In this document: positions 1 to 64,000 of the stretch, piece by piece
How positions within the stretch are numbered: the stretch's first letter is position 1
Layout: each line of letters opens with the position of its first letter
From: Minisyncoccia bacterium
Lineage (GTDB): Bacteria; Patescibacteriota; Minisyncoccia; Phycocordibacterales; JAACPR01
Assembly: GCA_041740795.1 (NCBI GenBank)
Contig: JBGSLH010000016.1
Location: forward strand, 3,431-67,430
Direction of reading: 5' to 3'
DNA: 64,000 nucleotides
Position numbers and translations under genes: made by a program
The notes under the pieces: model-generated
What the model saw: the letters and a program-made list of their open reading frames with translations, nothing else
Told to the model about the DNA's origin: nothing
Databases searched by the model: none

Positions 1-23
1 ATTAAAGAAATTTTGCGCAAGAG

Positions 24-48
24 AAAGCCCCGCATGTGCAGGGCTTTG
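24..48 (-). terminator. Putative intrinsic terminator downstream of the 67..453 ORF
   Basis: Imperfect GC-rich hairpin AGCCCCGCA/TGCAGGGCT. On the minus strand it is followed by TTTCTCTT. Confidence 0.4.
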
Positions 49-66
49 GTTTGCGAGATAGGAAGG

Positions 67-453
67 TCATTCTTCTTCGGTCGATCCTTCTCTCTGTCTG
101 GTTCGAAAGAAAGAGGCTTTGGTGCAAATCACAATTGATCCACCAAAGATGAACATCATAAGAAGTCCCATTAAAGCAAGGACTCCGCTGATAATCACTG
201 CTCCTACTTCGTAATTAAAGGCATCTTGCCAGAAATCATAGTCGAATCGGTGAGTGAAGTATTTTCCCGGAAAGAGAAGTAATGCCAGCCCCAGAAGGTA
301 AAGCCAGAGGTTGTTTTTCAGATAGATGAAGTAGTGGTTATCTTCTGATTCCTTGTTCAGGGTCACAGGGTTCATCTTACAACACGCTACAAGCAGTAAA
401 AAAAAGGTCATATACGTACCCCAGTTGGAAAGTAGGTCAAATACAGGTTTCAT
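67..453 (-). CDS. Hypothetical multi-pass membrane protein
   Basis: 128-aa ORF with several hydrophobic helices (FFLLLVACC, LYLLGLALLLF, VIISGVLALMGLLMMFIFGG). No motif I can name. Confidence 0.5.
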   Translation of the reverse strand: MKPVFDLLSNWGTYMTFFLLLVACCKMNPVTLNKESEDNHYFIYLKNNLWLYLLGLALLLFPGKYFTHRFDYDFWQDAFNYEVGAVIISGVLALMGLLMMFIFGGSIVICTKASFFRTRQREGSTEEE

Positions 454-543
454 ATTTATTAATTTGAGTTACAGAATTCCTTTTCACATTACAACATCTC
501 TATCTTTTGTCAACTTTTCATACAAATGATACACTGAACATAC

Positions 544-3375
544 ATGAAATCATACGATCACAAGTCCATTGAGGCCAAATGGCAAAAGCAGTGGACCGAG
601 CAGAATCTTTTTAAGACAGTCGAAAATCCCAAAAATAAGATGTACATTCTTATCGAGTTTCCATACCCGTCCGGAGATCTCCATGTCGGCCACTGGTATG
701 CGTTTGCAGTAACTGACATTTTTGCGAGGTACATGCACCATGTCGGCAAGGATGTACTTTTTCCTATCGGATTTGATGCGTTCGGACTTCCAGCAGAGAA
801 CGCCGCAATCAAACGAGGACTCAATCCCAAGACATGGACCTATTCCAATATGGCAGTCATGACAAACCAGCTCAAGAATATGGGGACGATGTTCGATTGG
901 GACAAAAAAATCGTGACGTGCGATCCTTCGTATTACAAATGGACACAGTGGTTGTTTCTCCAATTTTATAAAAAGAATCTGATTCACCACGAGCAGACTC
1001 ACGTTAACTGGTGTCCTTCTTGTAAAACAGTCCTTGCAAACGAACAGCTCGACAGCGGATTGTGCGAACGTTGTGGAAGCACTGTTGAACAAAAAGAAAT
1101 GATGCAATGGAATATCGCTATCACACAGTATGCAGACAAGCTTATTGATGATCTTGAACAGGTCAAATGGCCCAATCACATCAAGGAAGCGCAGAAGAAC
1201 TGGATTGGTCGAAGTACCGGTGCGTATTTTTCATTCGACATTCAAGACAGCGTCGAAAAAATTAAAGTCTTCACAACTCGTCCTGATACCTTGTTCGGTG
1301 TTACATACGTGGTAATTGCTCCTGAACATGATCTTGTTCAAAAATTAAGATCTCAAATCACCAATAGGTCTGAGGTCGATGCGTATATCCAAAAAACAAA
1401 TCAAAAGACCGATCTCGACAGACAAGCAAGTAAAGAAAAATCAGGGATACAACTACAAGGACTTTTTGCAATACATCCTGCTACACAAGAGCACATACCT
1501 GTATTCATCGCAGATTATGCTCTTGCTCGATATGGGACTGGATGTGTAATGGCTGTACCTGCGCATGATGAAAGGGATTTTGAATTTGCTTCAAAGTTTA
1601 ATTTGCCAATTAAGCATGTAATTCGTCCTGTTCGAGTAGATTCAACTAATCCACCACAAGAAGGAAAGAAAGATGTATACAGAACAAACGTTCATGTTTT
1701 TGTGCGAAACCCCAAAGATAATACGTACTTATGTTTGAAATGGAAAAAATTCGATTGGAATACGTTTATTATTGGAGGAGTTGAAAAAGGAGAGGATATT
1801 ATTGAAGCTGCCAAAAGAGAAGTGCTGGAAGAAACAGGGTATAAAAATATTAAATTGATTCAAACACTTGGAGAAGGTGTTGAAGCACATTATTTTGCGG
1901 CTCACAAAGATGAAAACCGAATCTCAATTTCTCTACCTATTCTTTTTGAACTGATTGATGAAGAACGACACGAAGTTTCTACAGAAGAATCGGTGCAAGT
2001 AGAACCATATTGGTCTACTCTTGAAACTGTTAAAAAAGGACCTTTCACTTGTTCAGAACTGGATGTATGGCTTGATCGTTTAGAAAACATTCCACATGCA
2101 ATGCTTGAAAAGGGTACAGTATTCAATTCAGGTGACTTTGATGGAATTTCTTCAGAAGAAGCCAAATTCAAGATCACAGAAAAATTTGGAGAAGTTGCAA
2201 CCACATACAAACTTCAAGACTGGTCAGTATCACGACAACGATATTGGGGATGTCCTATCCCGATGATTCACTGTAGTTCATGTGGGATTGTGCCTGTTCC
2301 CGAAAATCAGCTCCCTGTACAACTTCCTGAAATGGAAAAAATAGAAATACGAGATGATGGCAAATCTCCACTCGCACACAATCAAGAATGGGTAAACATA
2401 CCTTGTCCTGTCTGTGATGCTCCTGCAAGGCGAGAGACAGACACTCTCGATACATTTGTTGATTCAAGTTGGTATTACACTCGATATGTGGACATGCTCA
2501 ATATTGAAGCATTCGCAGACAAGAAAAAACTTGATACCTGGATGCCTATTGATTTTTATTCAGGTGGAAGCGAGCACACGACGAGACATCTTCTATATGC
2601 TCGATTCGTATACAAAGTCATGCACGATCTCGGACTTGTTCCACAATCAGAACCTTTTATGAAAAGAAACAATAGAGGTCTTATCCTCGGACCGGACGGA
2701 AACAAGATGAGCAAATCCAAAGGTAATGTAATCAATCCAGACGAGTTAGTAGAAAAAGTTGGTGCTGACGTTGTGCGTTCATACCTTGCTTTTATCGGCC
2801 CATACAACGAAGCAGGGAGTTATCCATGGGATCCGAACGGAGTCGTAGGTATTCGAAGATTTTTTGAACGTGTGTGCGAACTCGCAGACAGAATTTCAAC
2901 AGAAGATTCAAAAGAATCTCTCATTGCCCTCAATACGATGCTTTCACAGATTACGTATGACTTTGAACAACTCAAACTCAACACTGCATTATCTAAACTT
3001 ATGATTTGTGTGAATATTTTAGAAAAAAGCAATTTTTCGAAGCAGACATTCCAATCGCTTCTCATTGTGCTCAACTCATTCGCACCACATATCGTGCAAG
3101 AACTCTGGTCACAGACAGACGGAGTAGGCTTTATTCATACCCAAAAATTCCCGGCTGCAGATCAGTCTCTACTTGGGCAACAAGGTATAAAAATAGCTGT
3201 TCAAGTTAATGGAAAAACTCGAACCGTATTAGAATTATCACCTGATGCATCGCAGGAGGAAGTACTCTCACTTGCAAAAGCATCATCTGAAATCATCAAG
3301 TGGACAGAAGGAAAAACCATTGTCAAAGAAATCTACGTACCTCAAAAACTGGTCAGCCTGGTCGTAAAGGAATAA
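544..3375 (+). CDS. leuS: Leucyl-tRNA synthetase carrying an inserted Nudix domain
   Basis: 943-aa ORF. It has the class I motifs PYPSGDLHVGH (HIGH) and NKMSKSKGN (KMSKS) and the CP1 editing signature TTRPDTLFGVTYVVIAPEH. Confidence 0.95.
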   Translation: MKSYDHKSIEAKWQKQWTEQNLFKTVENPKNKMYILIEFPYPSGDLHVGHWYAFAVTDIFARYMHHVGKDVLFPIGFDAFGLPAENAAIKRGLNPKTWTYSNMAVMTNQLKNMGTMFDWDKKIVTCDPSYYKWTQWLFLQFYKKNLIHHEQTHVNWCPSCKTVLANEQLDSGLCERCGSTVEQKEMMQWNIAITQYADKLIDDLEQVKWPNHIKEAQKNWIGRSTGAYFSFDIQDSVEKIKVFTTRPDTLFGVTYVVIAPEHDLVQKLRSQITNRSEVDAYIQKTNQKTDLDRQASKEKSGIQLQGLFAIHPATQEHIPVFIADYALARYGTGCVMAVPAHDERDFEFASKFNLPIKHVIRPVRVDSTNPPQEGKKDVYRTNVHVFVRNPKDNTYLCLKWKKFDWNTFIIGGVEKGEDIIEAAKREVLEETGYKNIKLIQTLGEGVEAHYFAAHKDENRISISLPILFELIDEERHEVSTEESVQVEPYWSTLETVKKGPFTCSELDVWLDRLENIPHAMLEKGTVFNSGDFDGISSEEAKFKITEKFGEVATTYKLQDWSVSRQRYWGCPIPMIHCSSCGIVPVPENQLPVQLPEMEKIEIRDDGKSPLAHNQEWVNIPCPVCDAPARRETDTLDTFVDSSWYYTRYVDMLNIEAFADKKKLDTWMPIDFYSGGSEHTTRHLLYARFVYKVMHDLGLVPQSEPFMKRNNRGLILGPDGNKMSKSKGNVINPDELVEKVGADVVRSYLAFIGPYNEAGSYPWDPNGVVGIRRFFERVCELADRISTEDSKESLIALNTMLSQITYDFEQLKLNTALSKLMICVNILEKSNFSKQTFQSLLIVLNSFAPHIVQELWSQTDGVGFIHTQKFPAADQSLLGQQGIKIAVQVNGKTRTVLELSPDASQEEVLSLAKASSEIIKWTEGKTIVKEIYVPQKLVSLVVKE
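1624..2112 (+). other. Nudix-fold insertion domain inside LeuRS
   Basis: About 160 extra residues lie between AHDERDFEFASKFNLPIKHVI and GTVFNSGDFDG. They contain an exact Nudix box GGVEKGEDIIEAAKREVLEETGY (G-x5-E-x7-REUxEExGU) at 1774..1842. Confidence 0.75.
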
Positions 3376-3412
3376 CGAAACGAGCCTTGCACTGTAGGTG
3401 TAGATAACCTAT

Positions 3413-3440
3413 TTGACATATTTGATAAATGTGATAATTT
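3413..3440 (+). promoter_or_regulatory. Putative sigma70-type promoter
   Basis: TTGACA (3413-3418), a 16-nt spacer, then TAATTT (3435-3440). It lies about 55 nt upstream of the 3495 start. Confidence 0.35.
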
Positions 3441-3494
3441 GGAGATACAGCATTCGTGTATTTACTAAAATACCCTTAAAAGATTATTGATTGT

Positions 3495-4523
3495 ATGTTC
3501 AAATTATCATTTCAACCAAAACAAATAACTAAGAAGTTGGTAAAAATCCTACCACAGCGATCTCAAGACGTAATTACAAAACGTTATGGTATTGGTACTT
3601 CTTCAGACCACATGACTCTCGAAGCCATCGGTAAAGAATACGGCATTACCAGGGAACGAGTTAGACAGATCGAGGAGAATTCTCTTGCGACTATTCGCAA
3701 ATCAGAAGAGTTCAAAAAAACTCAAGATATTTTTAGTGAACTCCACAATCTTATGATTGAACTAGGTACTCTTGTTTCAGAAATCGAACTCCTTGATCAT
3801 TTGTCAAAAAATGAAGGTATCAGGAATAATCTTCACTTCTTGTTTGTACTTGGAAATGAGTTCAAAAAATCAAAAGAAGACGACCATTTTAAACACAGAT
3901 GGTATGTTGATACACAGATCGCCGAAAAAATTGAAATTGCAATCAAGACTCTCTACAAAGAAATGAGCAAGGACGCACTTATTTCTGACTCTGACATTTC
4001 AGAATCTCTTTTCCGACATATTGAAGGTATTTCACCAGAATATAAAAAAGAAGAAGTGATAAGACGGTGGTTAAACATTTCAAAGAAAATTGGACGGAAT
4101 CCTCTTGGAGAATGGGGACGAGCAGAATCACCCAACATTAACGTCAAAGGTATCAGGGACTATGCGTTCCTCGTTATCAGACGACACGGTTCACCGATTC
4201 ACTTTCGAGAAGTTGCAGAGCAGATCAACAAGCTCTTCGACAAAAAAGCCCATGTCGCGACATGTCATAACGAACTCATCAAGGATGCGCGCTTTGTTCT
4301 TGTAGGACGAGGACTCTACGCCCTTACTGATTGGGGATATGCATCAGGGGTAGTTCGAGACGTAATTCGAAATATCATCGTGAAGCACGGACCTCTTACC
4401 AAAGACGAAATAATCACCAAGGTTCTCAAAGAACGATACGTAAAAGAGAACACTATTCTTGTAAACCTTCAGAACCAGAAGAGTTTCAAAAAAGACAAGC
4501 AAGGCAAATACACGGCTGTATAA
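3495..4523 (+). CDS. Sigma-70 region 4-like HTH protein with a C-terminal winged-helix-like module
   Basis: 342-aa ORF. The N-terminal TLEAIGKEYGITRERVRQIEENSL matches a sigma70 region 4.2 HTH. The C-terminal IHFREVAEQINKLF...GRGLYALTDWGY resembles a HARE-HTH type module, which is the weaker inference. Confidence 0.55.
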   Translation: MFKLSFQPKQITKKLVKILPQRSQDVITKRYGIGTSSDHMTLEAIGKEYGITRERVRQIEENSLATIRKSEEFKKTQDIFSELHNLMIELGTLVSEIELLDHLSKNEGIRNNLHFLFVLGNEFKKSKEDDHFKHRWYVDTQIAEKIEIAIKTLYKEMSKDALISDSDISESLFRHIEGISPEYKKEEVIRRWLNISKKIGRNPLGEWGRAESPNINVKGIRDYAFLVIRRHGSPIHFREVAEQINKLFDKKAHVATCHNELIKDARFVLVGRGLYALTDWGYASGVVRDVIRNIIVKHGPLTKDEIITKVLKERYVKENTILVNLQNQKSFKKDKQGKYTAV

Positions 4524-4564
4524 GCTGCTTTCAAATAATTTTTTTGTGGTAGAATAATCACATA

Positions 4565-5806
4565 ATGAATTTTAGTTTTTTAGAATTACTTGCTATTGGG
4601 ATCGACTATCTTTTTTTCCTTATTCCTGTCGCTATTCCTGTACTTATTTTCTATCTTTTGTTCGATGTGTATGTCTCATACAATAGACAGAAGTATCGAA
4701 ACTCTCTCGAATGGGTTTTGCTTGAGATTATCCCATCGCCTGACAATGTTAAATCACCAGCTGCGATGGAGCTTTTTTTGTTGTCCTTGTATCAGACAAG
4801 CGGAGAATCAACGTGGATTGACCGATGGGTGAAGGGGAAGGTACGAACATGGTTCTCACTTGAGCTAGTTTCTCTCGGAGGGAAGGTCAGGTTTTATCTC
4901 TGGTGTGAATCCAAGATGAAAAAATTTATCGAATCGCAATTATATGCACAGTATCCTGGTGCCGAAGTACGCGAGGCCGAGGATTATGCTGCCAAATTTA
5001 ACACGACTCAATATGAGATAAAATCAATCGAAATGACTCTCGACAAACCTGATCCGTATCCGATCAAAACCTACATGGACTATGCTCTCGACAAGGAACA
5101 AGAGGAAGAGTTCAAGATCGATCCAATTACGCCAGTACTCGAATTTTTTAATACGATCCCAGAAGATAATTATGCCTGCATTCAGATTTTGGTCAGAGCA
5201 CACAAAGCAGAGGATCTTGATCCAAGCAAAACATTTCCGAGCTTTTCAAAAAAGATAGATAATTGGAAAGAGACCGCAAAAAAGGAAATTGAGGAAATCA
5301 AGAAAAAATCCTTTATTGAGGTTGAAGAAGCTGGAGTTAAGAAAAAACAAAACGTACAAACAGAGAGTCAGAAGCGTGTCATCTCTGCACTTGATCGAAG
5401 TACGACCAAATTTGCCTTTGATACAGGAATCCGCCTTTTGTATATTGGAAAAAAGGAATCCTTTGCTGATAACTTTGGGATTTTGACCGGAACATTCAGA
5501 CAATACAATACAGGCGAACTCAATAGCTTCAAACCTCGATCTGGATCCGGAAACAGTTTTGACTATCCTTGGCAGGATATATTTGGAAGAAAGGTAGTCA
5601 AAATAAAAGAAGAGCTCTTAGAAGCGTATCAACTTCGTGATTATTTTTGGAAAAGTGATTACAAAGACAAAAAGCGACCATTCTTTATTCTTAATACAGA
5701 GGAGTTGGCAACGATTTATCACTTCCCAGGCATGGTAGCACAGACACCTTCACTTAATCGAGTTGATTCACGCAAAGTTTCGCCTCCTGATAATCTTCCT
5801 GTCTAA
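4565..5806 (+). CDS. Conserved-looking hypothetical membrane-anchored protein
   Basis: 413-aa ORF with N-terminal TM helices and a K/E-rich middle. Its stop overlaps the mltG start (TAATG). I cannot name a family. Confidence 0.6.
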   Translation: MNFSFLELLAIGIDYLFFLIPVAIPVLIFYLLFDVYVSYNRQKYRNSLEWVLLEIIPSPDNVKSPAAMELFLLSLYQTSGESTWIDRWVKGKVRTWFSLELVSLGGKVRFYLWCESKMKKFIESQLYAQYPGAEVREAEDYAAKFNTTQYEIKSIEMTLDKPDPYPIKTYMDYALDKEQEEEFKIDPITPVLEFFNTIPEDNYACIQILVRAHKAEDLDPSKTFPSFSKKIDNWKETAKKEIEEIKKKSFIEVEEAGVKKKQNVQTESQKRVISALDRSTTKFAFDTGIRLLYIGKKESFADNFGILTGTFRQYNTGELNSFKPRSGSGNSFDYPWQDIFGRKVVKIKEELLEAYQLRDYFWKSDYKDKKRPFFILNTEELATIYHFPGMVAQTPSLNRVDSRKVSPPDNLPV

Positions 5807-6750
5807 TGATGAGTCTGACCATACAAAAAATATACGTAGGAGTTTCAATACTCGCACTTTTGTGGGTAGTACTTACTTCTGCACCGCTTAGTTTTCACGA
5901 CGACAGCATAATTACTGTTTCAAAAGGAGATAGTGTCAAAGTCATCGCACATAAACTCAAAGAAAACAAGATCATCCAGTCCGAAACTTTTTTTACCAAT
6001 GTCGTAATCTTTTTCAATCTTGATAACAAGATTGTTGCAGGGGACTATTCCTTCAAAAAAGAACCGACCCTTTTTCAGGTGTTACGCCGAATTTCGACAG
6101 GGGATTATGGTATAGAAGTAAAACGCATCACTCTTATCGAAGGTCTAACCATAGCAGAGATGGCACAACAGTTTTCTGCGGAATTCTATAATATTTCAGA
6201 AGAAGACTTCAAAGAAAAAGCGACTTCTTACGAAGGATATCTTTTTCCTGATACATATTATTTTACTGAAAATATTTCATCAGAAGATGTTATTGTAAAA
6301 ATGCGAACAACGTTTGACGAAAAGATTGCACAACAAAAGGATATTCTTAATTCCAAAAAACCACTCAAGGACATTGTCATAATGGCATCTATCATAGAAA
6401 AAGAAGCAACCGCTGAGTCTATGCAATTAGTCTCGAATATTCTATGGCATAGGATTGATATTAATATGCCACTTCAGGTTGATGCGAGTTTTGTCTATGA
6501 ACGAAACAAACACACATTCGAACTTTCTCTCGATGATCTTGCAACCGACTCTCCATATAATACATATATCAGATACGGACTGACTCCAACTGCGATATCC
6601 AATCCTGGTATTCAAGCACTGCGAGCGGCCGCTTTTCCAGAACCGACGCAATACCTTTATTTTTTGACAGGATACGATGGAGAGATGTATTATGCAAAAA
6701 CACTCAAGGAACACGATGCAAACCGCGAAAAATATCTTAAAGCAAAATAA
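5806..6750 (+). CDS. mltG: Endolytic murein transglycosylase MltG (YceG-like)
   Basis: 314-aa ORF with an N-terminal TM helix and YceG-type motifs ASIIEKEA, SPYNTY and YLYFLTGYDGEMYYAKTLKEH. Confidence 0.85.
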   Translation: MMSLTIQKIYVGVSILALLWVVLTSAPLSFHDDSIITVSKGDSVKVIAHKLKENKIIQSETFFTNVVIFFNLDNKIVAGDYSFKKEPTLFQVLRRISTGDYGIEVKRITLIEGLTIAEMAQQFSAEFYNISEEDFKEKATSYEGYLFPDTYYFTENISSEDVIVKMRTTFDEKIAQQKDILNSKKPLKDIVIMASIIEKEATAESMQLVSNILWHRIDINMPLQVDASFVYERNKHTFELSLDDLATDSPYNTYIRYGLTPTAISNPGIQALRAAAFPEPTQYLYFLTGYDGEMYYAKTLKEHDANREKYLKAK

Positions 6751-7792
6751 AAAAGTACTTGTCGGCATCTCAGGTGGTGTTGACTCTTCGGTGTCCGCAA
6801 TCCTCCTCAAAGAAGCAGGGTACGAAGTCGAAGGTGTTTTTGCTAAGGTGTGGCAGCCTGATTTTGTCGAGTGTACATGGCGCGACGAGATGAAGGACGC
6901 TATGCGTGTCTGTGCCAAGCTCGAAATCCCGTTTCACTTTCTTGATCTTGAAGAAAAATACAGGACACACGTAGCAGACTATATGATAGGTGAATATCAA
7001 GCAGGAAGGACTCCTAATCCTGATGTCATGTGCAATACGCACATCAAGTTTGGTTTCATCTACGAATTTGCCATGCAAAGCGGCTTTGACTTCCTTGCTA
7101 CAGGACACTACGCCCAGAATATCAAATGTCAGCTCTACAGAGGAGCCGACATCAACAAGGATCAGAGCTATTTTTTGTGGAATATTGATACTCCCAAGTT
7201 CGAACGGATTCTTTTTCCAATAGGCGATATGGAAAAAGAGGATGTGCGCAAGATTGCCGAGAAGTACAGTCTCTTTACTGCAGATAAAAAAGACAGCCAA
7301 GGCCTGTGCTTCATCGGTCCAGTGGACATGAAGTTATTTTTAAAAAAACTTATTACGACTAAGTCTGGTAATGTTCTAGATCAAAAAGGTCAGATGATTG
7401 GAACTCACGAAGGTGTGGAGCTTTATACTATCGGAGAGCGTCACGGCTTTACTATTTTTCCTGCCCACAAGCAGATTAACGAGAAACCTCTTTTTGTAAT
7501 CAACAAAGATATTGCACAAAACATACTTATCGTCGGTACTGAAACTCCATTGATCAAAGAAGTGGTCATTTCTTCTGTACGAATGCATGCTCCGCTTAAA
7601 AATTCAGAAATAGAAGTTCAGTTCAGATACCGTCAAAAACCTTTTGCAGCAAAATTAGTAGAACATGACGGTACATACAAGATAGTTTTTAATGAAATGT
7701 GCCCTGCGTTTATTGCTCTTGGACAGTCTGCTGTTATATATCAAGACACGCACTGTATTGGAGGTGGGGTAGTAGAAAAAATGTTATACTAG
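6716..7792 (+). CDS. mnmA: tRNA 2-thiouridine(34) synthase MnmA
   Basis: PP-loop VGISGGVDSSV, followed by DQSYFL and GQSAVIY. The ORF is open from 6677, but the 6716 ATG (MQTAKN) gives the usual short N-terminus. Confidence 0.9.
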   Translation: MQTAKNILKQNKKVLVGISGGVDSSVSAILLKEAGYEVEGVFAKVWQPDFVECTWRDEMKDAMRVCAKLEIPFHFLDLEEKYRTHVADYMIGEYQAGRTPNPDVMCNTHIKFGFIYEFAMQSGFDFLATGHYAQNIKCQLYRGADINKDQSYFLWNIDTPKFERILFPIGDMEKEDVRKIAEKYSLFTADKKDSQGLCFIGPVDMKLFLKKLITTKSGNVLDQKGQMIGTHEGVELYTIGERHGFTIFPAHKQINEKPLFVINKDIAQNILIVGTETPLIKEVVISSVRMHAPLKNSEIEVQFRYRQKPFAAKLVEHDGTYKIVFNEMCPAFIALGQSAVIYQDTHCIGGGVVEKMLY

Positions 7793-7796
7793 CAAT

Positions 7797-8252
7797 ATGA
7801 AAAAAACAATTATAACGATCGTATCATTAATAGTGTTGCTTGTAGTAGTTTTATATGGATATGAATTTATTTTTAAAAAACCAGTTATAGATCCTGTTGC
7901 AGATGAAGCAGAAATGATTCCTGAACAATCTCTTGATGTCAAAGTACAATACAAGGATTCTCGACATACGTTTGTGGGGACTTTGTCCGTTCCGACCCCT
8001 TGCCATACACTTGTCTCAGATGTAACCATGACAGCACCAGGTGCGTACCAAATCGAAGTGAATACCGTAGCTCCTGTTGCAGGAGTCATGTGTGCCCAAG
8101 TAATTACTGACAAGGATTTCAAGGTCAGCTTCGAAGCGCCTGAGGACGCTATTGTGACTGCATTTATAGACGGAGTTGAATACAGCCTTAACAGATTTAT
8201 GATCCCTGAAGGTGAAAACATCGATACATTTGAACTGATGATTAAGGGGTAG
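7797..8252 (+). CDS. Hypothetical secreted or membrane-anchored protein
   Basis: 151-aa ORF with an N-terminal signal/anchor IITIVSLIVLLVVVLYG. Confidence 0.5.
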   Translation: MKKTIITIVSLIVLLVVVLYGYEFIFKKPVIDPVADEAEMIPEQSLDVKVQYKDSRHTFVGTLSVPTPCHTLVSDVTMTAPGAYQIEVNTVAPVAGVMCAQVITDKDFKVSFEAPEDAIVTAFIDGVEYSLNRFMIPEGENIDTFELMIKG

Positions 8253-8253
8253 T

Positions 8254-9099
8254 ATGGCAGACTTGGTCATACTCAAAAGTAACGGCGAGAAAGAACTTTT
8301 TGCTCAGGAAAAACTGACGCGTTCGCTACGCAAATCTGGAGCATCTGATGACGAAATTGCGCAGACTGTCGCATACGTAATCGCAAAACTCAAACCCAAT
8401 ATGTCTACGGGAGATATATATGCTCTTGCCTACAAGAATCTCAATACACACCTGAAGCGCAACCCGAATGCAATACGGTACTCACTCAAGCGGTCAGTAA
8501 TGGAGCTCGGTCCGACAGGATTTCCTTTTGAAAAATTTATCGCACGGATATTTAACGCACTCGGATATGAATGCAAGACAGGACTCATTCTCCCAGGCAA
8601 GTGTATCGAGCACGAAGTCGACATCCTAGCTTACAATGCCGAAGAAGTCATCTGTATGGAAGCAAAATTCCACAACGAGGCTTGGACCAAGTCAGACGCC
8701 AAGGTTGCACTCTATGTCAAAGCACGTTTTGATGACTTGATCGGTCAGAACATAAAACTAGCTGGACGAGATAGGACAATTACAAAAGGTATTCTTGTAA
8801 CCAATACTGACTTTACTGACACGGTGTATCAGTATGTTGGTTGTATAGGCGCATTTAGTTTGATGAGTTGGAGTGATCCTGCAGAAAAAAACATTCTTAA
8901 TTATATCGAAAAGTATAGCCTCTATCCCATTGGAGTAATCCCAGAACTTTCCCAAAAAGACATCGCAATGCTCGTACTTAAGGATATCCTCCTGTGTAAG
9001 GAACTCAAGAACAATCCGTCCGTAATGGATGCTGTTGGATTCCGCAAAGCCAAGCAACAAGTAATCCTCGAGACAATCAACTCTATTTGCAATTGTTAA
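8254..9099 (+). CDS. ATP-cone domain fused to a restriction-endonuclease-like (Mrr-type) domain
   Basis: The N-terminal VILKSNGEKELFAQEKLTRSLRKSGASDDEIAQTV is ATP-cone-like. The middle FEKFIARIFNALGYEC...HEVDILAY...CMEAKFH fits a PD-(D/E)xK Mrr_cat pattern. Confidence 0.65.
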   Translation: MADLVILKSNGEKELFAQEKLTRSLRKSGASDDEIAQTVAYVIAKLKPNMSTGDIYALAYKNLNTHLKRNPNAIRYSLKRSVMELGPTGFPFEKFIARIFNALGYECKTGLILPGKCIEHEVDILAYNAEEVICMEAKFHNEAWTKSDAKVALYVKARFDDLIGQNIKLAGRDRTITKGILVTNTDFTDTVYQYVGCIGAFSLMSWSDPAEKNILNYIEKYSLYPIGVIPELSQKDIAMLVLKDILLCKELKNNPSVMDAVGFRKAKQQVILETINSICNC

Positions 9100-9121
9100 A
9101 AAATAAGCTACATTTGACGGT

Positions 9122-10906
9122 ATGAAACATACAGAAATTCGAGAAAAAATAAAATCTTTTATGGCAGAAAAAAACTTTGCTTTCATTGAATCTGCATCAC
9201 TGGTACCAGAGAATGATCCTTCTGTTCTCTTTACCACAGCAGGAGTACAACCTCTTGTTCCATACATCAAAGGAGAAAAGCATCCACAAGGCAATCGCAT
9301 CGCTAACCTACAAAAATGCATCCGAACGCAGGATATCGAAGAAGTCGGAGACAAGACGCACGACACTTTTTTTGAAATGATCGGCTACTGGTATCTCGGG
9401 AAAGAGAGTGCTCAGGAATATGGCTCAATTAAGCGAGCTGGCGTTCAGACTTCTTACGAACTTTATTTTACCGAAAAGGGCTTTAATTTTGATCTGTCCA
9501 AGGTTTATATCACGTGCTTTGCCGGAAATGATCTTGTTGAGCGAGACGATGAGAGTGCGAATTATTGGAAGGAACTCGGTATTTCTGAAAACCGAATTCT
9601 TTTTCTAGAAGGAAACTGGTGGCCAACCCGGGTTCCTGGAGCTGTGGGTCCATGTGGTCCTGACAGTGAAATTTTTTATAATGTCTCAAATGAAGATCTT
9701 GGAGATCTATCACTTGAACAATTTTTGAAAGCAGATGAGGAACAGAAGATTGTAGAAGTTGGAAATACTGTCTTTATGCTTCACAACAAGACACTCGATC
9801 AACTCGAAGACCTACAGCAGCAGAACGTGGATATGGGTGGAGGACTTGAGCGCGTTGTGATGGCAGCACAAGAAGTTGATTCTGTCTTTGATACTGATTT
9901 GTTTTTACCAATGTATTCTTTTTTGAAGGAAAAATCTAAAACACAGGATATTCGGGCTATCAGAATTGTTGCGGATCATTTGAGGACATCCGTTTTGATA
10001 TTAAGTGAAGGTGTGATTCCTTCCAATACTGCTCAGGGATATGTGCTACGGCGTCTTATCAGAAGGCTATACCGATTTTCAGACGTGTTAGGACTTACTG
10101 TCGATGATTTACAGGTCGCAATCACCAAAATTTTTGAAATATACGAATCTGTATATGACCTCACTGAGCGAAAAGATTTTATCAATGCAGAATTAACCAA
10201 AGAGATTGAGAAATTCAAAAAAACGCTCGCATCAGGAATTAAAAGCTTTGAAAAGATATTAAGTACGGGAGAAATTAATTCAAAAGACATTTTTAACCTG
10301 TATACAACATATGGATTTCCCCTCGAACTAACATACGAGCTTCTTGATGAAAAAAAGATTAGGTACAACAAAGAGGAGATTGAAACAGAAATCGCACAAC
10401 ATAAACAATCTTCAAAAGCAGCTTCTGCAGGAATGTTCAAGGGAGGCCTTGCGGGTAATTCGGAGATTGAGACAAGATATCACACAGCAACACATATTCT
10501 CCATACCGTACTCAGGAACATGTTCGGTACAACTCTCGAACAGAAGGGAAGCAACATCAATACCGAACGAATGCGTTTTGATTTTTCGTTCGCGCGTCCG
10601 CTTACAACAGAAGAAGTGCAGCAAGTAGAAGCCGAAGTAAATCGCATCATCACACTCAATCTTCCTGTTACCCGCTACGATACTTCATATGTGCAAGCCA
10701 AGGAAATGAGTGCGATCGGACTTTTTGGAGACAAGTACGGTGATCTCGTGTCCGTATATCAGATAGGGAAAGATGAGTCTGTATTCAGTACCGAAATCTG
10801 CATGGGACCTCACGTTGAATCGACGAGCTCTATCGGCGTTTTCAAAATCCTCAAAGAAGAATCCTCATCTGCAGGTATACGAAGAATCAAAGCGGTTTTA
10901 AAATAA
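9122..10906 (+). CDS. alaS: Alanyl-tRNA synthetase, short form without the C-Ala domain
   Basis: 594 aa. It has LFTTAGVQP, KCIRTQDIEEVGDKTHDTFFEM, GPCGPDSEIFY, the editing motifs HTATHILH and CMGPHV, and it ends right after the editing domain. Confidence 0.9.
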   Translation: MKHTEIREKIKSFMAEKNFAFIESASLVPENDPSVLFTTAGVQPLVPYIKGEKHPQGNRIANLQKCIRTQDIEEVGDKTHDTFFEMIGYWYLGKESAQEYGSIKRAGVQTSYELYFTEKGFNFDLSKVYITCFAGNDLVERDDESANYWKELGISENRILFLEGNWWPTRVPGAVGPCGPDSEIFYNVSNEDLGDLSLEQFLKADEEQKIVEVGNTVFMLHNKTLDQLEDLQQQNVDMGGGLERVVMAAQEVDSVFDTDLFLPMYSFLKEKSKTQDIRAIRIVADHLRTSVLILSEGVIPSNTAQGYVLRRLIRRLYRFSDVLGLTVDDLQVAITKIFEIYESVYDLTERKDFINAELTKEIEKFKKTLASGIKSFEKILSTGEINSKDIFNLYTTYGFPLELTYELLDEKKIRYNKEEIETEIAQHKQSSKAASAGMFKGGLAGNSEIETRYHTATHILHTVLRNMFGTTLEQKGSNINTERMRFDFSFARPLTTEEVQQVEAEVNRIITLNLPVTRYDTSYVQAKEMSAIGLFGDKYGDLVSVYQIGKDESVFSTEICMGPHVESTSSIGVFKILKEESSSAGIRRIKAVLK

Positions 10907-10927
10907 AATGCATGATACAATAAACGC

Positions 10928-12028
10928 ATGTCGTTTTTTAGTTCAAAGAACAAACAAACATATACTTTATCAATTTCACTCAAAAGCTCATCGATAGATT
11001 TTCAATTAGTGCGTTTGGGTGAAAGTATCAAAAAAGAAGTGCTTCTTGTTGAGCGGGAAGTTATCCTTCTTGAGAATTCGCAGGATCCTTCACTCTACAC
11101 AAGTCAATACTTTAGAGAACTCGAATCTCTTTTCAAAAAAAACAAAAGCAAAATCACACAGCTCGTACAAGGAGCACCGCTCTCTATCCAGGTTATTCTC
11201 TATGCTCCATGGTTCACTTCGACCATTAGTTCGATTGTACATGCTGAATCTGCAATGATAAATGAGAACTTTCTTTCCAAAAAGCTAGCAGGCATCACTA
11301 CTGAGAAAGACCTCCACAATCTCGAAAAACGAATAATTCGGATTCAAACAAACGGATACACACTGAATGAACTTTCTCATACCACCTGTTCGAATATCCA
11401 CCTGAGCGTGTACTCAAGCTACATATCCGCTCACATTCACACATCGTTCATGGAGGCGTTCAAAAAACATCTTCCTGAGTCAAAACACACCACTTACGTA
11501 ACAAGTCCGTTATTGATTCTCGATAACATCAAGCGCTTCATGGTTAGAGAAGATAATGTGACATTTCTCTATATTGGAGGTGAGATAACAGAAGTCGGAG
11601 TAATTGAAGACGATTCTCTCTCACATTTCGCGACTTTTCCAATAGGAAAACATGACTTCTTGCGGGAGATTCAAACACAAACCAAGACATATGACTATAA
11701 TGCATTGTACCAAAAGGAGATTCGAATCAAATCCTTGTCGCAACAGAAATCTTTTGATGCCCTCAAACAGAAATGGTCTTTATTAATCACACAATCACTT
11801 CAACTATTCAACAAAAATGTGCCCAGCAAGGTTCTCATTATTACAGATTCCAAGACGAAAGATTTTTTTACTGATCTTCTTCTCGCTTCAATAAAGAAAG
11901 ATTCCCAAAGTATCCTCAAGAACAATAGGATAATTAACTTTGATATATCGCTATTAAAAGATATAATTTCATACAAGACTCCACTTGGAGAAAATGAGTT
12001 AGATTTAACATTAGAGGCTTTAATTTAA
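10928..12028 (+). CDS. Hypothetical protein
   Basis: 366-aa ORF. The segment FLYIGGEITEVGVIED gives a weak hint of an actin-like ATPase fold. No firm motif. Confidence 0.5.
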   Translation: MSFFSSKNKQTYTLSISLKSSSIDFQLVRLGESIKKEVLLVEREVILLENSQDPSLYTSQYFRELESLFKKNKSKITQLVQGAPLSIQVILYAPWFTSTISSIVHAESAMINENFLSKKLAGITTEKDLHNLEKRIIRIQTNGYTLNELSHTTCSNIHLSVYSSYISAHIHTSFMEAFKKHLPESKHTTYVTSPLLILDNIKRFMVREDNVTFLYIGGEITEVGVIEDDSLSHFATFPIGKHDFLREIQTQTKTYDYNALYQKEIRIKSLSQQKSFDALKQKWSLLITQSLQLFNKNVPSKVLIITDSKTKDFFTDLLLASIKKDSQSILKNNRIINFDISLLKDIISYKTPLGENELDLTLEALI

Positions 12029-12045
12029 AACGTGAAAATATAGTT

Positions 12046-13446
12046 ATGAAAAAGAATTTCTTACAAGATGTTATACCCGCAAGTCAAAAAAGGTCAATAC
12101 GCGATATTCCAATTCCATCCCACCAAAAAGCAAAGATCTCAATCAAAAAAGAAGCACCTCTAAAATCCGAAGAAGAAATTAAAGACACATATCTCCCAAA
12201 ATCTTCAAATGATACAATGTCACTCAACACCTTTTCAAAAGATGAACACTCGGTTTTTGAGCCTGAGCAGCTGCAACACGCTACACAAAACGAAGATTTT
12301 AAAAAAGAACCTGCACCCAAGACATATACACCTCATGAATCAAATATTCCGACATACAAAAAAAATAAAAAATCATATATGAAAAAAATAATCATTGGAG
12401 TACTTATTGGAATCATAATCTTTTTCGGATTCATTTTTTCACGAACAGAAGCGATTATTACGATTCATTCCAAAAAATCAACAGAGGACATCTCTTTACA
12501 GATTCCTCTTGATTCGAAGAATCCTCAAATAACTCAGACTCAGATTACAAAATCTCTTTCCAAGACACTTCCAGCAACCTCTGAACAGCAAGTTGAGAAA
12601 CAAGCGAGTGGAAGAATCAAGATTATCAACACTCATAAAGAGACACCTCAGGAACTCGTGAAGAATACACGCTTCCAAACACCGAACGGTCTCGTCTATC
12701 GAATCAAGGATTCTATTGTGGTGCCAGGATATACAATGTCAGGCTCAAACGTAGTACCAGGAACACTTGAGGTGGAAGTATATGCAGATAGTGCAGGAGA
12801 AGAGTACAATATTTCAAAGACCAAATTCACCATCCCAGGATTTGCAGGGCGTGAGCAGTTCGACAAGATAACTGCTGAGACAGTAGGTGATATGAGTGGA
12901 GGATACATTGGTGTACGCAAAGTAGTTACAGAAGATGCTAAGGAAAAAGCACAAGAAGAGCTCGAAATGGAACTGAAGACACAGATAGAGCAGACTCAAA
13001 ACCAATCTACTGAATACGTTCTGGTGCCTGATCCAACAACACTTTCATACGGTGAATTACAAGACAAGGCAGAAGGTAATTCCATAACATTGACGTTATC
13101 AGCCTCAGTAGACGCATATTCTTTTGTCAAAAAAGATCTCTTTAGTTTCATTGGTCAAAACAGTATCGAAGGCGCGACAACCAACGATCAATTCACTCTG
13201 GAAGGTAATAGTCTGACATATCTCGTTGAGGACAAAATGGTCAAAATGACTGGCTCAACAGAAGTTATATGGATAACTGATACTGAGCAGCTCAAAAAAG
13301 ACTTTGCAGGAAAAAAGAGAAGTGAAGTTGTTACAGTTATTGACGCATATCGCTCTTTTGAAAAAACTGACGCTGAACTTTCTCCATTCTGGAAGACTCG
13401 ATTCCCTTCAGATCCCCTTAAGATCGAAGTTGTTATAGCTAAGTAA
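12046..13446 (+). CDS. Hypothetical single-pass membrane protein
   Basis: 466-aa ORF with a low-complexity N-terminus, a TM helix IIIGVLIGIIIFFGFIF, and a large extracytoplasmic region. Confidence 0.55.
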   Translation: MKKNFLQDVIPASQKRSIRDIPIPSHQKAKISIKKEAPLKSEEEIKDTYLPKSSNDTMSLNTFSKDEHSVFEPEQLQHATQNEDFKKEPAPKTYTPHESNIPTYKKNKKSYMKKIIIGVLIGIIIFFGFIFSRTEAIITIHSKKSTEDISLQIPLDSKNPQITQTQITKSLSKTLPATSEQQVEKQASGRIKIINTHKETPQELVKNTRFQTPNGLVYRIKDSIVVPGYTMSGSNVVPGTLEVEVYADSAGEEYNISKTKFTIPGFAGREQFDKITAETVGDMSGGYIGVRKVVTEDAKEKAQEELEMELKTQIEQTQNQSTEYVLVPDPTTLSYGELQDKAEGNSITLTLSASVDAYSFVKKDLFSFIGQNSIEGATTNDQFTLEGNSLTYLVEDKMVKMTGSTEVIWITDTEQLKKDFAGKKRSEVVTVIDAYRSFEKTDAELSPFWKTRFPSDPLKIEVVIAK

Positions 13447-13465
13447 TTGACAGAAAGTCAAATTA

Positions 13466-13690
13466 TTGATAAAAAAAGCTATGCAAAGTAAAGAAGAAAC
13501 AGTAAAAGGAACCGTGATTGAGGCTATGCCCAACACGCTTTTTAAGGTGCTTGTCGGAGGGGAGAAGGAGATTATCTCGTATCTTTCAGGAAAGATGCGG
13601 ATGCACAAGATCCGAGTGCTTGTAGGAGACAACGTGGAGATCCTGGAAGAGCCGTATGGAGGGAAGGCTAGAATCGTAAAACGACTCTAA
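13466..13690 (+). CDS. infA: Translation initiation factor IF-1
   Basis: S1-like sequence GTVIEAMPNTLFKVLVGGEKEIISYLSGKMRMHKIRVLVGDNVEI. The start may be the internal ATG at 13481. Confidence 0.9.
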   Translation: MIKKAMQSKEETVKGTVIEAMPNTLFKVLVGGEKEIISYLSGKMRMHKIRVLVGDNVEILEEPYGGKARIVKRL

Positions 13691-13739
13691 TAATTAACTT
13701 TACAAACATTATTTCTTTTGATACACTAGCCTAACAAAA

Positions 13740-14120
13740 ATGAGAATACAAGGTATAACAATTCCAGACGACAAACAGCTTGAGTTTGCACTCACTGCAA
13801 TTTATGGTGTAGGACGAGCACGTGCAAAAACAATACTTGCACAAGTAGGTATCGCTTCAACTCAAAAAGCAGCTGATTTGTCTCCTGATGACGAGAACAA
13901 GATTCGAGAGGTTGTTGAAAAGATTAAAATTGAAGGTGAACTCAAGCGAGAAGTATCCACAAACATCAAGCGAATGAAGGACATCGGATCATACAAGGGG
14001 AGTCGACACAACAAAAAATTACCAGCACGAGGTCAACGAACCAAGACCAATTCCAGAACTGTTCGAGGAAATGTTCGAAAGACAATGGGTTCAGGACGAA
14101 AATCAGTTGAAAAGAAATAA
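13740..14120 (+). CDS. rpsM: 30S ribosomal protein S13
   Basis: MRIQGITIPDDKQLEFALTAIYGVGRARA and KDIGSYKGSRH, in conserved alpha-operon order. Confidence 0.95.
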   Translation: MRIQGITIPDDKQLEFALTAIYGVGRARAKTILAQVGIASTQKAADLSPDDENKIREVVEKIKIEGELKREVSTNIKRMKDIGSYKGSRHNKKLPARGQRTKTNSRTVRGNVRKTMGSGRKSVEKK

Positions 14121-14129
14121 CATAACAGT

Positions 14130-14558
14130 ATGGGCAAAAAACGAATTGTAAAAAAAGGATCAAACGACTCTTCAATGAAGTCTGGGGCAGGCAAGAAACT
14201 TCCACGAAAAAAACTCGATGCGGGTATTTTGTACGTTCAGTCTACTTTTAATAACACAAAACTTCTGCTTACTGACCTCAAAGGTAATGCTATCTGTGCT
14301 GCTTCATCAGGAGGCCTCGGTTTCAAGGGTGCCAAAAAAGGGACTCCTTTTGCTGCATCAAAGGCCGCCGAAGAACTTGCAGAAAAGGCCGAGAAGCTCG
14401 GACTCAAGGAGATCGACGTTATTGTAAAGGGTGTAGGTTCTGGACGAGAATCTTCAATCCGGGGTTTCATCTCAAAAGGAATCAATATCAAGTCAATCAA
14501 GGATCGAACACCTGTTCCACACAACGGTCCACGACCACCTAAGCCGCGACGGGTATAG
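14130..14558 (+). CDS. rpsK: 30S ribosomal protein S11
   Basis: ILYVQSTFNNTKLLLTDLKGN..SSGGLGFKGAKKGTPFAA and DRTPVPHNGPRPPKPRR. Confidence 0.95.
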   Translation: MGKKRIVKKGSNDSSMKSGAGKKLPRKKLDAGILYVQSTFNNTKLLLTDLKGNAICAASSGGLGFKGAKKGTPFAASKAAEELAEKAEKLGLKEIDVIVKGVGSGRESSIRGFISKGINIKSIKDRTPVPHNGPRPPKPRRV

Positions 14559-14590
14559 AGTATTATCAAATTATATATAAAGACTGAGTT

Positions 14591-15202
14591 ATGAAAATTG
14601 GACCAAAATATAAAATCGCACGACGACTAGGAGCAGCTGTTTTTGAAAAGACACAAACTGCTAAATTCAGCCTGAATGAGCAAAAGAAATCAAAAAACCT
14701 ACGACCTAAGAAGCGTAATTCTTCAGTTTTTGGACAGCAACTTCTTGAAAAACAGAAAGCTCGATTTACATACTGCGTGACAGAAAAGCAATTTAAAAAC
14801 TACGTTAAAAAGGTAATCGCAACCTCAAAGACAAATCAGTCAGACCTCCTTTACAAGACTCTCGAAAAACGACTCGATAACGTGGTGCTCCGAGCAGGTT
14901 TTGCAAAAACTCGACCCCTTGCACGCCAGATGGTATCGCACGGTCATTTTAAAGTTAATGGAACACGTGTAAACATTCCTTCATACTCAGTCAAAAAAGG
15001 TGATGTTGTTGCTGTACGAGATGGGAGCAAAACAAAGACGCTTTTCCTTGAAACAGAAAAATCCCTCAACGAAGCAAATAACCTTCCTTGGCTCAAAGTC
15101 ACTGCCAAAGATTTTTCAGTGGAAGTTACTGGTGACGCCGTGTATGCCCCGACCGAATTACATTTCGACCTGAATTCAGTAATGGAATATTACAAAAAAT
15201 AA
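14591..15202 (+). CDS. rpsD: 30S ribosomal protein S4
   Basis: GPKYKIARRLG, RLDNVVLRAGFAKTRPLARQMVSHGHFKVNG. Confidence 0.95.
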   Translation: MKIGPKYKIARRLGAAVFEKTQTAKFSLNEQKKSKNLRPKKRNSSVFGQQLLEKQKARFTYCVTEKQFKNYVKKVIATSKTNQSDLLYKTLEKRLDNVVLRAGFAKTRPLARQMVSHGHFKVNGTRVNIPSYSVKKGDVVAVRDGSKTKTLFLETEKSLNEANNLPWLKVTAKDFSVEVTGDAVYAPTELHFDLNSVMEYYKK

Positions 15203-15222
15203 TTTTAAATAACATAAATATT

Positions 15223-16185
15223 ATGACTGAACAAAATATCGCAATTCCATCAAAGCCAAAGATTGTATCCGAAGAAAATTCCAAGGGTATTTATGAGATC
15301 GACGGTCTTTACCCAGGTTACGGACACACGCTTGGAAACTCTCTACGACGGATCATTCTCTCTTCACTTCCAGGAACAGCTATCACTGAAGTCAAGATTG
15401 CAGGCGTAGGGCACGAATTCTCAACTATTGAAGGTGTAAAGGAGGATGTTATTTCAATCATTCTAAACCTCAAAAAAATTAGACTTTCAATGAAAGGTAA
15501 CGAACCCCTCACCGTCTCAATGAGTGTTAAAGGTCCAAAAAAAGTTACAGCTGCAGACATCATGACTCCGTCACAAATAGAAATTGTGAACAAAGACCAG
15601 TATCTTTTTGAAGTAACAACCAAAACGGAGATCAAAATTGAACTCAAGATTGAAAATGGTATTGGATATGTTCCGAAGGAAGTTCTCCAGAAAGAGAAAG
15701 TAGAAGTTGGAACTATTGCGCTTGATGCAATTTTTACACCAATAAGACGAGTTAATTACGAGTCAGAAAACATGCGAGTAGGCGATAGGACAGATTATAA
15801 CCGACTCCGAATCACTATCGAGACAGACGGGACTATCACTCCAAAGGAAGCTCTTGAATCTTCAATCACAACAATGATTACTCAGCTCAAAGCTATTGTA
15901 GGATTCAAAGAAGAAGTTGAACTCCCTGTACACATTGCTTCAAAAGTAGTTCCGACCGAAGTTCAGGAAGAAGTTGATGTAGAAGACTTCCTCAAGACTC
16001 GAATCGAGGATCTAGAACTGTCTGCACGAACAATCAACGCACTTTCAAACGCAAACATCCGAACAGTAGGAGGTCTTGCACGAAAGAAGGCAGGTGACAT
16101 TCTTGAAATTGAAGGATTTGGCAACAAAGGACTTGAAGAAATCAAGGAACTTCTCGCTAAGCATGGTATCGAACTCAAAGATTAA
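15223..16185 (+). CDS. rpoA: DNA-directed RNA polymerase alpha subunit
   Basis: GYGHTLGNSLRRILLSSLPG-type N-terminal domain and the C-terminal LELSARTINALSNANIRTVGGL. Confidence 0.95.
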   Translation: MTEQNIAIPSKPKIVSEENSKGIYEIDGLYPGYGHTLGNSLRRIILSSLPGTAITEVKIAGVGHEFSTIEGVKEDVISIILNLKKIRLSMKGNEPLTVSMSVKGPKKVTAADIMTPSQIEIVNKDQYLFEVTTKTEIKIELKIENGIGYVPKEVLQKEKVEVGTIALDAIFTPIRRVNYESENMRVGDRTDYNRLRITIETDGTITPKEALESSITTMITQLKAIVGFKEEVELPVHIASKVVPTEVQEEVDVEDFLKTRIEDLELSARTINALSNANIRTVGGLARKKAGDILEIEGFGNKGLEEIKELLAKHGIELKD

Positions 16186-16230
16186 CCAGAATCTTTACAA
16201 ATCACGAAATTTATATTAATCTATAAGGCC

Positions 16231-16581
16231 ATGAGACACTCAAACACAAATCGAAAATTCGGACGGACAAAAAATCAAAGAAACGCATTGATGAATGGTT
16301 TGGTGTACAGTCTTGTTAAATATAAAAGGATCGTCACTACCGAGGCCAAAGCCAAGGAACTTAGACCTCAAGTCGAAAAACTCGTTACAAAATCAAAGAC
16401 AAGCGATCTTCATACCAAGCGAATCATTCAGTCACAGACAGGAAAATTTGATGTTGCTGTAGAACTAGAAGCAATTGCAAAGACAATGTCAGAGCGAGCT
16501 GGAGGATACACTCGAATCGTCAAGATGGAATCTCGAAAGAGCGACGGTGCAAAGATGGCATATATCGAATTTGTAGCTTAA
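16231..16581 (+). CDS. rplQ: 50S ribosomal protein L17
   Basis: MRHSNTNRKFGRTKNQRNALMNGL and GGYTRIVK. Confidence 0.95.
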   Translation: MRHSNTNRKFGRTKNQRNALMNGLVYSLVKYKRIVTTEAKAKELRPQVEKLVTKSKTSDLHTKRIIQSQTGKFDVAVELEAIAKTMSERAGGYTRIVKMESRKSDGAKMAYIEFVA

Positions 16582-16592
16582 TAAACAGAAAT

Positions 16593-16934
16593 ATGAAAAC
16601 AATTGATGCAACAGATAAAAAAATTGGACGAATAGCACAGCAAGCTGCCATGATTTTGATGGGGAAGGACACTCCTATGTATGAAACAAATAAAATCGTT
16701 TCAGACGGTGTGCATATCATCAATGCATCAAAGGCTGACATTTCTGATAAAAAAAAGGGTGAGAAAGAATACAAGTGGTTCACAGGGTATCCAAGCGGAC
16801 TCAAGACTCGGACTATGGACCAGATGCTTGCAAAGCGAGGAGTCGAGGAGATTTTTCGAAAGGCAATCATGGGTATGCTCCCAAAGAACAGACTTCGAGC
16901 AGAAATGATTAAAAAACTAAAGATCACTGAATAA
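16593..16934 (+). CDS. rplM: 50S ribosomal protein L13 (short)
   Basis: GRIAQQAAMILMGKDTPMY, YKWFTGYPSGLK, MLPKNRL. Confidence 0.9.
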   Translation: MKTIDATDKKIGRIAQQAAMILMGKDTPMYETNKIVSDGVHIINASKADISDKKKGEKEYKWFTGYPSGLKTRTMDQMLAKRGVEEIFRKAIMGMLPKNRLRAEMIKKLKITE

Positions 16935-16937
16935 TTT

Positions 16938-17345
16938 ATGGCCACCAAAAAATTAGAAAAATACATAGAGACAGTCGGACGACGAAAAGAAGCGATCGCG
17001 CGTGTTCGACTTTTTGAATCAAAAACCAATTCTATTACAGTGAACGACAAGCCAGTTGCAGAATTTTTCAAAACAGAAAATCTCCAGATCGTTGCTGCTC
17101 AAGCACTTGTAAGTTCTGACCTTCCTCAAAAATATGAGGTAACTGCAAAGGTAATCGGAGGCGGAACTTCATCTCAAGCAGAAAGTATTCGACTTGGTAT
17201 TTCACGAGCTCTCGTAAAAATAAATGAAGAACTTCGAAAAGATCTCAAGAAACAAGGGTTCCTCAAGCGAGATCCTCGAGCTAAGGAACGACGTAAATTC
17301 GGTCTCAAGAAGGCTCGAAAATCTGGAGCGTGGAGTAAGCGATAA
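16938..17345 (+). CDS. rpsI: 30S ribosomal protein S9
   Basis: GRRKEAIARVRL, GGGTSSQAESIRLGISRAL, RDPRAKERRKFGLKKARK. Confidence 0.95.
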   Translation: MATKKLEKYIETVGRRKEAIARVRLFESKTNSITVNDKPVAEFFKTENLQIVAAQALVSSDLPQKYEVTAKVIGGGTSSQAESIRLGISRALVKINEELRKDLKKQGFLKRDPRAKERRKFGLKKARKSGAWSKR

Positions 17346-17352
17346 GATACAT

Positions 17353-17380
17353 GTCATCCCGCACTTGATGCGGGATCTCG
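17353..17380. repeat. Half copy (single hairpin) of the GTCATCCCGCA palindromic repeat family
   Basis: GTCATCCCGCACTTGATGCGGGATCTC is 27/27 identical to 36488-36514. The hairpin ATCCCGCA/TGCGGGAT sits 8 nt after the rpsI stop. Confidence 0.8.
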
Positions 17381-17422
17381 TAATTAGTGCATCGATTTTA
17401 ATTAAAATAATTCAATTTCGAT

Positions 17423-17986
17423 ATGAATAATAAAAACCAAGATATTGAGGAAGACATTATAATTGAAGAAGAGTACAGCGAGGACTCACAGGTAGGTCAA
17501 AAATACCAGAAAAAAATAAAGTCTGTTTCAGAAAAGCTTGAAGCGTGTCAAAAAGACAAGGAAGAGTACCTTCTTGGATGGCAACGTGCACAAGCTGATT
17601 TTATAAATTACAAAAAGAATAATGATTCTGTTTTTGCTTTAGCAAAAGAGAGCGCGACAACCGACATGGTTGAATCCCTCCTTCCTATCCTCGACAGTTT
17701 TGATATGGCGCTTACTGGAAACTTCGATGATGTGTTCAAAAAATGGCTCACAGGATTCGAATATGTCCACCAGCAGTTCAAACGAGTATTGGAAGACAAT
17801 GAAATCATTGAAATTAATCCTCTAGGAGCGCCCTTTTCACCCCAGGAACACGAAGCAGTAGAGGAGGTGAGTACCACTGATGAAACGCAAGACCATACGG
17901 TCTCACAGGTGATTTTGAAAGGATACAAGACACAAACAAGAATTATCAGGGCAGCTCAGGTAAAAGTTTACAAATTTGAGAAATAA
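17423..17986 (+). CDS. grpE: Nucleotide exchange factor GrpE
   Basis: 187 aa. It has RAQADFINYKK, LLPILDSFDMA and EINPLGAPFSPQEHEAV, and it lies upstream of dnaK. Confidence 0.9.
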   Translation: MNNKNQDIEEDIIIEEEYSEDSQVGQKYQKKIKSVSEKLEACQKDKEEYLLGWQRAQADFINYKKNNDSVFALAKESATTDMVESLLPILDSFDMALTGNFDDVFKKWLTGFEYVHQQFKRVLEDNEIIEINPLGAPFSPQEHEAVEEVSTTDETQDHTVSQVILKGYKTQTRIIRAAQVKVYKFEK

Positions 17987-18027
17987 ATTTACAATAGAAA
18001 CCCTTATCAACTAATTTATATACGCAT

Positions 18028-19923
18028 ATGGCAAAAATACTTGGAATCGATTTAGGAACAACAAACTCAGCGATGGCAATCATCGAAGCATCAGAACCAC
18101 GTATAGTTGAAAACTCAGAAGGTGCACGAACGACACCTTCAATCGTGGCAATCTCAAAGAACAACGAACGACTCGTGGGACAGACAGCAAAACGTCAGTC
18201 AGTTACAAATCCCCAGAACACAGTGTTTGGAATCAAACGATTCATTGGACACTCCTTTGATGACAGTTCCGTAGAAAAAGACATGAAGACTATTCCATAT
18301 CAGATCAAAAAGACTGAGAATGGAGGAGTGGCTGTTGCTATGTCCGGGACAGACTATCGACCTGAAGAAATCTCTGCGATGATCCTTTCGAAATTGAAAG
18401 CGGACGCAGAAGCTCGAACAGGAGAAACTATTACAGAAGCAGTCATTACGGTTCCTGCATATTTTAATGATGCACAACGGCAGGCAACCAAAGACGCAGG
18501 TAAAATTGCAGGTCTTGATGTAAAAAGAATTATCAATGAACCAACTGCTGCAGCACTTGCATATGGCTTTGGTAAAAAGAAAGATGAAAAAATAGTAGTG
18601 TACGACTTTGGAGGAGGAACGCTCGATGTTTCTGTGCTTGAAGTAGGAGATGATGTAATTGAAGTAAAGTCGACAGATGGAGATTCACACATGGGAGGAA
18701 AAGATATTGATCAAAAAATAATTCAGTGGATTATTGATGAATTCAAAAAACAAACAGCGATCGATCTTGCAAAGGATCCACTCGCCCTGCAACGACTCTA
18801 CGAAGAGGCCGAGAAGGCAAAGATTGAGCTTTCTACTGCGAACGATACAGAGATCAATATTCCATTCATAGCATCAGGTCCAAACGGTCCCGAGCATCTT
18901 GTACAGAAATTGTCACGAGCAAAGCTCGAAGAACTTGCAATGGAATTCATCGAACGATCTCTTGAAATCACAAAACGTGCTCTCGAAGCATCACCCTTTA
19001 AAAAGGAAGACATCCAGGAAATCATCCTTGTTGGAGGACAAACTCGAATGCCACTTATTGGACAACGAGTAAAGGAATTTTTTGGCAAAGAACCCAACCG
19101 ATCAATCAATCCTGACGAAGTAGTTGCTCTTGGAGCAGCTATCCAAGGAGGAATTCTCCAGGGTGATGTGAAAGATGTACTTCTTCTCGATGTAATTCCA
19201 CTTTCTCTTGGAATTGAAACAATGGGAGGAATTGCTACAAAACTTATCGAAAAGAATACGACCATTCCAGCAAGCAAGTCTCAAGTATTCTCGACTGCCG
19301 CAGATAATCAGACTCAGGTAGAAATCCATATCGTACAAGGAGAACGGGCTCAGGCAACTGACAACAAGTCTCTTGGACGATTTGTTCTCGATGGAATCCC
19401 ACCAGCACCACGAGGAATCCCTCAAGTAGAAGTAATCTTTGATATCGATGCCAATGGAATTCTCAAGGTTTCTGCAAAAGATAAAGCAACCAACAAGGAG
19501 CAGTCTATCCGAATCGAAGCATCATCAGGACTTTCGAAGGAAGAAATTGAAAAAATGACAAAGGATGCAGAAGCTCATGCAAGCGAAGATGAGGCAAAAC
19601 GAAAACTTATAGAACACAAAAATACTGCGGAGCAGACTATCTACGCATCTGAAAAACTGCTCAGTGAGCACAAGGATAAGATAGAAGAAGCGGATCAGAC
19701 ATCACTTACAGAAAAAATTGCAGATCTTCGAACAAAGATCTCGACAGACAATGCGTCAGATATCGATACTGCGACAGCTGAACTTTCAAAGGTAATGAAT
19801 GACGTTTCTACCAAAATGTACCAGAAAGCTCAGGAAGAAAAAGTTCCTGGAGAAAATCCAGAAGCAAAAGAAGCGGAGGAAGTGAAGAAAGAGGAGGGTG
19901 AGAGTCCTGAACCAACTCAGTAA
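18028..19923 (+). CDS. dnaK: Molecular chaperone DnaK (Hsp70)
   Basis: [31 protein letters not shown]. Confidence 0.97.
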
Positions 19924-19935
19924 TGTTTATAAAAG

Positions 19936-19959
19936 AAAGCCGCCCTTCGGGCGGCTTTT
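19936..19959. terminator. Bidirectional intrinsic terminator after dnaK
   Basis: AAAGCCGCCCTTCGGGCGGCTTTT, a GC stem flanked by an A-run and a T-run. Confidence 0.8.
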
Positions 19960-20291
19960 GCTAATTTGTCACTATAAATCTTCCAGGCAATACAAGGGAC
20001 ACGCAGACTTGAGCCTGTCAAAGCCCCTTGAAACCACGTCGTGTCGGCATTTGAATTGGTACAGGAGTTCGGTTTCGTCAGGATAAAGCTTAATTATAAG
20101 CAGCTGGGCTGCCAAGAGTTGCTTGAGCTTGAAATCAAACTTATAGGCGAGAATGACGATTTTATTATAGTTGCACCTCTTGCTGAAGTATATCCCGCTA
20201 ATTGGCATGTTCATTTGAAACTATATTAGACGGAATTTTATACAAGTCAAATGCCTTTTATTTATCGTATTTTCTGGTAAAATCACCTCAC

Positions 20292-21164
20292 ATGGCATCA
20301 GACTATTACAAACTACTAGGTGTGGATAAGAGCGCGTCTGCCGACGAGATAAAAAAGGCGTTTCGAAAACTCGCCCAAAAACTTCATCCTGATAAACCCG
20401 GAGGTGACGAGAAAAAGTTCAAAGAAATTAACGAAGCCTACACAGTCTTAAGTAATCCAGAAAAACGAAAGCAGTACGACACATTCGGATCTGCAGACGG
20501 AGCAGGACAAGGTTTTAACGGAGGACAAGGATTCGGAGGATTTGATTTTAATGGATTCCAACAAGGCTTTAATGGTCAGCATGTAGATTTTGACATCGGA
20601 GATATTTTTAGTCAGTTCTTTGGAGGCGGAATGAAGCGAACTCCAAAAGGTCAGAACATCACAATAGATACGACTATTACCTTTAAGGAATCAGTATTTG
20701 GCATAACACAAACACTTTCATTTTTCAAAAAGAAAGATTCCAAAAAATATGAGGTATCGATCACTGTCCCTGCAGGCATTGAAGATCGACAAATGCTTAA
20801 GATGGCAGGAAACGGAGAGCCGATCGAAAATGGTAATCCTGGAGATCTTCTCATTATTGTACACGTTCAGAAGCATCCATACCTCCAAAAGAATGGGTAT
20901 CATCTCGAGATGGAACTCAAACTTCTTCCAACTGAATTAATTCTTGGAACAAAAAAAGAGATTGAAGGAGTTGATCGGAAAATCGATATTAAGATTCCAG
21001 AACGCACGCAACCTGGCGAGGTATTCAAGGTAAAAGGAGAGGGAATCCAGTACAACAAAAATACCCGCGGTGACCTGTACATCGTCGTGTCACTCGACAT
21101 GCCAAAGAAGTTAGATAGAAAAGCTCAAAAGTTGCTTGAAGAATTGCGAGAGTTAGGAGTATAA
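20292..21164 (+). CDS. dnaJ: J-domain co-chaperone, DnaJ/CbpA-like, lacking the zinc-finger domain
   Basis: J-domain DYYKLLGV...HPDKP, a G/F-rich region, and C-terminal substrate-binding domains. There is no cysteine anywhere in the protein. The ORF is open from 20202, but MASDYY at 20292 is the canonical start. Confidence 0.85.
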
Positions 21165-21171
21165 TACTCAC

Positions 21172-21636
21172 ATGATTCAAATTGGATTTTTAACCATCGA
21201 TGTAATTATTTTATTAGTCATCTTCTGTTTTACTTTTTTTATAGCTTTCAAAAAAAGTAAAAAAAGTGTGGCACGTTTTGTGCTTCCGTTCTACGTCACA
21301 ACTTTGATCTATACAACTCTTCCGTTCAAGGCAACAGAAGCATCTGCAAAAATAATGTTGTTTCTCGTAACATACACTATCTTGGTATTCCTCATGAAAA
21401 AATCAATCACTGCCGTTGGGGGAATTACAGGAGGAAGACATTTTCTTGACTCGATCCTTCTCAGCTTTGCAGCGATTTTTTCACTTTTCATTGCATACTA
21501 CAAGATCCTTCCCCTTGAGAAGATCATTAAGATCAATTTTCCTTTTAGTGCACTCATTCTCGAAAATGTTCCGTATTATGCGTTAATCAGTATTCCACTT
21601 GTATTGATATATATCTCAAACGCACATCGAGACTAG
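21172..21636 (+). CDS. Hypothetical multi-pass membrane protein
   Basis: 154-aa ORF with four hydrophobic helices. Confidence 0.55.
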   Translation: MIQIGFLTIDVIILLVIFCFTFFIAFKKSKKSVARFVLPFYVTTLIYTTLPFKATEASAKIMLFLVTYTILVFLMKKSITAVGGITGGRHFLDSILLSFAAIFSLFIAYYKILPLEKIIKINFPFSALILENVPYYALISIPLVLIYISNAHRD

Positions 21637-21812
21637 GTGGAGATATTTCTAAACGAGTCATTCTGCAGACCTGTTCAAAACTTAAAAAACCTGCGAAATG
21701 ATTCTTCCAAGGGACCCGCCGGTTACGACACCCAGCTGTCAGAATCATTTCGCAGGTTTTTCTTTGTTTTGTTAGGTCGAAGCCGATGAGAGAAGAACAT
21801 ATCTCCACCTAG
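21633..21812. repeat. Long-hairpin intergenic element, copy 1 (apex inverted)
   Basis: The outer stem 21633-21646 pairs with 21799-21812. A perfect 21-bp inner stem 21685-21705/21741-21761 encloses a 35-nt loop. That loop carries the reverse complement (23/25) of the 25-mer found at 49608 and 60447. The flank blocks ATTCTGC and GTTTTGTTAGGTCGAAGCC are shared with the other two copies. Confidence 0.85.
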
Positions 21813-21849
21813 TCTCTGTGCACCTTACCTTGTTGCATATTTTTGACAG

Positions 21850-22055
21850 AGAGTTACGATTGAAAATGGATATGACCTCCCACAGAAACGACAGTAGCGG
21901 AGCTTCATCACAGGAAGCTGAAACGGAAGAAGGATTCAATTCCTCACACACCAAGCGAAGGAAGCAAGCCTTCCTGAACTGCAGGAAGTATCGAGGGCGC
22001 AAGTCTCGCAAGCCGCGAGGCAGACACCTCGTCACACGTTGAGATTCACTCGTTC
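21850..22055 (+). ncRNA. Candidate structured RNA or leader upstream of trpS (unclassified)
   Basis: Locally GC-rich: about 58% in 21941-22040 by hand count. It has several local hairpins (AGCTTC/GAAGCT, AGGAAG/CTTCCT, CGAG..CTCG) with GCAA/GCGA loops, and it ends in a strong terminator. Confidence 0.3.
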
Positions 22056-22090
22056 AAATGCCCGGCAACCTTCGGTTGCCGGGCATTTTT
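22056..22090 (+). terminator. Strong intrinsic terminator 30 nt before trpS
   Basis: AAATGCCCGGCAACC-TTCG-GGTTGCCGGGCATTTTT. Confidence 0.85.
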
Positions 22091-22121
22091 ATTTATTCAT
22101 CTCTTTTGTTATACTGTCCCC

Positions 22122-23087
22122 ATGTCAAAACTCGTATTATCAGGAGCAAAGCCTACAGGAATGCTCCACATCGGAAATTACTTCGGTGCTCTTAGACAGT
22201 TCGTGGAACTTTCAAATCAAAACGAGGGTCGTTTTTTTATTGCTGATCTACACGCACTTATTTCAACACAAGACAAAGGTGAACTTCAAAAAAACATCTA
22301 CAACCAGGTTCGAACATATCTCGCAATAGGACTCGATCCAGACAAGGTTACAATTTTTAAACAATCAGATATTCCCGAGGTGACCGAACTCGGATGGATT
22401 TTTAATTGTCTTATCACTATGCCACAACTTATGCGAGCACACTCATACAAGGATGCAGAAGCCAAGAACAAAGAGGTGAGTGTAGGGCTTTTTGATTACC
22501 CTGTACTGATGGCAGCAGATATTCTTATTCACAATGCAGACATTGTCCCTGTTGGAAAGGATCAAAAGCAGCATGTCGAAATAGCACGAGAGATTGCGCG
22601 CAAGTTCAACAACACCTACAAAGAACTTTTCAAGGAACCGCAAGAATATATCATCGAATCAGTCGAGACTGTTCCTGGTACCGACGGACAGAAGATGAGC
22701 AAAAGTTATGAAAACACAATTCCACTTTTTGCGACAAAGGAAGAAATTACAAAGGCTGTGATGAGTATTCCAACAGATTCTGCTGCAATGGAAGATCCCA
22801 AAGACCCACACACAAATACCATTTATAAAATCCATAGTCTTTTCCTTACAAAAGAACAACGCGCAGAAGTAGAAGCCAAATACAAAAATGGAGGGATGGG
22901 GTACAAGGAGGCCAAAGATATGTGCGTAGAATCAATCGAAAATTTTATTGCTCCAATGCGAGCTACATACGAATCCATCACGTCAGACCAGGTGCGGGAA
23001 GTGCTACAAAACGGAAAAGAAAGAATCCGTCCGTATGTTATCAAGCAGATGGAGCTTGTGAGGGAGGCCGTCGGCATTTCAATTTAG
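22122..23087 (+). CDS. trpS: Tryptophanyl-tRNA synthetase
   Basis: GAKPTGMLHIGNYFGA (HIGH-like), KMSKS (GQKMSKSYEN), 321 aa. Confidence 0.95.
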   Translation: MSKLVLSGAKPTGMLHIGNYFGALRQFVELSNQNEGRFFIADLHALISTQDKGELQKNIYNQVRTYLAIGLDPDKVTIFKQSDIPEVTELGWIFNCLITMPQLMRAHSYKDAEAKNKEVSVGLFDYPVLMAADILIHNADIVPVGKDQKQHVEIAREIARKFNNTYKELFKEPQEYIIESVETVPGTDGQKMSKSYENTIPLFATKEEITKAVMSIPTDSAAMEDPKDPHTNTIYKIHSLFLTKEQRAEVEAKYKNGGMGYKEAKDMCVESIENFIAPMRATYESITSDQVREVLQNGKERIRPYVIKQMELVREAVGISI

Positions 23088-23089
23088 CC

Positions 23090-23824
23090 ATGTCTACAGA
23101 CTTTGCAGTTTCTACAAAAGTTTTTGAAGGTCCATTATCGCTCTTGCTCGACCTTATTGAAAGGAGAAAATTACTCATCAACGAAATTAGTCTTTCACAA
23201 GTAACAAATGATTTTCTTGATTTTGTCTCAATACTTGAACAAAAAGATTTGCACAAGATTACGGATTTTCTATCAATCGCATCTACTCTCATCCTTATAA
23301 AGTCAAAAAGCTTGCTTCCCCAATTAGACTTAAGCAACGAAGAGGACACAGAGATTGAAGATTTGGAACTTCGACTCAAGCTCCTGCAGATTTTCAAGTT
23401 AGCTTCAAAAGGAATCAATGAACTTTTTGCAAAAGAGACTACATATTCAAGATTACAAGTCAAAAAGCAGGTTATTTATTTTACACCAACAGACCAGATC
23501 GACGTGCTCAAAATGAAATGGTTTACAGACCAAGTACTGCACAATTTCCCCAAGAGTGACAAAAAACCTGAGAAGCGTGTAACCAAGACGATTTCTCTCG
23601 AAGAAATGATGAACAAGGTTATCAACAGAGTACATCAACACATGAGTATCTCTTTCAACACACTAACAAAGGAGCACAAGGAAAAGAAAAATGTCATTAT
23701 CAGTTTTCTTGCTATACTGGAACTCGTAAAGCTTGGAAACGTGGAAGCTAGCCAAGGAAATACATTTGACGATATCCTTGTCGAATCCAAAGACCCACAT
23801 CTTCCAAGTTATGGAACACACTAG
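23090..23824 (+). CDS. scpA: Segregation and condensation protein A
   Basis: FEGPLSLLLDLIERRKLLINEISLSQVTNDF. The ORF is open from 22922, but the ATG at 23090 follows the trpS stop. Confidence 0.85.
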   Translation: MSTDFAVSTKVFEGPLSLLLDLIERRKLLINEISLSQVTNDFLDFVSILEQKDLHKITDFLSIASTLILIKSKSLLPQLDLSNEEDTEIEDLELRLKLLQIFKLASKGINELFAKETTYSRLQVKKQVIYFTPTDQIDVLKMKWFTDQVLHNFPKSDKKPEKRVTKTISLEEMMNKVINRVHQHMSISFNTLTKEHKEKKNVIISFLAILELVKLGNVEASQGNTFDDILVESKDPHLPSYGTH

Positions 23825-23825
23825 T

Positions 23826-24362
23826 ATGAATATAAAACAACACATAGAATCAATCATTTTTTTCAAGGGACAGCCTGTCACATACAAAGAGCTGGCGAAG
23901 CTTCTTGAAAACTCAGAGGAAAAAATAAAAAAGACAGTTGAGGAACTCTCGTTTGATTATAAAGATAAGGGGATTCACATTGTTTATAACGAACATGAAT
24001 GTGAGCTCGTGACCGCGCCGTCTGGTTCTGATCTAATTTCAAACATGAACAAGCAAGAGGTTGAGACAGAGCTCAGTAATGCATCTCTTGAAACACTCAG
24101 TATCATCTTGTACATGGGACCAATTGCCCGGAGCATGATCGACTTCATCCGTGGAGTGAACTCGCAATTCACACTTCGAACCCTCCTGATACGAGGACTT
24201 ATTGAAAAAGATCCGACGTCTAAAATGCCACTCTACATCATAACACTGGACATAATCAAGTATTTAGGTTTAAATAAGCTAGACGAATTGCCTAATTTTA
24301 AGGAGATACGACAAGAAATTGCCCAGTTTATTAAAAACAACTCAAAAGATGCGGTTCAATAA
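23826..24362 (+). CDS. scpB: Segregation and condensation protein B
   Basis: IESIIFFKGQPVTYKELAKLL, LETLSIILYMGPIARSMIDFIRGV. Confidence 0.85.
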   Translation: MNIKQHIESIIFFKGQPVTYKELAKLLENSEEKIKKTVEELSFDYKDKGIHIVYNEHECELVTAPSGSDLISNMNKQEVETELSNASLETLSIILYMGPIARSMIDFIRGVNSQFTLRTLLIRGLIEKDPTSKMPLYIITLDIIKYLGLNKLDELPNFKEIRQEIAQFIKNNSKDAVQ

Positions 24363-25287
24363 TTATATTCAAATTCAAAACAAACAGATAAAAGTGTTGT
24401 ATCTCGCAACACTTGTTTTGTTCTTACCGCTGTTTGGTGGACTCTTTTTTTTGTATTCACAGGAATCCAAAAAAGACATGCCAGTCATTGAGGCTGAAGT
24501 ACTAACACCAATTACAATTAATCTTAATTCGGTACAAACAACGGCACACGCTGCTTTTGTACTGTCTCTCAACACAAACACAGTCCTCTATCAAAAAAAT
24601 CCCGACAAACCGCTTCCTCTCGCATCTCTTACAAAGCTCGTGACTGCAAAAGTTGCAGAAGGACAACTAACAGGAGATACAATCACAATCAACAAAATGG
24701 AAGAGAATGCCGAGTATGGTGATGTGAATCTTCAACAAGGAGAAATCTGGAATGCGAACGACCTAATAGATTATACCCTTGTTACTTCTTCAAACGATGG
24801 AGCACACACACTTTCTGCAAGTTCTGCGAGTCCAATTGCTTTTACTCAAAAAATGAATGCACTGGTAGCATCGATTGGTGCAGTGAGTACTCATTTCTAC
24901 AACGAGAGTGGTCTTGATAACGACACATCAGGAGTTCCAGGATCAAAAGGTACAGCACATGACATGAGTAAGATTCTTTCATATCTTGTCAAAAATAATC
25001 TACCACTGTATGAAAAAACTCAGCATGCAAATATCACAGTAGAAACTCCGACTGGTGCGCGTCTTGCAGAGAACACAAACGAAGTAACAAACAAGATTAC
25101 AAGCCTTCTCGTTTCAAAGACAGGATATACAGATCTTGCAGGAGGCAATCTTGCAATAGTTGCTGATATGGGACTTAACGAGCCTGTAGCATTTGTCGTT
25201 CTCAAATCTTCACGAGAATCACGCTTCGAAGATGTGCTCAAGCTGCAGAACGAGTATTTTGCACAAGTACGCGAAAAGATGCGGTAG
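24349..25287 (+). CDS. D-alanyl-D-alanine carboxypeptidase (S11, PBP5/6-like)
   Basis: SxxK (ASLTK), SxN (SSND) and KTG (SKTGYT) motifs, plus an N-terminal TM helix. Confidence 0.8.
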   Translation: MRFNNYIQIQNKQIKVLYLATLVLFLPLFGGLFFLYSQESKKDMPVIEAEVLTPITINLNSVQTTAHAAFVLSLNTNTVLYQKNPDKPLPLASLTKLVTAKVAEGQLTGDTITINKMEENAEYGDVNLQQGEIWNANDLIDYTLVTSSNDGAHTLSASSASPIAFTQKMNALVASIGAVSTHFYNESGLDNDTSGVPGSKGTAHDMSKILSYLVKNNLPLYEKTQHANITVETPTGARLAENTNEVTNKITSLLVSKTGYTDLAGGNLAIVADMGLNEPVAFVVLKSSRESRFEDVLKLQNEYFAQVREKMR

Positions 25288-25321
25288 TCACATCCTTTCA
25301 AATATTCTATACTAGCTACAT

Positions 25322-26395
25322 ATGATTTTAGACGTAGTAAAAATATTGCTCCCAGCCGTGCTGGGATTTTTAGTGGGTATCGGAATCACTCCGACAATCA
25401 CGAATTACCTATACACGAACAAGATGTGGAAAAAAAAGGTAAAGTCAGTAACCATAGACGGACAAGAAGCGACTGTCTTTATGTCACTCCATACAGAAAA
25501 AGAACTCGGAACACCACGGATGGGAGGTGCGATCATCTGGCTCTCTGCTTTCATCACAGCATTCTTCTTTTGGTTCCTTTCAAAAGTCGTACAAATAGAG
25601 ACTTTTGATTCTCTCGAATTTATCAGTCGAAACCAAACATGGATCCCATTCTGTACACTACTTCTTGGAGCCTTTGTGGGACTGATCGATGACCTTATGG
25701 AAATCAAAGGATCTAGCGACCAAAAGGCAGGGGGACTTTCAGCCAAAAAACGCCTCTTGTTCGTCGCTCTGGTAGCCGGAGCCATTGGAGGCTGGTTTTA
25801 CAATAAACTTGAAATTTCAGCCATTTTCCTGCCAATTATAGGGTATTTTGATCTTGGATTGCTGTTTATTCCATTTTTTATCCTTACTATGCTCTTTATA
25901 TACTCAGGAGGAGTGATCGACGGGGTAGACGGTCTTGCAGGAGGAGTATTTTCAATAGCCTTTGCAGCCTATGGAATCATCGCTTTTTCAAACAATCAGA
26001 TCGACCTTGCGGCATTCTGCGCACTTATTACTGGTGGAATTCTATCATTTCTTTGGTTCAATATTCCACCGGCCAGATTCTATATGTCAGAGACAGGGTC
26101 GATGGCGCTCACCATCACTCTCACGACAATCGCCCTTATGACCGACAAGCTTGGTGATGGAGCAGGACTGATCGTGTTACCGATCATCGCACTTCCTCTC
26201 GTATTAACTGTTCTTTCCGTCATGATCCAACTCACATCCAAAAAGCTGCGTGGCAAAAAGATATTTCTCTCCACCCCAATTCACCACCACTTTGAAGCGC
26301 TTGGATGGCCTTCATACAAAGTAACGATGAGATACTGGATCTTCTCGATCATCTGCGCAACACTCGGTGTGATCGTAAGTATAATAATTCAATAA
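25322..26395 (+). CDS. mraY: Phospho-N-acetylmuramoyl-pentapeptide transferase
   Basis: 357-aa polytopic ORF with GTPRMGG, GLIDDL, DGVDGLAGG and HHHFE motifs. Confidence 0.95.
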   Translation: MILDVVKILLPAVLGFLVGIGITPTITNYLYTNKMWKKKVKSVTIDGQEATVFMSLHTEKELGTPRMGGAIIWLSAFITAFFFWFLSKVVQIETFDSLEFISRNQTWIPFCTLLLGAFVGLIDDLMEIKGSSDQKAGGLSAKKRLLFVALVAGAIGGWFYNKLEISAIFLPIIGYFDLGLLFIPFFILTMLFIYSGGVIDGVDGLAGGVFSIAFAAYGIIAFSNNQIDLAAFCALITGGILSFLWFNIPPARFYMSETGSMALTITLTTIALMTDKLGDGAGLIVLPIIALPLVLTVLSVMIQLTSKKLRGKKIFLSTPIHHHFEALGWPSYKVTMRYWIFSIICATLGVIVSIIIQ

Positions 26396-26398
26396 CAA

Positions 26399-27496
26399 AT
26401 GGTAGACAAAAAAATCGACAAGCCATTCTTTTTTCTTTCTCTTGCACTGATAGTGCTCGGTATGTTTATTTTTTATTCTGCTGTACTCGGATTTGCTTCA
26501 CGTCAGAATCTTGAATACTCGAGTCTTATTTTCAACCAACTCGTCATTGGACTGATCGCAGGTTCGCTCATTGCATTTGTCATTTCGACCATAAAGTATA
26601 GATTTTTAAAAAATCTGGCACCTTGGATTTTCTTCGGAGCTCTTTTGTTGATGTTCCTTGTATTTGTCCCAGGACTTGGGTACGAGTACAACGGCGCGCG
26701 TCGGTGGCTCAATATCGCAGGAGTCTCACTTCAACCGACCGAACTTTTGAAGATTACAAGTATCATATTCTTTTCGGCATGGATCGCTAAGTTCCAAAAA
26801 CGCAATGAGAAGACGCGCTTTGGAATATTTTCGCTTGGAGCAATCGTAGCAGTGACTGCAATTCCACTTATCCTGCAGCATGACTTTGATGCAATCATCC
26901 TTATTAGTATTCCATTAGTTGCAATTTTGCTCGTCTCCAAAGCACCGGTAAAAGAGGTTTTAAAATTCTCTGTTATCGGAATATTATTGATATGTATTGT
27001 TGGAATGTCCTTCAGTCACGTGAGGAATCGTGCGCTTTCTTTTCTCGACAGCGGAAGCGATTCACGAGGCGCCAACTTCCAGGTACAACAGGCGCTTATT
27101 GCAGTAGGGTCGGGAGAATTTTTTGGAAAAGGATACGGACAAAGTGTACAAAAATTCAAATATCTTCCTGAGCCAGCAGGGGACTCCATCTTTGCAGTAT
27201 ATGCTGAAGAAATGGGATTTGTCGGCGGTGTCGTGCTCATTCTTCTCTATACATTATGGGCACTTCGTGGTTATAAACTTGCGACACTCATGAAAGATAA
27301 TTTTGCAAAATATTTTATTACAGGAGCAGTAACACTTATCATCACACAGAGCTTTGTAAACATAAGTTCAATGCTTGGAATACTTCCTGTTGTTGGAATG
27401 CCACTCGTATTCGTCAGTCAAGGAGGAACGGCACTGATGATCAACCTCTGTATTGTTGCGATCATCTTGGATATGTCTGCTAGTGCAAAAGCCTAA
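26399..27496 (+). CDS. ftsW: SEDS-family peptidoglycan polymerase (FtsW/RodA)
   Basis: 365-aa polytopic ORF with SLQPTELLKI, LPEPAGDSIFAV and GMPLVFVSQGGT. It lies next to mraY. Confidence 0.8.
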   Translation: MVDKKIDKPFFFLSLALIVLGMFIFYSAVLGFASRQNLEYSSLIFNQLVIGLIAGSLIAFVISTIKYRFLKNLAPWIFFGALLLMFLVFVPGLGYEYNGARRWLNIAGVSLQPTELLKITSIIFFSAWIAKFQKRNEKTRFGIFSLGAIVAVTAIPLILQHDFDAIILISIPLVAILLVSKAPVKEVLKFSVIGILLICIVGMSFSHVRNRALSFLDSGSDSRGANFQVQQALIAVGSGEFFGKGYGQSVQKFKYLPEPAGDSIFAVYAEEMGFVGGVVLILLYTLWALRGYKLATLMKDNFAKYFITGAVTLIITQSFVNISSMLGILPVVGMPLVFVSQGGTALMINLCIVAIILDMSASAKA

Positions 27497-27514
27497 CAGC
27501 GTTATACTTAGAAA

Positions 27515-28492
27515 ATGTCTCCCAAAGTGGAATACATGCTCATACTTGCATTCTCAATTGGAATTCCTATTTGTGGATATGTGTTTGCATCTTCGTACCT
27601 CAATTCAAATTCGAGATCAGTTGCTTTTGAATCCATCGCGCAACAAGAAACACCAACATCCACAGAACCGGTGTCGTTACTTTTTATCGGAGACATTATG
27701 CTTGACCGTACAATACGCAAGGACGGGGAAGTGAAAGGGTATGCAAATCTTTTTGCTTGTCTCGCAGAAGAATTTGCAAAGTACGATGCCGTAATCGGAA
27801 ATCTCGAGGGAACAGTGACTGACTTTGTTTCAGTCAGTCGAGATACGGCTTACGAAGCGCCAGAGAGCTTTAGGTTCACCTTTGATCCTGTTGCGGTGAA
27901 GGCACTGGTTGATGTCGGACTCTTAATCGTATCAATAGGGAACAATCACATCAGGGATTTTGGTGATGAGGGAATTGCACAGACTATTTCATATACACAG
28001 CAGTTCGGTCTGCGTACTTTTGGGGATCCACGACCTCAAGGTAAAAAATATACAATCGAAACAATCGGTGACACACGTGTCGCATTCGTGGCATACAATC
28101 AATTTTTTGGAAATGAAAAACAGACACTTGAGAATCTACGCGAAGTCGAATCGCGCTCCGACATACAAGTCATCTTTTCTCACTGGGGAGATGAATATGT
28201 TCTGGCAAGGACCGACACAAAAGTTTTTGCGCATATGCTTGTCGACAACGGCGCGGATCTAATTATCGGAACACATCCGCATGTCATTCAGGAACGAGAG
28301 CAGTACGAGGGAGCATGGATTTATTATTCACTCGGTAATTTTATATTTGACCAGTATTGGGAAGAAGCGGTACGAAATGGTCTTGCAGTCGACGTGACAA
28401 TACAGGATAAAAAGATCACGGCAGTTAGTGAGATGGAAGTCGAAAGTGCTCCGCATAGGGGTTCCTGCATAAAAAAAGTCCCGACGCAGTGA
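27515..28492 (+). CDS. CapA-family metallophosphatase-like protein
   Basis: FIGDIMLDR, GNLEG, GNNHIRDFG, HWGDEY, GTHPHV. Confidence 0.8.
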   Translation: MSPKVEYMLILAFSIGIPICGYVFASSYLNSNSRSVAFESIAQQETPTSTEPVSLLFIGDIMLDRTIRKDGEVKGYANLFACLAEEFAKYDAVIGNLEGTVTDFVSVSRDTAYEAPESFRFTFDPVAVKALVDVGLLIVSIGNNHIRDFGDEGIAQTISYTQQFGLRTFGDPRPQGKKYTIETIGDTRVAFVAYNQFFGNEKQTLENLREVESRSDIQVIFSHWGDEYVLARTDTKVFAHMLVDNGADLIIGTHPHVIQEREQYEGAWIYYSLGNFIFDQYWEEAVRNGLAVDVTIQDKKITAVSEMEVESAPHRGSCIKKVPTQ

Positions 28493-28521
28493 TGCATCGG
28501 GACCAATAAATTCAATTCAAA

Positions 28522-28941
28522 TTACGTTTGTGAAATCAAAAAGGTCCGTACGGGATTCCTTTTATCTGAAGCTTCAGGAGCCTCAGAAATCTTGAAGTAA
28601 AGCACTTGTCTTGTACCGGGATTAGTAGCCCTATATGATTGAATCATGTCAGTAGGTTTGTCGCTAAAAACGCGAAATCCATCATGTTTAAGAATATTCA
28701 TCACGTATACAAAAAGTTGATCTTGGGCATGAGTTGAAGACACCGTAATGCGCTGCTTCTTTTTGTGCACGTTATGCTTTACATCAAACACAGGGTAGCG
28801 TTCTTCTGGATCAGCAAGGGTGTTTGCGATAAGTCTGAAGACATTTTCGGTCTCCTTTTTTACACGTCGGGCACGAAAAAAGGAAACGAGGACAAGAACA
28901 ATGATCACGGAAAAAGCGGTTACCTGGAATTGTGGATTCAT
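28522..28941 (-). CDS. Hypothetical membrane-anchored protein
   Basis: 139-aa ORF with an N-terminal TM helix AFSVIIVLVLVSFF. Confidence 0.5.
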   Translation of the reverse strand: MNPQFQVTAFSVIIVLVLVSFFRARRVKKETENVFRLIANTLADPEERYPVFDVKHNVHKKKQRITVSSTHAQDQLFVYVMNILKHDGFRVFSDKPTDMIQSYRATNPGTRQVLYFKISEAPEASDKRNPVRTFLISQT

Positions 28942-29041
28942 GTGGGGAGCTGGGTTGGTTTGTAAATTAGATTACAACTTTTTTAAAACTAGTCAAGGCT
29001 AGGAAAGTGGAGATTGGTGAACGAAGGTATCACCTTCATAC

Positions 29042-29070
29042 AAAGAAAAGCCCGCGACTGCGTCGCGGGC
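29042..29070 (-). terminator. Intrinsic terminator for the 29085..29552 ORF
   Basis: GCCCGCGAC/GTCGCGGGC hairpin. On the minus strand it is followed directly by TTTTCTTTG. Confidence 0.7.
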
Positions 29071-29084
29071 TCAATATTTTTTGT

Positions 29085-29552
29085 TCAGGCGTATCCGAGA
29101 CCCATTACAATTGTGTAGGTGTGGAAGGGAGAACAGGGAAGTACTCCTTGACGCACGTGACATCTTTGCAAAAGTGCAAAGTGATAGACGGATCTCTTAA
29201 CCCGAAACGTAAATCTGATCTGGTTTCTGTTGACTACTCTTATTTCAAGACATCGCCAACGTTGGTCGTGTACAGAAAGACGCATCAAATATCTGCACAC
29301 AGACACAAGGTGCTTCCTTCTACTGCCAAGAAATGTCTTGCACAGAACAATGTCATTGGTATTCAAAATATCCAGGACATCAAGAAGATAATTAGGAGGA
29401 TGAGAGGTCGGTCTGAATTCCTTGAAACCATCACGCAAAAATGAAAGTACCTGATGATATCTCATCCAGAACAAAAAGTACTGGAATATGCAGACAAGGA
29501 ATAGAGCGAAGAATATCAAACTGAGCAGTATGAGTATGGATACCTGTATCAT
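29085..29552 (-). CDS. Hypothetical membrane-anchored protein
   Basis: Open from 29630. MIQVSILILLSLIFFALFLV at 29552 gives an N-terminal TM helix. A minus-strand terminator lies immediately downstream. The composition is unusual (R/C/H/W-rich). Confidence 0.35.
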   Translation of the reverse strand: MIQVSILILLSLIFFALFLVCIFQYFLFWMRYHQVLSFLRDGFKEFRPTSHPPNYLLDVLDILNTNDIVLCKTFLGSRRKHLVSVCRYLMRLSVHDQRWRCLEIRVVNRNQIRFTFRVKRSVYHFALLQRCHVRQGVLPCSPFHTYTIVMGLGYA

Positions 29553-29646
29553 GTTGGTTAGTAAAGGTCGATTTGGTTTGAGATAACAATACAATATAAA
29601 TATATAAATGTCAAAGATACAAAAACTCACATGCTATACTTTTGTC

Positions 29647-30183
29647 ATGTCTCCAAACATCTCATACACCCTCAAGCGCTACAAAAAATCAAAATCCCTC
29701 AAGATCAAGATTCGTCCCGACGGGGAAGTGGTAGTCACTGCACCGACCAGATTGCCCAAATCGTATATAGAAACTTTTATCCAGGAACAGTCAGGTTGGA
29801 TTACCGAAAAATTAAACTATCTCGATTCGCTTCCAGAGCCTCACATCAAAACGCAAAAAGGGGATTATAAAAAATACAAAGAAACAGCGAGAGTAATTGT
29901 ACACAAACACATACTGAACCTGAACACACATTACGGATTCGCGTTCAAAAAAGTTGCAATCAGGGATCAAAAAACAAGATGGGGAAGCTGTTCTTCCAAA
30001 AAAAATCTCAGCTTCAATTACAAGATCGCCCTCATCCCAGAGAAGTTTGCACAGTATATAGTCGCGCATGAACTCTGCCACCTGAAGGAAATGAACCATG
30101 GCCCGAGATTCTGGAAATTGGTAGAAGAAACGATTCCTGAATATCAAAAAATTCAAAATGAGTTGCGCAAGTTACGGATATAA
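29647..30183 (+). CDS. YgjP-like (DUF45/M48-type) zinc metallohydrolase
   Basis: HELCHLKEMNHGPRFW (HExxH) and TRWGSCS. TATACT at 29635-29640 lies 6 nt before this ATG. Confidence 0.8.
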   Translation: MSPNISYTLKRYKKSKSLKIKIRPDGEVVVTAPTRLPKSYIETFIQEQSGWITEKLNYLDSLPEPHIKTQKGDYKKYKETARVIVHKHILNLNTHYGFAFKKVAIRDQKTRWGSCSSKKNLSFNYKIALIPEKFAQYIVAHELCHLKEMNHGPRFWKLVEETIPEYQKIQNELRKLRI

Positions 30184-30194
30184 AGAACAGAAGA

Positions 30195-30228
30195 AAAAGA
30201 AATACCGATGTTTCCATCGGTATGTTTT
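30195..30228. terminator. Bidirectional terminator between convergent genes
   Basis: ATACCGATG-TTTC-CATCGGTAT, flanked by an A-run and GTTTT. Confidence 0.7.
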
Positions 30229-30257
30229 ATAATCTTTTCAGCCTTTTGTACAAAATG

Positions 30258-30722
30258 CTATTTCCTCATCATCCTGACATCAACACAGACAAGTTGGTGA
30301 TGGCACCGTGCATTGAGACGGTTGCGTTTTGTCAATCCCACCTTCACCCTTCCGTCTTCAAGAGAAAGAACAGGGACCGTGAGAGATGTCGCAAGCTCGT
30401 CTCCCATCAATTCGAGATGTTCGTCAAAACCCTCGAAAGGGAACATGTCTTCATATGTATCGATGTCCCAGCGAGATGCTTCAGATTGATGAATCGCATA
30501 CCATATCATTTCAAATAGATTTGCAGGGCGTTTAAGTTCACCGAGATTTGTCTTCTCTCGAAGTTCCAGTTCAACTCGTACGGTACGTGACTTTTCTGGA
30601 TACAAGAAAGGATCGACAAGGAGCCGGTGAACAGTCCCGATGATGGGATGGCTCATGAGTTCACAAAGATGCTGACTTGTATAACGGCCAACCATCACAC
30701 AGACAGGGAGTTTCGTTTGCAT
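30258..30722 (-). CDS. Hypothetical protein
   Basis: 154-aa ORF with no TM helix and no motif I recognise. It looks locally GC-richer than its neighbours. Confidence 0.5.
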   Translation of the reverse strand: MQTKLPVCVMVGRYTSQHLCELMSHPIIGTVHRLLVDPFLYPEKSRTVRVELELREKTNLGELKRPANLFEMIWYAIHQSEASRWDIDTYEDMFPFEGFDEHLELMGDELATSLTVPVLSLEDGRVKVGLTKRNRLNARCHHQLVCVDVRMMRK

Positions 30723-30827
30723 ATTTTAGGTATTTAAAGAATTTACTCAAATATAAACATTTTCAAATAAAAATACAACTGTATGACTTTTACTTTCCCA
30801 TACACTTTTTGCTATACTAATTTGACA

Positions 30828-31316
30828 ATGACAACCAAGAATAGAAAATCAGCAATTTCAAGATTCTGGCTGATTAAAAGCGAAGGAGAATGCTATTCGA
30901 TCGATCATCTCAAAAAAGATAAGCGTGGTCCCTGGACAGGCGTACGTAGTTATCAAGCACGTAACTATATGCGAGATGAGATGTCAGTAGGAGATCTCGC
31001 ACTTTTTTATCACTCCAACAGCAAGCCATCGGGTGTGTATGGGATTGCAAAAGTCTCAAGCAAGCCACATACAGACGAGAGTCAGTTTGATACCAAGGAC
31101 GAACACTTTGATTCAAAATCAAAACGAGAAAATCCTCAATGGGTATGCGTTGATTTTTCTTTTGTGGAAAAGTTCATACGACCAATCTCACTCGACGAAC
31201 TCAAGCGAGATCCCAAACTGGAAGGCATGTATGTCAGGAGAAAAGGAGACAGGCTTTCTATCCAACCTGTATCACAGGAACATTTTGAATACATTGTAAA
31301 ACTGGGGAGGGAATAA
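30828..31316 (+). CDS. EVE (PUA-like) domain protein
   Basis: FWLIKSEGECYSIDHL...WTGVRSYQARNYMRDEMSVGDLALFYHSN, typical of the EVE/THYN1 family. The ORF is open from 30783, but MTTKNRK at 30828 fits. Confidence 0.8.
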   Translation: MTTKNRKSAISRFWLIKSEGECYSIDHLKKDKRGPWTGVRSYQARNYMRDEMSVGDLALFYHSNSKPSGVYGIAKVSSKPHTDESQFDTKDEHFDSKSKRENPQWVCVDFSFVEKFIRPISLDELKRDPKLEGMYVRRKGDRLSIQPVSQEHFEYIVKLGRE

Positions 31317-31342
31317 ACCTAAATATAGTATATAATCTCAGT

Positions 31343-32470
31343 ATGAAAATCGTATTTACAGGAGGGGGCACGGGCGGACATTTTTATCCTATTATTTCTG
31401 TGGCCCAGGAATTGCGCAAGATCGTACGAGAAGAACACCTTATCGAACCTTCGATGTATTTTTTGGCACCTGATCCATACAATCGAGGAGTTCTTTTTGA
31501 TAACAACATCACGTTCAAACGCGTGCTGTCAGGTAAGCAGCGCATCTATCCGTCTATATGGAATGTTATCGACAAGTTCAAACTTTCATTTGGAATTATT
31601 GAAGGTATATGGAAACTTTTTTGGATTTATCCTGACGTCGTATTTAGCAAAGGAGGATATGGAAGTGTTCCTGTTGTCTTTGCTGCTAAATTGTTGCGGA
31701 TTCCTATTATTGTACACGAGTCCGACAGTGCTCCTGGGCGAGCGACAGTTTGGGCAAGCAAATCAGCCGAAAAAATCGCAGTGTCGTATCCTGATGCTGC
31801 ACATTATTTTGATGAAAAAAAAGTAGCCTGGACAGGGAATCCTGTACGTGAAGAGATTAAGACTCCTGTACTCGACGGTGCGCACGCGTATCTCAAATTC
31901 GACAAGGAGATAAAAACTCTTTTAATTATGGGTGGATCGAGTGGGGCACAAATCATCAACAACATTATCATCGACACACTCCCAACTCTTGTCGAAAATT
32001 ATCAGATTATTCACCAGACAGGGAAGAATAATTACAAGGAAGTGAAAGACACTACAACACTCCTTTTACAATCGAATCCATATGTCGACCGATATGTGTG
32101 CTTTCCGTATCTCAGTGACCTCGCAATGAAAATGTCAGCCGGTGCCGCTGATCTTGTGATCTCACGAGCAGGTTCTACTATTTTTGAAATTGCATCATGG
32201 CGCAAACCAAGCATCCTGATTCCAATCACCGAAACAAACAACGACCATCAACGTAAGAACGCATACCATTATGCTCGCAGCGGCGCATGCATCGTCATCG
32301 AAGAAAACAATCTCACTCCAGAAATCTTTGTTGCGGAAATAAACCGACTTTTTGCAAAACCAGAACTCATGGGGGAAATGAGAGAAGGGGCAAAGCAATT
32401 CGCGAAGCCTGACGCGGGACGTTTGATTGCACGGCAAATTATTGATACATTAGTATCACATGAAAACTAA
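31343..32470 (+). CDS. murG: UDP-N-acetylglucosamine--LPS/lipid I transferase MurG
   Basis: FTGGGTGGHFYP, HESDSAPG, SRAGSTIFE. Confidence 0.92.
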   Translation: MKIVFTGGGTGGHFYPIISVAQELRKIVREEHLIEPSMYFLAPDPYNRGVLFDNNITFKRVLSGKQRIYPSIWNVIDKFKLSFGIIEGIWKLFWIYPDVVFSKGGYGSVPVVFAAKLLRIPIIVHESDSAPGRATVWASKSAEKIAVSYPDAAHYFDEKKVAWTGNPVREEIKTPVLDGAHAYLKFDKEIKTLLIMGGSSGAQIINNIIIDTLPTLVENYQIIHQTGKNNYKEVKDTTTLLLQSNPYVDRYVCFPYLSDLAMKMSAGAADLVISRAGSTIFEIASWRKPSILIPITETNNDHQRKNAYHYARSGACIVIEENNLTPEIFVAEINRLFAKPELMGEMREGAKQFAKPDAGRLIARQIIDTLVSHEN

Positions 32471-33782
32471 TACAGATGTGCGGGTACGAATAGCTCCGTC
32501 ACCAACAGGGAATCTCCACATAGGGACAGCGAGAGCTGGTCTTTTCAATTATCTTTTTGCCAAAAAACATGGAGGAACTTTTATTATTCGGGTAGAGGAT
32601 ACCGACAAAGCACGAAGTACAAAAGAGTTCGAGCAGAACATGATTGATTCTTTTACTTGGCTTGGACTGACGTGGGACGAATTCTACCGGCAGTCGGAAC
32701 GAACAGAGGTCTATAAAGCTTATCTTCAAAAGATGATAGCCGATGGATTTGCCTACGAGTCTCAGGAGGAAGTAAAGGAGGAAGGACAAAGAGCATCCGT
32801 CATCAGATTCAAGAACCCCAACAAGGTCGTAACATTCACCGACATGATCCGTGGAGATATTTCTTTTGACACGACTGAACTCGGAGATTTTGTGATTGCA
32901 AAATCTCTTGAAGAACCGCTCTATCATCTTGCAGTAGTGGTGGATGATCACGAGATGAGGATTTCTCACATCATCCGCGGAGAAGACCATATTTCAAATA
33001 CGCCGAGACAGATTCTCATTCAGGAAGCGATTGGAGCAGCACTTCCATTGTATGCGCACATTCCGCTTATTCTTTCTAAGGATCGAAAAAAACTTTCAAA
33101 ACGAGATGGGGCGACAGCTCTTACCGACTATCGAGACAAGGGCTATATCGTAGGTGCCTTTACGAACTTTCTCGCATTCCTCGGATGGCATCCCGAAGGC
33201 GATAATGAAATTTATTCTATCGAAGAGCTTGCAAATTTGTTCGACATCTCACGTGTACAAAAAGGTGGAGCTATTTTTGATACAGACAAGCTGGATTGGT
33301 TTAACAAGGAATACATCAAATTGATTTCGGAAGAAGAATTTGCACAGATAGTTGAAGAACAAAGCGGTATTTTAATCACAGACAAAACTTTTCTCACACT
33401 AATCAGAGAGAGGATTACAGTATTCGGTGACATCGCAACACTTTTGACCAAAGACGGAGAGTTCGGCCCATTTCTGTTTGATGTGGAATATTCAGACATT
33501 TCAAAAATAATTTGGAAAGACAGCACATCAGCACAAACAAAAGAGTACATTATTCATGTAATTTCTCTTCTTGAATCTTTTGACGATTCACAGTTCACTG
33601 CTGAAAATCTCAAAAACGCGCTGTGGGACTATGCAACAGAGAAGGGGAGAGGGAGTGTACTTTGGCCTATTCGATACATACTTTCTGGACAAGACCGATC
33701 TCCTGACCCTTTTACCCTTATGGAAATTCTCAGAAAAGAAAAAAGTTTGGTAAGATTACAGGATGCTATCGAAAAAATTTAA
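32460..33782 (+). CDS. gltX: Glutamyl-tRNA synthetase (short)
   Basis: RIAPSPTGNLHIGTARA, HLAVVVDDHEM, KLSKRDG. 440 aa. Confidence 0.92.
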   Translation: MKTNTDVRVRIAPSPTGNLHIGTARAGLFNYLFAKKHGGTFIIRVEDTDKARSTKEFEQNMIDSFTWLGLTWDEFYRQSERTEVYKAYLQKMIADGFAYESQEEVKEEGQRASVIRFKNPNKVVTFTDMIRGDISFDTTELGDFVIAKSLEEPLYHLAVVVDDHEMRISHIIRGEDHISNTPRQILIQEAIGAALPLYAHIPLILSKDRKKLSKRDGATALTDYRDKGYIVGAFTNFLAFLGWHPEGDNEIYSIEELANLFDISRVQKGGAIFDTDKLDWFNKEYIKLISEEEFAQIVEEQSGILITDKTFLTLIRERITVFGDIATLLTKDGEFGPFLFDVEYSDISKIIWKDSTSAQTKEYIIHVISLLESFDDSQFTAENLKNALWDYATEKGRGSVLWPIRYILSGQDRSPDPFTLMEILRKEKSLVRLQDAIEKI

Positions 33783-35079
33783 TACAGCACTTTTTTGTCT
33801 TGTCATTGCGAGTGTGGGGTACAGTGCTTTTCCTATTTTCCCTACTAGAGCAGAAACAGTGAACGAGCTCAACGAGCAGATCGAGGACTATGCCGAAAAA
33901 ATTAAACAGATCGATCGTGAGATCGAAGAGCAACGTAAGTTAATCCAAACTACAGCAGGGAAGGCAGGAGAAATTCAAACACAGATCAACTCACTCAATG
34001 CCACGCGAAACAAACTCACTAAAGACATCACACGAACACAAGATGTAATCAAAAAGAGCGAGCTCACTATCGAAAAACTCGGTATTGAAATAACCGACAA
34101 AGAATCTCAATTAGAGAATATTCAAAAGGGTCTTTCATCCTCCATGCGTGATCTAGATAAAAAATCAGATGCAAACATTCTTGAACTGGTCTTCGATTCT
34201 GAATCAATTTCCGAATTCCTCGCACAAGTTGTTGAGATACAGAAATTCAAAGAAATTCTAATTGACCGCAAGTATTCACTCCTTAATATCAATCGAGAAC
34301 TCAGCGACAAAAAATCTTCCGAAGAAAAGACCAAGGAAGAACTCGAGAAAGAGCGCTTGATTCTCGCAGGACAGCACGACAGTGTTCTCCTCACCCAAAA
34401 AGAAAAGAACGGACTACTCGCTATTACCAAAAGCGAACAAAAAACCTACGAACAGATCCTTGCCCAAAAAGAAGCGCAACATGCACAGTTCGAAGCGCTT
34501 GTGCGAGATATCGAATCTAAAATCAAGATTCTTATCGACCCCACATCTTACCCAACAGCTGCAAAAAGTATTCTTTCGTGGCCGCTTGATTCGATTATCA
34601 TAACGCAGCAATTTGGAGGAAGTGATTTTGCAAAGAGTAATCCAGGGATATATGGACGCGCATACCACCCGGGTACGGACTTCGGTGTCCCGGTTGGAAG
34701 CAAAGTCAAATCAGTACAGTCAGGAAAGGTTCGAGACTTCGGGAATACTGATGCATATCCAGGATGTTATGCGTGGGGTAAGTGGCTTCTTATTGACCAT
34801 GATAATGGTCTTACAAGCCTCTATGCCCATCTCTCAAGCATACTCGTAGAAAGAGGCCAGAGTGTCAGTGTAGGCGAGGTTGTGGCCCTCTCCGGGAATA
34901 CAGGAGTAAGTACGGGGCCACACCTCCATCTCACCATATATGCTTCACAGGGAGTAAAAGTAGGGCAGTACGGGACATACAAGCCTGGAGGGTCGGGGTG
35001 CGCCGCTACGGCTGCAACAGGACCGTTTGCTGACTTAGATGCTTACCTTGATCCGATGAGTTATTTGCCGAGTTTGTAG
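33763..35079 (+). CDS. Coiled-coil M23 peptidase (EnvC-like murein hydrolase/activator)
   Basis: N-terminal anchor, a long coiled coil, and the M23 motifs HPGTDFGVPVGSKV and GPHLHL. Confidence 0.85.
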   Translation: MLSKKFNTALFCLVIASVGYSAFPIFPTRAETVNELNEQIEDYAEKIKQIDREIEEQRKLIQTTAGKAGEIQTQINSLNATRNKLTKDITRTQDVIKKSELTIEKLGIEITDKESQLENIQKGLSSSMRDLDKKSDANILELVFDSESISEFLAQVVEIQKFKEILIDRKYSLLNINRELSDKKSSEEKTKEELEKERLILAGQHDSVLLTQKEKNGLLAITKSEQKTYEQILAQKEAQHAQFEALVRDIESKIKILIDPTSYPTAAKSILSWPLDSIIITQQFGGSDFAKSNPGIYGRAYHPGTDFGVPVGSKVKSVQSGKVRDFGNTDAYPGCYAWGKWLLIDHDNGLTSLYAHLSSILVERGQSVSVGEVVALSGNTGVSTGPHLHLTIYASQGVKVGQYGTYKPGGSGCAATAATGPFADLDAYLDPMSYLPSL

Positions 35080-35115
35080 TGGAATTTTAATATTAGTACG
35101 TGCTATAATTTCTCC

Positions 35116-35310
35116 ATGAAAAAAGAATCTGGTTTTATACATATTATCGTACTCATTATTATTTTTGTCGTAGTCACGCTTTATTTTGGAAAAAACCCAG
35201 TGGCAATCTGGGAACAAGTGAGACCAGTGTTTGAAAATTTCCTCAAACTTTTTGTTAATGCGATAGGTTGGCTCATCAAGTTCGTCACCCAAGTGTGGCA
35301 GACTTCCTAA
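35116..35310 (+). CDS. Small hypothetical membrane protein
   Basis: 64-aa ORF with a TM helix FIHIIVLIIIFVVVTLYF. Confidence 0.4.
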   Translation: MKKESGFIHIIVLIIIFVVVTLYFGKNPVAIWEQVRPVFENFLKLFVNAIGWLIKFVTQVWQTS

Positions 35311-36011
35311 CTTAACGTTTCTGGTTCGGACGATTCAACAGAAGGTTTTACAGCATTCTTTTTACTTACGTGTCGGAGCATAAAAGCAAATATAGCGAGA
35401 CTTCCGATAGTCACACCAACAGCAGTGATAATACCCAAAGTAATCATCCAAGCAGGGATTTCTTCGATAAAGAAAAGTCCAAGTGAACTGATTGTCAAGA
35501 TTGGCACAACGCTCACAGCCATGTGCACGATGATAAAAAAAGTGAAGTTGATGGATGTCAGTCCTGCTGCATAACTTGCAATCTCAGGCATGCTCAAGGC
35601 AGCAAGTCGCATACTTATAAATCCTTTTGGTGTTGCCATGAGTACAAGTGTATTCTCTATGTACTCCATGTTTTTTTTACCTGCAAAATACGAAACGATT
35701 GGTCGACCAAAAAATCTACTTATGTAGAAAGTAATAATGGCACCAATAAGGTCTCCGATGAAGGAGTAAAGTATACCGTGCCAGAATCCAAAGAGCGGTA
35801 CGGAGAAGACGTACAGAGCCGTTCCAGACAGCGGAGCGAACACGACAGTAGATGTCTTGGCCAAGATATAGAGAATTGGAGCCCATATTCCTGCACTTGC
35901 AATATAATCCTTGAATGCATTGAGATCAAGAAAAAAACTTCCGATCGAAAGAATTCCAACCAGTGTAATTATTGCAATAGAGACCCAGTGGTCCTTGAGA
36001 TATTTGGTCAT
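35307..36011 (-). CDS. TVP38/TMEM64 (DedA-related VTT domain) membrane protein
   Basis: 234-aa polytopic ORF. PLSGTALYVFSVPLFGFWHGILYSFIGDLIGAIITFYISRFFGR. Confidence 0.75.
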   Translation of the reverse strand: MTKYLKDHWVSIAIITLVGILSIGSFFLDLNAFKDYIASAGIWAPILYILAKTSTVVFAPLSGTALYVFSVPLFGFWHGILYSFIGDLIGAIITFYISRFFGRPIVSYFAGKKNMEYIENTLVLMATPKGFISMRLAALSMPEIASYAAGLTSINFTFFIIVHMAVSVVPILTISSLGLFFIEEIPAWMITLGIITAVGVTIGSLAIFAFMLRHVSKKNAVKPSVESSEPETLS

Positions 36012-36048
36012 TACTGAAAATCATACCATATGATATAGTGGGCTCATA

Positions 36049-37371
36049 ATGAAAGAGATTACGCACTATACTGCCATCGTCATCGGTGGAGGAGCATCTG
36101 GCATGATGACTGCAGGACAAATTGTCGCACACAATCCGGATGCGACTGTTTTGATTATTGAAAAGAACAAGCGTCTTGGGGAAAAACTTTCAATTACAGG
36201 AGGAGGAAGATGCAATATTACGAACGCCACTTTTGATGACAAGATTCTACTCAAGAATTACGGAGTTGCGGAAAAATTTCTATACTCTGCTTTTGACCAG
36301 TTCGGGATACAAGATACAATTAATTTTTTTGAAAAAAGAAACCTTCCCATTGTCATACAAGCCAACAATCGAGCTTTTCCAAAAAGTGAGAAAGCAATTG
36401 ACGTAACGAACGTCATGCAAAAATTCTGTACACACCCTGATATTAAGATCCTGACAAATACTGTTGTTACAAAAATCAATACGGGGTGTCATCCCGCACT
36501 TGATGCGGGATCTCAGGATAAAACAACGAGATCCCGGAATGAATCCGGGATGACATTAATCACTAATATAGAAATACAAAAAGGGGAGAGGTACACTGCC
36601 GATTCTTATATATTGGCTACAGGAGGACTCTCCCATCCCGAAACCGGTTCAACTGGAGACGGCTTCAAGTGGCTGACGGATCTTGGGCACAACGTCAAAC
36701 AACCGACTCCGACACTTGTACCTTGGATCGTTTCTGATTCGTGGATTCATGCACATGCTGGTACGGCGCTCGATGATGCAAAAATCATTGTATCTGTTGA
36801 TGGTAAAAAATATATTTCATGTACAGGACGGATACTTTGTACCCACACTGGACTGTCTGGTCCACTCATTTTGAATAATTCATCTAAGCTTCAGGATGCA
36901 CTCCTGAGCGGAGTCGTAACTGGAACACTAGATCTCTACCCACAACTTAATCACAAAGAAATTGATCAGGTTATTTTGAATATTTTTGAAAAAAACAAGA
37001 ATAAGAAGTTCAGGAACGTCATTGATGAGATTACACGATTACACTCAGGATTTTTAATATTGCAAAAACACCTACCACTTGATTTTGACATTCCCGTACA
37101 CTCAGTATCAAAAGAATACCGCAAGTCACTCACACAGCTTCTCAAAAGCATTCCACTTTTTATCAGAGGGCTTGAGGGTTATGAGAAGTCCGTAGTAGCT
37201 GACGGAGGGATCAGTCTCACCGAAGTTGATACCAAGACTATGCGATCCAAGAAGATTTCAAATCTTTTTATAACAGGTGACCTTCTCGATATCAGACGCC
37301 CGTCAGGAGGATATTCCTTGCAGCTCTGTTGGACTACAGGGTTCGTGGCAGGCACACACTGCCTTTCATAA
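36049..37371 (+). CDS. HI0933/YhiN-family FAD-dependent oxidoreductase with an in-frame repeat insertion
   Basis: IVIGGGASGMM dinucleotide fold, ITGGGRCN, ILATGGLSHPETGSTGDGF, and a C-terminal GGYSLQLCWTTG. Confidence 0.85.
   Translation: MKEITHYTAIVIGGGASGMMTAGQIVAHNPDATVLIIEKNKRLGEKLSITGGGRCNITNATFDDKILLKNYGVAEKFLYSAFDQFGIQDTINFFEKRNLPIVIQANNRAFPKSEKAIDVTNVMQKFCTHPDIKILTNTVVTKINTGCHPALDAGSQDKTTRSRNESGMTLITNIEIQKGERYTADSYILATGGLSHPETGSTGDGFKWLTDLGHNVKQPTPTLVPWIVSDSWIHAHAGTALDDAKIIVSVDGKKYISCTGRILCTHTGLSGPLILNNSSKLQDALLSGVVTGTLDLYPQLNHKEIDQVILNIFEKNKNKKFRNVIDEITRLHSGFLILQKHLPLDFDIPVHSVSKEYRKSLTQLLKSIPLFIRGLEGYEKSVVADGGISLTEVDTKTMRSKKISNLFITGDLLDIRRPSGGYSLQLCWTTGFVAGTHCLS
36488..36554. repeat. 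Full double-hairpin copy of the GTCATCCCGCA palindromic element, inside a coding sequence
   Basis: GTCATCCCGCActtgaTGCGGGATCTC ... GAGATCCCGGAatgaaTCCGGGATGAC. It is translated in frame as CHPALDAGSQDKTTRSRNESGMT. Confidence 0.85.
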
Positions 37372-37383
37372 TTTAAAAAGAAA

Positions 37384-37410
37384 AAGGACGGCGCATTGCA
37401 TGCACCGTCC
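37384..37410 (-). terminator. Intrinsic terminator (minus-strand sense)
   Basis: AGGACGG...CCGTCCT hairpin. The T-run (TTTTTCTTTTT) is present only on the minus strand. Confidence 0.6.
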
Positions 37411-37474
37411 TCAAAAATTAAGTTAGTCTTCATCAACTCACTTAAGTGGTTCAAAAAACGTACCATCCTCATTA

Positions 37475-37630
37475 TCAATATTCATCAATAGGATCCTCTA
37501 TTACATCGCCCCTCTCGAGTTTACAATAAAGAGCCTTGCAACCTAAATAGATCAAAAGAATGATAAAGACTATCGGGATGAGCAATATAGTACAGGCGGG
37601 AGCTTCAGCAAAAAAAGGTATTGTTTTCAT
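37475..37630 (-). CDS. Small hypothetical membrane protein (51 aa, below the ORF-track cutoff)
   Basis: My own translation is MKTIPFFAEAPACTILLIPIVFIILLIYLGCKALYCKLERGDVIEDPIDEY. It has one TM helix, and a minus-strand terminator lies about 65 nt downstream. Confidence 0.35.
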   Translation of the reverse strand: MKTIPFFAEAPACTILLIPIVFIILLIYLGCKALYCKLERGDVIEDPIDEY

Positions 37631-38099
37631 TATTTTCGAATATGTAGTAAAGGTTCATGACTACTGCTACTATATCTAATTTTTTAAAATAGGGAAGAGA
37701 GTCCCCTATTTCAGGGGAGAAAAATGAGAGGCTCAAAACTGCCCGAATTTAAATTTAAAAATAAAAAAGGAGATAAGGCTCGAGTCAGATTCCAAGAGAT
37801 CCCGATAGAGGAGAGTATAAGATAAATTAATAGGTGCATTTTAAAACCGATCGAGATTCGAGTTTGATGAATTGATTTAAAAGCCTGATTTAGATATAAA
37901 GTGTCGCAAATAAACATTGTGCGACACACTGTGTATCCTATACACTAGATAGGCACAAGCCTTAAATTCTTGTTTTATTAGTATGTACTTAGAAATAATA
38001 TAAAGATATTTTTATTTGAATAATCTCTTTAAGATGTTTGAGGGATACTTGAATCCATATAAAAAGTTAATTACCTCATAAAGGAAGCTGGAGGTTAAG

Positions 38100-38309
38100 C
38101 TAGGATTTTCTTTTTTCCTTTATCAAAAACTTCACATGTTCTTTGACCATTGGATGCAATTCTTGCCTAAATGTAACAAGCAGAGCCTCCTTCCAATTAG
38201 TCATGCCACTTTCGTACGCATCTTTAATATTTATGTAAATATTCTCCGCTTCTTTCTGCATTGTAATAGTCTCCTGTGTTCCCTGTCTCATATCAATATA
38301 TCTTACCAT
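38100..38309 (-). CDS. Hypothetical protein
   Basis: 69-aa ORF downstream of the 38360..38920 ORF. No motif. Confidence 0.35.
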   Translation of the reverse strand: MVRYIDMRQGTQETITMQKEAENIYINIKDAYESGMTNWKEALLVTFRQELHPMVKEHVKFLIKEKRKS

Positions 38310-38359
38310 TAAAATTAAAAAGTGCCCTTGAAGTTATCGCGGGCACCATTGGGATTGAG

Positions 38360-38920
38360 TTATGAAATCGGAGTATCATGACACGCCTGAGCAAGAACTG
38401 CATCAGCCACGTTCCTGATTCCTTGATTTACTATCACGTATTCCTTCAAATTTTTCCATTGTCCATTAAGGGCGCTGGCAGACTGTGCTGCGTAATGGGT
38501 ACTCTTGAGCAACGGCAACGTGACCTGACGTGAACAAATCAGGTGTTCCAGAATTCTCATATCGAGCATGTTGTATAGCAGTGTGTTTGAATTGCATTGT
38601 TTGAGCAGGTATTCAAGCACCACTACATCCTGGGGACTAGTCGAATTGAGCAGATAGTGAAAAGACCTCACTACCCGTCTTTCAATATTCTTTGAAATCT
38701 TGGTCGGTCTTCCGATGGCGTCCGTTAGGTTAAAGTCCTTCAGGCAACGTCCTAATAGAAATGTCTTAACGACATTTTCTAGAATGTGACCTGTGCGATA
38801 GCTTCTTAGAAGATTGACGAGTGCTATCTTTTTCTTTTTTGATCTCGTATTTCGAAGGACAAGCATCTGATCGTTTTTGAAGCTGTTTCGAGCTTCAATA
38901 AATATTGCATTGGCAAACAT
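38360..38920 (-). CDS. Hypothetical protein
   Basis: 186-aa ORF with no TM helix and no motif I recognise. Confidence 0.5.
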   Translation of the reverse strand: MFANAIFIEARNSFKNDQMLVLRNTRSKKKKIALVNLLRSYRTGHILENVVKTFLLGRCLKDFNLTDAIGRPTKISKNIERRVVRSFHYLLNSTSPQDVVVLEYLLKQCNSNTLLYNMLDMRILEHLICSRQVTLPLLKSTHYAAQSASALNGQWKNLKEYVIVNQGIRNVADAVLAQACHDTPIS

Positions 38921-38980
38921 TGTATTTAGGGATTGGAATTATCTTCCTTCAAACTACAACATATCCCCTACCCTGTCAAA

Positions 38981-39015
38981 CACAAAGGGCGCATCTTGCG
39001 ATGCGCCCTTTGTGT
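38981..39015. terminator. Strong bidirectional terminator after the SLT-domain gene
   Basis: ACAAAGGGCGCATC-TTGC-GATGCGCCCTTTGT. Confidence 0.8.
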
Positions 39016-39047
39016 TTGTTTAATGCAATTGTAATTGATCTTGAAGA

Positions 39048-39533
39048 TTATCGAAGCGCAAACGTGTTGGATGCGTCCCAACAAGATGACGAGTGGACCC
39101 AGGGTTTTACCCCTTGAGTCTTGTACAGGTATTTTGCGTAGTTGATATTACCCTCGAGAGAGTAGATATCAAGACCAAGCTTTTTTGATGTACTTAAGTG
39201 GTATTTCTCATTGATCTGCATAAGCCCAACGTCTTGGGAGTTTACACGACCTCGAAGTACCGCTCCGGTCTGGTCAAATTGACGGGTTTGCGATTCACAA
39301 GAAGCGATCTTCTTGAGAATCGGCGCGTCAGCAAACTGCTCAGCGATTATCTCTTCAGTTGTCTTTACTTTCACTTGTTCTGAAATTTCAGAATAAGTCT
39401 CTTCTTCAACAATACTTTCGGTATTGGTTGGTGCCTCGATTACTTGAGCGTCGCTAATCGATGCGATCAACATTGCGAGTCCGATTGTCAGTTGTATTAT
39501 AAGCCTATTCGTAATGGTAATCTGCACATGCAA
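39048..39533 (-). CDS. Secreted lytic transglycosylase (SLT) domain protein
   Basis: Signal-like N-terminus, then IASCESQTRQF and GLMQINEKYH (catalytic Glu plus a GLMQI motif). The start is TTG or GTG. Confidence 0.75.
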   Translation of the reverse strand: MHVQITITNRLIIQLTIGLAMLIASISDAQVIEAPTNTESIVEEETYSEISEQVKVKTTEEIIAEQFADAPILKKIASCESQTRQFDQTGAVLRGRVNSQDVGLMQINEKYHLSTSKKLGLDIYSLEGNINYAKYLYKTQGVKPWVHSSSCWDASNTFALR

Positions 39534-39593
39534 CCATGTCTCTCGTATGCAGGTCCTAGGCTGTGTCCCGGTTTACCGGCCCTAAAACATAAG

Positions 39594-39612
39594 GTCTGGA
39601 TATTATCCAGAC
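39594..39612 (-). terminator. Hairpin terminator after the 39651..40025 gene
   Basis: GTCTGGATA-T-TATCCAGAC, a perfect palindrome. On the minus strand it is followed by CTTATGTTTT. Confidence 0.5.
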
Positions 39613-39650
39613 TTGAGAGATATCATAGCACATATCACCTAAAAAATCAA

Positions 39651-40025
39651 TCATTTACACCCTGAATATGCCTTGAATCCTGCCCGCTCAGCACTTATTA
39701 TATCCTTAAAATACAACATATTTTGAATAGAAAGGGTCTTGGCTTTATTGCATCCTGATGGGTAATAATACGTCCCTCTTTTGGAGGCAACAAAGGGATT
39801 TTGGCTCAGTTGTGAATTCGAGACCTGTGACTCCCCTTTTTGAGATATTTGCTTCGGATTTAATTGTTCGGTAGCCACAATCTGTAGTGTCGTCCGCTCG
39901 CCAAGCAGTATACGGCTCCAGACCCAGCTCACATAGAGCTCGGCAAGCACGATAAGGGCCATAATGCCCCACCCAATATACCGCTTCTTGCTTTTTTCCC
40001 AAAAATATACTATCATTTGCTTCAC
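39651..40025 (-). CDS. Membrane-anchored protein with a sunset-type (Cys-containing) C-terminal domain
   Basis: TM helix GWGIMALIVLAELYVSW. The C-terminal YYYPSGCNKAKTLSIQNMLYFKDIISAERAGFKAYSGC fits the YHxxxC...A..AGYxxC pattern. Confidence 0.55.
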   Translation of the reverse strand: MKQMIVYFWEKSKKRYIGWGIMALIVLAELYVSWVWSRILLGERTTLQIVATEQLNPKQISQKGESQVSNSQLSQNPFVASKRGTYYYPSGCNKAKTLSIQNMLYFKDIISAERAGFKAYSGCK

Positions 40026-40061
40026 TAATCTTAATTAAATTAGATAAATAAAATATAAAGT

Positions 40062-40334
40062 ATGTCTAAAGTTAAAGCCGGTGGAACATCAAAAAACCTG
40101 ACTGACTCTGCACCTAAGTTTTTGGGTGTCAAAATCGCTGATGGTCAGACAGCAAAAGCTGGCGCAATCATCATAAGACAACGTGGAACACGTTATCTTG
40201 CTGGTCCAAATACAGATCTCGGAAAAGACCACACTATCTTTGCACTTAAAGCAGGTGTGGTTAAATTTTCAAATAAAAGAAAGGTTCGATTCGACGGCAA
40301 GCCGGTCGTTCGAAAGTTGGTACAGATCGTATAA
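40062..40334 (+). CDS. rpmA: 50S ribosomal protein L27
   Basis: KAGGTSKNLTDSAPKFLGVKIADGQ...IIIRQRGTRYLAGPN. Confidence 0.93.
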   Translation: MSKVKAGGTSKNLTDSAPKFLGVKIADGQTAKAGAIIIRQRGTRYLAGPNTDLGKDHTIFALKAGVVKFSNKRKVRFDGKPVVRKLVQIV

Positions 40335-40344
40335 TTTCCAAAAT

Positions 40345-40374
40345 AAAAGGTGCGCCCTTCGGGCGCACCTTTTA
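40345..40374. terminator. Bidirectional terminator between rpmA and rplI
   Basis: AAAAGGTGCGCCCTTCGGGCGCACCTTTT. Confidence 0.85.
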
Positions 40375-40390
40375 TTTTGGATAATATACT

Positions 40391-40828
40391 TTACAATGCT
40401 TTTATTTCTATATTAAAATCCCCTACTAGCCATGGCGACTTAACTTTCACTACAAAAATTCCCGCTTCTTTGAATTCAAAAGGTACGATGTATTTGATAT
40501 CAAACATAATACCCTTCTCCTTAAATATCTTCTTGAGTTGTTCCACCTTGAACTTAGAAAAAAGGTGTCCTTGCGCGTTTGAAGGAAGCTGGACGACTAT
40601 CTTTTCGTTTTGAAGCTGCAAGATAGCATTCTTCATTGTTTCGATTTGTACAGTTTCTGCTTTTAGTGCTTGCTCTTGTTTTGTCTTAAGTGCATTTAGT
40701 GCCTGAGGAGTCGCGATTTGGGCAAGTCCCTTAGGTAAAAGTGCGTTCTGTGCAAAACCGTCGGCCACATCTTTCACGTCATTTTTCTTTCCGATCTTTG
40801 GAACGTCTTTCAAGAATATTACTTTCAT
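40391..40828 (-). CDS. rplI: 50S ribosomal protein L9
   Basis: [36 protein letters not shown]. Confidence 0.9.
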
Positions 40829-40838
40829 ATGGGTTGGA

Positions 40839-42029
40839 TTATTTCAATAATTCGAGTGCTTTTTGAAGTTGCGTATCTTCTTTTGTCTTTTTGAAAAGTT
40901 CAGGATCGAACTTTACTTCTACATCAGGTTCAATTCCCTTGAGTGAGATTGAGTTACCATTTGGAGTCAGCCACCGTGCAATAGTTACCTTGAGTGCAGT
41001 ATCAGGAGTAATGTCTATCAATTCCTGCACAGATCCTTTTCCAAAAGACTTAGCCCCGACAAGTCGTGCAACACCCTGCTCCTTGAGTGCCCCAGCCACG
41101 ATTTCAGAAGCAGATGCGGAACCTTCGTCGATCATCACTATCATGTTCGGCTTGAACTTCAGGAGATTATATCCCTTGCTTCGAAATACTTTTGCAGGAA
41201 TATCTGAACCGAAGTCCTCACTCACAATAGTCTTGCCAGTTGGAAGAAACCAACTTGAGATATCAACTGCAGCATCGAGATATCCGCCTGGATTGCCTCG
41301 CATGTCGAGAATGAGCTTGGTCTTCTTAGATCGTACAAATTGCTGCATCGCAGTCTTGAACTCTGTCTGAGCAGTTGCACCGAACGTATAGAGTTTAATA
41401 ATAAAAACGTCTCCTTTCTCTTCTGTCTCAAGTGTTGGAACAACAATCTGATCTCGACTAATTTTGATTTCAACTTCCTTTTGAGTGCCTTTTTTGATAA
41501 TACCAAGAGTTACAATTGTTCCCTTCTTGCCCCTAATCAGACTCACAGCTTCTTCGACCTTCATACCCAATGTATTGTGTCCATCAATTGATACAATCAG
41601 ATCACCACTTTCGATCCCTGCTTTTTGTGCAGGTGAATTCTTGAGTGGTGCAACAACAGTGAGGCGTTCTTCTAGGATTCCTACCTCCATCCCAACCCCT
41701 TCGAACGTACCTTCGATCGTCTCGTCAAATTTGGTCTTTTCTTCAGGAGTGAAGAAAACCGTGTACGGATCCTCGAGAGAATCTACCAACCCACTGATTG
41801 CGCCATACATCTTGTCTGTATCCGAAATGTTTTGAGTTGAAGATGCAGAAACAAATTTTTCATTGATAGTATTCCATACTTTCCAAAACGCAGTCATGTC
41901 GGCAGTTTCACTCGCCTGCGTGTGCCTAAAAGAAACAGTTCCGTTACCGATGTAAAATCCCGCACCAAATCCTAGTGCAATAGTCAGACACATCCATGTA
42001 AAAATCTGTGTTCTTAATTTAGAATTCAT
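40839..42029 (-). CDS. Carboxy-terminal processing (S41) peptidase with a PDZ domain
   Basis: PDZ segment [13 protein letters not shown], then [10 protein letters not shown] and [10 protein letters not shown]. The ORF is open from 42065, but MNSKLRT at 42029 precedes the TM anchor. Confidence 0.88.
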
Positions 42030-42101
42030 ATGATTCAGTATCTCAATTTGTGCATAAAAAGTCAAAATAAATTTTTATAGTGGTATACTAATTACAACAT
42101 T

Positions 42102-43025
42102 ATGGTTTCAACATACACACAGAACAAAGTGACCTGGATCGATCTTGAAAATCCTACCAAGGACGAGGTGCGCGACATCATGAATACCTACAATCTTGAT
42201 CCATCAGTCGCAGAGGACCTACTTGACCCCACTATCAGAACGCGTGCAGATACTTTTGCTGATTTTACATACTTTGTGCTTCACTTTCCTTTCCATTCCC
42301 ACAAAAAAAATCATATCTTCGACAAACGGACTGAGGAGGTCGACTTTGTGATCGGCAAGAACTTTCTAATCACTATCCACTATGCTCCCATCGAAGCACT
42401 CATCGACTTCAGTAAGTCGCTCGAGACAGATACCTTGCTCCACCACGACCGAGTCACAAAGAGTTCAGGCGCACTGTTCGTGCATATTTTATACAAGATG
42501 TACAGGGCGGTACACGAGAAGGTCGAGGATATCCATACGACACTCAACATGCACGAGGAACGTATTTTTGAAGGAGACCACAAGGTCATGGTGTCCGAAC
42601 TCTCTTCGCTCAACCGTATCCTTATCTATTTCAGAGAATCCCTGACTTCACACAAGGACATTATCAAGCTCTTCGAACGGACAAGTCTCACAATGTTCGG
42701 AAAAGACTTTTCTTTCTACATCGAACACATCAAACAGGAGTACAACAAGGCACTGCAAGCGGTTCTTTCTGCAAAGGAGTACACGGACGAATTACGACAG
42801 ACCAATGACTCGCTTCTTTCGACAAAACAGAGTGAGATTATGAAAACACTCACCGTAGTCAACTTTATCGTTCTTCCACTTTCGGTCATCACTGGACTTT
42901 TTGGAATGAATGTCAATCACACTCCATTGTCTGGACAATCCTATGACTTCTGGATAATCGTTCTTATTATGTTTTTGATCACTGTTATTTCAACAACTAT
43001 TTTCAAACGTAAAAACTGGTTATAA
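42102..43025 (+). CDS. corA: CorA-family magnesium transporter
   Basis: GLFGMNV (GMN motif) between two C-terminal TM helices. Confidence 0.88.
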   Translation: MVSTYTQNKVTWIDLENPTKDEVRDIMNTYNLDPSVAEDLLDPTIRTRADTFADFTYFVLHFPFHSHKKNHIFDKRTEEVDFVIGKNFLITIHYAPIEALIDFSKSLETDTLLHHDRVTKSSGALFVHILYKMYRAVHEKVEDIHTTLNMHEERIFEGDHKVMVSELSSLNRILIYFRESLTSHKDIIKLFERTSLTMFGKDFSFYIEHIKQEYNKALQAVLSAKEYTDELRQTNDSLLSTKQSEIMKTLTVVNFIVLPLSVITGLFGMNVNHTPLSGQSYDFWIIVLIMFLITVISTTIFKRKNWL

Positions 43026-43034
43026 TATCTAGCT

Positions 43035-44417
43035 ATGATTTATTTTAAAAATACTCTGTCAGGAAATGTCGAAGAGTTCAAACCAATTACTCCACATAGT
43101 GTAGGGATGTACAACTGTGGACCAACAGTCTACAGAAAAGTCCACATAGGAAACATGCGTGCCTATGTCTTTGCAGACTTGATCAAAAGTGTTCTCGTGT
43201 ACAACGGATATACTGTTCACCAAGTAGTCAATATTACGGACGTTGGTCACCTTGTCGACGATGGCGATATGGGCGAAGATAAAGTCGAACAGCAGTCAAA
43301 AAAAGAAAACATCGACGCACGCACAATCACCCAAAAATATACTGAGTATTTTATGCAAAAACTTGTTGAACTTAGTATTGATTCCTCAACAACTGATTTT
43401 CCAAAAGCTTCGAATCACATACGCGAGCAAATCGTACTTATCACACAACTCGGAGCAAAAGGTTTTATCTACATGACTTCAGATGGTGTGTATTTTGATA
43501 CTGCAAAATTTCCAACATATGGTGAACTTGGACACATTAATATCAAAGGTCTACAGGAAGGCGCACGAATCGAGACTAATTCCGAAAAAAGAAATCTTAC
43601 AGACTTCGCACTTTGGAAATTCTCAAAAGAAGCGCGTCAGCAAGAATGGGAATCTCCATGGGGCAAAGGCTTTCCAGGTTGGCACATCGAATGTTCTGCT
43701 ATGGCAGCCAAGTATCTTGGAAACACATTCGATATACATACTGGAGGTATTGACCATGTTCCAACTCACCACAACAACGAGATCGCACAGTCAGTCGCTG
43801 CACACGATACTCCTCTTTCCAACTATTGGCTTCATGTAAACCACATCACAGTCGACAGTCAGAAGATTTCAAAATCTGTCCCAACAAGTACGATATATAT
43901 TGAAGACCTGATTGCAAAAAATATTTCCCCGCTTGCATACAAATATTGGCTTTATACTTCCCACTACTCTACCCTTTCTAATTTTACATGGGAAGCTTTA
44001 CGTGCATCAGAAACTGCAATCAATAAGCTTCTTCGTTTTTTGCAAAGCAACGAATCCGGAGAAATTAACCAGGATTATAAAATTAAATTTTTATCTTTTA
44101 TCAATAACGATCTCGACACTCCAAAAGCAATTGCACTTATATGGGAATTATTGAAAGATGACTCAATTTCAGATAAAGATAAAAAAGCTACAATCTTGGA
44201 TTTTGACAGAGTGTTGAAATTAAATTTACACGAGACTATTTCGTCAACACCTACTAACATTCCTCAAAAAATTACCGATCTCGCAAAAAGAAGGAAGGAA
44301 GCACGAGCCAACAGGGACTTTGCACTCTCTGACGCGCTTCGAGAAGAGATCGAAAAAGCAGGATTCGTTATCAAAGATACTGACACAGAAATTGGATATT
44401 TTTTAGAAGAAAAATAA
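43035..44417 (+). CDS. cysS: Cysteinyl-tRNA synthetase
   Basis: [33 protein letters not shown]. Confidence 0.95.
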
Positions 44418-44598
44418 TTTCTAACAGTACGAACCAATCCCTTTTCTTATAAAACACATCTCTGATTTGTCATCCACCAGGCGTTTTGTGTGTCATAAAG
44501 ATTTTATTTTATCCAAAATACGTTGCAAACAAAGACTCTCCCCAGCTGTGAATAACTTTTCTATTCCTCTATACCAGAGGCATTGTTACTCTTACAGT

Positions 44599-45954
44599 AT
44601 GTCTAGCAACAACCTCAAAATTCCACCTCAAAGTCTCGAATCTGAAATGGCTGTTTTGGGTGCGATTTTACAGCGACCGGATTGTCTTTATGATATCAGT
44701 GACGTTTTGACAGCGGCGGCATTCTACTCTGCACGCAACAAGATGGTCTATGAGATCATCCTTGAGCTTCAGTCCAAAAGTGTACCGCTCGACTCTGTTT
44801 CTGTTCTTGGTCGTCTCAAGGAATTGGGTCTTACTGAACGTTCTGGAGGTGCTGCGTATCTTGCAGAACTTATGGACTTTGTACCAAACACTGCCAACAT
44901 CAAACATTACTGCGATACGATTTTGAAAAAAAAGATTATGCGTGACCTTCTTGATGCTGCCGATCACGTTTCAGGTCTCGGATATGATGAAGCAAAAGAA
45001 CTGGATGAGATTCTAGATACTGCCGAAAAACGTATCTTCGAAGTGACCAACCAAACATCGAGTCAAAACATCATCGCCCTCACTGATGTTGTAGGACAAG
45101 CCTTCGAACGACTCGAACACATCCACGCAAACAGAGATGCGGTACGAGGTGTGCCAACTGGGTTTAAGTCTCTCGACAACAAGCTTTCAGGATTCCAGAA
45201 CTCCGACCTCATTATCCTCGCTGCTCGACCTTCCATGGGTAAAACGTCGCTTGCACTCGATATTGCCCGCAAGGCAGCACTTAATCACGAAATTGCTGTG
45301 CAGATCTTTTCACTCGAAATGAGTGCTGATCAGCTCGTTGACCGTATGGTATCTGCAGAAGCATCTGTAGACAGTTGGAGCATCAGAACAGGTAAAGGAT
45401 TGAAGGAAAGTGATTTTGAAAAGATCGGAGAAGCGATCGCAAAACTTTCCAACGCGCAGATTTTTATAAATGATGAAGCAGGTATCAACATCCTCAAGAT
45501 GCGTTCGATTGCACGTAAACTCAAGAGCGAAAAGAAGCTCGGTCTCATCATTGTTGATTATCTCCAGCTCATGTCCCCTACGACCAAGACCGACAATATG
45601 GTAAATCAAGTTACGGAGATCTCGCGTTCCCTCAAGCAACTTGCAAAAGAAATGCAAGTACCAGTTATTGCTCTTTCGCAGCTGTCTCGAGCCGTTGAGG
45701 CCCGAGGAGGTAAACCGCGCCTATCTGACCTTCGAGACTCAGGTTCTATCGAGCAGGACGCCGATGTGGTAATGTTTATTCACAGAGAAGACAAGTATAA
45801 TGAGGATTCGAACAAACCAAACATCGCACAAATCTTGATTGAAAAGCACAGAAATGGACCCGTTGGTATCTGTGAGTTGTACTTCGATGACAAAAAATCA
45901 ACATTCCTTGATATCGACAATGCAAGTTATGGTAATGCGCTCGACGATTTTTAA
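44599..45954 (+). CDS. dnaB: Replicative DNA helicase DnaB
   Basis: PPQSLESEMAVLGAIL, Walker A ARPSMGKTSLAL, IIVDYLQLM, LSQLSRAVE. The ORF track starts at a TTG at 44467, but MSSNNLKIPPQ at 44599 is canonical. Confidence 0.95.
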   Translation: MSSNNLKIPPQSLESEMAVLGAILQRPDCLYDISDVLTAAAFYSARNKMVYEIILELQSKSVPLDSVSVLGRLKELGLTERSGGAAYLAELMDFVPNTANIKHYCDTILKKKIMRDLLDAADHVSGLGYDEAKELDEILDTAEKRIFEVTNQTSSQNIIALTDVVGQAFERLEHIHANRDAVRGVPTGFKSLDNKLSGFQNSDLIILAARPSMGKTSLALDIARKAALNHEIAVQIFSLEMSADQLVDRMVSAEASVDSWSIRTGKGLKESDFEKIGEAIAKLSNAQIFINDEAGINILKMRSIARKLKSEKKLGLIIVDYLQLMSPTTKTDNMVNQVTEISRSLKQLAKEMQVPVIALSQLSRAVEARGGKPRLSDLRDSGSIEQDADVVMFIHREDKYNEDSNKPNIAQILIEKHRNGPVGICELYFDDKKSTFLDIDNASYGNALDDF

Positions 45955-45957
45955 TAT

Positions 45958-46551
45958 ATGAACCACATAGACGAACTATCAGAATTATTTAGACAATTCC
46001 CGGGAATTGGTCCAAGGCAAGCCAAACGCTTCGTGTTTTTTCTTCTGCGCAAAAACAAAGCTTATACAGAAAAGCTTATTTCAGAAATCCAGAATCTCAA
46101 AACAATGACCAAACATTGTCCGCAATGCAACAGATTTTTTTCAAGCAACAATCACCTGTGTGATATTTGTCGAGATGAAAAGCGCAACGCTTCTCTCCTT
46201 ATGATTGTAGCCAAAGATACCGATCTTGAAACGATCGAAAAAACAAAGACCTACGACGGACTCTACTTTGTACTTGGTACAACACTTGCACTCATGGATC
46301 GCGACCTTGAGAAGCTTGTAGATATCCACACCCTTATAGCTCTCCTCAATACCAAAAAACCAAACGAGGTTGTCCTTTCTCTACCTGTAAATCCAGAAGG
46401 TGATCACACTGCCAACTTAGTCAAAATATTGATACTCAAACACAAACCAGAGATGAACATTACGATGCTTGGACGCGGAATCTCGACAGGAGTTGAGATC
46501 GAATATGTGGATACGGAGACGATCAAGAATGCGCTTAAAAATAGAGGATAA
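45958..46551 (+). CDS. recR: Recombination protein RecR
   Basis: FPGIGPRQAKRF (HhH), zinc finger CPQC..CDIC, and a Toprim region. Confidence 0.92.
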   Translation: MNHIDELSELFRQFPGIGPRQAKRFVFFLLRKNKAYTEKLISEIQNLKTMTKHCPQCNRFFSSNNHLCDICRDEKRNASLLMIVAKDTDLETIEKTKTYDGLYFVLGTTLALMDRDLEKLVDIHTLIALLNTKKPNEVVLSLPVNPEGDHTANLVKILILKHKPEMNITMLGRGISTGVEIEYVDTETIKNALKNRG

Positions 46552-46591
46552 CAGAGGTCAGTAGCTTTTAGCTATTAGCTATTGGCTAAAG

Positions 46592-46626
46592 AAAAAGGAG
46601 CGGACCCTTCGGGTCTGCTCCTTTTT
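46592..46626. terminator. Bidirectional terminator between recR and rplU
   Basis: AAAAAGGAGCGGACCCTTCGGGTCTGCTCCTTTTT. Confidence 0.85.
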
Positions 46627-46648
46627 CTCCAGGTTCAAATCACTAATG

Positions 46649-46996
46649 TTAAATACTCAAAATCTCCACCTTCATCAATGTCTGTCGATGTCCTTTTTTT
46701 ACAAAGTATCGACTCTTCTGCTTGTATTTTATAACGGTAACTTTTTTCTCCTTTGCAATATCGAGTACTTTTGCTTGTACGGTTGAACTAGTAAGATATG
46801 GAGCTCCAATAGTAACAGTTGAACCGTTGTCAGTTGCCAAAACCTTATCAAGATTAATAGTATCACCGACCTTGACATCGTCTCCCATAATTTCTACCTT
46901 AAGTTGATCTCCGACGGAAACAATGTATTGTTTTCCACCAGTTTCAACGATTGCGTATTCCTTTTTTGCTTCGGCTGTTTTCATATGTTTGCCCAT
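46649..46996 (-). CDS. rplU: 50S ribosomal protein L21
   Basis: EYAIVETGGKQYIVSVGDQLKVE, VIKYKQKSRYFVKKGHRQ. Confidence 0.92.
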   Translation of the reverse strand: MGKHMKTAEAKKEYAIVETGGKQYIVSVGDQLKVEIMGDDVKVGDTINLDKVLATDNGSTVTIGAPYLTSSTVQAKVLDIAKEKKVTVIKYKQKSRYFVKKGHRQTLMKVEILSI

Positions 46997-47098
46997 TCTA
47001 CCCTATTTTTCTAGTTTTGCAATAGCCTTCTGGACCTTATATTTTTGACGTATCAATAAAATGTTGTAGTATAGCAATGAACCCCAAAGCTCCTCAAT

Positions 47099-47551
47099 AT
47101 GAATTATATGAACATACATTCTTTTGGAAACAAAGTGTTTTCACATTTCTATCTCGTCATTATCCTATTTATGGCCGCCATTATATGTTTGCGGGACAAG
47201 GGCAAGTATTCTCCTGTGCAACCCCTGTCCACATCTGAACTTTCCCAAAGGGAAAACGGAGGTACTGCGTTAAGAGCAGAGCAAGTACAACTTTCTGAAG
47301 AAATCCTTGATTCAGAAAGTTTCCATCTTGTTGAACCTGATGTAATTAACCTAGAGATCTCAGGCTTTCATGGTCAAATGGTTTGGTTTACTGGAAATAC
47401 AGGAATCTCTTACTCTCAACTCAATCAAGGGAATGATCCAGGTATCGAAGTCTCTGATGGAAAATTGATTTCGAAACCCGAGTACGCTACAGCATTCATG
47501 CTAAAAGGCAGATCCACAAATGGATATAAGGTAACTTTTACAACGAAGTAA
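47099..47551 (+). CDS. Hypothetical membrane-anchored or secreted protein
   Basis: 150-aa ORF with an N-terminal hydrophobic segment and its own terminator. Confidence 0.45.
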   Translation: MNYMNIHSFGNKVFSHFYLVIILFMAAIICLRDKGKYSPVQPLSTSELSQRENGGTALRAEQVQLSEEILDSESFHLVEPDVINLEISGFHGQMVWFTGNTGISYSQLNQGNDPGIEVSDGKLISKPEYATAFMLKGRSTNGYKVTFTTK

Positions 47552-47570
47552 TTCGCCTGTTAGTAACATC

Positions 47571-47605
47571 AAGGTCCCAGTGCATAACTGGGACCTTTTT
47601 TTATT
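47571..47605 (+). terminator. Intrinsic terminator
   Basis: AAGGTCCCAG-tgcataa-CTGGGACCTTTTTTT. Confidence 0.8.
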
Positions 47606-47631
47606 GACACTCCGAATTCTAATTGTAAAAT
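47604..47631 (+). promoter_or_regulatory. Putative sigma70-type promoter
   Basis: TTGACA (47604-47609), a 16-nt spacer, then TAAAAT (47626-47631). The ATG lies at 47655. Confidence 0.5.
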
Positions 47632-47654
47632 TATAACAGAATCCGAACACAGCC

Positions 47655-47864
47655 ATGTCAGATCCATTCACCACGATAGTATTTCAAACTAAACGGGTAT
47701 CCTGGATTGAAATAGTGCTCATCCTGGTAATCTGTTCTGTTTATTTAGGCGTTGGTTTAGAGATTTATCGACGCTGGACTCCACCGCCCTTACAGGCAGG
47801 TATCAAAACTGTCGTCATAGACAGTGTCACGAGTGTAGAACCACCCATTATCGCGCAAAAATGA
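47655..47864 (+). CDS. Small hypothetical membrane protein
   Basis: 69-aa ORF with a TM helix WIEIVLILVICSVYLGVGL. Confidence 0.4.
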   Translation: MSDPFTTIVFQTKRVSWIEIVLILVICSVYLGVGLEIYRRWTPPPLQAGIKTVVIDSVTSVEPPIIAQK

Positions 47865-47911
47865 CTTTTCATAAACGGGTCCCTTGCACAACAATAGCAG
47901 TGGGCCCTTTT

Positions 47912-49009
47912 TTATTCCTCTTCTATCTTTATGCCCTCATCGATCAGAATTGGATCAAGCTCAGCAGAGTTCCCTGCAATGCGCATGATGTCCTTGTCGA
48001 TTTTTTTGAATTCTTTTGTAGAAAAATTATATTGGTTGATCACTGTCCCGAGATTCTTGCCGAGTTTGTTGTGATAGTCCTCGTATGACTTGAGATGGTT
48101 TCCAAGTTCACGCACATGCTTTTGGATCTGAATCGCACCTTCTTGTATCTTGTATGCCCTGAAGCCATGGAGTACGGACTGTAAGTACGCAGCGAATGTC
48201 GTAGGAGACACAATGATCACTTTCTTTTCGTTGTACGCATAATCGATAAGGCTTCGCGTATTCACCTTGTTTGCGCCGACTTCGTTCACAAGCAAATCAT
48301 AATAGATTCCTTCTGCAGGGATGAACATGAACGCAAAAGGGAGTGTTCCTTCTGCGGGTCTGATGTATTTTGATGTCTCATCGATTCTGCGCTTAAGATC
48401 ATTCTTAAAATCCCGTTCTAATTCGGCTTTACGATTGTCATCCGTTTCGTTTACTAATCGTGAATAGTTTTCAAGAGAAAATTTAGCGTCTACTGGAATA
48501 ATTCCGTCCTTGGTTGTAATTGCAGCGTCTACAATTTCTCCATTCTTGAAACTATATTGCAACTTATACTCACTGGGAGGAAGAATATTAGAAAGAATCA
48601 GTTCTAATCCAGCTTCACCTAAGTTCCCTCTTTGTTTTTGATTCTTAAGAACTTTTTCAAGATTCTGTAATTGGTCAGCAATTGTAAAAACTTGTTTTGT
48701 AGATTCTGATACGCGAGTTACTCCTTCTGATACAGTGAGAAGTTGATCTGTCACAGACTTGTTAATGTCTTGAATCAGTTTTTGAGATCTGTTGAACTGG
48801 TCGGACACAGTTTCGGACATCTGTCGTTGAGAATCTCCAATCTTGGCATCCACCGTACGATTCATTTGGTTAATTTGTTCGAGGATGAGAGAAAAATGAG
48901 ATTGGTTGTCTTGTGGTTTGTTTTGTGAAAGTTTTGATAATACAAGGAATAAAAATGCGAGAACTGCCAGTAACAAAACGAGAGCAATAATCAAAAGTAT
49001 AGTAGTCAT
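47912..49009 (-). CDS. rmuC: DNA recombination protein RmuC
   Basis: N-terminal TM helix, a coiled coil, and a C-terminal FAFMFIPAEGIYYD...VIIVSPTTFAAYL typical of the RmuC nuclease-like domain. Confidence 0.88.
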   Translation of the reverse strand: MTTILLIIALVLLLAVLAFLFLVLSKLSQNKPQDNQSHFSLILEQINQMNRTVDAKIGDSQRQMSETVSDQFNRSQKLIQDINKSVTDQLLTVSEGVTRVSESTKQVFTIADQLQNLEKVLKNQKQRGNLGEAGLELILSNILPPSEYKLQYSFKNGEIVDAAITTKDGIIPVDAKFSLENYSRLVNETDDNRKAELERDFKNDLKRRIDETSKYIRPAEGTLPFAFMFIPAEGIYYDLLVNEVGANKVNTRSLIDYAYNEKKVIIVSPTTFAAYLQSVLHGFRAYKIQEGAIQIQKHVRELGNHLKSYEDYHNKLGKNLGTVINQYNFSTKEFKKIDKDIMRIAGNSAELDPILIDEGIKIEEE

Positions 49010-49072
49010 TGCTCTATGTTATCATAAAAAATTCTGTGGTAATATAGTAATATTACACTAATAGACGAACAT

Positions 49073-49525
49073 ATGAGCATTATTGAACAAATCAAATCAG
49101 ACATGAAAGACGCAATGCGAGCCAAGGATGCATCAGCTCTCACAGCAATCCGAGGCCTTCTCTCTGCCTTTACAAATGAACTTGTAGCTATCGGAAGGAC
49201 TCCCCAGGACACACTCTCTGACGACGAGACTCTTGTCGTAATTAAACGTGCATCAAAACAGCGCAAGGATGCGATCGAACAGTTCGAAAAAGGCGGACGT
49301 CCAGAACTTGCAGAAGGTGAAAAACTCGAACTTGCCGTTATTGAAAAATATCTACCAGCGATGATGAGTATTGATAAGATAAAAGTAATTGCAGAAGCAA
49401 AGATTACGGACTTCGGTGGCGACAAAACAAAACTAGGACAGATTATCGGCGCAGTACTCAAAGAAACAGCAGGGCAAGCCGATGGCGGAGACGTGAAGAA
49501 GGTCGTGACTGAATTATTGAGTTAA
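49073..49525 (+). CDS. GatB/YqeY domain protein
   Basis: IKSDMKDAMRAKD, VIKRASKQRKDAIEQF, VIEKYLP. Confidence 0.85.
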   Translation: MSIIEQIKSDMKDAMRAKDASALTAIRGLLSAFTNELVAIGRTPQDTLSDDETLVVIKRASKQRKDAIEQFEKGGRPELAEGEKLELAVIEKYLPAMMSIDKIKVIAEAKITDFGGDKTKLGQIIGAVLKETAGQADGGDVKKVVTELLS

Positions 49526-49527
49526 AA

Positions 49528-49711
49528 CTGGCAGAAGAGGTGTGAGGTCGGAACGATTCTGCAAACTTCTTCAAAACACGAAAAATCCTGGAAATAAATT
49601 CTGACAACTGGGTGCCGTAATCGGCGGGTCCCGGGAGGAATTTATTTCCAGGATTTTTCTATGTTTTATTAAGTCGAAGCCTAAGTGTAGGCCCCGTATC
49701 TCATCTGCCAG
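49528..49711. repeat. Long-hairpin intergenic element, copy 2
   Basis: It fills the whole gap between convergent stop codons. The outer stem is CTGGCAGA../..TCTGCCAG. A perfect 22-bp inner stem 49580-49601/49638-49659 encloses the apex 25-mer CTGGGTGCCGTAATCGGCGGGTCCC at 49608-49632. Confidence 0.85.
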
Positions 49712-49712
49712 T

Positions 49713-50486
49713 TTATACCCTCTTCAACTCAAGACACATGAACATCGGAAATTCCTTGCGAGCAGCATTCTCTGCTTCAGCTCGAGGCCCTGGTTGACTG
49801 ACCTTGTGAGAAATCCATTCTTCAATCTTCGTGATCGCAAAATTATGTTTTGCAAATACTTTAGAATATACCTGAAGTGGCCTATGGAAAGACGATGTTA
49901 TTTGCTTATCTGTTTTTTGTCCAGGATTCATGTCGATTGAAATTTCTTTCTCACTCATATATAGATCCATAACTTTGGATTGAGTTTTTTTCTTTTCGTT
50001 GTATATCCAGTCTCCATACTGTGGAATTCTGAATGCAGGATGGTTGAGCACGAGATAGATTCTTCCCTTCGGTGCAAGGAGTCGTGAGAGATTTGAAACC
50101 ACGAGATTTAAATGCTTCATGTTCTGGATCGCAAGCACGATTGTAATGACGTCAAATGTTTGTCCTCTTAGTATCACAGAGTCTTCTGCACTACCTACAG
50201 TATATGAAATTTCCTTATGATTTTTTTGAGCAATGGCGATGAGTTCCTTTCCAATATCGACTCCTGTCAGTTTTTTGGAAAAAGGAAGGAATTTTTCGAG
50301 CACAAACCCTTGTCCACATCCAAGCTCAAGAAGCGACTGATCTTTTTTGAGATCGACAAGCCGAATGAGATTAGGTAGCACAACTTGTGCATGGTATGTA
50401 TCATCTTCCTTGAGATGTGCGTCATACCAACTAGCCACCTTCCCCCATCCTGTTCCCTGTTGTTTTTTAGCATTATCTTTTTGCAT
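49713..50486 (-). CDS. Class I SAM-dependent methyltransferase
   Basis: LLELGCGQGFVLEKF (motif I) and FDVITIVLAIQNM. Confidence 0.8.
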   Translation of the reverse strand: MQKDNAKKQQGTGWGKVASWYDAHLKEDDTYHAQVVLPNLIRLVDLKKDQSLLELGCGQGFVLEKFLPFSKKLTGVDIGKELIAIAQKNHKEISYTVGSAEDSVILRGQTFDVITIVLAIQNMKHLNLVVSNLSRLLAPKGRIYLVLNHPAFRIPQYGDWIYNEKKKTQSKVMDLYMSEKEISIDMNPGQKTDKQITSSFHRPLQVYSKVFAKHNFAITKIEEWISHKVSQPGPRAEAENAARKEFPMFMCLELKRV

Positions 50487-50863
50487 ATATTGAAGTATTT
50501 GTGAATACTAGCATCTCATTCTTTCTTTTACAAAGTAGTATAAAGTTATCCACTGTATTTGAAGAAAAAAACTCCTATTTACCAACTTACAAGCGACTTA
50601 TCCACAGTTAACACACTTTTCAGTATTGACGTAAAAACATAAAAAAGAGTTATGCTATAGATAGGTTACTTTCATCATCTTTCCACTTTATTTTTCAAAC
50701 ACGGGACTTCAAGGACGCTTCTTTTGGGAGAGGCAACACGAAGACCCACTTATAGACAAACTGGATACACATTATGAACGTAGCCTTTCTTGCCAAACGT
50801 CGCCTTTATGAGAGGCGACTTTTGGTACCTGACATAGCCCTATATTTAATATTTTTACCCCCC

Positions 50864-50892
50864 TTGCTATTTATATACTAGTGTGTTATATT
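50864..50892 (+). promoter_or_regulatory. Putative sigma70-type promoter of the tRNA-like RNA
   Basis: TTGCTA (50864-50869), a 17-nt spacer, then TATATT (50887-50892). Confidence 0.5.
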
Positions 50893-50898
50893 AATCAT

Positions 50899-51070
50899 CG
50901 GAAGCAGTACGTCTCAAGTGTTAGCTTAATGGTAAAGCCGACCTCTCGTTTCAGGAAACCTCAATCCAGACGCAATGAGAGGTTTTATCCGAGTTCGACT
51001 CTTGGACACAGGAGACAGTACCAGCCGCAGACACACGGGCCCCGCACAACATATCGTGCGGGGCCCTTTC
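50899..51070 (+). ncRNA. Candidate tRNA-like small RNA (not a canonical tRNA)
   Basis: It has a D-arm GCTT-AATGGTA-AAGC (50924-50938) preceded by TA, and a T-arm CCGAG-TTCGACT-CTTGG (50989-51005). An 8-bp arm GACCTCTC/GAGAGGTT carries a 29-nt loop. The acceptor-like stem is extended and interrupted. It ends in the terminator GGGCCCCGCAC..GTGCGGGGCCCTTT (51037-51069). Confidence 0.45.
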
Positions 51071-51094
51071 ATATTGAGAATGCACAGTTTATTT

Positions 51095-51123
51095 TTGACC
51101 GTATCGAATATTAACTCTATAAT
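51095..51123 (+). promoter_or_regulatory. Near-consensus promoter giving a leaderless transcript
   Basis: TTGACC (51095-51100), a 17-nt spacer, then TATAAT (51118-51123). The ATG at 51130 begins 7 nt after the -10 box. Confidence 0.7.
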
Positions 51124-51129
51124 GTATGC

Positions 51130-51384
51130 ATGTCAGAAATTACCTTCGACGAAGACAAGACATTTCAACAATCTCTGGAACCAGAAACAATAATACCCAA
51201 AAAGGGTTTTGAAGGTTGGTTTTTTAAAAAATTTCCGGGAGGTTATTTATTTAAAAAATCCCTTTTATACGGACTGGTGATTGTACTTTTTTGCATTGCC
51301 CTGTTTTTTATCGCACTTGGAAGATTCAATATCCAAACGGAAAAATTAAAGTTTCAGGATCGTGTTAATAACACTCAGTCATGA
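51130..51384 (+). CDS. Small hypothetical membrane protein
   Basis: 84-aa ORF with a TM helix LLYGLVIVLFCIALFFIAL. Its stop overlaps the next start (ATGA). Confidence 0.5.
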   Translation: MSEITFDEDKTFQQSLEPETIIPKKGFEGWFFKKFPGGYLFKKSLLYGLVIVLFCIALFFIALGRFNIQTEKLKFQDRVNNTQS

Positions 51385-52064
51385 GAACAAAACACTCTCG
51401 CGCCTTTACTCTCATAGAGCTTCTCCTTGTGGCAGGTGTCATTTCAATACTAATGAGTGTTATTTTCTTCAGGGTAACTGAGGCCAAAAAAAAGGCTGAG
51501 GACGCACACATGGTCGCAGAGACAGCTCAAGTGAGCCGTGCAATCTATCAATACAAAGAGGACAACGGTGGTTTTGTTCCTCGAAGCCTAACGGTTACCT
51601 CAGGGACTATTCTAGAAAGGAATCCAGGAGAAGCAGGCCCTAATCAAGACTATGTTGAAGCATTTGAACCTCTCGTAACAGGAGGGTATCTACCATCAAT
51701 TCCGTACAGTCCTTCTGGTGAGGACTATGCATACATACTTGGTACAGACGGGATGAGCGCAGTTTTTGCAGCTGACTTAAATTATCAAAAATCAAATAGT
51801 TCCGCCTCAAATTCTTGTCCAATGAACCAGGCTACGTCTACGCAAGTCGACATGTCTTCTTGCACAACTGGAAAAACTTTTATGAGAAACGGGTTTAGTT
51901 TTTTCTTTGGAGACACACCATCCTGTCAAGCTGCGTTATATGACAGGACTACCCATACATGCTTTGAATACGAATATCCCACTCCTTGTCAAGTTTGTCC
52001 TATTGTTCAAGCCAATCTAATCTGTGACGGATCAAGCAACAGCGACTACTGTTCCTGTCTGTAA
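51381..52064 (+). CDS. Type IV pilin-like protein with a Cys-rich C-terminus
   Basis: Prepilin-type N-terminus MRTKHSRAFTLIELLLVAGVISIL. There are 9 cysteines in the last ~85 residues. Confidence 0.75.
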   Translation: MRTKHSRAFTLIELLLVAGVISILMSVIFFRVTEAKKKAEDAHMVAETAQVSRAIYQYKEDNGGFVPRSLTVTSGTILERNPGEAGPNQDYVEAFEPLVTGGYLPSIPYSPSGEDYAYILGTDGMSAVFAADLNYQKSNSSASNSCPMNQATSTQVDMSSCTTGKTFMRNGFSFFFGDTPSCQAALYDRTTHTCFEYEYPTPCQVCPIVQANLICDGSSNSDYCSCL

Positions 52065-52104
52065 CGGGAGGTTGTGGAACTGTTTTCTGTTGAGTGCGTG
52101 TGAA

Positions 52105-52506
52105 TTATTCACTCGTCTGACCATCAAACTCTGTCTCATGAGAAATGGCTTCTTCTTTTGTATCATGTTCAATACCATCCTTGTGATGTGCAGGAGAATA
52201 GATCGTGTACAACTTTAGCTTATTGATATCTGAAGTATTTATAACATTGTGTTTTGTACCAGCTGGAACTATTACGACGTCACCATCCGTAACTTCATAT
52301 TCTGTTTCACCAACAGTCATCTTTCCTGTCCCCTTTTCAAATCTAAAGAATTGATCATTCTCCATATGTGTTTCAAGACCAATTTCCTCTTGCGGATTGA
52401 GTGTCATGAGAACAAGTTGCATATGTTCACTTGTATACAGTACTTTTCTAAAGCTATTATTTTCAACTGTGAGTTGTTCTATATTTTGTTTGTATCCTTT
52501 TTTCAT
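52105..52506 (-). CDS. Cupin domain protein
   Basis: GLETHMENDQFFRFEKGTGKMTVGETEYEVTDGDVVIVPAGTKHNVINT, the two cupin motifs. Confidence 0.8.
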   Translation of the reverse strand: MKKGYKQNIEQLTVENNSFRKVLYTSEHMQLVLMTLNPQEEIGLETHMENDQFFRFEKGTGKMTVGETEYEVTDGDVVIVPAGTKHNVINTSDINKLKLYTIYSPAHHKDGIEHDTKEEAISHETEFDGQTSE

Positions 52507-52605
52507 AACATAAGTATATCACCAGTGCGGTTGATACTGAGCCTTCTCGTGATAGAACCAAACGCTTCTATTTTTTATCAAATAAAAAGTGGCTTGAAAT
52601 TTTAA

Positions 52606-53085
52606 TTATTCTAATATAGATATATCTGCATAATTAAACAGTATTCCAAATTGTTTACACCACGTCATAACATATTTATACTCACCAAGATCTATATCAT
52701 CAGGAATTGTATAATTAACATTACCTTTTGTAGCACGTATTTTACCCAAACTTACAAAATCTTTTGCTTTTAAATCTTTTGCGAGATAGACGTAGAGATA
52801 AGGTCCATTTATTGTTTCAAAATTTTCATAGCGAATTATCTTGCCTTCACTTGTATTGACTAACCTCACTTCCCCATTTGCAGGATGTCCTACTGATCCA
52901 ATAACTGAAGCAGAGACTATCTTTGTAGTAGTTGAATTTGAATCATTCTGAGAATCATTCATACTAACATCTGAATTTGGCAATGAATCATTGACTTCTA
53001 TCGTTATAAATATTGGTGAAATAAGATAATATCCTACAGCTAGTAAGAGAAAAATAAAAATGTATATTATGATTTTTTTCTTCAT
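52606..53085 (-). CDS. DM13 domain protein, membrane-anchored
   Basis: N-terminal TM helix, then GHPANGEVRLV..IIRYENFETINGPYLYVYL, which is DM13-like. Confidence 0.65.
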   Translation of the reverse strand: MKKKIIIYIFIFLLLAVGYYLISPIFITIEVNDSLPNSDVSMNDSQNDSNSTTTKIVSASVIGSVGHPANGEVRLVNTSEGKIIRYENFETINGPYLYVYLAKDLKAKDFVSLGKIRATKGNVNYTIPDDIDLGEYKYVMTWCKQFGILFNYADISILE

Positions 53086-53170
53086 ACCAAAAGTATATCA
53101 TGAAGAATTAATGTATTTTTACCTTGTCTTCCTCAAATATTCGAATTGGTTTTCTATTAATTATCAGTAA

Positions 53171-53779
53171 TTATTCAATAGGTAAACAATAATCACCAGT
53201 ACGCTCTACAAATTCTTCAGGTTCAGCTATCCCATCTCCATCATCATATGTCAAAGTTGCCATTTTTGGTAAATTTAAATTAATACTAAAATCACTAAGA
53301 ATAATCCAAAAAAACGCTTTATTCGCTCCACCAGCGCAAAGATAATAAGGGAAATCACCCTCGGCTAAAATCTCATAAACAAAATCAACATCGCCTAATC
53401 CACCAGAATACATCTTAAAACCAGCAGGCAATGCTTTTTTATCCATAAGCTCTGTAATGAAAGGAAGTTCTTGCGTCAAACTAGGATCAGGTCCTGATCC
53501 ATTATTTGCATATGTTATTCCAGCATTGTTAACCGTTATAATATCATACATACCCCCCTCATTCTCAAACGGATACTTCCCCTCATTTGTTCTGTATATC
53601 TCTAGTGCGGTTCTGACACTGAGTATCGCCTGCTCTAAAGCCGTCTTCTGTGCCCGCATACGTGCCTCCGCCATACTCGCCAACACCACACTCGATAGCA
53701 AAGTAATGATAGAGATCACGACTAACAATTCGATGAGAGTGAACCCTTCTTGCCATTTTTGTTTGATTTTAGATTTCAT
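53171..53779 (-). CDS. Type IV pilin-like protein
   Basis: Prepilin N-terminus KQKWQEGFTLIELLVVISIITLLSSVVLA. Confidence 0.78.
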   Translation of the reverse strand: MKSKIKQKWQEGFTLIELLVVISIITLLSSVVLASMAEARMRAQKTALEQAILSVRTALEIYRTNEGKYPFENEGGMYDIITVNNAGITYANNGSGPDPSLTQELPFITELMDKKALPAGFKMYSGGLGDVDFVYEILAEGDFPYYLCAGGANKAFFWIILSDFSINLNLPKMATLTYDDGDGIAEPEEFVERTGDYCLPIE

Positions 53780-53996
53780 TAGTTACTATTGTAACACTCA
53801 AATAATGTTTAAAAAAGATTCTTGTGTAAAACATAAAGCATATTCACGAAGACACTTTTAAACCCTTAATATGTCTCGGGTTGGGAATATTTTCATCATA
53901 TAACTTTGTGGTAGATATATCACAAAACACGCAGAATAAAGCTGTTTATACTTCCTTGATTCAAGCACTCTCGAGTGCTCGAGCTAACTCTCTAAT

Positions 53997-54071
53997 TGGT
54001 GACCCTACCGGGAATCGAACCCGGATTTACGCCTTGAGAAGGCGCTGTCCTAACCGTTAGACGATAGGGCC
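53997..54071 (-). tRNA. tRNA-Glu (anticodon CUC) with encoded CCA
   Basis: Hand-folded cloverleaf: acceptor GGCCCTA/TAGGGTC, D-arm GTCT-AACGGTTA-GGAC, anticodon arm GCGCC-TTCTCAA-GGCGT, 4-nt variable loop, T-arm CCGGG-TTCGATT-CCCGG, then ACCA. Confidence 0.9.
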
Positions 54072-54091
54072 ATGTTTGTGTTTTCAAAATA

Positions 54092-54154
54092 TCGTAGCCT
54101 TCTCATGAAGGCGCTGTCCGCTACCCTATTTTTTGGTTAGACGATAGGGCCATG
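54092..54154 (-). pseudogene. Partial duplicate of the 5' part of tRNA-Glu
   Basis: GAAGGCGCTGTCC and GTTAGACGATAGGGCCATG repeat the tRNA 5' region (about nt 1-35). Here 16 nt replace the 5-nt D-loop segment. Confidence 0.7.
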
Positions 54155-54201
54155 CTCTGTATAGTACCAAAAATATTGAGTAAATAAAGGCTTGGCAAAA
54201 T

Positions 54202-54240
54202 AAAACCCCCTGGACACGTATATGACGCGACCGGGGGTTT
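54202..54240 (-). terminator. Intrinsic terminator after the 54249..55436 gene
   Basis: AAACCCCC...GGGGGTTT hairpin. On the minus strand it is followed by TTTTATTTT. Confidence 0.65.
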
Positions 54241-54248
54241 CGAATTTT

Positions 54249-55436
54249 TCAACCTGCTTGTGCCAACCGCTTTTCTACATTGAGCCAGGTCAGGAGGATA
54301 TCCTGAATCTGTTCAAAGGTCAAAGCAGAAGGTTCCACCATGGATCGACTCTGGTTGGTACCATTGTAGATCCGACGATAACGTTGTTCAGGCTTCTTCA
54401 TTTCGTGGACATGCCACTGACAAAGCTCTTGAAGCGTGCCTTGGGCAATGAGTTGTTCGGGAGTCAACATGACCCCTCGTAGCTCAGCTTCATTCATCCT
54501 GAGCACACGGACGAACCCTTCGAGATTGCCGGCAAAACTTGGATTTACACCGACAAAGATGTTCTCTTTGGAACTCTTCAGCAACACGACATCAATCTTG
54601 AGATTGCGCGAGACGGCATCGAATTCGATTTCACAATCATTATAGCGTCCGTCGCTGCCGTCGATCATCAGAGTTCTCACTTTCCCAAAGGATGTTTTGA
54701 ACTCTTCAATGTGCGAGCTAGCTACTGTCAGTGCACGATCAAAAGAAGCCTGTTGCCTATCTTGTGCATCCTGTGCCATCTTGAGCCAGGATTCGCCTTC
54801 TTTGCCAAGCAATGTCGAGCACGCCTTGACGGTCAGGTGAATCCAAGGACGGTGGATGGAAAGAAAGCGCTTGCGCACCAACCTTCTCCGCTGTTCACCC
54901 GGAGGGGTAAGCATGAACTCACTTTTGACATTCTCTAAGAGTTCTCGTTCGCTCTGAATTATTGCTCGGATAATCTTGTATGCCCACTCCATAACAATTT
55001 CAGACGAGCGAGCAGGATCAGGTTCTCCGACACCGTAGCGATGCATCATATTGATGACACGTGTAATGGTGAAAGGATTCTTATTCTGAGCAAGTTCCTT
55101 GTCCCTGAAACCGACGACTTGGAGGAGATTGATGATCTCCGGCCTGTCTTCAATTCCGAGATATTCGGCAACGAGTAGGCAACAAGCCTTTTGGTCTTCC
55201 TTGCCATGATCATCGAGCTCTCCGCCCGCAACCCCAAAGAACAGTGTCTCAGGAAAATTGAGGTGAAAGTCGTTCGGCACGATTGATTGGATGTATCCAT
55301 ACTTCAAGTCGTCACTAATATCGAAGACTTCTTGTCCGTAGTCGAGGCAAAGCACTTCTCCGAGATACTCATCGAAATGAGTTCCTCCGTGAGAGATGAA
55401 TTGGTTGATTTTCCTTCTTCTGTTTTGGCTTTTCAA
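54249..55436 (-). CDS. Hypothetical protein with weak MYG1/UPF0160-like N-terminal motifs
   Basis: 395-aa ORF with a TTG start directly after an in-frame stop. SHGGTHFDE and GGELDDHG loosely resemble the MYG1 motifs THxGxFHxDE and GG.YD..DHH. It looks GC-richer than its neighbours. Confidence 0.4.
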   Translation of the reverse strand: MKSQNRRRKINQFISHGGTHFDEYLGEVLCLDYGQEVFDISDDLKYGYIQSIVPNDFHLNFPETLFFGVAGGELDDHGKEDQKACCLLVAEYLGIEDRPEIINLLQVVGFRDKELAQNKNPFTITRVINMMHRYGVGEPDPARSSEIVMEWAYKIIRAIIQSERELLENVKSEFMLTPPGEQRRRLVRKRFLSIHRPWIHLTVKACSTLLGKEGESWLKMAQDAQDRQQASFDRALTVASSHIEEFKTSFGKVRTLMIDGSDGRYNDCEIEFDAVSRNLKIDVVLLKSSKENIFVGVNPSFAGNLEGFVRVLRMNEAELRGVMLTPEQLIAQGTLQELCQWHVHEMKKPEQRYRRIYNGTNQSRSMVEPSALTFEQIQDILLTWLNVEKRLAQAG

Positions 55437-55520
55437 TCAAGTTGGTTTCTATTGGTTTGTTGGTTTTGATGAGCAACTCTTGTTCCATGCACGAAGTGCA
55501 CTTTACTCGAATTCGGCATA

Positions 55521-55548
55521 ATTATAACATATTTATGTAAAAAGTAAA
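55521..55548 (-). promoter_or_regulatory. Putative promoter (block shared with 62539-62566)
   Basis: On the minus strand: TTTACT, a 16-nt spacer, then TATAAT. The 14-mer TGTAAAAAGTAAAG at 55536-55549 is identical to 62554-62567. Confidence 0.55.
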
Positions 55549-55572
55549 GGGATTGAAGTTTCGTTTTATTAT

Positions 55573-55599
55573 GTCATCCCAGAATGAGTCCGGGATGAC
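55573..55599. repeat. Single-hairpin copy of the GTCATCCC...GGGATGAC repeat family
   Basis: GTCATCCCAGAatgagTCCGGGATGAC, 9 nt after the murF stop. Confidence 0.7.
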
Positions 55600-55607
55600 A
55601 AGCCTGA

Positions 55608-56891
55608 CTATTCCGTCCACACCTTGTCCTGCCTCACTAATACATCCTTGGCTACTCGTTTGTCTGCAAGTAACGCATACGACACTTTTTCCATACGAGT
55701 CGATTGAGAGCCTTTTATAAGCACCACTGTGTTCCCTTTTGCCCATTCGAGTACCTTCTGTGTTGCGTCGTCATGAGACAATGCAGAGTAAACAAATTTG
55801 ATCTTGAGCTCCTGTGCTTCGTCTGCAATAAATTCTGCCCGCTCACCGAGCGTAATGAGGAATGAGATATTGTTGTCCTTGAGCCGGTGCGCAATCTTGC
55901 GATGCTCCGCCTGTGTGTATCGTCCGAGCTCTGACATGTCTCCGAGTACCGCCATCTTGATTGGTGCTTGTATCTGTCCAAGAGTTGTAAGGGCAAGTTC
56001 AAGTGCGATTGGAGACGAGTTGTAAGAGTCATCAAGAATCGTGATGTCATTCATCCCTTCCACAATGTTCATACGTCCCGCAGGTACACGATACGAATCC
56101 ATGGACTGCAGAACATCGAGTACATTGATACCGAGATCCTTTGCTACAACAAGTGATGCAAGAATTGGATATGCATGCTGGATACCGAGTGCTCCTGTAA
56201 TGGTAAACGGCACCGAATTAGAGCCGAAGTTGATCTTGATGTGCTGTCCGATCACATGGTCGCGATTATCGTACTGCATGTCGATATTTGAAACACCTAC
56301 GCCGTTTTTCTTTGCATTGAATCCGTACCACAGCGTCTTGAAAGTGGATTTGAGTGCGAGCTCTGCGATCTGCACATCGTCTACATTGAGCACAAGTACG
56401 CCTTCTTTCTTGAGTCCGAACATCATCTGCGCATCCTCTTCATTCACGTCTTGTGCTTTTGCAAAATTTTCCGCATGCACAGGCACGTCAGGAAATCTCG
56501 TGAAGACAGCATAATCAAGTGAGATCCATGAAATAAGTTTTTTCATATCGCCTGGATGGTCTGTTCCCATTTCAAGCACAAGCCAGTCGGGATACTCTTT
56601 TGAAAAGATAACTTTGGCTCCCCTAAATACGTTTTGTATCCAGACACGCGGACTGTTCCACCCTGTCTCGAGACCGAGAATAGTAAGTGGTACACCAATC
56701 TCACTGTTAAAGCTTTTTTGATTCTTACGGATCACAATAAAGTCCTTGAGAGACGCATAGATCGCATCCTTGGTCGAGGTCTTCCCTACGCTTCCTGCCA
56801 CTCCGATTATTCGAGGATTGAATCGCTTAAGAACGAGAATTGCTTCCCATTTCAATATTGTAAATATTATTTTTTTAAAAATTCGTTTCAT
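55608..56891 (-). CDS. murF: UDP-MurNAc-tripeptide--D-Ala-D-Ala ligase MurF
   Basis: GVAGSVGKTSTKDA P-loop and Mur ligase middle and C-terminal domains. It lies in a dcw cluster. Confidence 0.9.
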   Translation of the reverse strand: MKRIFKKIIFTILKWEAILVLKRFNPRIIGVAGSVGKTSTKDAIYASLKDFIVIRKNQKSFNSEIGVPLTILGLETGWNSPRVWIQNVFRGAKVIFSKEYPDWLVLEMGTDHPGDMKKLISWISLDYAVFTRFPDVPVHAENFAKAQDVNEEDAQMMFGLKKEGVLVLNVDDVQIAELALKSTFKTLWYGFNAKKNGVGVSNIDMQYDNRDHVIGQHIKINFGSNSVPFTITGALGIQHAYPILASLVVAKDLGINVLDVLQSMDSYRVPAGRMNIVEGMNDITILDDSYNSSPIALELALTTLGQIQAPIKMAVLGDMSELGRYTQAEHRKIAHRLKDNNISFLITLGERAEFIADEAQELKIKFVYSALSHDDATQKVLEWAKGNTVVLIKGSQSTRMEKVSYALLADKRVAKDVLVRQDKVWTE

Positions 56892-56898
56892 ATCTGTT

Positions 56899-58608
56899 TT
56901 ATCGGTCAGGTTCTATTTCGTAATAATTGATCAGGTACTTGGCAATATCTATAAAAGGCAGTGTTAGAGTATGTGAGGCATATGCGACTCCTTGAGGTTC
57001 GATGGTATAGAGTAACACAATAAACTGAGGATCGTAAGCCGGAAAATATCCAAAAAATGAGTGTAGGTATCGATCCTCATAGTACGTACCGGTAGTCTTG
57101 TCTACAATCTGAGCAGTACCTGTCTTGGCAGCAATCGAATAGTTTTTCATGGAGACTTCCCCACCAAGCAGTGCCTCGTCCACGACACGTACGAGCATGC
57201 GAGAGATTTCTTCCGATGTATCTTTGGAGAAAATCCGCTCAGGTTCGGGGTGTGCTATCTTTTTGGTTACGCCGTATTCATAACGAGTCTCTTTGATCAT
57301 ATGTGGTTGCACAAGCACTCCTCCGTTCCCAATTGCTGCAAGTCCCCTAATAGTCTGGATGGGAGTGATGGCGATACCTTGTCCAAAGGACGCGGTCGCA
57401 ACTTCCACGTCCCTCAAGGAATCGAGGTTCGACATGAGTGGCGAACCTTCGGCAGGAAGATCAATTCCTGTTTCCTCGTCAAACAATTTTTTCATGAAAT
57501 CAACAAAGCGTTCGTTTCCAACTTTTGAAACAACATACGCCACACCTGTGTTCAGGGAGTTATTGAGTACGGCTTGCATATCCACGGTTCCTCGTCCTTG
57601 CTTGTCATAGTTATAGATAGTCAGTCCATTAAGCTTGATGTACCCGTTATCATCATACGTCGTGTTCGCATTTATAATTTTGGTTTCAAGACCGATCGCT
57701 ATAGCAAGAGGTTTGATAATTGAGCCCATCTCGTGGACATCCTCGACACCATGGTTGTTGTATTGAGACACTGAATCCACGTTTCCGAAGTCATTGAGAT
57801 TAAATGTTGGATACTGTGCCATCGCAATTATTTCTCCAGTCTTCGGATCCATGACGATAATTCCTGTACTCTTTGAGTTGTACATTGATTGAATTGAATT
57901 GCTCACCTCTTCGGTATACGCTTGCACGTTTGGCTCAATAGTGGCAACGATATTTCCACTGAACTGACCTTCCCCAAACGTCTTCTTTACTCCTGCATAG
58001 AATTCGACGAAGATGTTTGAGTACAAATTCTTATTGTCTTTTTTGAGCACGTCATCATAATAACGCTCCAGTCCATATTGTCCTTTGAGTCGTTTATCCT
58101 TTTCACTAATAAAGCCGAGTAATTGTGAAGCAAGCTCGTTGCCAGGATAGAATCTCCACCTTGTCTTTTCAAGAATCACTCCTTTGAGTTTAAGGTCAGC
58201 AATCACAAGACCCGTCTCCTCAGGAATATTTTTTAGTAATTCTTCATAGGGATCAGTCAGCTTGGCAGCTTTACGCACAAAATCATCATGTTCAATAGGA
58301 ATGATTGCATTAAGTTTCTGATACACTGACTCGGCCTCCTGTAAGTTGGAAGGGTCAATAGCCAGATTGAAACCAATCTGGTTTGATGCGGCAAAAAAGT
58401 CACGACCATCTTTGTATTTAAAAATAATGAGTCCACGCTCGAAGTTCTCGTCCCGCACAGATGATTCGTACTGTCGCTCAGACTTGTCCTTAAAATATTC
58501 TCCTTTGATTATCTGTACGTCATAGAGTCGAACTATCAAAAGGAGTGCCATAGCAATGATACCGAACGAAAAGATGTTTATGAATGAGAATTTTTTTAAA
58601 TTATTCAT
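56899..58608 (-). CDS. ftsI: Penicillin-binding transpeptidase (FtsI/PBP3-like)
   Basis: N-terminal TM helix, SxxK (GSIIKP), SxN (NNSLNTG), KTG (AKTGTAQ). It lies between ftsL and murF. Confidence 0.85.
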   Translation of the reverse strand: MNNLKKFSFINIFSFGIIAMALLLIVRLYDVQIIKGEYFKDKSERQYESSVRDENFERGLIIFKYKDGRDFFAASNQIGFNLAIDPSNLQEAESVYQKLNAIIPIEHDDFVRKAAKLTDPYEELLKNIPEETGLVIADLKLKGVILEKTRWRFYPGNELASQLLGFISEKDKRLKGQYGLERYYDDVLKKDNKNLYSNIFVEFYAGVKKTFGEGQFSGNIVATIEPNVQAYTEEVSNSIQSMYNSKSTGIIVMDPKTGEIIAMAQYPTFNLNDFGNVDSVSQYNNHGVEDVHEMGSIIKPLAIAIGLETKIINANTTYDDNGYIKLNGLTIYNYDKQGRGTVDMQAVLNNSLNTGVAYVVSKVGNERFVDFMKKLFDEETGIDLPAEGSPLMSNLDSLRDVEVATASFGQGIAITPIQTIRGLAAIGNGGVLVQPHMIKETRYEYGVTKKIAHPEPERIFSKDTSEEISRMLVRVVDEALLGGEVSMKNYSIAAKTGTAQIVDKTTGTYYEDRYLHSFFGYFPAYDPQFIVLLYTIEPQGVAYASHTLTLPFIDIAKYLINYYEIEPDR

Positions 58609-58906
58609 TTAGAAACGCAGTCTTAGTAGAATCAGTCTTGATGTATGCGACTTGATTGCTTTCTATGAAACCAATCGCAAGTGCACTTTCCTTTGTAACT
58701 AATTTTCTAAGAGTCATGATCTCATGTTCTGTCTGTGTAATTTTTGTTTGCATTGAAATGATTGAATTGTTGAGTGAGACGAGTTTTTTGGAAGTAGAAA
58801 CCACGGCATTCATCAAGATAGCATAACCAAGCAGTACAAGAACCGAAAGGACGATCATGAGTGTCATGATCTTTTTGTATGAAATTGTTCTTGTTTGTGT
58901 GTTCAT
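58601..58906 (-). CDS. ftsL: FtsL-like cell division protein
   Basis: 101 aa with a single TM helix followed by a coiled coil. It occupies the canonical position between rsmH and ftsI. Confidence 0.55.
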   Translation of the reverse strand: MNTQTRTISYKKIMTLMIVLSVLVLLGYAILMNAVVSTSKKLVSLNNSIISMQTKITQTEHEIMTLRKLVTKESALAIGFIESNQVAYIKTDSTKTAFLNE

Positions 58907-59796
58907 TTTTTTTCGAAAATTCTTAGTTTTGCACTTCGTGCTCGTGGGTTTTCTAATAATTCGCCGTCGGATGGTGTAATAGGTCTTTTGGTTATTACTT
59001 CGCCGACCTCTCTCTCTGCCAATTCTTTAAATGTTTGTTTGATGATTCGATCTTCGAGACTATGGAACGAAATCACTGCAAGCCGCCCTCCAGGAACAAG
59101 AAACTGCGGGGCTTTCAGGATTGTTTCTCTAATTGTCTCAAGTTCATTATTCACCGCGATACGAATAGCTTGGAAAGTCTTGGTTGCAGGATTTATCTTT
59201 TTTGACTGAAGTCTCTTGGGGATAGCCTTACGAACGATCATCTCAAGCTGCGATGTACGTTCTATCGGTCTCTCTGTCCGAAACTCCACAATCTCCCGAG
59301 CAATTCGTCTTGCGAAACGCTCTTCGCCGTAGGCAAAAATAACATTCGCAAGCGACTCCTCAGAGAATTCGTTCAGGATAATCTTTGCAGTGAGTTCTTG
59401 TTCACTCGGTGTATCGTTGAGTGTCATCAGGAGTGGTTCATCGAACCTGAAAGAAAATCCCCGCCGAGCAATATCAAACTGTTCAGAACTGAGTCCAAGA
59501 TCAATCACAATTGCATTAACTTTTTGTATATGATGCTTTTTCAGTACTTCCGGAAAATTCCCATAATTGCTTTTTTCTAGAATGATATGCGCACTGCATC
59601 CTTCCAAATTCTTCGACGATCGCTCGATAGCCTGTGCATCCGCATCTACTCCAAATATCGTGAGGTCTTTGAGTCCAAGCTGACACACAGCTTGGGCATG
59701 ACCTGCACTTCCAAGAGTGAGATCCAGATATGTCGCACCGTTCGTAAGTTGGATGTTCGATATTACTTCCTTGAGAAGAACTGATTTGTGTCTCAT
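58903..59796 (-). CDS. rsmH: 16S rRNA (cytosine1402-N4)-methyltransferase RsmH
   Basis: HKSVLLKEV, DLTLGSAGH, DLGLSSEQF, SFHSLEDR. The ORF is open to 60126, but MRHKSV at 59796 directly follows the mraZ stop. Confidence 0.92.
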   Translation of the reverse strand: MRHKSVLLKEVISNIQLTNGATYLDLTLGSAGHAQAVCQLGLKDLTIFGVDADAQAIERSSKNLEGCSAHIILEKSNYGNFPEVLKKHHIQKVNAIVIDLGLSSEQFDIARRGFSFRFDEPLLMTLNDTPSEQELTAKIILNEFSEESLANVIFAYGEERFARRIAREIVEFRTERPIERTSQLEMIVRKAIPKRLQSKKINPATKTFQAIRIAVNNELETIRETILKAPQFLVPGGRLAVISFHSLEDRIIKQTFKELAEREVGEVITKRPITPSDGELLENPRARSAKLRIFEKK

Positions 59797-59797
59797 A

Positions 59798-60232
59798 TTA
59801 GATGGCTCCAATTTGTCCGAGTTTTTCTGCGATCGAGTCTGCATTTTTTGAAACTTGTGAGTTAAAGGCGTCCCATGCAGTCTCGTCCCAGATTTCAACC
59901 CTGTTATAGATTCCCGCAAAGACAACTTTTGTTTTGATCTTTGCAAATGAGCACAAATTTTCTGGAATAAGAATGCGACCAACTGAGTCGATAGCAACTT
60001 CATGGGCGCTTGCCAGCAAAAACCTGTTGAAGTTACGTGCATCTGATTGAGTAAAACTAAGTCCCCCAAGCTGTGCCGCGATCTTATTCCAATCCTTAAG
60101 TGGGTACATTGAAAGGCAGTTATCAAGACCCTTTGTTATTACGACTTTCTTACCCAAACCTTCTCGAAACTTACTCGGAATTGATATTCGTTTTTTTTCG
60201 TCCAGTGTGTGTTTGAATTCGCCGATTAACAT
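59798..60232 (-). CDS. mraZ: Transcriptional regulator MraZ
   Basis: MLIGEFKHTLDEKKRISIPSKFR and a second SpoVT-AbrB repeat GRILIPENL. The track starts at a GTG at 60250, but the ATG at 60232 fits the family. Confidence 0.9.
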   Translation of the reverse strand: MLIGEFKHTLDEKKRISIPSKFREGLGKKVVITKGLDNCLSMYPLKDWNKIAAQLGGLSFTQSDARNFNRFLLASAHEVAIDSVGRILIPENLCSFAKIKTKVVFAGIYNRVEIWDETAWDAFNSQVSKNADSIAEKLGQIGAI

Positions 60233-60246
60233 GTTTTCTTGATTTA

Positions 60247-60283
60247 CCACTTCATCCCACTTATATACTATTCTACACCACTT
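60247..60283 (-). promoter_or_regulatory. Putative MraZ operator (three direct AAGTGG repeats)
   Basis: On the minus strand, AAGTGG occurs at 60283-60278, 60262-60257 and 60252-60247. Spacings are 21 and 10 nt, immediately upstream of mraZ. Confidence 0.55.
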
Positions 60284-60381
60284 TACGTATTATCAGTATA
60301 AAACATCCCATAGATGTGTGGATAAGTAATCAAAAAAAATAACCTTATTTTATAGGGTTACTTAAAATATAATAAGCTCAA

Positions 60382-60555
60382 AGAAGTCCTGATTGAATCA
60401 TTCTGCCAATCTAAAAAATATAGAAAAAGCTCAAAAGTTTTGACAGCTGGGTGCCGTAATCGGCGGGTCCCCTGGATAAAACTTTTGAGCTTTTTCTATA
60501 TTTTGTTAGGCCGAAGCTGATGAAGAAAAAATTTCCTCCAGCTTACGCAACTTCT
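60382..60555. repeat. Long-hairpin intergenic element, copy 3
   Basis: A perfect 27-bp inner stem 60415-60441/60478-60504 encloses the apex 25-mer at 60447-60471, which is identical to copy 2. The flank blocks ATTCTGC (60400) and ATTTTGTTAGGCCGAAGC (60500) are present. The outer stem AGAAGT/ACTTCT overlaps the lysS stop. Confidence 0.85.
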
Positions 60556-62035
60556 ACTCTCTCGGCCGCATCAATGGGAAAAGTTGCGTCTCGCGAATAG
60601 GTTTGTCGGCAAAAAAAGTGAACAGACGCTCTCCAAAACCGAAGCCGAATACTGGAGGCATACCATATTCAAGCATTTCCACGTATTCATGGTCAGGCAT
60701 CATTGCCTCGTCGTCTCCTGCTGCAATAAGTTTGTTCTGAATGTCAAAACGCACTGCCTGCTCTACAGGATCATTGAGTTCTGCATGAGCTCGCCCAATC
60801 TCGCTTCCCGCAAGGATGATTTGGAACATTTCGGTCTTGCGCGTGTCCGAAGCAAGTTCCTTTGAAAGCGGAGCGACAAGCTTAGGATGATTTATAAGAA
60901 AAGCGGGACCAGCAATCTGTTTTCGGCAGTATTTCCAGAGAGAGTCTGTCATACGTTCTTTGTTTTTTCCGTCAAATTTTACATTGAACTTTTTGAGTGT
61001 GTCTTCCATTTCAGATTCTGAAGATTCAAGTACATCGACACCTGTGTGTTTTTTTATTTCCTCGACATAATCGATCGTCGCCCACTCTCCAGCAAGATCA
61101 AATGTATGTTCTCGAGTCGTGAATTCTGTCTTACCAAAAACTGTCTGAGCGAGAGTACGATACAGATCCTGTACCATCTTTTTTCCATCTTCAAGATTCA
61201 TGAATGAAGCGTAGCATTCCAAGTTGGTAAATTCCTGTACATGTTCAGTACTTGAACCTTCATTGCGATATACACGACCGATCTCAAAAGTCTTTGGAAT
61301 ACCAGCGGCCATGAGCCGTTTTTGCCATAATTCCCCTACGGAGATACGCATGAACACATCAATGTCAAAGTCATTGTGATGTGTGGCAAAAGGACGCGCT
61401 TCAGCACCTCCTGTTGTCACTTCGAGAGTAGGAGTCTCGACTTCAAGAAAGTCCCTCTGTTCAAAAAAATTACGCGCAGTCTTCCAGAAGAGCGCCTTCT
61501 TTTTGAAAAGATCCTGAAGTTCTTCGGATAAAAGGATATCGAGATATCGCTTCCTCAACCGGTCATCCTCGTCCTTGAGTCCGTACCAGCTGTCAGGAAT
61601 AGGAAGAAGTGTCTTGGAAAGCATTCTCCACCCATCCACTTCGAGACTTTTTTGTCCTGATTGTGTAAGAAAAACTCTTCCTGAAATCTCAACGAAGTCA
61701 CCGATGTCAGCAGTTTCTTTGAATAGTTCAAAACTTTCTTCAACTGAGTTGTTTTGTAAGTATGAGATAGGATTGTCTTTTTTGAGAACAACTTGGATCT
61801 TGTCCGTACCATCAAAAATATCCACGAACAAGATTGCTCCTTGTCCGCGCTTGGACATGATTCGTCCGTTGATGATTGCTTTTGATTGTTGCGTTGCCAA
61901 CTCATCAAACTGATCAAGAATGATTACGATCTCGTGTGTACGAGCAGAGTCGCTTGGATATACTGCAATACCTTTTGATAAAAGGATTTCTTTTTTTTGC
62001 AGTCGTACTGCTTTTAGTTCTTCATGAGATGCCAT
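60554..62035 (-). CDS. lysS: Lysyl-tRNA synthetase, class II
   Basis: OB-fold N-terminus, FLEVETPTLE, RVYRNEGSSTEH, GFGFGERL. Confidence 0.95.
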   Translation of the reverse strand: MASHEELKAVRLQKKEILLSKGIAVYPSDSARTHEIVIILDQFDELATQQSKAIINGRIMSKRGQGAILFVDIFDGTDKIQVVLKKDNPISYLQNNSVEESFELFKETADIGDFVEISGRVFLTQSGQKSLEVDGWRMLSKTLLPIPDSWYGLKDEDDRLRKRYLDILLSEELQDLFKKKALFWKTARNFFEQRDFLEVETPTLEVTTGGAEARPFATHHNDFDIDVFMRISVGELWQKRLMAAGIPKTFEIGRVYRNEGSSTEHVQEFTNLECYASFMNLEDGKKMVQDLYRTLAQTVFGKTEFTTREHTFDLAGEWATIDYVEEIKKHTGVDVLESSESEMEDTLKKFNVKFDGKNKERMTDSLWKYCRKQIAGPAFLINHPKLVAPLSKELASDTRKTEMFQIILAGSEIGRAHAELNDPVEQAVRFDIQNKLIAAGDDEAMMPDHEYVEMLEYGMPPVFGFGFGERLFTFFADKPIRETQLFPLMRPRE

Positions 62036-62050
62036 GAAAAGAGTATATCA

Positions 62051-62512
62051 TTATTTAACGTCAATGACTTTGTATTTCACGTTTCCTCGTGGAGATACGA
62101 ATTCGAATGATTCACCCTTCTTTTTTCCAAAAAGCGCAGATCCGAGCGGAGAGTTGTGACTAATTTTACCAACAGAAATGTCAGCTTCTTCAGAACCCAC
62201 AAGTGTGAAGACAGAGTCCTTTGAATCCCCGTCTTTTTTAACAGTAACCTTTGAACCAACTTCGACGGTATCTCCTGATATATGCTTCACGATCTCCGCA
62301 TTCTTGAGAATATTCTCGATTGAAAGAATTCGAGCTTCAGTCTGTGCTTGTTCTTCTCGAGCCTCGTGGTATTCGGCGTTCTCAGAAAGATCTCCAAGTG
62401 ATCGCGCGTGTTCAAGATGTTCTGCGACTTCTCGTCTCCGAACTGTCTTGAGATCATGAAGTTCGAGTTGCAATTCATTGTATTTTTCTTGTGTAAGATA
62501 TTCTTTTTCCAT
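62051..62512 (-). CDS. greA: Transcription elongation factor GreA
   Basis: ARSLGDLSENAEYHEAREEQ and the C-terminal FKBP-like ISHNSPLGSALFGKKKGE. Confidence 0.93.
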   Translation of the reverse strand: MEKEYLTQEKYNELQLELHDLKTVRRREVAEHLEHARSLGDLSENAEYHEAREEQAQTEARILSIENILKNAEIVKHISGDTVEVGSKVTVKKDGDSKDSVFTLVGSEEADISVGKISHNSPLGSALFGKKKGESFEFVSPRGNVKYKVIDVK

Positions 62513-62538
62513 GGAAAGATATTATTATGTAAAGCCCT

Positions 62539-62566
62539 ATTATACGGATTTTGTGTAAAAAGTAAA
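62539..62566 (-). promoter_or_regulatory. Putative greA promoter (block shared with 55521-55548)
   Basis: On the minus strand: TTTACT, a 16-nt spacer, then TATAAT. This implies a ~20-nt leader to the greA ATG at 62512. Confidence 0.6.
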
Positions 62567-62577
62567 GATAGACAAAC

Positions 62578-62688
62578 GTCATCCCGCACGAGCCCGCCTG
62601 CGACGAGTGAAGATGCGGGATCTCGTCATCAGATCACGAGATCCCGCAACTGTGTACCTCCTTGCGGAGGCACTTCGTGCGGGATGAC
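62578..62688. repeat. Full-length (111 nt) copy of the GTCATCCCGCA palindromic element
   Basis: GTCATCCCGCA-[25 nt]-TGCGGGATCTCGT-catcagatc-ACGAGATCCCGCA-[29 nt]-TGCGGGATGAC. It ends 1 nt from the mrdA stop codon. Confidence 0.85.
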
Positions 62689-62689
62689 A

Positions 62690-64000
62690 TTACTTCAGAT
62701 ATTCAGGAGTATAGATCGCCATCCAATCAAACAGCTTGCGAGACACAGCGACTCCTCCGATCATATTGTACCGGCTCCCCTTTTCCATAATTATTACGAA
62801 CGCATACCGTGGATTCTCGTACGGAAAAAATCCAGTCGTCCATGAGTTCACATTATCCTTACTCACACCCAACTCAGCTGTTCCTGTTTTGACAGCAATA
62901 TGCACCGCATCCATATTAAGTCCCTTACCAGTTCCTGTGACCACACCCTCTCTCATCCCCTCCTGGATTATTCCCCAGATATCGGGCCGGATTCCTTCGA
63001 CCTTGAGTGCAACGTCTGGCTTTGAATCCTTGATCAGCAGGGGGTTATAAATAGTGCCTTCATTTGCAATTGAAGCAACTGCCCGCACAAATTGCAATGG
63101 AGTTGCCTGGAATCCGTACTGTCCGATCGATGTAAAATAGGTATCTCCGAGTCTCCAGATATCGTTGTCGAAGTTTTTTGCTTTCCAATCAGGGTTAGGG
63201 ATTGTTCCTTTGTATGAAGAAGAGACCTGACCTTCGACAGGTGCACCAAAACCAAATTTTCTGAAATAAGATTCAAGCTTTGTGATCCCTACTCCAGAAA
63301 TGTCTCCCCATCCTCCCCCGACTTGATAAAAAAAGATGTTCGAAGATACAGCGATAGCAGTTCGGACATCCACAAGACCATGTGCCTTCCAATCCGAAAA
63401 GAATGTTGGCCTGGAAGGATCGTATGGATTAGGGACTTCAAGTTTATTCTTGCTCAAGATTAGTGTTTGTGGAGTAATAACATTCTCGTTGAGTCCTGCA
63501 ATTGCAACATACGGCTTCACAATCGAACCTGGAGTATAGAGTCCTTGTGTAATCCTATTGAGAAATGGGTTGCGCGGATCTTGATTGATCTGTTTGATAT
63601 ATTCAGCATCTCCGTCCGCAAGCTTCTGAGAACTGTAGTCAGGATACGTAGCCAACGCCAATATTTCTCCCGTATGAATATCCATGATCACCCCTCCCCC
63701 TCCTTGGAATGGAACCTGCTCCGAAACCTCTTTGATGGATTTGTACAATTGCTCTTGCACCCGTGCGTCAATAGAGAGAGTTAACGGTTCTCCCGGATCA
63801 GGCAAGCGTACTTCGTTTTCAGATATCGTCTCCCCAAGAGCATTCGTCTCGATAAGTTTTGATCCATTTTTTCCTCCAATGACATTTTCGAATTTTTTCT
63901 CGACTCCTTCTTTTCCTGTATAGCTCAACTCGTAATAGAATCCCTTTGAATCCTTTTTGGGATAGGTGATAAATCCAAGCAAATTAGAAATTCCTTCCAT
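62690..64000 (-). CDS. mrdA: Penicillin-binding protein 2 (MrdA-like transpeptidase), 5' end outside the window
   Basis: SxxK (GSIVKP), SxN (SSNIFF), KTG (VKTGTAE). The ORF runs off the right edge. Confidence 0.85.
   Translation of the reverse strand: MEGISNLLGFITYPKKDSKGFYYELSYTGKEGVEKKFENVIGGKNGSKLIETNALGETISENEVRLPDPGEPLTLSIDARVQEQLYKSIKEVSEQVPFQGGGGVIMDIHTGEILALATYPDYSSQKLADGDAEYIKQINQDPRNPFLNRITQGLYTPGSIVKPYVAIAGLNENVITPQTLILSKNKLEVPNPYDPSRPTFFSDWKAHGLVDVRTAIAVSSNIFFYQVGGGWGDISGVGITKLESYFRKFGFGAPVEGQVSSSYKGTIPNPDWKAKNFDNDIWRLGDTYFTSIGQYGFQATPLQFVRAVASIANEGTIYNPLLIKDSKPDVALKVEGIRPDIWGIIQEGMREGVVTGTGKGLNMDAVHIAVKTGTAELGVSKDNVNSWTTGFFPYENPRYAFVIIMEKGSRYNMIGGVAVSRKLFDWMAIYTPEYLK

Follow-up and report, generated by a model that had tools for sequence, protein, structure and literature searches.

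Inversion and homogenization of DNA through inverted repeats is a known mutational process. In plastids, loop inversions are recurrent and homoplasious, and they take place without a recombinase. Small inversions of hairpin loops in plastid non-coding DNA were reportedly described by Kelchner and Wendel in 1996 and by Kim and Lee in 2005. Two further papers (PMC9653739, PMC12928735) are relevant to the same subject. As in the repeat family reported here, short inverted repeats bracket the plastid loop, which occurs in either orientation in close relatives. Unlike the plastid cases, the present one is found on bacterial chromosomes, and its loop is a conserved GC-rich module common to dispersed copies, not a unique spacer.

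The other close relative of what we report is the class of template-switch mutations at quasi-palindromes (the Ripley/Lovett models; Monttinen & Loytynoja 2022, PMC8794818). Perfect stems, loop inversions, longer stems and compensatory changes of several bases at once all result from template switching (PMC8794818), which also homogenizes and expands the arms of inverted repeats (PMC13100816). The present family shares with these mutations perfect reverse-complement arms, one-step multi-base "compensatory" changes, loop inversion that keeps the length, and extension of the stem from the opposite flank. It differs from them in being a multi-copy and apparently mobile family with unusually long arms (14-34 bp) and a highly conserved loop, and in that its mechanism is inferred, not demonstrated.

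Several better-known elements also resemble the family in some respects. In parvovirus (AAV ITR) flip/flop hairpins and poxvirus telomeres (PMC8956199), an internal part is reverse-complemented while the stem is unchanged, as here; those hairpins, however, form linear genome ends and are inverted at each hairpin-primed replication, whereas ours are internal to the chromosome and flip rarely. Invertase switches (hin/gin, fimS) likewise have a segment bracketed by inverted repeats and found in both orientations. In contrast to them, the inverted repeats of our family change from locus to locus and enclose a segment of just 33-37 bp, no recombinase gene was found in the window scan, and mixed populations are not evidenced in the assemblies. 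The REP/BIME (REPIN) elements of proteobacteria are, like our elements, multi-copy extragenic palindromes that lie after stop codons and between convergent genes, form a mosaic of modules in either orientation, and probably serve as 3'-end stem-loops; but in REP the stem is conserved and the loop is free, whereas our family keeps its loop and varies its stems from locus to locus, the GTAG motif is missing, and no RAYT-type gene was seen. Finally, MITEs (Correia/NEMIS) are similarly non-coding, about 100-200 bp long, palindromic, gene-adjacent, polymorphic in their insertion among strains, and able to act as terminators. They have conserved terminal inverted repeats and direct target duplications, whereas copy 1, the element from which this analysis started, has locus-specific outer arms and no direct duplication, and carries instead an inverted copy of the target flank.

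Copy 1 is a member of a nested-palindrome intergenic repeat family in Patescibacteria (CPR; the clade is labelled Parcubacteria/Paceibacterota) that is undescribed so far; full-text searches of the literature found no description of such a nested-palindrome family. What is new here is not the mutational process but its setting, an unusually clean one, in an apparently mobile and terminator-like CPR repeat family.

Three copies in one stretch of DNA

The window, by which we mean the whole stretch of 64,000 nt that was analysed, holds three copies. Copy 1 as a whole extends over 21629-21816. Its inner arms (21685-21705 and 21741-21761) are 21 nt long, 100% complementary and 35 nt apart, just as an earlier note on this DNA had claimed. 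They are flanked by two "B" flanks on the + strand, the 5' flank at 21647-21684 (including CGAGTCATTCTGCAGACCTGTTCAAAAC) and the 3' flank at 21762-21798 (including GTTTTGTTAGGTCGAAGCCGATGAGAG). An outer perfect inverted repeat of 18 nt, absent from the earlier note, surrounds the copy entirely, with GAGACTAGGTGGAGATAT (21629-21646) as the left arm and ATATCTCCACCTAGTCTC (21799-21816) as the right arm. When the 196-nt region of copy 1 is folded, either strand is predicted to form a single long hairpin (-89 and -93 kcal/mol, z about -11).

The segment between the inner arms, the 35-nt apex TCCAAGGGACCCGCCGGTTACGACACCCAGCTGTC (21706-21740), carries its 24-nt core TGGGTGTCGTAACCGGCGGGTCCC on the - strand (21711-21734) and is therefore inverted relative to the B flanks. 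It matches copy 3 on the opposite strand only, agreeing with the minus strand of 60442-60476 apart from 3 mismatches in 35 positions, and 0 matches are expected by chance. A 28-nt core pattern occurs three times in the window, at 21711-21738 (-), 49605-49632 (+) and 60444-60471 (+), which agrees with the earlier statement that the apex of copy 1 is the reverse complement of that in copies 2 and 3. The flanks, as had also been stated, are not inverted: in local alignments of the copy 1 flanks with those of five other copies, the same orientation scored 26-56 and the inverted one 10-13, the latter equal to the shuffled background of about 12. The mini-hairpin of copy 1 pairs as GUCG/CGGC on the - strand and contains a C-A mismatch on the + strand, so the remark that a G-U pair is kept on one strand was correct.

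Copy 2 (49525-49714, + strand) takes up all of the space, from stop codon to stop codon, that separates yqeY (+) from a convergent methyltransferase gene (-). Its outer arms lie at 49525-49535 and 49704-49714, its B flanks are on the + strand, its inner arms (49580-49601 and 49638-49659) are 22 nt long and perfect, and its apex (49602-49637, + strand) has the core at 49609-49632. Copy 3 (60373-60545, + strand) has B flanks at 60390-60412 and 60505-60525 on the + strand, perfect inner arms of 27 nt (60415-60441 and 60478-60504), and an apex (60442-60477, + strand) with the core at 60448-60471; its outer repeat is just 6 nt (TAAGCT/AGCTTA). It is syntenic with an element in L004 (loci and contigs collected in the analysis are given by such L numbers).

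The sequences of copies 1 and 2 were recovered in a second assembly. In the Logan assembly of run SRR28170465, a 10.5-kb contig equals the window throughout copy 1, flipped apex included, and a second contig (L020) equals it throughout copy 2. The contig that holds copy 3 breaks off after about 33 nt of the apex, which we read as repeat collapse where 31-mers become common to copies, and not as an orientation bubble. The k-mer length of Logan, which we take to be 31, exceeds the length of the arms (18-27 nt), so that reads spanning an arm fix the orientation and the k-mers tie flank to apex.

Anatomy and distribution of the family

When one genome of each species was scanned for the exact pattern, the core turned up at 12 loci in three Patescibacteria MAGs. 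The scan of a single metagenome added two true copies, together with four chance hits inside a GC-rich gene, and nhmmer over the sequences collected in the analysis gave no further copies. Viral contigs had no match to the family, on which ground a phage origin was rejected. With Rfam, a tRNA was the only match in the whole window at the gathering threshold; at a permissive threshold, the best local matches were plant miRNA-precursor models far below threshold, that is, generic long hairpins.

The family combines a constant centre with variable surroundings. The apex is GC-rich and 33-37 nt long, and its 24-nt core TGGGTGCCGTAATCGGCGGGTCCC is identical in 16 of the 17 intact copies. The inner arms are AT-rich, 14-34 bp long and locus-specific, and the 397 bp that they form in 17 hairpins are uninterrupted, with one T-G (in L007). 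The innermost bases of the stem are semi-conserved, for example TTTTTCTG...CAGAAAAA. The B flanks are optional and consist of CGAAYSATTCTGCAGACCT..CAAAAY on the 5' side and RTTTTGTTAGGTCG-A-AGCC(GATGAG/TAAGTG)AG on the 3' side. Optional too is a third module, which is located within the 3' flank of L004, L007 and L012 and is also found alone. Locus-specific outer arms measure 18, 11, 18, 15, 26 and 25 bp in copy 1, copy 2, L002, L003, L004 and L012, respectively.

Genomes whose genes agree at only about 79% have the 24-nt core in identical form, and much of the B flanks as well. Such identity across genomes requires strong selection or recent horizontal spread, and a purely mutational model supplies neither. 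The predicted consensus fold of the core strand consists of GGG/CCC, a 3-nt bulge, UGCCG/CGGCG with an invariant U-G, and a UAAU loop. In three of its pairs, both sides are changed among the copies, and the core of L023 and L024 shows a double change from GCCG/CGGC to GTTG/CAAC. The invariant U-G and the G-U-preserving substitution of copy 1 hint at one preferred strand. Wobble pairs in the stems give no strand choice, as the few cases conflict (the T-G of L007 is on the B strand, and the B stems of copy 2 and L003 are mixed). Persistence of the core in either orientation fits a duplex-level or purely structural role, for example that of a GC clamp nucleating the long AT-rich stem, and an orientation-independent duplex DNA site, the second interpretation offered in the earlier note, would be compatible with the apex as well.

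Three motifs of known function were considered and rejected. A K-turn reading of the tandem G-A beside the core fails on the bulge geometry, which is unsuitable. A hammerhead-like reading of the flank (GUC...CUGAUGA) was judged by eye; there are only two helices at the conserved region, and copy 2 is without the motif. The GTTAGGT/GTTAGGC in the 3' flank of some copies recalls integron attC sites, but it has no complementary RYYYAAC as a partner (GACCTGTTC), the copies form no array, lying 11-28 kb from each other, and no integrase was found.

Orientation of the apex across copies and strains

Copies 2 and 3 had been taken to represent the family orientation, with copy 1 as the lone exception; neither view can be kept. 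Of the nine copies that bear flanks, five have a core that is flipped against the B flanks (copy 1, L002, L003, L004 and L007), and four have it unflipped (copies 2 and 3, L001 and L012). Both subtypes of B flank hold both arrangements, which implies at least two changes of arrangement. The arrangement of copy 1 recurs in another genome together with near-identical flanks (L002, L003). As L002, whose flanks are near-identical to those of copy 1, is likewise flipped, the arrangement of copy 1 was probably inherited from its source copy and not made at this locus; in other words, the flipped state probably came with the insertion.

A change of orientation can be seen directly at the dnaK-dnaJ hairpin of two strains, L023 (NCBI GCA_040384145.1) and L024 (Logan SRR26556799), which encode an identical neighbour protein of 154 aa. 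The 18-bp arms and the flanks are identical in the two strains except for 1 SNP, and the 37 nt that they enclose in one strain are the exact reverse complement of those in the other, non-conserved linker bases included. The flip is also the only local minus-strand HSP in the strain comparison. Since the arms are identical and the loops are exact reverse complements, the segment bracketed by the arms was inverted in place. The apex therefore has no fixed polarity, and this pair shows that the DNA bounded exactly by the arms is occasionally turned round within its locus.

This is the one strictly same-locus flip that was found. At two pairs of orthologous loci the arrangements are also opposite: L004 and copy 3 differ in the arrangement of B flanks and apex, and L016 and copy 2 in the orientation of the core relative to the genes. 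These could be independent insertions, because the arms are unrelated. Relative to the upstream gene, the core is sense in L008, L009, L018 and L023 and antisense in L005, L006, L010 and L024. Flips are infrequent: a single orientation was found in four strains of 98-99% identity at another hairpin (L031-34) and in eight strains at a decayed copy (L030-37). Each assembly has one orientation, and the two assemblies of the same sample agree at copies 1 and 2.

Concerted arms and the insertion of copy 1

The arms of L002, L004 and L005, three paralogues in one MAG, are related by descent. Each difference among them is mirrored on the opposite arm, a 1-nt indel included, so the arms stay perfect. 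The earlier note had suggested that template switching would explain why the stems of copy 1 and its relatives are perfect, and these mirrored changes, indel included, favour the suggestion on the side of the arms.

Copy 1 is absent from four sister lineages (L022; L023-27; L028-29; L038 and L039), in which the orthologous protein is 77-90% identical. From this comparison, copy 1 is evidently a recent insertion of 196 bp (21637-21832), and where it lies the sister genomes read ...GA(C/T)TAG directly followed by TTGCA.... The junctions, TAG followed by GTGGAG and CCTTG followed by TTGCAT, show no direct repeat and no direct target duplication. With GAGACTAG, its first 8 nt, the left outer arm contains the upstream gene's ancestral end, stop codon included, whereas the last 8 nt of the right outer arm are a new, inverted copy of that gene end. 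On the right, within the inserted DNA, CTAGTCTC(TGTGC) repeats in inverted form the ancestral gene end (GCACAtc)GAGACTAG, a sequence that the four sister lineages retain. The inverted copy is 8 nt long, or 13 nt with a 2-nt gap: the 5 nt that follow the outer right arm, TGTGC, to 21821, mirror the upstream GCACA and leave a gap of 2 nt.

A second case of such copying may be L002, whose right outer arm overlaps an ancestral T-rich tail that L010 also has and whose left arm is an inverted copy of this tail. This example is less strong, since orthology is limited to the neighbour on the right. At the sister locus for copy 2 (L043), the gene order is different.

Inverted repeats as the probable cause of inversion and homogenization

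Based on these observations, we put the probability at about 70% that the inverted repeats themselves drive the inversion of the apex and the homogenization of the arms, in a family of terminator-like elements, and that copy 1 is not a regulated switch. A perfect inverted repeat would give rise to replication template switching across the hairpin, or to recombination between the arms, by which the apex would be inverted. The same process would also rewrite one arm from the other, leaving perfect arms in which each change is mirrored, and would make inverted copies of flanking DNA, by which the arms would lengthen.

The hallmarks of such a process are found at separate loci. Loop inversion with the length kept and the arms unchanged is seen between L023 and L024. 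Single-step mirrored changes of the arms, including indels and multi-base changes, are seen in L002, L004 and L005 and in the double change of the core. New sequence that is the reverse complement of nearby older sequence is seen in copy 1 and, less clearly, in L002. The in-place flip and the mirrored arm changes of the paralogues speak for the first of the interpretations proposed earlier, namely inversion mediated by the inverted repeats or template switching. At the sequence level, the products of template switching, of RecA-type recombination between the arms and of a structure-specific enzyme cannot be separated; recombination between the arms would give those of template switching.

The two strains L023 and L024 offer a rare direct example of a bacterial hairpin loop inverted in place between near-identical strains. 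The arms of the inverted repeats in this family appear to evolve in perfect concert and to grow through inverted copying of neighbouring gene ends; perfect stems and "compensatory" changes in these genomes need not imply selection on RNA structure. The analysis also defines an unannotated family of repeats that marks gene ends and breaks short-read assemblies in the Patescibacteria, a large group about which little is understood.

Alternative explanations

One alternative is that the apex, together with a few AT pairs of the stem, is a small mobile module that enters existing hairpin loops either way round, the two orientations being independent insertions. Several observations agree with it: the apex is seen with and without B flanks, the core scarcely varies among the intact copies of several genomes, the stem is partly conserved at its innermost bases, the arms at orthologous loci are unrelated, and presence is polymorphic, with copy 1 missing in the sisters and no copy in L028, L038 and L043. 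The flip between L023 and L024, however, would need exact excision and re-insertion at the same phosphodiester bonds. Moreover, the descent-related arms of L002, L004 and L005 indicate that stem and apex duplicate together as one unit, and no candidate enzyme was found. We regard this explanation as unlikely.

It is also rather unlikely, in our judgement, that the family represents a novel type of non-autonomous mobile DNA, whose apex would be read by a structure-specific enzyme or would nucleate cruciform extrusion, and which would spread by hairpin template switching. Such elements would duplicate the target flank in inverted instead of direct form, with the flip of the apex as a side effect. 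As a milder and equally tentative variant of this idea, the apex may be an orientation-independent duplex signal, for example an uptake-type sequence in bacteria that naturally scavenge DNA. A 24-nt core read by an enzyme or an uptake system would be new biology, if true.

Very unlikely, we consider, is a programmed invertible switch, in which a dedicated and possibly structure-specific enzyme would flip the apex and so alter what the transcript or the DNA presents. Flips do recur, the apex is very strongly conserved in both orientations, and there is a hint of one functional strand, as the invariant U-G of the core+ strand would be C-A on the other strand and the substitution in copy 1 keeps pairing only on the core+ strand. 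The bracketing arms, on the other hand, differ at each locus, which leaves no conserved recombination site, and the orientation of the core relative to the upstream gene is mixed. A single orientation was found in the two assemblies of one sample, and there are no flips among the sets of four to eight strains with 98-99% identity; the switch interpretation of the earlier note finds no support in these data.

That note had itself thought a classical invertase improbable, and the scans point the same way. Pfam detected no site-specific (tyrosine or serine) recombinase domain and no transposase domain in 40 ORFs of the window, 14 of which are without a Pfam match; the matches obtained represent general functions, such as RecR, DnaB, aminoacyl-tRNA synthetases and cell-wall enzymes. 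Precomputed Pfam results for the genes of the identical Logan contigs L013, L020 and L021 contain no recombinase or transposase either, and include ribosomal proteins, GrpE, DnaK, DnaJ, TrpRS, ScpA/B, RmuC, a methyltransferase, an aminoacyl-tRNA synthetase and GreA. By position, these contigs also cover the majority of the remaining large ORFs of the window; 49009-49461 (-) overlaps yqeY, and 58604-58906 is outside the scan. The recombinase search thereby covered 40 ORFs of the window and the genes of the Logan contigs.

Could the polarity of the apex be set by the direction of replication or transcription, with copy 1 separated from the other copies by a switch in skew? The sign of both GC and AT skew does change near 37-40 kb, past copy 1 and before copies 2 and 3, which places the core on the same strand relative to the skew in all three, and at copies 1 and 3 the transcript of the upstream gene reads the same strand of the apex. 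With n = 3, though, this pattern arises by chance 1 time in 4, L023 and L024 differ in orientation at one and the same locus, the polarity relative to genes is mixed in other genomes, and the B flanks do not agree with the skew. The idea is highly improbable.

That the flipped apex is an assembly artefact is scarcely credible: inverted repeats are a classic cause of misassembly and the Logan contig of copy 3 ends within the apex, but that break looks like repeat collapse, the two independent assemblies are alike base for base through copies 1 and 2 (so that the sequence of copy 1 is no artefact of one assembler), the arms are shorter than the k-mers that link flank to apex, and the same arrangement is found in unrelated MAGs.

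Position after genes and a probable terminator-like role

Most copies begin 0-20 nt past a stop codon. An exception is L010, in which the hairpin lies about 120 nt past the stop, with the third module in between. Judging by position and shape, the elements are most likely terminators or 3'-end stem-loops, probably bidirectional. Their position and their A/T runs fit a terminator, but the loop of 33-37 nt is atypical, and a consensus scan calls none of these elements.

At L016, which is orthologous to the site of copy 2, there is a hairpin of apex and stem without B flanks. After dnaK, a family hairpin is present in the relatives L023, L024 and L031-34, and a decayed one in L022. In L028, L038 and the window, what follows dnaK at this spot is a GC-rich terminator of the ordinary kind.

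Surroundings of the hairpin copies

Copy 1 of the long-hairpin element lies just 5' of a small plus-strand ORF (window 21867-22042), which is followed by a canonical terminator (22056-22088). At the position of this ORF, a 49-codon gene is called in the related contigs L038-L041. The site of copy 1's insertion thus lies between two neighbouring genes that probably share a transcript. Copy 2 is about 0.5 kb from a minus-strand rmuC homologue (window 47912-49009), with yqeY between them. In E. coli, inversion at short inverted repeats is elevated when RmuC is mutated. The closeness of rmuC to copy 2 is probably a coincidence.

The dnaK-dnaJ spacer is highly variable among relatives (window 19923-20202; contigs L023 8965-9118, L028 8546-9124, and L030 8540-9031). 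In the window, an 80-codon ORF on the minus strand occupies this spacer; L030 and L038 have a minus-strand gene of 161-163 aa there, and L023 (GCA_040384145.1) and the strains L031-34 have nothing but a family hairpin.

Optional and repeated modules

An optional module of about 42 nt, CACTACAAGAGCACTTCTATTTTGATAAATCAAAATATGTCG, sits within the conserved 3' B flank of the hairpin loci L004 (2367-2408), L012 (4675-4716), and L007, with GTCG on one side and AGCC on the other, and it is bordered by a direct ATGTCG repeat. The module is also found away from the hairpin element, at L010 ~1590-1640 and L004 ~2140-2170.

A second repeat family, distinct from the long-hairpin element, consists of small hairpins, GTCATCCCYGCG..GCRGGGAT (window 17352-17379, 36487-36555, 55572-55600, and 62612-62649). 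These hairpins form inverted terminal pairs that flank a short spacer, an arrangement resembling that of MITEs. At one locus, an entire element of about 120 bp is inverted in L038 (10734-10853) relative to L039 (9932-10051) and L040 (2250-2369), in strains that are about 96% identical.

Database records and other features of the window

Exact-sequence look-up returned no record for three window proteins (21172-21636, 22122-23087, and 49073-49525). Because genes of equal length are called at these positions in the Logan contigs L020 and L021, whose DNA is identical to the window wherever aligned, the missing records look like an index gap and not a biological difference.

GC skew and AT skew both switch sign at window ~36000-41000. 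A terminus or origin of replication may lie here, or the sign change may reflect a gene-strand switch. Long perfect hairpins with small loops are located near this change (38977-39018 and 40329-40389). Finally, the plus-strand leucyl-tRNA synthetase gene (window 544-3372) encodes a NUDIX domain (residues 379-496) directly after the editing domain, an unusual combination.

Follow-up and report, generated by a model that had tools for sequence, protein, structure and literature searches.

The REP/BIME/REPIN elements of Proteobacteria are short, GC-rich, imperfect palindromes that lie in intergenic regions just past stop codons, in either orientation. They form mosaics with other small motifs and can act as terminators or as mRNA-stabilising hairpins. 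Hairpin and terminator structures can themselves be targeted by mobile DNA, as exemplified by IS1397 and ISKpn1, which enter the loops of REP, and by the group IIC introns, which are found at terminators. In the uptake sequences of Neisseria (DUS) and the Pasteurellaceae (USS), the motif forms the stem as inverted pairs, at about one per kb. We know of no description of the repeat family reported here, and none was found in our search of the literature. PMC3184786 gives further background on REP and BIME, and PMC1852404 presents DUS and USS as conserved short motifs tied to terminator hairpins downstream of genes. In the mitochondria of yeast, Neurospora and Volvox, GC-rich palindromic clusters are scattered in AT-rich spacers and are regarded as selfish repeats (PMC2670323). 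Finally, TIGR arrays consist of tandem units with ~9-nt unpaired spacers and box C/D-like flanks, with a Nop-domain tas gene adjacent (PMC12045711).

The stretch of DNA analysed here (the window, 64 kb) carries three long hairpins, at 21633-21812, 49528-49711 and 60382-60555 (copies 1, 2 and 3), as the first-pass annotation had recorded, each forming a rod of 180-190 nt. They lie 11-28 kb apart amid housekeeping genes, and the genes next to them are yqeY, a methyltransferase gene, lysS, mraZ and trpS. These elements belong to a real and previously undescribed repeat family that is restricted to a narrow CPR clade. Their parts are an outer stem, a flank module (F) made of a 5′ and a 3′ block, an inner stem, and an apex holding a 25-mer core that belongs to the apex unit (U):

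49525..49539, no strand: copy 2, left arm of the outer stem, AAACTGGCAGAAGAG (inverted-repeat pair, 93%); its first base is the last base of the yqeY stop codon (ORF 49073-49525)
49550..49568, plus strand: copy 2, 5′ block of F, GGAACGATTCTGCAAACTT, the CGATT variant, which accompanies AAGTG in the 3′ block
49580..49601, no strand: copy 2, left arm of the inner stem, an A-run and a short GC segment (terminator-like), then the AT-rich arm of the apex unit
49602..49637, plus strand: copy 2, apex of 36 nt, containing the 25-mer core (49608-49632)
49638..49659, no strand: copy 2, right arm of the inner stem, with a T-run at its end
49663..49687, plus strand: copy 2, 3′ block of F, GTTTTATTAAGTCGAAGCCTAAGTG
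49700..49714, no strand: copy 2, right arm of the outer stem, overlapping the stop codon of the methyltransferase gene that converges on it from the minus strand (49713-50486)
21629..21816, plus strand: copy 1, full composite
21629-21646 and 21799-21816: copy 1, outer arms
21655-21672 and 21766-21792: copy 1, 5′ block and 3′ block
21685-21705 and 21741-21761: copy 1, inner arms
21706-21740: copy 1, apex, with the core at 21711-21735 on the minus strand (2 mismatches)
60382..60555, plus strand: copy 3, full composite between lysS and mraZ
60382-60387 and 60550-60555: copy 3, outer arms, weak
60395-60412 and 60500-60525: copy 3, 5′ block and 3′ block
60415-60441 and 60478-60504: copy 3, inner arms, with the core at 60447-60471 (plus strand)

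The ATTCTGC block was found at 21660, 49556 and 60400, as claimed earlier, and the inner arms are indeed perfect, with 21 bp in copy 1, 22 bp in copy 2 and 27 bp in copy 3, separated by spacers of 35-36 nt. The outer arms are perfect over 18 bp in copy 1, match at 93% over 15 bp in copy 2 and amount to only 6 bp in copy 3. The fold energies of copies 1, 2 and 3 are -87, -85 and -66 kcal/mol, respectively (z = -11.3, -9.5 and -7.4 against shuffles), and copy 2 is just as stable when folded from its minus strand (z = -9.6). Stop codons adjoin all three elements, in agreement with the earlier observation, and copy 2 fills its convergent gap entirely, as do the elements in the related loci L010, L012 and L079. 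Indeed, every element adjoins the 3′ end of a gene. Two of the earlier comparisons must be revised. The flank helix ACCT/AGGT, proposed to carry a compensatory change, holds in part, as it is degraded in copy 3 (CAATCT versus AGGCCG). The inner stems had been described as almost completely different, which is not the case, since those of copies 1 and 2 and of several relatives align at ~65-70% identity (estimated by reading the alignments) with compensation on both arms.

Between copy 1 and trpS there is a spacer of ~300 nt (21817-22121), ended ~34 nt before the trpS start by a plain terminator (22056-22088, AAATGCCCGGCAACC-TTC-GGTTGCCGGGCATTT). This spacer could be a leader, an attenuator or a small RNA, and neither a T-box nor any other Rfam match was found in it.

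About 20 copies of the family were found in one Paceibacteria clade. Seventeen copies of the 25-mer lie within 2 mismatches, to which one more with 1 mismatch can be added. The scan of 185,579 species-representative genomes retrieved the 25-mer at 11 loci in three CPR MAGs, a metagenome scan added 2 further loci, and extra copies came from the orthologous loci of relatives (L014 and L079). The amino-acid identity among the hosts is 75-89%, and searches with YqeY and LysS agree on this single clade; the window proteins are ~88% identical to those of MAG GFS_12037 and 75-82% identical to those of the other hosts. The MAG CAYOAC01 (L001, L006, L008, L009 and L011) is titled 'Candidatus Saccharibacteria', but it encodes proteins that share 75-89% identity with their counterparts in a Paceibacterota MAG; its taxonomic label looks wrong. 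Five contigs (L001, L006, L019, L023 and L078) end inside the element, in the apex or the second arm, showing that these palindromes break short-read assemblies and that copy numbers in MAGs are therefore underestimates.

In viral contigs, no match was found to the core, to the half-core with closing bases or to the 5′ block, and a 14-mer gave chance matches only, none of them with the 3′ block; plasmid and phage collections gave no match. The first-pass annotation had been unable to assign the element to a known RNA family, and our Rfam search over the window agrees, finding only a tRNA at the gathering threshold, while permissive scans of four regions returned only generic-hairpin miRNA precursor models, far below threshold. 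A search of the window and 188 kb of loci with a covariance model of the element brought up no further divergent copies and, with filters off, mostly recovered plain terminators. Pfam searches on ten poorly characterised window ORFs revealed no transposase, recombinase, RAYT or integrase. Elsewhere in the window, we observed a run of small ORFs (13.7-17.3 kb), a region of ~0.9 kb (~37400-38350) with no ORF of at least 80 aa and no Rfam match at the gathering threshold, and two proteins with an N-terminal methylation (type IV pilin-like) motif (51381-52064 and 53171-53779).

The 25-mer CTGGGTGCCGTAATCGGCGGGTCCC is present without mismatch at 49608-49632 and 60447-60471, both on the plus strand. 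The third one in the window (21711-21735, minus strand) has 2 substitutions, and 100 shuffles gave 0 matches. This sequence folds as GGG/CCC plus GCCG-TAAT-CGGC. The apex unit U comprises this 25-nt GC-rich mini-hairpin, variable closing bases and short AT-rich arms, and tops a hairpin that otherwise resembles the ordinary terminators of these genomes, with an outer A-run, 4-10 GC-richer bases and a complementary T-run side. In ~18 copies, the 25-mer is identical or 1-2 substitutions off, its unpaired bases being likewise conserved, while the adjoining closing bases and stems vary freely and the neighbouring stems diverge by ~30%. For example, the apices of copy 3 and of the orthologous L004 are identical over 36/36 nt, and the stems there are ~65-70% identical. 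Of three single substitutions in the core helices, two create a G-U pair in the core strand and the third does so in its complement. We found no inverted doublets of the core.

The core has two main closing contexts, GACAG-core-CTGGA and CTGGAGA-core-ACGACAG (e.g., window 60442-60477 versus L008 2341-2379), both bearing the same 5-mers with the sides swapped and without complementation. A single inversion does not work as a link between them, and the context in L003 (TGACAG-core-CTGTCA) looks like the first one corrected to a perfect palindrome.

The flank module F consists of cGAAySATTCTGCAGACCT (5′ block) and AGGTCGAAGCC(GATGAG / TAAGTGAG) (3′ block), which pair with each other as a quasi-palindrome. 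In every copy with both blocks visible, TCATT goes with GATGA and CGATT with AAGTG (AAGCG in L021). The centre of F contains the helices GACCT / AGGTC and AAAAC / GTTTT with an internal loop between them, and a variable hairpin after them. F is positioned at the tip of a locus-specific outer hairpin, and its own tip may be nothing more than a 4-nt loop or may hold a hairpin, either one that bears U or one whose apex is unrelated. In the lysS-mraZ gap, where the elements of L004, L020 and L021 are orthologous to copy 3, F is closed by a CTCT loop alone in L021, surrounds a hairpin with an unrelated 28-nt apex in L020, and surrounds a U-bearing hairpin in copy 3 and L004; F itself is kept in 4/4 genomes examined at this gap (the window, L004, L020 and L021). 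U is found without F in 7 copies (L005, L007-L010, L012 and L013), and a third small element occurs within the 3′ block of F in L004, L006 and L011. The outer stems are locus-specific and frequently bounded by an A-run and a T-run; a proximal motif, (G/A)GATAT, is repeated in several copies, the outer arms being otherwise mostly locus-specific. The modules are therefore separable. The single architecture that had been proposed stands as regards the shared blocks, not as one fixed unit, since the apex unit, the flank module and the outer stems can be separated and inverted relative to each other. Nevertheless, the inner stems of the composite copies are homologous, which indicates that the composites were propagated or inherited whole and did not arise by the entry of U into unrelated terminators.

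Another element of ~100 nt, with the palindromic core CTATTTTGATRAATCAAAATATG, is present in L004 (2090-2190 and 4055-4150). In L004 it is inserted between the mraZ start codon and the promoter region, and window ~60232-60250 is a clean empty site for it (between cttgattt and accacttc). The CTATTTTGATRAATCAAAATATG core is also located inside the 3′ block of F in L004, L006 and L011, with a possible GTCG duplication alongside.

Either module can face either way, whether judged against the other module or against transcription. All three window copies carry their flank blocks on the plus strand, whereas the 25-mer of copy 1 is on the minus strand; the apex of copy 1 is thus inverted relative to its flanks, which had been overlooked previously. 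U and F have the same orientation in 4/10 composites and are inverted in 6/10. At the loci where both neighbour genes are co-directional, U is sense to transcription in 5 cases and antisense in 6, and F is sense in 5 and antisense in 4. In the lysS-mraZ gap, F lies one way in L004 and L020 and the opposite way in copy 3 and L021. Similarly, in the yqeY-methyltransferase gap the core of L022 is reversed with respect to that of L079, although the two loci have clearly homologous stems and share 94% identity in YqeY. These flips of the core and of F between relatives are the expected outcome of recombination between perfect inverted arms, and they are hard to reconcile with an RNA of fixed polarity.

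The modules are also gained and lost at orthologous loci. In the cysS-dnaB gap, a 182-nt composite is present in L014 and absent from the window and L015. The gap 3′ of yqeY holds a composite in the window and U-only hairpins in L012/L022 and L079. In L015 it is occupied by a long, AT-rich hairpin whose apex has diverged and is extended, in L080/L081 by another repeat together with a plain terminator, and in L014, L017 and L018 by plain terminators. Likewise, at the 3′ end of a 727-aa gene, a composite is found in L002 and a small plain terminator in L009. The nearest relatives available (~90-94% protein identity) already carry different occupants at these sites.

A second repeat family, with the terminal inverted repeats GTCATCCCGCAC ... 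GTGCGGGATGAC, is present at window 62575-62691 and 36487-36555, as well as in L002 (4950-5100) and L080 (1830-1865). The copy at 36487-36555 lies inside the ORF of a 440-aa HI0933-like flavoprotein (36049-37371; Pfam match at aa 8-436), and it may therefore be an in-frame insertion, comparable to the Rickettsia palindromic elements. In MAG GFS_12037 (L004 4700-4770), the spot orthologous to window 62575-62691 contains an F/U composite.

The covariation of the stems, previously noted by eye on three copies, is strong. Both sides change in 24/25 inner-stem pairs, and 88.5% of the alignment cells are paired, compared with 67.5% after shuffling and no more than 61% in slid controls. G-U pairs amount to 19/660 on the F(+) strand and 29/686 on the F(-) strand (3-4%), fold energies are alike on both strands, and no strand-specific excess of G-U was found in F or in the core. 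With its stable hairpin, its A-run and T-run flanks and its location directly 3′ of a stop codon, the anatomy of the element has the features predicted for an intrinsic (bidirectional) terminator, bearing out the earlier remark on its runs and position, and the repeats probably function as bidirectional terminators, judging from these sequence features. A simple terminator scanner misses them because of its loop limit of 8 nt.

The ordinary terminators of these genomes had been described as short stems with CTTCGG tips. The tips are as described, whereas the arms are not short, being perfect over 15-21 bp and reaching 29 nt at 93%. Overall, plain terminators have arms of 15-29 nt and loops of 2-5 nt, often CTTCGG; their complementarity runs through the A/T runs, giving arms of up to 29 nt. 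We compared plain bidirectional terminators (window 40329-40389 and 46590-46628; L014 6799-6834; L015 1995-2035 and 8115-8153) at the orthologous convergent gaps rpmA/rplI and recR/rplU, where the GC cores are wholly different, yet perfectly complementary. This pattern suggests genome-wide palindrome perfection or two-strand selection. In addition, the covariance model of the element gives plain terminators 20-29 bits on both strands. The stems of the element evolve by fully compensated Watson-Crick changes, exactly like the local plain terminators. Since plain terminators show the same compensated turnover, variable and perfectly paired stems are a general property of the bidirectional terminators of this clade, and not a special signature of the element.

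Taken together, modularity, invertibility, orientation independence, gain and loss, symmetric pairing and terminator position fit nested palindromic intergenic repeats of the REP/BIME/MITE kind. We therefore consider it probable, if by no means assured, that small palindromic DNA repeats, nested in one another, make up the element, and that they cap bidirectional intrinsic-terminator hairpins in a single Paceibacteria (CPR) clade of genus or family rank. The best reading is that these elements behave as mobile or selfish DNA (REP/BIME/MITE-like), not as an oriented RNA gene. Of the two explanations put forward in the first-pass annotation, palindrome maintenance at the DNA level fits better than selection on an oriented folded RNA, with which the ~50:50 orientation, the rare and equally distributed G-U pairs and the same behaviour of plain terminators do not agree.

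In mechanistic terms, the modules would propagate as DNA and reach hairpin tips by copying or insertion, through structure-targeted transposition or through copy-choice template switching between hairpins, and would flip via recombination between their own perfect inverted arms. The arms may stay Watson-Crick because the terminator RNA is made from both strands, in which case any G-U in one transcript would appear as A-C in the other, and/or because intrastrand template switching corrects quasi-palindromes. At the RNA level, the element would serve simply as a terminator or 3′-end hairpin of the flanking genes, and the near-invariance of the 25-mer might reflect recent spread or sequence-specific recognition by a putative protein. 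Time and again a conserved module occupies the very middle of a hairpin (terminator-like hairpins enclose U, F encloses hairpins and outer hairpins enclose F), which suggests copying or insertion into tips. Among the orthologous gaps compared, none was an empty site that kept the identical stem under a plain loop, and insertion into the tip of a pre-existing hairpin is therefore a step that we infer. We detected no direct target-site duplication; the A(n)T(m) tracts on either side of U do not qualify, as they are reverse complements of each other (L007). Neither a partner gene nor an autonomous element was seen among the ten window ORFs scanned, or in ~240 kb of related DNA searched for split halves of the core as its possible flanks. 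It is possible, if doubtful, that we are dealing with structure-homing miniature mobile DNA, in which modules of 40-60 bp (U and F) would be copied specifically into loops, both those of terminator hairpins and those of one another, building concentric palindromes, the 25-mer acting as the handle for a putative CPR enzyme, with later flip-flop via the perfect arms.

The persistence of F at the lysS-mraZ gap and the near-invariance of the 25-mer could instead reflect a host-level function. The 25-mer would then be a DNA signal used by the host, a binding site for a chromosomal protein presented as the tip of an extrudable palindrome or as a duplex, with the hairpin incidental or aiding presentation, and the roles proposed for it are nucleoid organisation, replication or priming, recombination and DNA uptake. 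In agreement with this, the 25-mer is near-identical in ~18 copies across genomes at 75-89% amino-acid identity with its neighbours free to vary, the conservation extends to its unpaired bases, the apices of copy 3 and L004 match over 36/36 nt with stems at only ~65-70%, and orientation independence is expected of a DNA site. Nevertheless, such a signal, which retains a fair share of the probability, seems rather unlikely given its presence or absence at orthologous gaps with plain terminators as replacements, its low density (3 per 64 kb), the diverged apex of L015 at an orthologous site and the lack of a candidate binding protein; moreover, the 25-mer was found in only 11 stretches from three MAGs out of the 185,579 species genomes scanned, which shows that it is not a general CPR signal. 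For DNA uptake in particular, an idea raised earlier, we found nothing in favour, and a density of 3 per 64 kb lies well short of that of known uptake signals. A structured RNA, either a cis-acting 3′-UTR element or a small RNA gene with functional loops and bulges and stems under RNA-level compensation, would account for the very strong pairing and covariation, the z of -7 to -11, the alternation of conserved unpaired blocks with variable helices, the optional hairpin inside the 3′ block and the constant location beside a gene 3′ end. In contrast, both modules are ~1:1 sense and antisense, the apex is inverted relative to the flank in 6/10 composites and between 94%-identical orthologues, the two strands fold equally well with 3-4% G-U on either, which is low for a selected RNA, the same covariation is seen in plain terminators, and Rfam gives nothing beyond generic hairpin (miRNA-precursor) models, all of which makes an RNA of this kind improbable. 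A hammerhead-like reading of CUGAUGA/GAA in the 3′ block was rejected by eye, as copy 3 alone has CUGAUGA and the order of the elements is wrong.

Two further systems share parts of this anatomy. The centre of F, with its helices GACCT / AGGTC and AAAAC / GTTTT, internal loop and variable hairpin, recalls the integron-type attC sites, hairpins of folded single-stranded DNA that combine two short conserved helices with an unpaired spacer and a terminal structure that varies, and the GTTAGGT of copies 1 and 3 fits GTTRRRY. However, the GTT stands unpaired opposite GTTC rather than paired with AAC, the motif varies among copies (ATTAAGT, GTTATGT, ATTTGGT and GTTTGTC), the copies are dispersed in housekeeping genes 11-28 kb apart with no cassette array, and no integrase is present among the ORFs scanned, so we regard an attC origin as very improbable. 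It is harder still to credit that the elements are guide-RNA precursors, with the variable stems as targeting sequences and the conserved apex and flanks as protein handles, as in TIGR stem-loop arrays, bridge RNAs or pre-miRNAs. Conserved and variable segments do alternate, and TIGR systems, which include stem-loop array variants, have been reported from parasitic bacteria (PMC12045711); nevertheless, our copies are single and dispersed rather than in tandem arrays, their variable parts are fully paired instead of being 9-nt unpaired spacers with box C/D motifs, their orientation to transcription is random, and their variable segments resemble ordinary terminator cores.

The genomes of CPR/Patescibacteria are very small and considered poor in mobile DNA, and the turnover of these nested palindromic repeats between close relatives shows that CPR intergenic DNA is dynamic. 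These elements could pass for structured RNAs because palindrome maintenance mimics RNA covariation, which is a practical caution for covariation-based ncRNA discovery. Hairpin-tip homing, if true, would represent an unusual mode of target selection for non-autonomous elements.

Among the known systems, the likeness to attC is limited to two short helices, an internal loop and a variable terminal structure, since neither R-box pairing nor conservation of GTTRRRY was found and there is no array. The units also differ from those of TIGR arrays, as they are single and dispersed with paired variable parts, next to yqeY, a methyltransferase gene, lysS, mraZ and trpS. Unlike in the DUS/USS, the motif here makes up the loop, has a frequency of about one per 20 kb and is polymorphic among relatives; in terms of uptake-sequence density and conservation, there are 3 copies in 64 kb, and they are absent from the orthologous gaps of relatives. 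The organelle GC clusters belong to another domain of life, have no sequence relation to our elements and are not known to be nested at terminator tips. IS1397, ISKpn1 and the group IIC introns are full-size and encode enzymes, whereas the modules here have 40-60 bp and no coding capacity.

The closest likenesses are to the small non-autonomous and extragenic repeats. As in the bacterial MITEs (Correia/NEMIS, RUP and ERIC), the elements are small, non-coding and dispersed, form long hairpins, can supply terminators and display insertion polymorphism, a feature directly observed here. The MITE features that we did not find are conserved terminal inverted repeats at the outer ends, the outer stems being largely locus-specific, and a direct target-site duplication; the flanking complementarity is inverted, not direct. 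With REP/BIME they share the intergenic GC-rich palindromes after stop codons, in either orientation, mosaic and terminator-capable. In contrast to REP, where the unit forms the stem as an inverted doublet, the conserved unit here lies in the loop of a variable long hairpin; there is no GTAG-type 5′ tetranucleotide, and no RAYT among the ten window ORFs scanned. Finally, the modules of BIME stand side by side, whereas those described here are nested concentrically. This family is best seen as small palindromic intergenic repeats with an unusual concentric and invertible architecture.

What the first reader, a model, noticed from the sequence alone, without database searches (positions are those of the whole stretch)
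50864..51070. Orphan tRNA-like small RNA with its own promoter and terminator, upstream of a pilin-like operon
A TTGCTA-17-TATATT promoter (50864-50892) and a very strong terminator (GGGCCCCGCAC..GTGCGGGGCCC+TTT, 51037-51069) bracket about 170 nt. That stretch contains unmistakable tRNA elements:
- TA followed by a D-arm GCTT-AATGGTA-AAGC, with A14, G18G19 and A21 equivalents
- a 4-nt variable region
- a T-arm CCGAG-TTCGACT-CTTGG

It is nevertheless not a canonical tRNA:
- The anticodon position is an 8-bp helix (GACCTCTC/GAGAGGTT) capped by a 29-nt loop.
- An alternative 5' partner, AACCTC at 50957-50962, can pair with the same 3' strand.
- The acceptor is a long interrupted helix. It consists of GTGT/ACAC, then an AA/AG internal loop, then GTCTC/GAGAC, then GTAC/GTAC.

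This overall shape resembles tRNA-like modules such as bacterial Y-RNA-like (YrlA) RNAs, or an intron-bearing pre-tRNA. No Ro/Rsr or RtcB gene is in the window. The RNA ends 25 nt before the near-consensus promoter of the 51130 operon.
Basis: seen in the sequence. Interest (0 to 1): 0.65.

Follow-up and report, generated by a model that had tools for sequence, protein, structure and literature searches.

The report
Sealed tRNA-shaped small RNA, Parcubacteria
A stand-alone small RNA gene in an ultra-small (Parcubacteria) bacterium has the core of a tRNA but closed ends and no anticodon loop, so it most likely mimics a tRNA rather than decoding; it belongs to a fast-changing, patchily distributed RNA family of unknown role.

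Summary
Window 50864-51072 (+) carries a promoter-like site, a ~172-nt unit and a strong terminator. Its core (50915-51013) matches the Rfam tRNA model at 30.6 bits, with a 32-nt insertion in place of the anticodon loop.

It is not a working tRNA:
- Two acceptor pairs are mismatched.
- Leader and trailer pair to seal the ends.
- No CCA follows the discriminator base.
- The RNA at the same genomic slot in relatives cannot be aligned with it, whereas a nearby true tRNA-Glu is ~96% identical between the same contigs.

The same slot lies downstream of a conserved rod-like small RNA ('U'). In three further Parcubacteria lineages it holds an orthologous RNA with the same promoter position, GG start and CA-rich 3' linker, closed by a 15-20 bp helix with compensatory changes. 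One of these is also tRNA-like. Six other relatives lack the RNA.

Best reading: a tRNA-derived, sealed, non-decoding small RNA. It probably acts as a protein-binding tRNA mimic; that role is inferred, not shown.

YrlA membership fails: no Rfam hit, different arm order, no Ro-binding motif, no rsr gene nearby. Only the layout resembles Deinococcus Yrn1. An intron-bearing pre-tRNA and a decaying pseudogene remain minor rivals.

The parts
50864..50892 (+). Promoter-like site of the tRNA-like RNA: TTGCTA, 17 nt, TATATT, with a TG one base upstream of the -10 hexamer (extended -10).
   Evidence: 9/12 matches, TG present. A promoter-like -10 hexamer and a GG start occupy the same relative position in L122, L123 and L205. 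The transcription start at about 50900 (GG) is inferred from spacing.
50900..51072 (+). Predicted primary transcript ('T' sRNA), about 172 nt including the terminator.
   Evidence: Bracketed by the promoter-like site and the terminator. The fold of 50895-51072 is -70.4 kcal/mol, z = -6.8. No transcript data are available.
50907..50921 (+). 5' strand of the closing helix: GTAC, GTCTC, AA, GTGT.
   Evidence: Pairs with 51006-51021. Duplex energy -17.4 versus -8.6 +/- 2.7 kcal/mol for shuffles; 28 of 5000 shuffles reach it.
50915..51013 (+). tRNA-like core.
   Evidence: Rfam RF00005 30.6 bits, E = 1.4e-4, with a 32-nt insertion in the anticodon loop. ARAGORN in intron mode calls tRNA-Pro(cgg) at 50914-51014 with a 28-nt insert at 35/36.
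50922..50938 (+). U8-A9 equivalents plus D arm: TA, GCTT, AATGGTA, AAGC.
   Evidence: Identical to the Rfam tRNA consensus over 17 nt. Occurs only once in the window even with up to 3 mismatches allowed. A14, A15, G18, G19 and A21 equivalents are read from the sequence.
50940..50984 (+). Extended hairpin at the anticodon-arm position; there is no 7-nt anticodon loop.
   Evidence: 8 bp GACCTCTC/GAGAGGTT. The minimum-free-energy fold extends this to 11 bp, then 2 bp and 3 bp, with a CGC bulge. No bulge-helix-bulge is present.
50985..51005 (+). 4-nt variable region (TTAT) plus T arm: CCGAG, TTCGACT, CTTGG.
   Evidence: The T arm GAGTTCGACTCT matches that of the L122 orthologue (GAGTTCGAATCT) at 11 of 12 positions.
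51006..51021 (+). 3' strand of the closing helix: ACAC, AG, GAGAC, bulged A, GTAC.
   Evidence: The discriminator-position A (51013) is followed by GAC, not CCA.
51022..51036 (+). Single-stranded CA-rich linker: CA GCCGCAGACACAC.
   Evidence: GTACCA plus (G/A)ACACA is shared with L122 and L205. L123 keeps GCAACAGA.
51037..51072 (+). Intrinsic terminator: GGGCCCCGCAC, 8-nt loop, GTGCGGGGCCC, then TTTCAT.
   Evidence: 11 pairs, 10 of them G-C.
50662..50823 (+). Neighbouring conserved small RNA 'U'. It is a rod-like fold ending in its own terminator hairpin and defines the conserved locus in which the T slot lies.
   Evidence: About 73% identical in relatives. nhmmer finds it in 12 distinct related contigs. 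In the consensus fold, 15 of 39 pairs show double changes that keep the pair. No Rfam family matches, apart from a 13-bit full-length 6S alignment in L205.

Best explanation
The element is a real, independently transcribed small RNA gene ('T') of a Parcubacteria/Paceibacterota bacterium. It descends from a tRNA but no longer works as one.

It keeps the tRNA elbow: the D arm, the T arm and the nucleotides that make the tertiary contacts. The two functional ends are closed off:
- The anticodon loop is replaced by a long hairpin.
- The acceptor end is sealed by pairing of leader and trailer.

The RNA therefore cannot be charged or decode. It belongs to a lineage-specific RNA family that evolves fast and is patchily present. 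In that family the conserved parts are the promoter position, a GG start, a long closing helix, a CA-rich single-stranded 3' linker and the terminator. The interior is free to change.

Most likely mechanism (inferred, not shown): it acts as a stable tRNA-shaped decoy or scaffold that binds a tRNA-recognising protein through the elbow and closing helix. The layout is that of Deinococcus Yrn1, but without Ro.

Shown: anatomy, orthology, structural constraint, lack of tRNA-type constraint. Inferred: transcription, processing, any partner.
For: **Anatomy and significance**
- Searches give the sequence features and their statistics.
- Tertiary-contact nucleotides, read from the sequence with the numbering of the alignment: U8, A14, A15 with U48, G18, G19, A21, U54, U55, C56 and A58 equivalents are all present.

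**Orthology**
- The slot lies directly downstream of the conserved U sRNA, next to the same methyltransferase-YqeY-RmuC genes, in L122, L123 and L205/L206.
- These loci share the -10/GG start region and the GTACCA...ACACA linker before a terminator.
- L122 is independently tRNA-like: Rfam 23.5 bits, and ARAGORN in intron mode calls a tRNA there.
- In about 360 kb of Parcubacteria DNA, ARAGORN's intron mode calls tRNAs only at this slot.

**Structural constraint**
- Closing-helix duplex energies are -31.3, -32.9 and -30.7 kcal/mol in L122, L123 and L205. At most 1 of 5000 shuffles reaches these values.
- The three helices share a GG(G/U)UGG / CCA(A/C)CC core, and at least 7 aligned pairs are kept through changes on both sides.
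- In the window the helix energy is -17.4 kcal/mol (28 of 5000 shuffles reach it). The flanks of the true tRNA-Glu do not pair.

**Not a tRNA in function**
- Acceptor pairs 2 and 3 are A.G and A.A, and there is no anticodon loop. No CCA follows the discriminator base.
- tRNA-Glu(CUC) is about 96% identical between the window, L124 and L205, whereas T cannot be aligned between the same contigs.
- ARAGORN's predicted anticodons differ: Pro-CGG in the window, Val-CAC in L122.
Against: - There is no expression or end-mapping data, so the promoter and terminator are only consensus matches.
- Only four orthologues were recovered. Two of them (L123, L205) show no tRNA likeness.
- The window copy lacks the GGUUGG/CCAACC helix core of the other three, and its closing helix is the weakest.
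- Absence from six relatives at the same slot shows the RNA is dispensable, which also fits decay of a redundant tRNA gene.
- No candidate protein partner is encoded nearby.
- The CA-rich linker could instead be a base-pairing seed.
- At genome scale a 30.6-bit tRNA hit is only borderline. By my own rescaling of the E-value by search-space size, the expectation is about 0.02 for this window.
Confidence: 0.5

Rival explanations
1. Decaying tRNA gene. A redundant isoacceptor gene (for example Pro-CGG or Thr-CGU) is losing function. The insertion and the mismatches are damage, and the RNA has no role.
For: - Patchy presence: absent from six relatives at the same slot.
- Mismatched acceptor pairs and a disrupted anticodon loop.
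- Rapid divergence.
- The window's closing helix is only moderately better than chance.
Against: - Decay does not build or keep 15-20 bp closing helices with compensatory changes in three lineages.
- The promoter position, GG start, CA-rich linker and strong terminators are retained.
- All tertiary-contact nucleotides of the window copy are intact.
- The inserted segment extends the anticodon-position helix rather than disrupting it.
Confidence: 0.2
2. Base-pairing regulatory sRNA. The conserved single-stranded CA-rich linker (GUACCA...ACACA) between the closing helix and the terminator is the seed that pairs with mRNAs. The structured, tRNA-like body only stabilises the 5' end.
For: - Apart from the helix, the linker is the only primary-sequence element shared by the orthologues.
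- The body is free to vary.
- A stable 5' domain, a single-stranded seed and a terminator is a common sRNA layout (general knowledge).
Against: - No complementary target was found in the 64-kb window.
- L123 has lost GUACCA.
- This reading does not explain why a complete tRNA elbow is kept in two lineages.
Confidence: 0.15
3. Bacterial Y RNA of the Deinococcus Yrn1 type. The closing helix binds an Rsr/Ro60 protein encoded elsewhere in the genome, and the tRNA-like module recruits a partner.
For: - The order is the same as described for Yrn1: a long terminal helix encloses a D-like arm, a middle hairpin at the anticodon-arm position and a T-like arm (paper PMC4201824).
- A second structured sRNA (U) lies next to it. 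That Y RNA genes often occur in pairs (YrlA/YrlB, Yrn1/Yrn2) also comes from the paper read.
- The primary sequence evolves fast.
Against: - No TROVE domain among the 20 window ORFs of >=340 aa that were scanned, in the 10 genes around the element, or in the 6-10 kb flanks of L122, L123 and L205.
- No Rfam Y RNA or YrlA match at E<=10.
- No shared GNCGAA(N)G motif or conserved bulge in the helix; the helices of the relatives are perfectly paired (read from the sequences).
Confidence: 0.08
4. Intron-bearing precursor of a functional tRNA. The 28-32-nt insert is removed and the leader-trailer helix is a processing stem, yielding tRNA-Pro(CGG) or similar.
For: - ARAGORN in intron mode calls tRNA-Pro(cgg) with a 28-nt intron.
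- The Rfam tRNA score is above the gathering score.
- After removal of the insert the loop would read CUCGGAG, with U33 and A37.
- Irregular tRNA-like genes with anticodon-loop insertions occur in other bacteria of the Candidate Phyla Radiation (CPR), for example the L090 array.
Against: - The insert is far too short for a group I intron.
- There is no bulge-helix-bulge.
- The predicted site is 35/36, not 37/38.
- Two of seven acceptor pairs are mismatched, and GAC follows the discriminator base although the window's tRNA-Glu encodes its CCA.
- The orthologous slot has a different predicted anticodon in L122 and no tRNA at all in L123 and L205.
- No RtcB was found among the window ORFs scanned against Pfam. 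EndA was not tested for.
Confidence: 0.07

Closest known systems
Deinococcus radiodurans Yrn1 (bacterial Y RNA, Ro/Rsr-bound)
   Same: - A stand-alone sRNA of about 120 nt.
- The 5' and 3' ends form a long helix that encloses a tRNA-like module in the natural order: D-like arm, middle hairpin at the anticodon-arm position, T-like arm (PMC4201824).
- Non-decoding.
- The primary sequence evolves fast.
   Different: - No rsr gene nearby.
- No conserved Ro-binding helix sequence or bulge.
- No Rfam match.
- A partner protein is unknown, so membership is not established.
YrlA (Salmonella/Mycobacterium Y-RNA-like A)
   Same: It contains a tRNA-like elbow with D- and T-arm mimicry and is not used in translation.
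   Different: - YrlA is circularly permuted relative to tRNA: T arm, closed 'acceptor' stem-loop, D arm, with the terminal helix at the anticodon-arm position. Here the order is that of a tRNA.
- The GNCGAA(N)G motif is absent.
- No Rfam hit at E<=10.
- No rsr-rtcBA context.
Canonical tRNA (Rfam RF00005) and tRNA pseudogenes
   Same: - D arm, T arm, 4-nt variable region and tertiary-contact nucleotides.
- 30.6 bits against the model.
   Different: - No anticodon loop.
- Acceptor stem 5/7 paired and continued by leader-trailer pairing.
- No CCA.
- Not conserved the way real tRNAs are between the same genomes.
Intron-containing tRNAs (archaeal bulge-helix-bulge type; bacterial group I type)
   Same: An insertion within the anticodon loop region of a tRNA-shaped gene.
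   Different: - 28-32 nt is far too short for a group I intron.
- No bulge-helix-bulge.
- Non-canonical position 35/36.
Irregular or allo-tRNA-like genes of soil and CPR metagenomes (review PMC7609411; L090 array)
   Same: tRNA-shaped genes with non-canonical stems or insertions that probably do not act in translation. One gene in the Saccharibacteria contig L090 has the same D arm, TAGCTTAATGGTAAAGCC.
   Different: - Those occur in arrays and have open acceptor stems.
- This one is single-copy, has its own promoter and terminator, is sealed at the acceptor end and sits at a fixed chromosomal slot.

Membership tests
Canonical decoding tRNA (Rfam RF00005) | Covariance-model score at or above the gathering score | tested here: met
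   30.6 bits against a gathering score of 29, but only in a local, permissive search. Missed by the whole-window 'gathering' run and by default ARAGORN.
Canonical decoding tRNA (Rfam RF00005) | 7-bp acceptor stem with a free 3' end (discriminator base plus CCA, encoded or added) | tested here: not met
   Pairs 2 and 3 are A.G and A.A. GAC follows A73. Leader and trailer pair for 9 further bp. The window's tRNA-Glu encodes CCA.
Canonical decoding tRNA (Rfam RF00005) | 5-bp anticodon stem closed by a 7-nt loop with U33 and a purine at 37 | tested here: not met
   An 8-11 bp helix with a 29-nt structured cap. A 7-nt loop exists only if a 28-nt intron at 35/36 is postulated.
Canonical decoding tRNA (Rfam RF00005) | D-loop and T-loop nucleotides for the elbow (G18, G19, U54, U55, C56, A58, U8-A14, R15-Y48) | tested here: met
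   Read from the sequence with the alignment.
Canonical decoding tRNA (Rfam RF00005) | Strong sequence conservation and constant anticodon identity among relatives | tested here: not met
   T cannot be aligned between contigs in which tRNA-Glu is about 96% identical. Predicted anticodons differ, or the tRNA likeness is lost.
Archaeal/eukaryal-type intron-containing tRNA | Bulge-helix-bulge at the exon-intron junctions, intron usually at 37/38 | tested here: not met
   The folds show a continuous helix with one 3-nt bulge and no bulge-helix-bulge. ARAGORN places the insert at 35/36.
Archaeal/eukaryal-type intron-containing tRNA | Splicing endonuclease and ligase (EndA, RtcB) in the genome | not testable with these tools
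   No RtcB domain among the window ORFs scanned. EndA was not specifically looked for. The rest of the genome is not available.
Group I intron in a bacterial tRNA | Self-splicing intron of roughly 200 nt or more with P1-P9 structure | tested here: not met
   The insert is 28-32 nt. No group I intron hit in Rfam.
YrlA (Y-RNA-like A) | Match to the family's covariance model | tested here: not met
   No Y RNA or YrlA match at E<=10 in the window or in the three orthologues. That a YrlA model is in Rfam 15 is from memory.
YrlA (Y-RNA-like A) | Permuted order T arm, closed acceptor-like stem-loop, D arm, with the terminal helix at the anticodon position | tested here: not met
   The order here is D arm, middle hairpin, T arm, with the terminal helix at the acceptor position (versus the paper read).
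YrlA / bacterial Y RNA | Ro-binding 5'-strand motif GNCGAA(N0-1)G, or the metazoan-like helix with a bulge | tested here: not met
   Read by eye from the sequences; no motif scan was run. No such motif is shared by the four orthologues, and the closing helices of L122, L123 and L205 are perfectly paired. L123 has GACGAU only.
YrlA / bacterial Y RNA | Encoded next to rsr (TROVE-domain Ro60 orthologue) | tested here: not met
   No TROVE domain among the 20 window ORFs of >=340 aa that were scanned, in the genes near the element, or among the called genes within 6-10 kb in L122, L123 and L205. The rest of the genome is unknown.
Bacterial Y RNA (Yrn1 type) | Physical association with Rsr/Ro60 | not testable with these tools
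   Needs immunoprecipitation.
Bacterial Y RNA (Yrn1 type) | tRNA-like module in natural order closed by a long terminal helix | tested here: met
   compared with the description in PMC4201824. This is resemblance of layout only.
tmRNA (one- or two-piece) | tRNA-like domain with open acceptor end plus tag reading frame; detected by ARAGORN or Rfam | tested here: not met
   ARAGORN finds no tmRNA in the window or in the region at relaxed settings. No Rfam hit.
6S RNA (for the neighbouring U sRNA only) | Rod-like fold with a large central bubble; match to RF00013 | tested here: inconclusive
   U has a rod-like consensus fold with a large A/U-rich internal loop and covariation. The only model evidence is a 13.1-bit, E = 2.3, full-length alignment in L205; the window copy gives none.

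The most novel reading that the evidence does not exclude
The T RNAs are a Ro-independent class of sealed tRNA mimics in Parcubacteria that act as decoys for tRNA-targeting proteins, such as toxin nucleases, phage or host anticodon nucleases, or a tRNA-processing enzyme. An arms race would then explain why the interior changes so fast, why the closing helix and elbow are nevertheless kept, and why the gene is gained or lost between close relatives.
Probability: 0.12. Interest if true: 0.7.

Novelty: new variant of a known kind. Interest (0 to 1): 0.45.

Why it matters
- Almost nothing is known about regulatory or structural small RNAs in CPR/Patescibacteria. These bacteria have tiny genomes and depend on hosts.
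- A stand-alone tRNA-derived RNA that keeps the tRNA elbow but is closed at both functional ends would be a natural example of a tRNA gene turned into a non-decoding mimic, outside the Ro/Y-RNA system.
- Together with the adjacent conserved rod-like sRNA (U), it gives two concrete, testable non-coding RNA candidates for cultivable or enrichable Parcubacteria.
- If it is only a decaying tRNA gene, the value is limited to a caution for tRNA annotation in metagenome-assembled genomes (MAGs).

Tried and rejected
- **YrlA, Y RNA, SRP, tmRNA, RNase P or other Rfam families.** No match for T at E<=10 except tRNA. The PrrF and GcvB hits in L205 rest mainly on the promoter- and terminator-like ends and are far below their gathering scores.
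- **Repeat or REP-like element, or antisense regulator of a window gene.** There is no second copy and no complementary stretch longer than 12 nt in the 64 kb.
- **Protein-coding reading.** The overlapping ORFs of 77, 72, 48 and 44 aa were rejected because conservation follows helices, not a reading frame.
- **Functional link to the pilin-like operon.** Rejected because the downstream genes differ in every orthologous locus.
- **Island boundary or attachment-site remnant of tRNA-Glu.** No similarity to tRNA-Glu, and no integrase among the neighbouring genes.
- **Getting more orthologues.** The generic pattern scan of genome contigs returned mostly archaeal intron-containing tRNAs. The metagenome scan with the methyltransferase returned only about 25 true relatives, of which one had U and none had T. 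A U-derived pattern in viral contigs gave 53 chance matches and no U.
- **Neighbouring methyltransferase.** It is a generic class I SAM enzyme with no specific family, so it gives no functional hint.
- **Literature search.** No description of tRNA introns or tRNA-like sRNAs in CPR was found.
Full report
**1. What is in the sequence**

The window comes from a Parcubacteria/Paceibacterota-type bacterium. Homologues of the neighbouring methyltransferase carry those names. The gene content fits: type IV pilin-like proteins, RmuC, YqeY, cell-wall (Mur/FtsW/PBP) genes and many aminoacyl-tRNA synthetases.

- A promoter-like site, TTGCTA-17-TATATT, at 50864-50892. It scores 9/12 and has a TG one base before the -10 hexamer.
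- An 11-bp, 10 G-C terminator stem at 51037-51066, followed by TTTCATAT.

Between them the Rfam tRNA model aligns to 50915-51013 at 30.6 bits (gathering score 29; E = 1.4e-4 in a 401-nt search), with a 32-nt insertion in the anticodon loop. The D arm with the two bases before it (TAGCTTAATGGTAAAGC) equals the model consensus over 17 nt. It occurs only once in the window even when up to 3 mismatches are allowed.

The equivalents of U8, A14, A15/U48, G18, G19, A21, U54, U55, C56 and A58 are all in place. This is read with the numbering.

Default ARAGORN and the whole-window Rfam run at gathering thresholds miss the element. ARAGORN in intron mode calls tRNA-Pro(cgg) with a 28-nt insert between positions 35 and 36. 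The 178-nt stretch folds to -70.4 kcal/mol with z = -6.8.

**2. Why it is not a working tRNA**

- Acceptor pairs 2 and 3 are A.G and A.A.
- GAC, not CCA, follows the discriminator-position A. The true tRNA-Glu(CUC) of the window (53997-54071, minus strand) does encode its CCA.
- Leader and trailer continue the helix: GTCTC/GAGAC, a bulged A, then GTAC/GTAC.
- The whole closing helix has a duplex energy of -17.4 kcal/mol, against -8.6 +/- 2.7 for shuffles (28 of 5000 reach it).
- The part outside the inner four pairs gives -13.0 against -6.4 +/- 2.4 (244 of 20000).
- The flanks of the real tRNA-Glu do not pair.
- The anticodon position is a long hairpin of 11 + 2 + 3 pairs with a CGC bulge. It has no 7-nt loop and no bulge-helix-bulge.
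- A 28-32-nt insert is far too short for a group I intron.

**3. Relatives**

The flanking methyltransferase (49713-50486, minus strand) has many homologues at 56-81% identity. Contigs carrying them were fetched. Two things emerged.

(a) A second non-coding element, 'U', lies between the methyltransferase and the finding (window 50662-50823).
- It is about 73% identical in relatives and is found in 12 distinct related contigs.
- Its consensus fold is rod-like: a 10-bp closing stem, a UCCA/UGGA stem, a large A/U-rich internal loop, a GGG/CCC stem and a variable tip, ending in its own terminator hairpin.
- 15 of the 39 predicted pairs show double changes that keep the pair.
- It matches no Rfam family, apart from a 13-bit full-length 6S alignment in L205.

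(b) The slot just downstream of U holds a small RNA gene in the window, L122, L123 and L205/L206.
- The slot is empty in L127, L209, L210/L211, L214, L215 and L217.
- The four RNAs cannot be aligned by BLAST.
- They nevertheless share the -10/GG start region, a long closing helix, a single-stranded linker (GTACCA plus (G/A)ACACA; L123 keeps GCAACAGA) and a terminator.

**4. Structural constraint in the family**

The closing helices of L122, L123 and L205 are very stable: -31.3, -32.9 and -30.7 kcal/mol, with at most 1 of 5000 shuffles as good. They share a GG(G/U)UGG / CCA(A/C)CC core, and at least seven aligned pairs are kept through changes on both sides.

At this divergence, unconstrained intergenic spacers are no longer alignable. 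The helix is therefore under selection for pairing, which argues against plain decay.

L122 is independently tRNA-like:
- Rfam scores it at 23.5 bits.
- ARAGORN in intron mode calls tRNA-Val(cac) with a 5-nt insert.
- Its T arm, GAGTTCGAATCT, matches the window's at 11 of 12 positions.

In about 360 kb of Parcubacteria DNA, ARAGORN's intron mode calls tRNAs only at this slot. L123 and L205 show no tRNA likeness; L205 is essentially a 30-bp rod.

The window copy is the most tRNA-like. It also has the weakest closing helix and lacks the GGUUGG core.

**5. No tRNA-type constraint**

tRNA-Glu(CUC) differs at about 3 of 73 positions between the window, L124 and L205. T cannot be aligned between the same contigs, and its 'anticodon' changes or disappears. 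A decoding function is therefore very unlikely.

**6. Best explanation**

T is a tRNA-derived, independently transcribed small RNA that keeps the tRNA elbow but is sealed at both functional ends. It belongs to a lineage-specific, dispensable family that evolves fast.

Shown:
- the anatomy;
- orthology;
- selection on the closing helix;
- the lack of tRNA-like conservation.

Inferred:
- transcription;
- 3' processing in the CA-rich linker;
- action as a protein-binding tRNA mimic or decoy.

I put 0.5 on this package. The specific mechanism is the weakest part.

**7. Rivals**

| Reading | Confidence | Main point |
|---|---|---|
| Pseudogene | 0.2 | Fits the patchiness, but not the covarying helices or the retained promoter, linker and terminator. 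|
| Base-pairing sRNA using the CA-rich linker | 0.15 | Fits the conserved linker, but no target is seen in the window, and it leaves the preserved elbow unexplained. |
| Y RNA of the Yrn1 type | 0.08 | See below. |
| Intron-bearing pre-tRNA | 0.07 | See section 2. |

On the Y RNA reading: the layout is what Chen et al. describe for Yrn1, with the arms in natural order and the middle stem-loop at the anticodon-arm position (PMC4201824). Against it:
- No TROVE domain is found in the 20 window ORFs of >=340 aa that were scanned, in the genes near the element, or in the flanks of three orthologous loci.
- No Ro-binding motif is shared.
- No Rfam match exists.

**8. Comparison with known families**

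Membership of YrlA is rejected on four tested features: the model match, the arm order, the motif and the gene context. The resemblance to Yrn1 is one of layout only.

Irregular tRNA-like genes with anticodon-arm insertions exist in other bacteria and in CPR. Examples are L005, L028, L050, L068 and L089, and the seven-gene array in the Saccharibacteria contig L090. Their acceptor stems, read, appear open, and some sit in arrays. I found no published description of such an RNA in CPR.

**9. Verdict**

The element is a new variant of a known kind (a tRNA-derived, tRNA-mimicking sRNA) and of moderate interest. The main limits are the four recovered orthologues, the absence of expression data and the absence of a whole genome.

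Noticed in passing
window 50626-50823 (+): A second, much better conserved small RNA ('U') with its own promoter-like site (TTGACG...TATGCT) and terminator lies between the methyltransferase and the finding.
- Its fold is rod-like with a large A/U-rich internal loop and covarying stems.
- It is found in 12 distinct related contigs.
- It matches no Rfam family; the only hint is a 13-bit full-length 6S alignment in L205.
- It may be a divergent 6S-like RNA.
   Followed up: partly
window 50799-50823 (+), and the same hairpin in L122, L123, L127, L205, L209, L210, L214, L215, L217: The terminator hairpin of U keeps its loop and adjacent stem bases (CTTTATGAG) invariant in all 10 sequences. That is more conservation than a terminator needs, so it may be a protein-binding hairpin.
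   Followed up: no
window 53997-54071 (-): tRNA-Glu(CUC) with an encoded CCA. It also lies near the dcw/Mur genes in L124 and L205 and is about 96% identical across these contigs. It served as the control for tRNA-type conservation.
   Followed up: yes
window 544-3375 (+): The leucyl-tRNA synthetase (943 aa) carries a NUDIX domain (residues 379-496) inserted just after its editing domain. This is an unusual domain combination.
   Followed up: no
window 51095-52064 (+): A near-consensus promoter (TTGACC-17-TATAAT, 11/12) drives an 84-aa protein with a hydrophobic segment (a likely membrane protein, read from the translation). Its stop overlaps the start (ATGA) of a 227-aa pilin-like protein with an N-terminal methylation motif. 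This pair is not found at the orthologous position in relatives.
   Followed up: partly
window 54249-55436 (-); also 4565-5806, 10928-12028, 12046-13446 (+): Four sizeable ORFs (395, 413, 366 and 466 aa) have no Pfam match. The 395-aa ORF also has no NCBIfam match.
   Followed up: no
L090 (Saccharibacteria contig CAZCZD010000033.1), about 4897-6790 (-): An array of seven irregular tRNA-like genes by ARAGORN: Asn-ATT, Gln-TTG with a 35-nt insert, Thr-CGT with a 7-nt insert, and one of undetermined type, among others. One of them has the same D arm (TAGCTTAATGGTAAAGCC) as the window element.
   Followed up: partly
L005, L028, L050, L068, L089, L102/L103/L114, L065/L085/L113, L008/L011/L108 (genome-contig hits): Diverse bacteria (Terriglobia, Cryomorphaceae, Moraxella, Nostoc, Firmicutes and others) carry tRNA-shaped genes with long hairpin insertions at the anticodon arm. 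Where the acceptor stems were read (L005, L028, the Nostoc loci), they are intact. Their nature was not examined.
   Followed up: no
L009, L058 (Levybacteria); also L033, L037, L054, L066, L082: These are apparent 'tRNA within tRNA' matches. In L009 it is a 5' half of tRNA-Val(CAC) followed by a spacer and a complete copy with the same anticodon loop. That looks like a partial duplication or an integration scar rather than a nested gene. The other loci show the same tandem pattern but were not parsed.
   Followed up: partly
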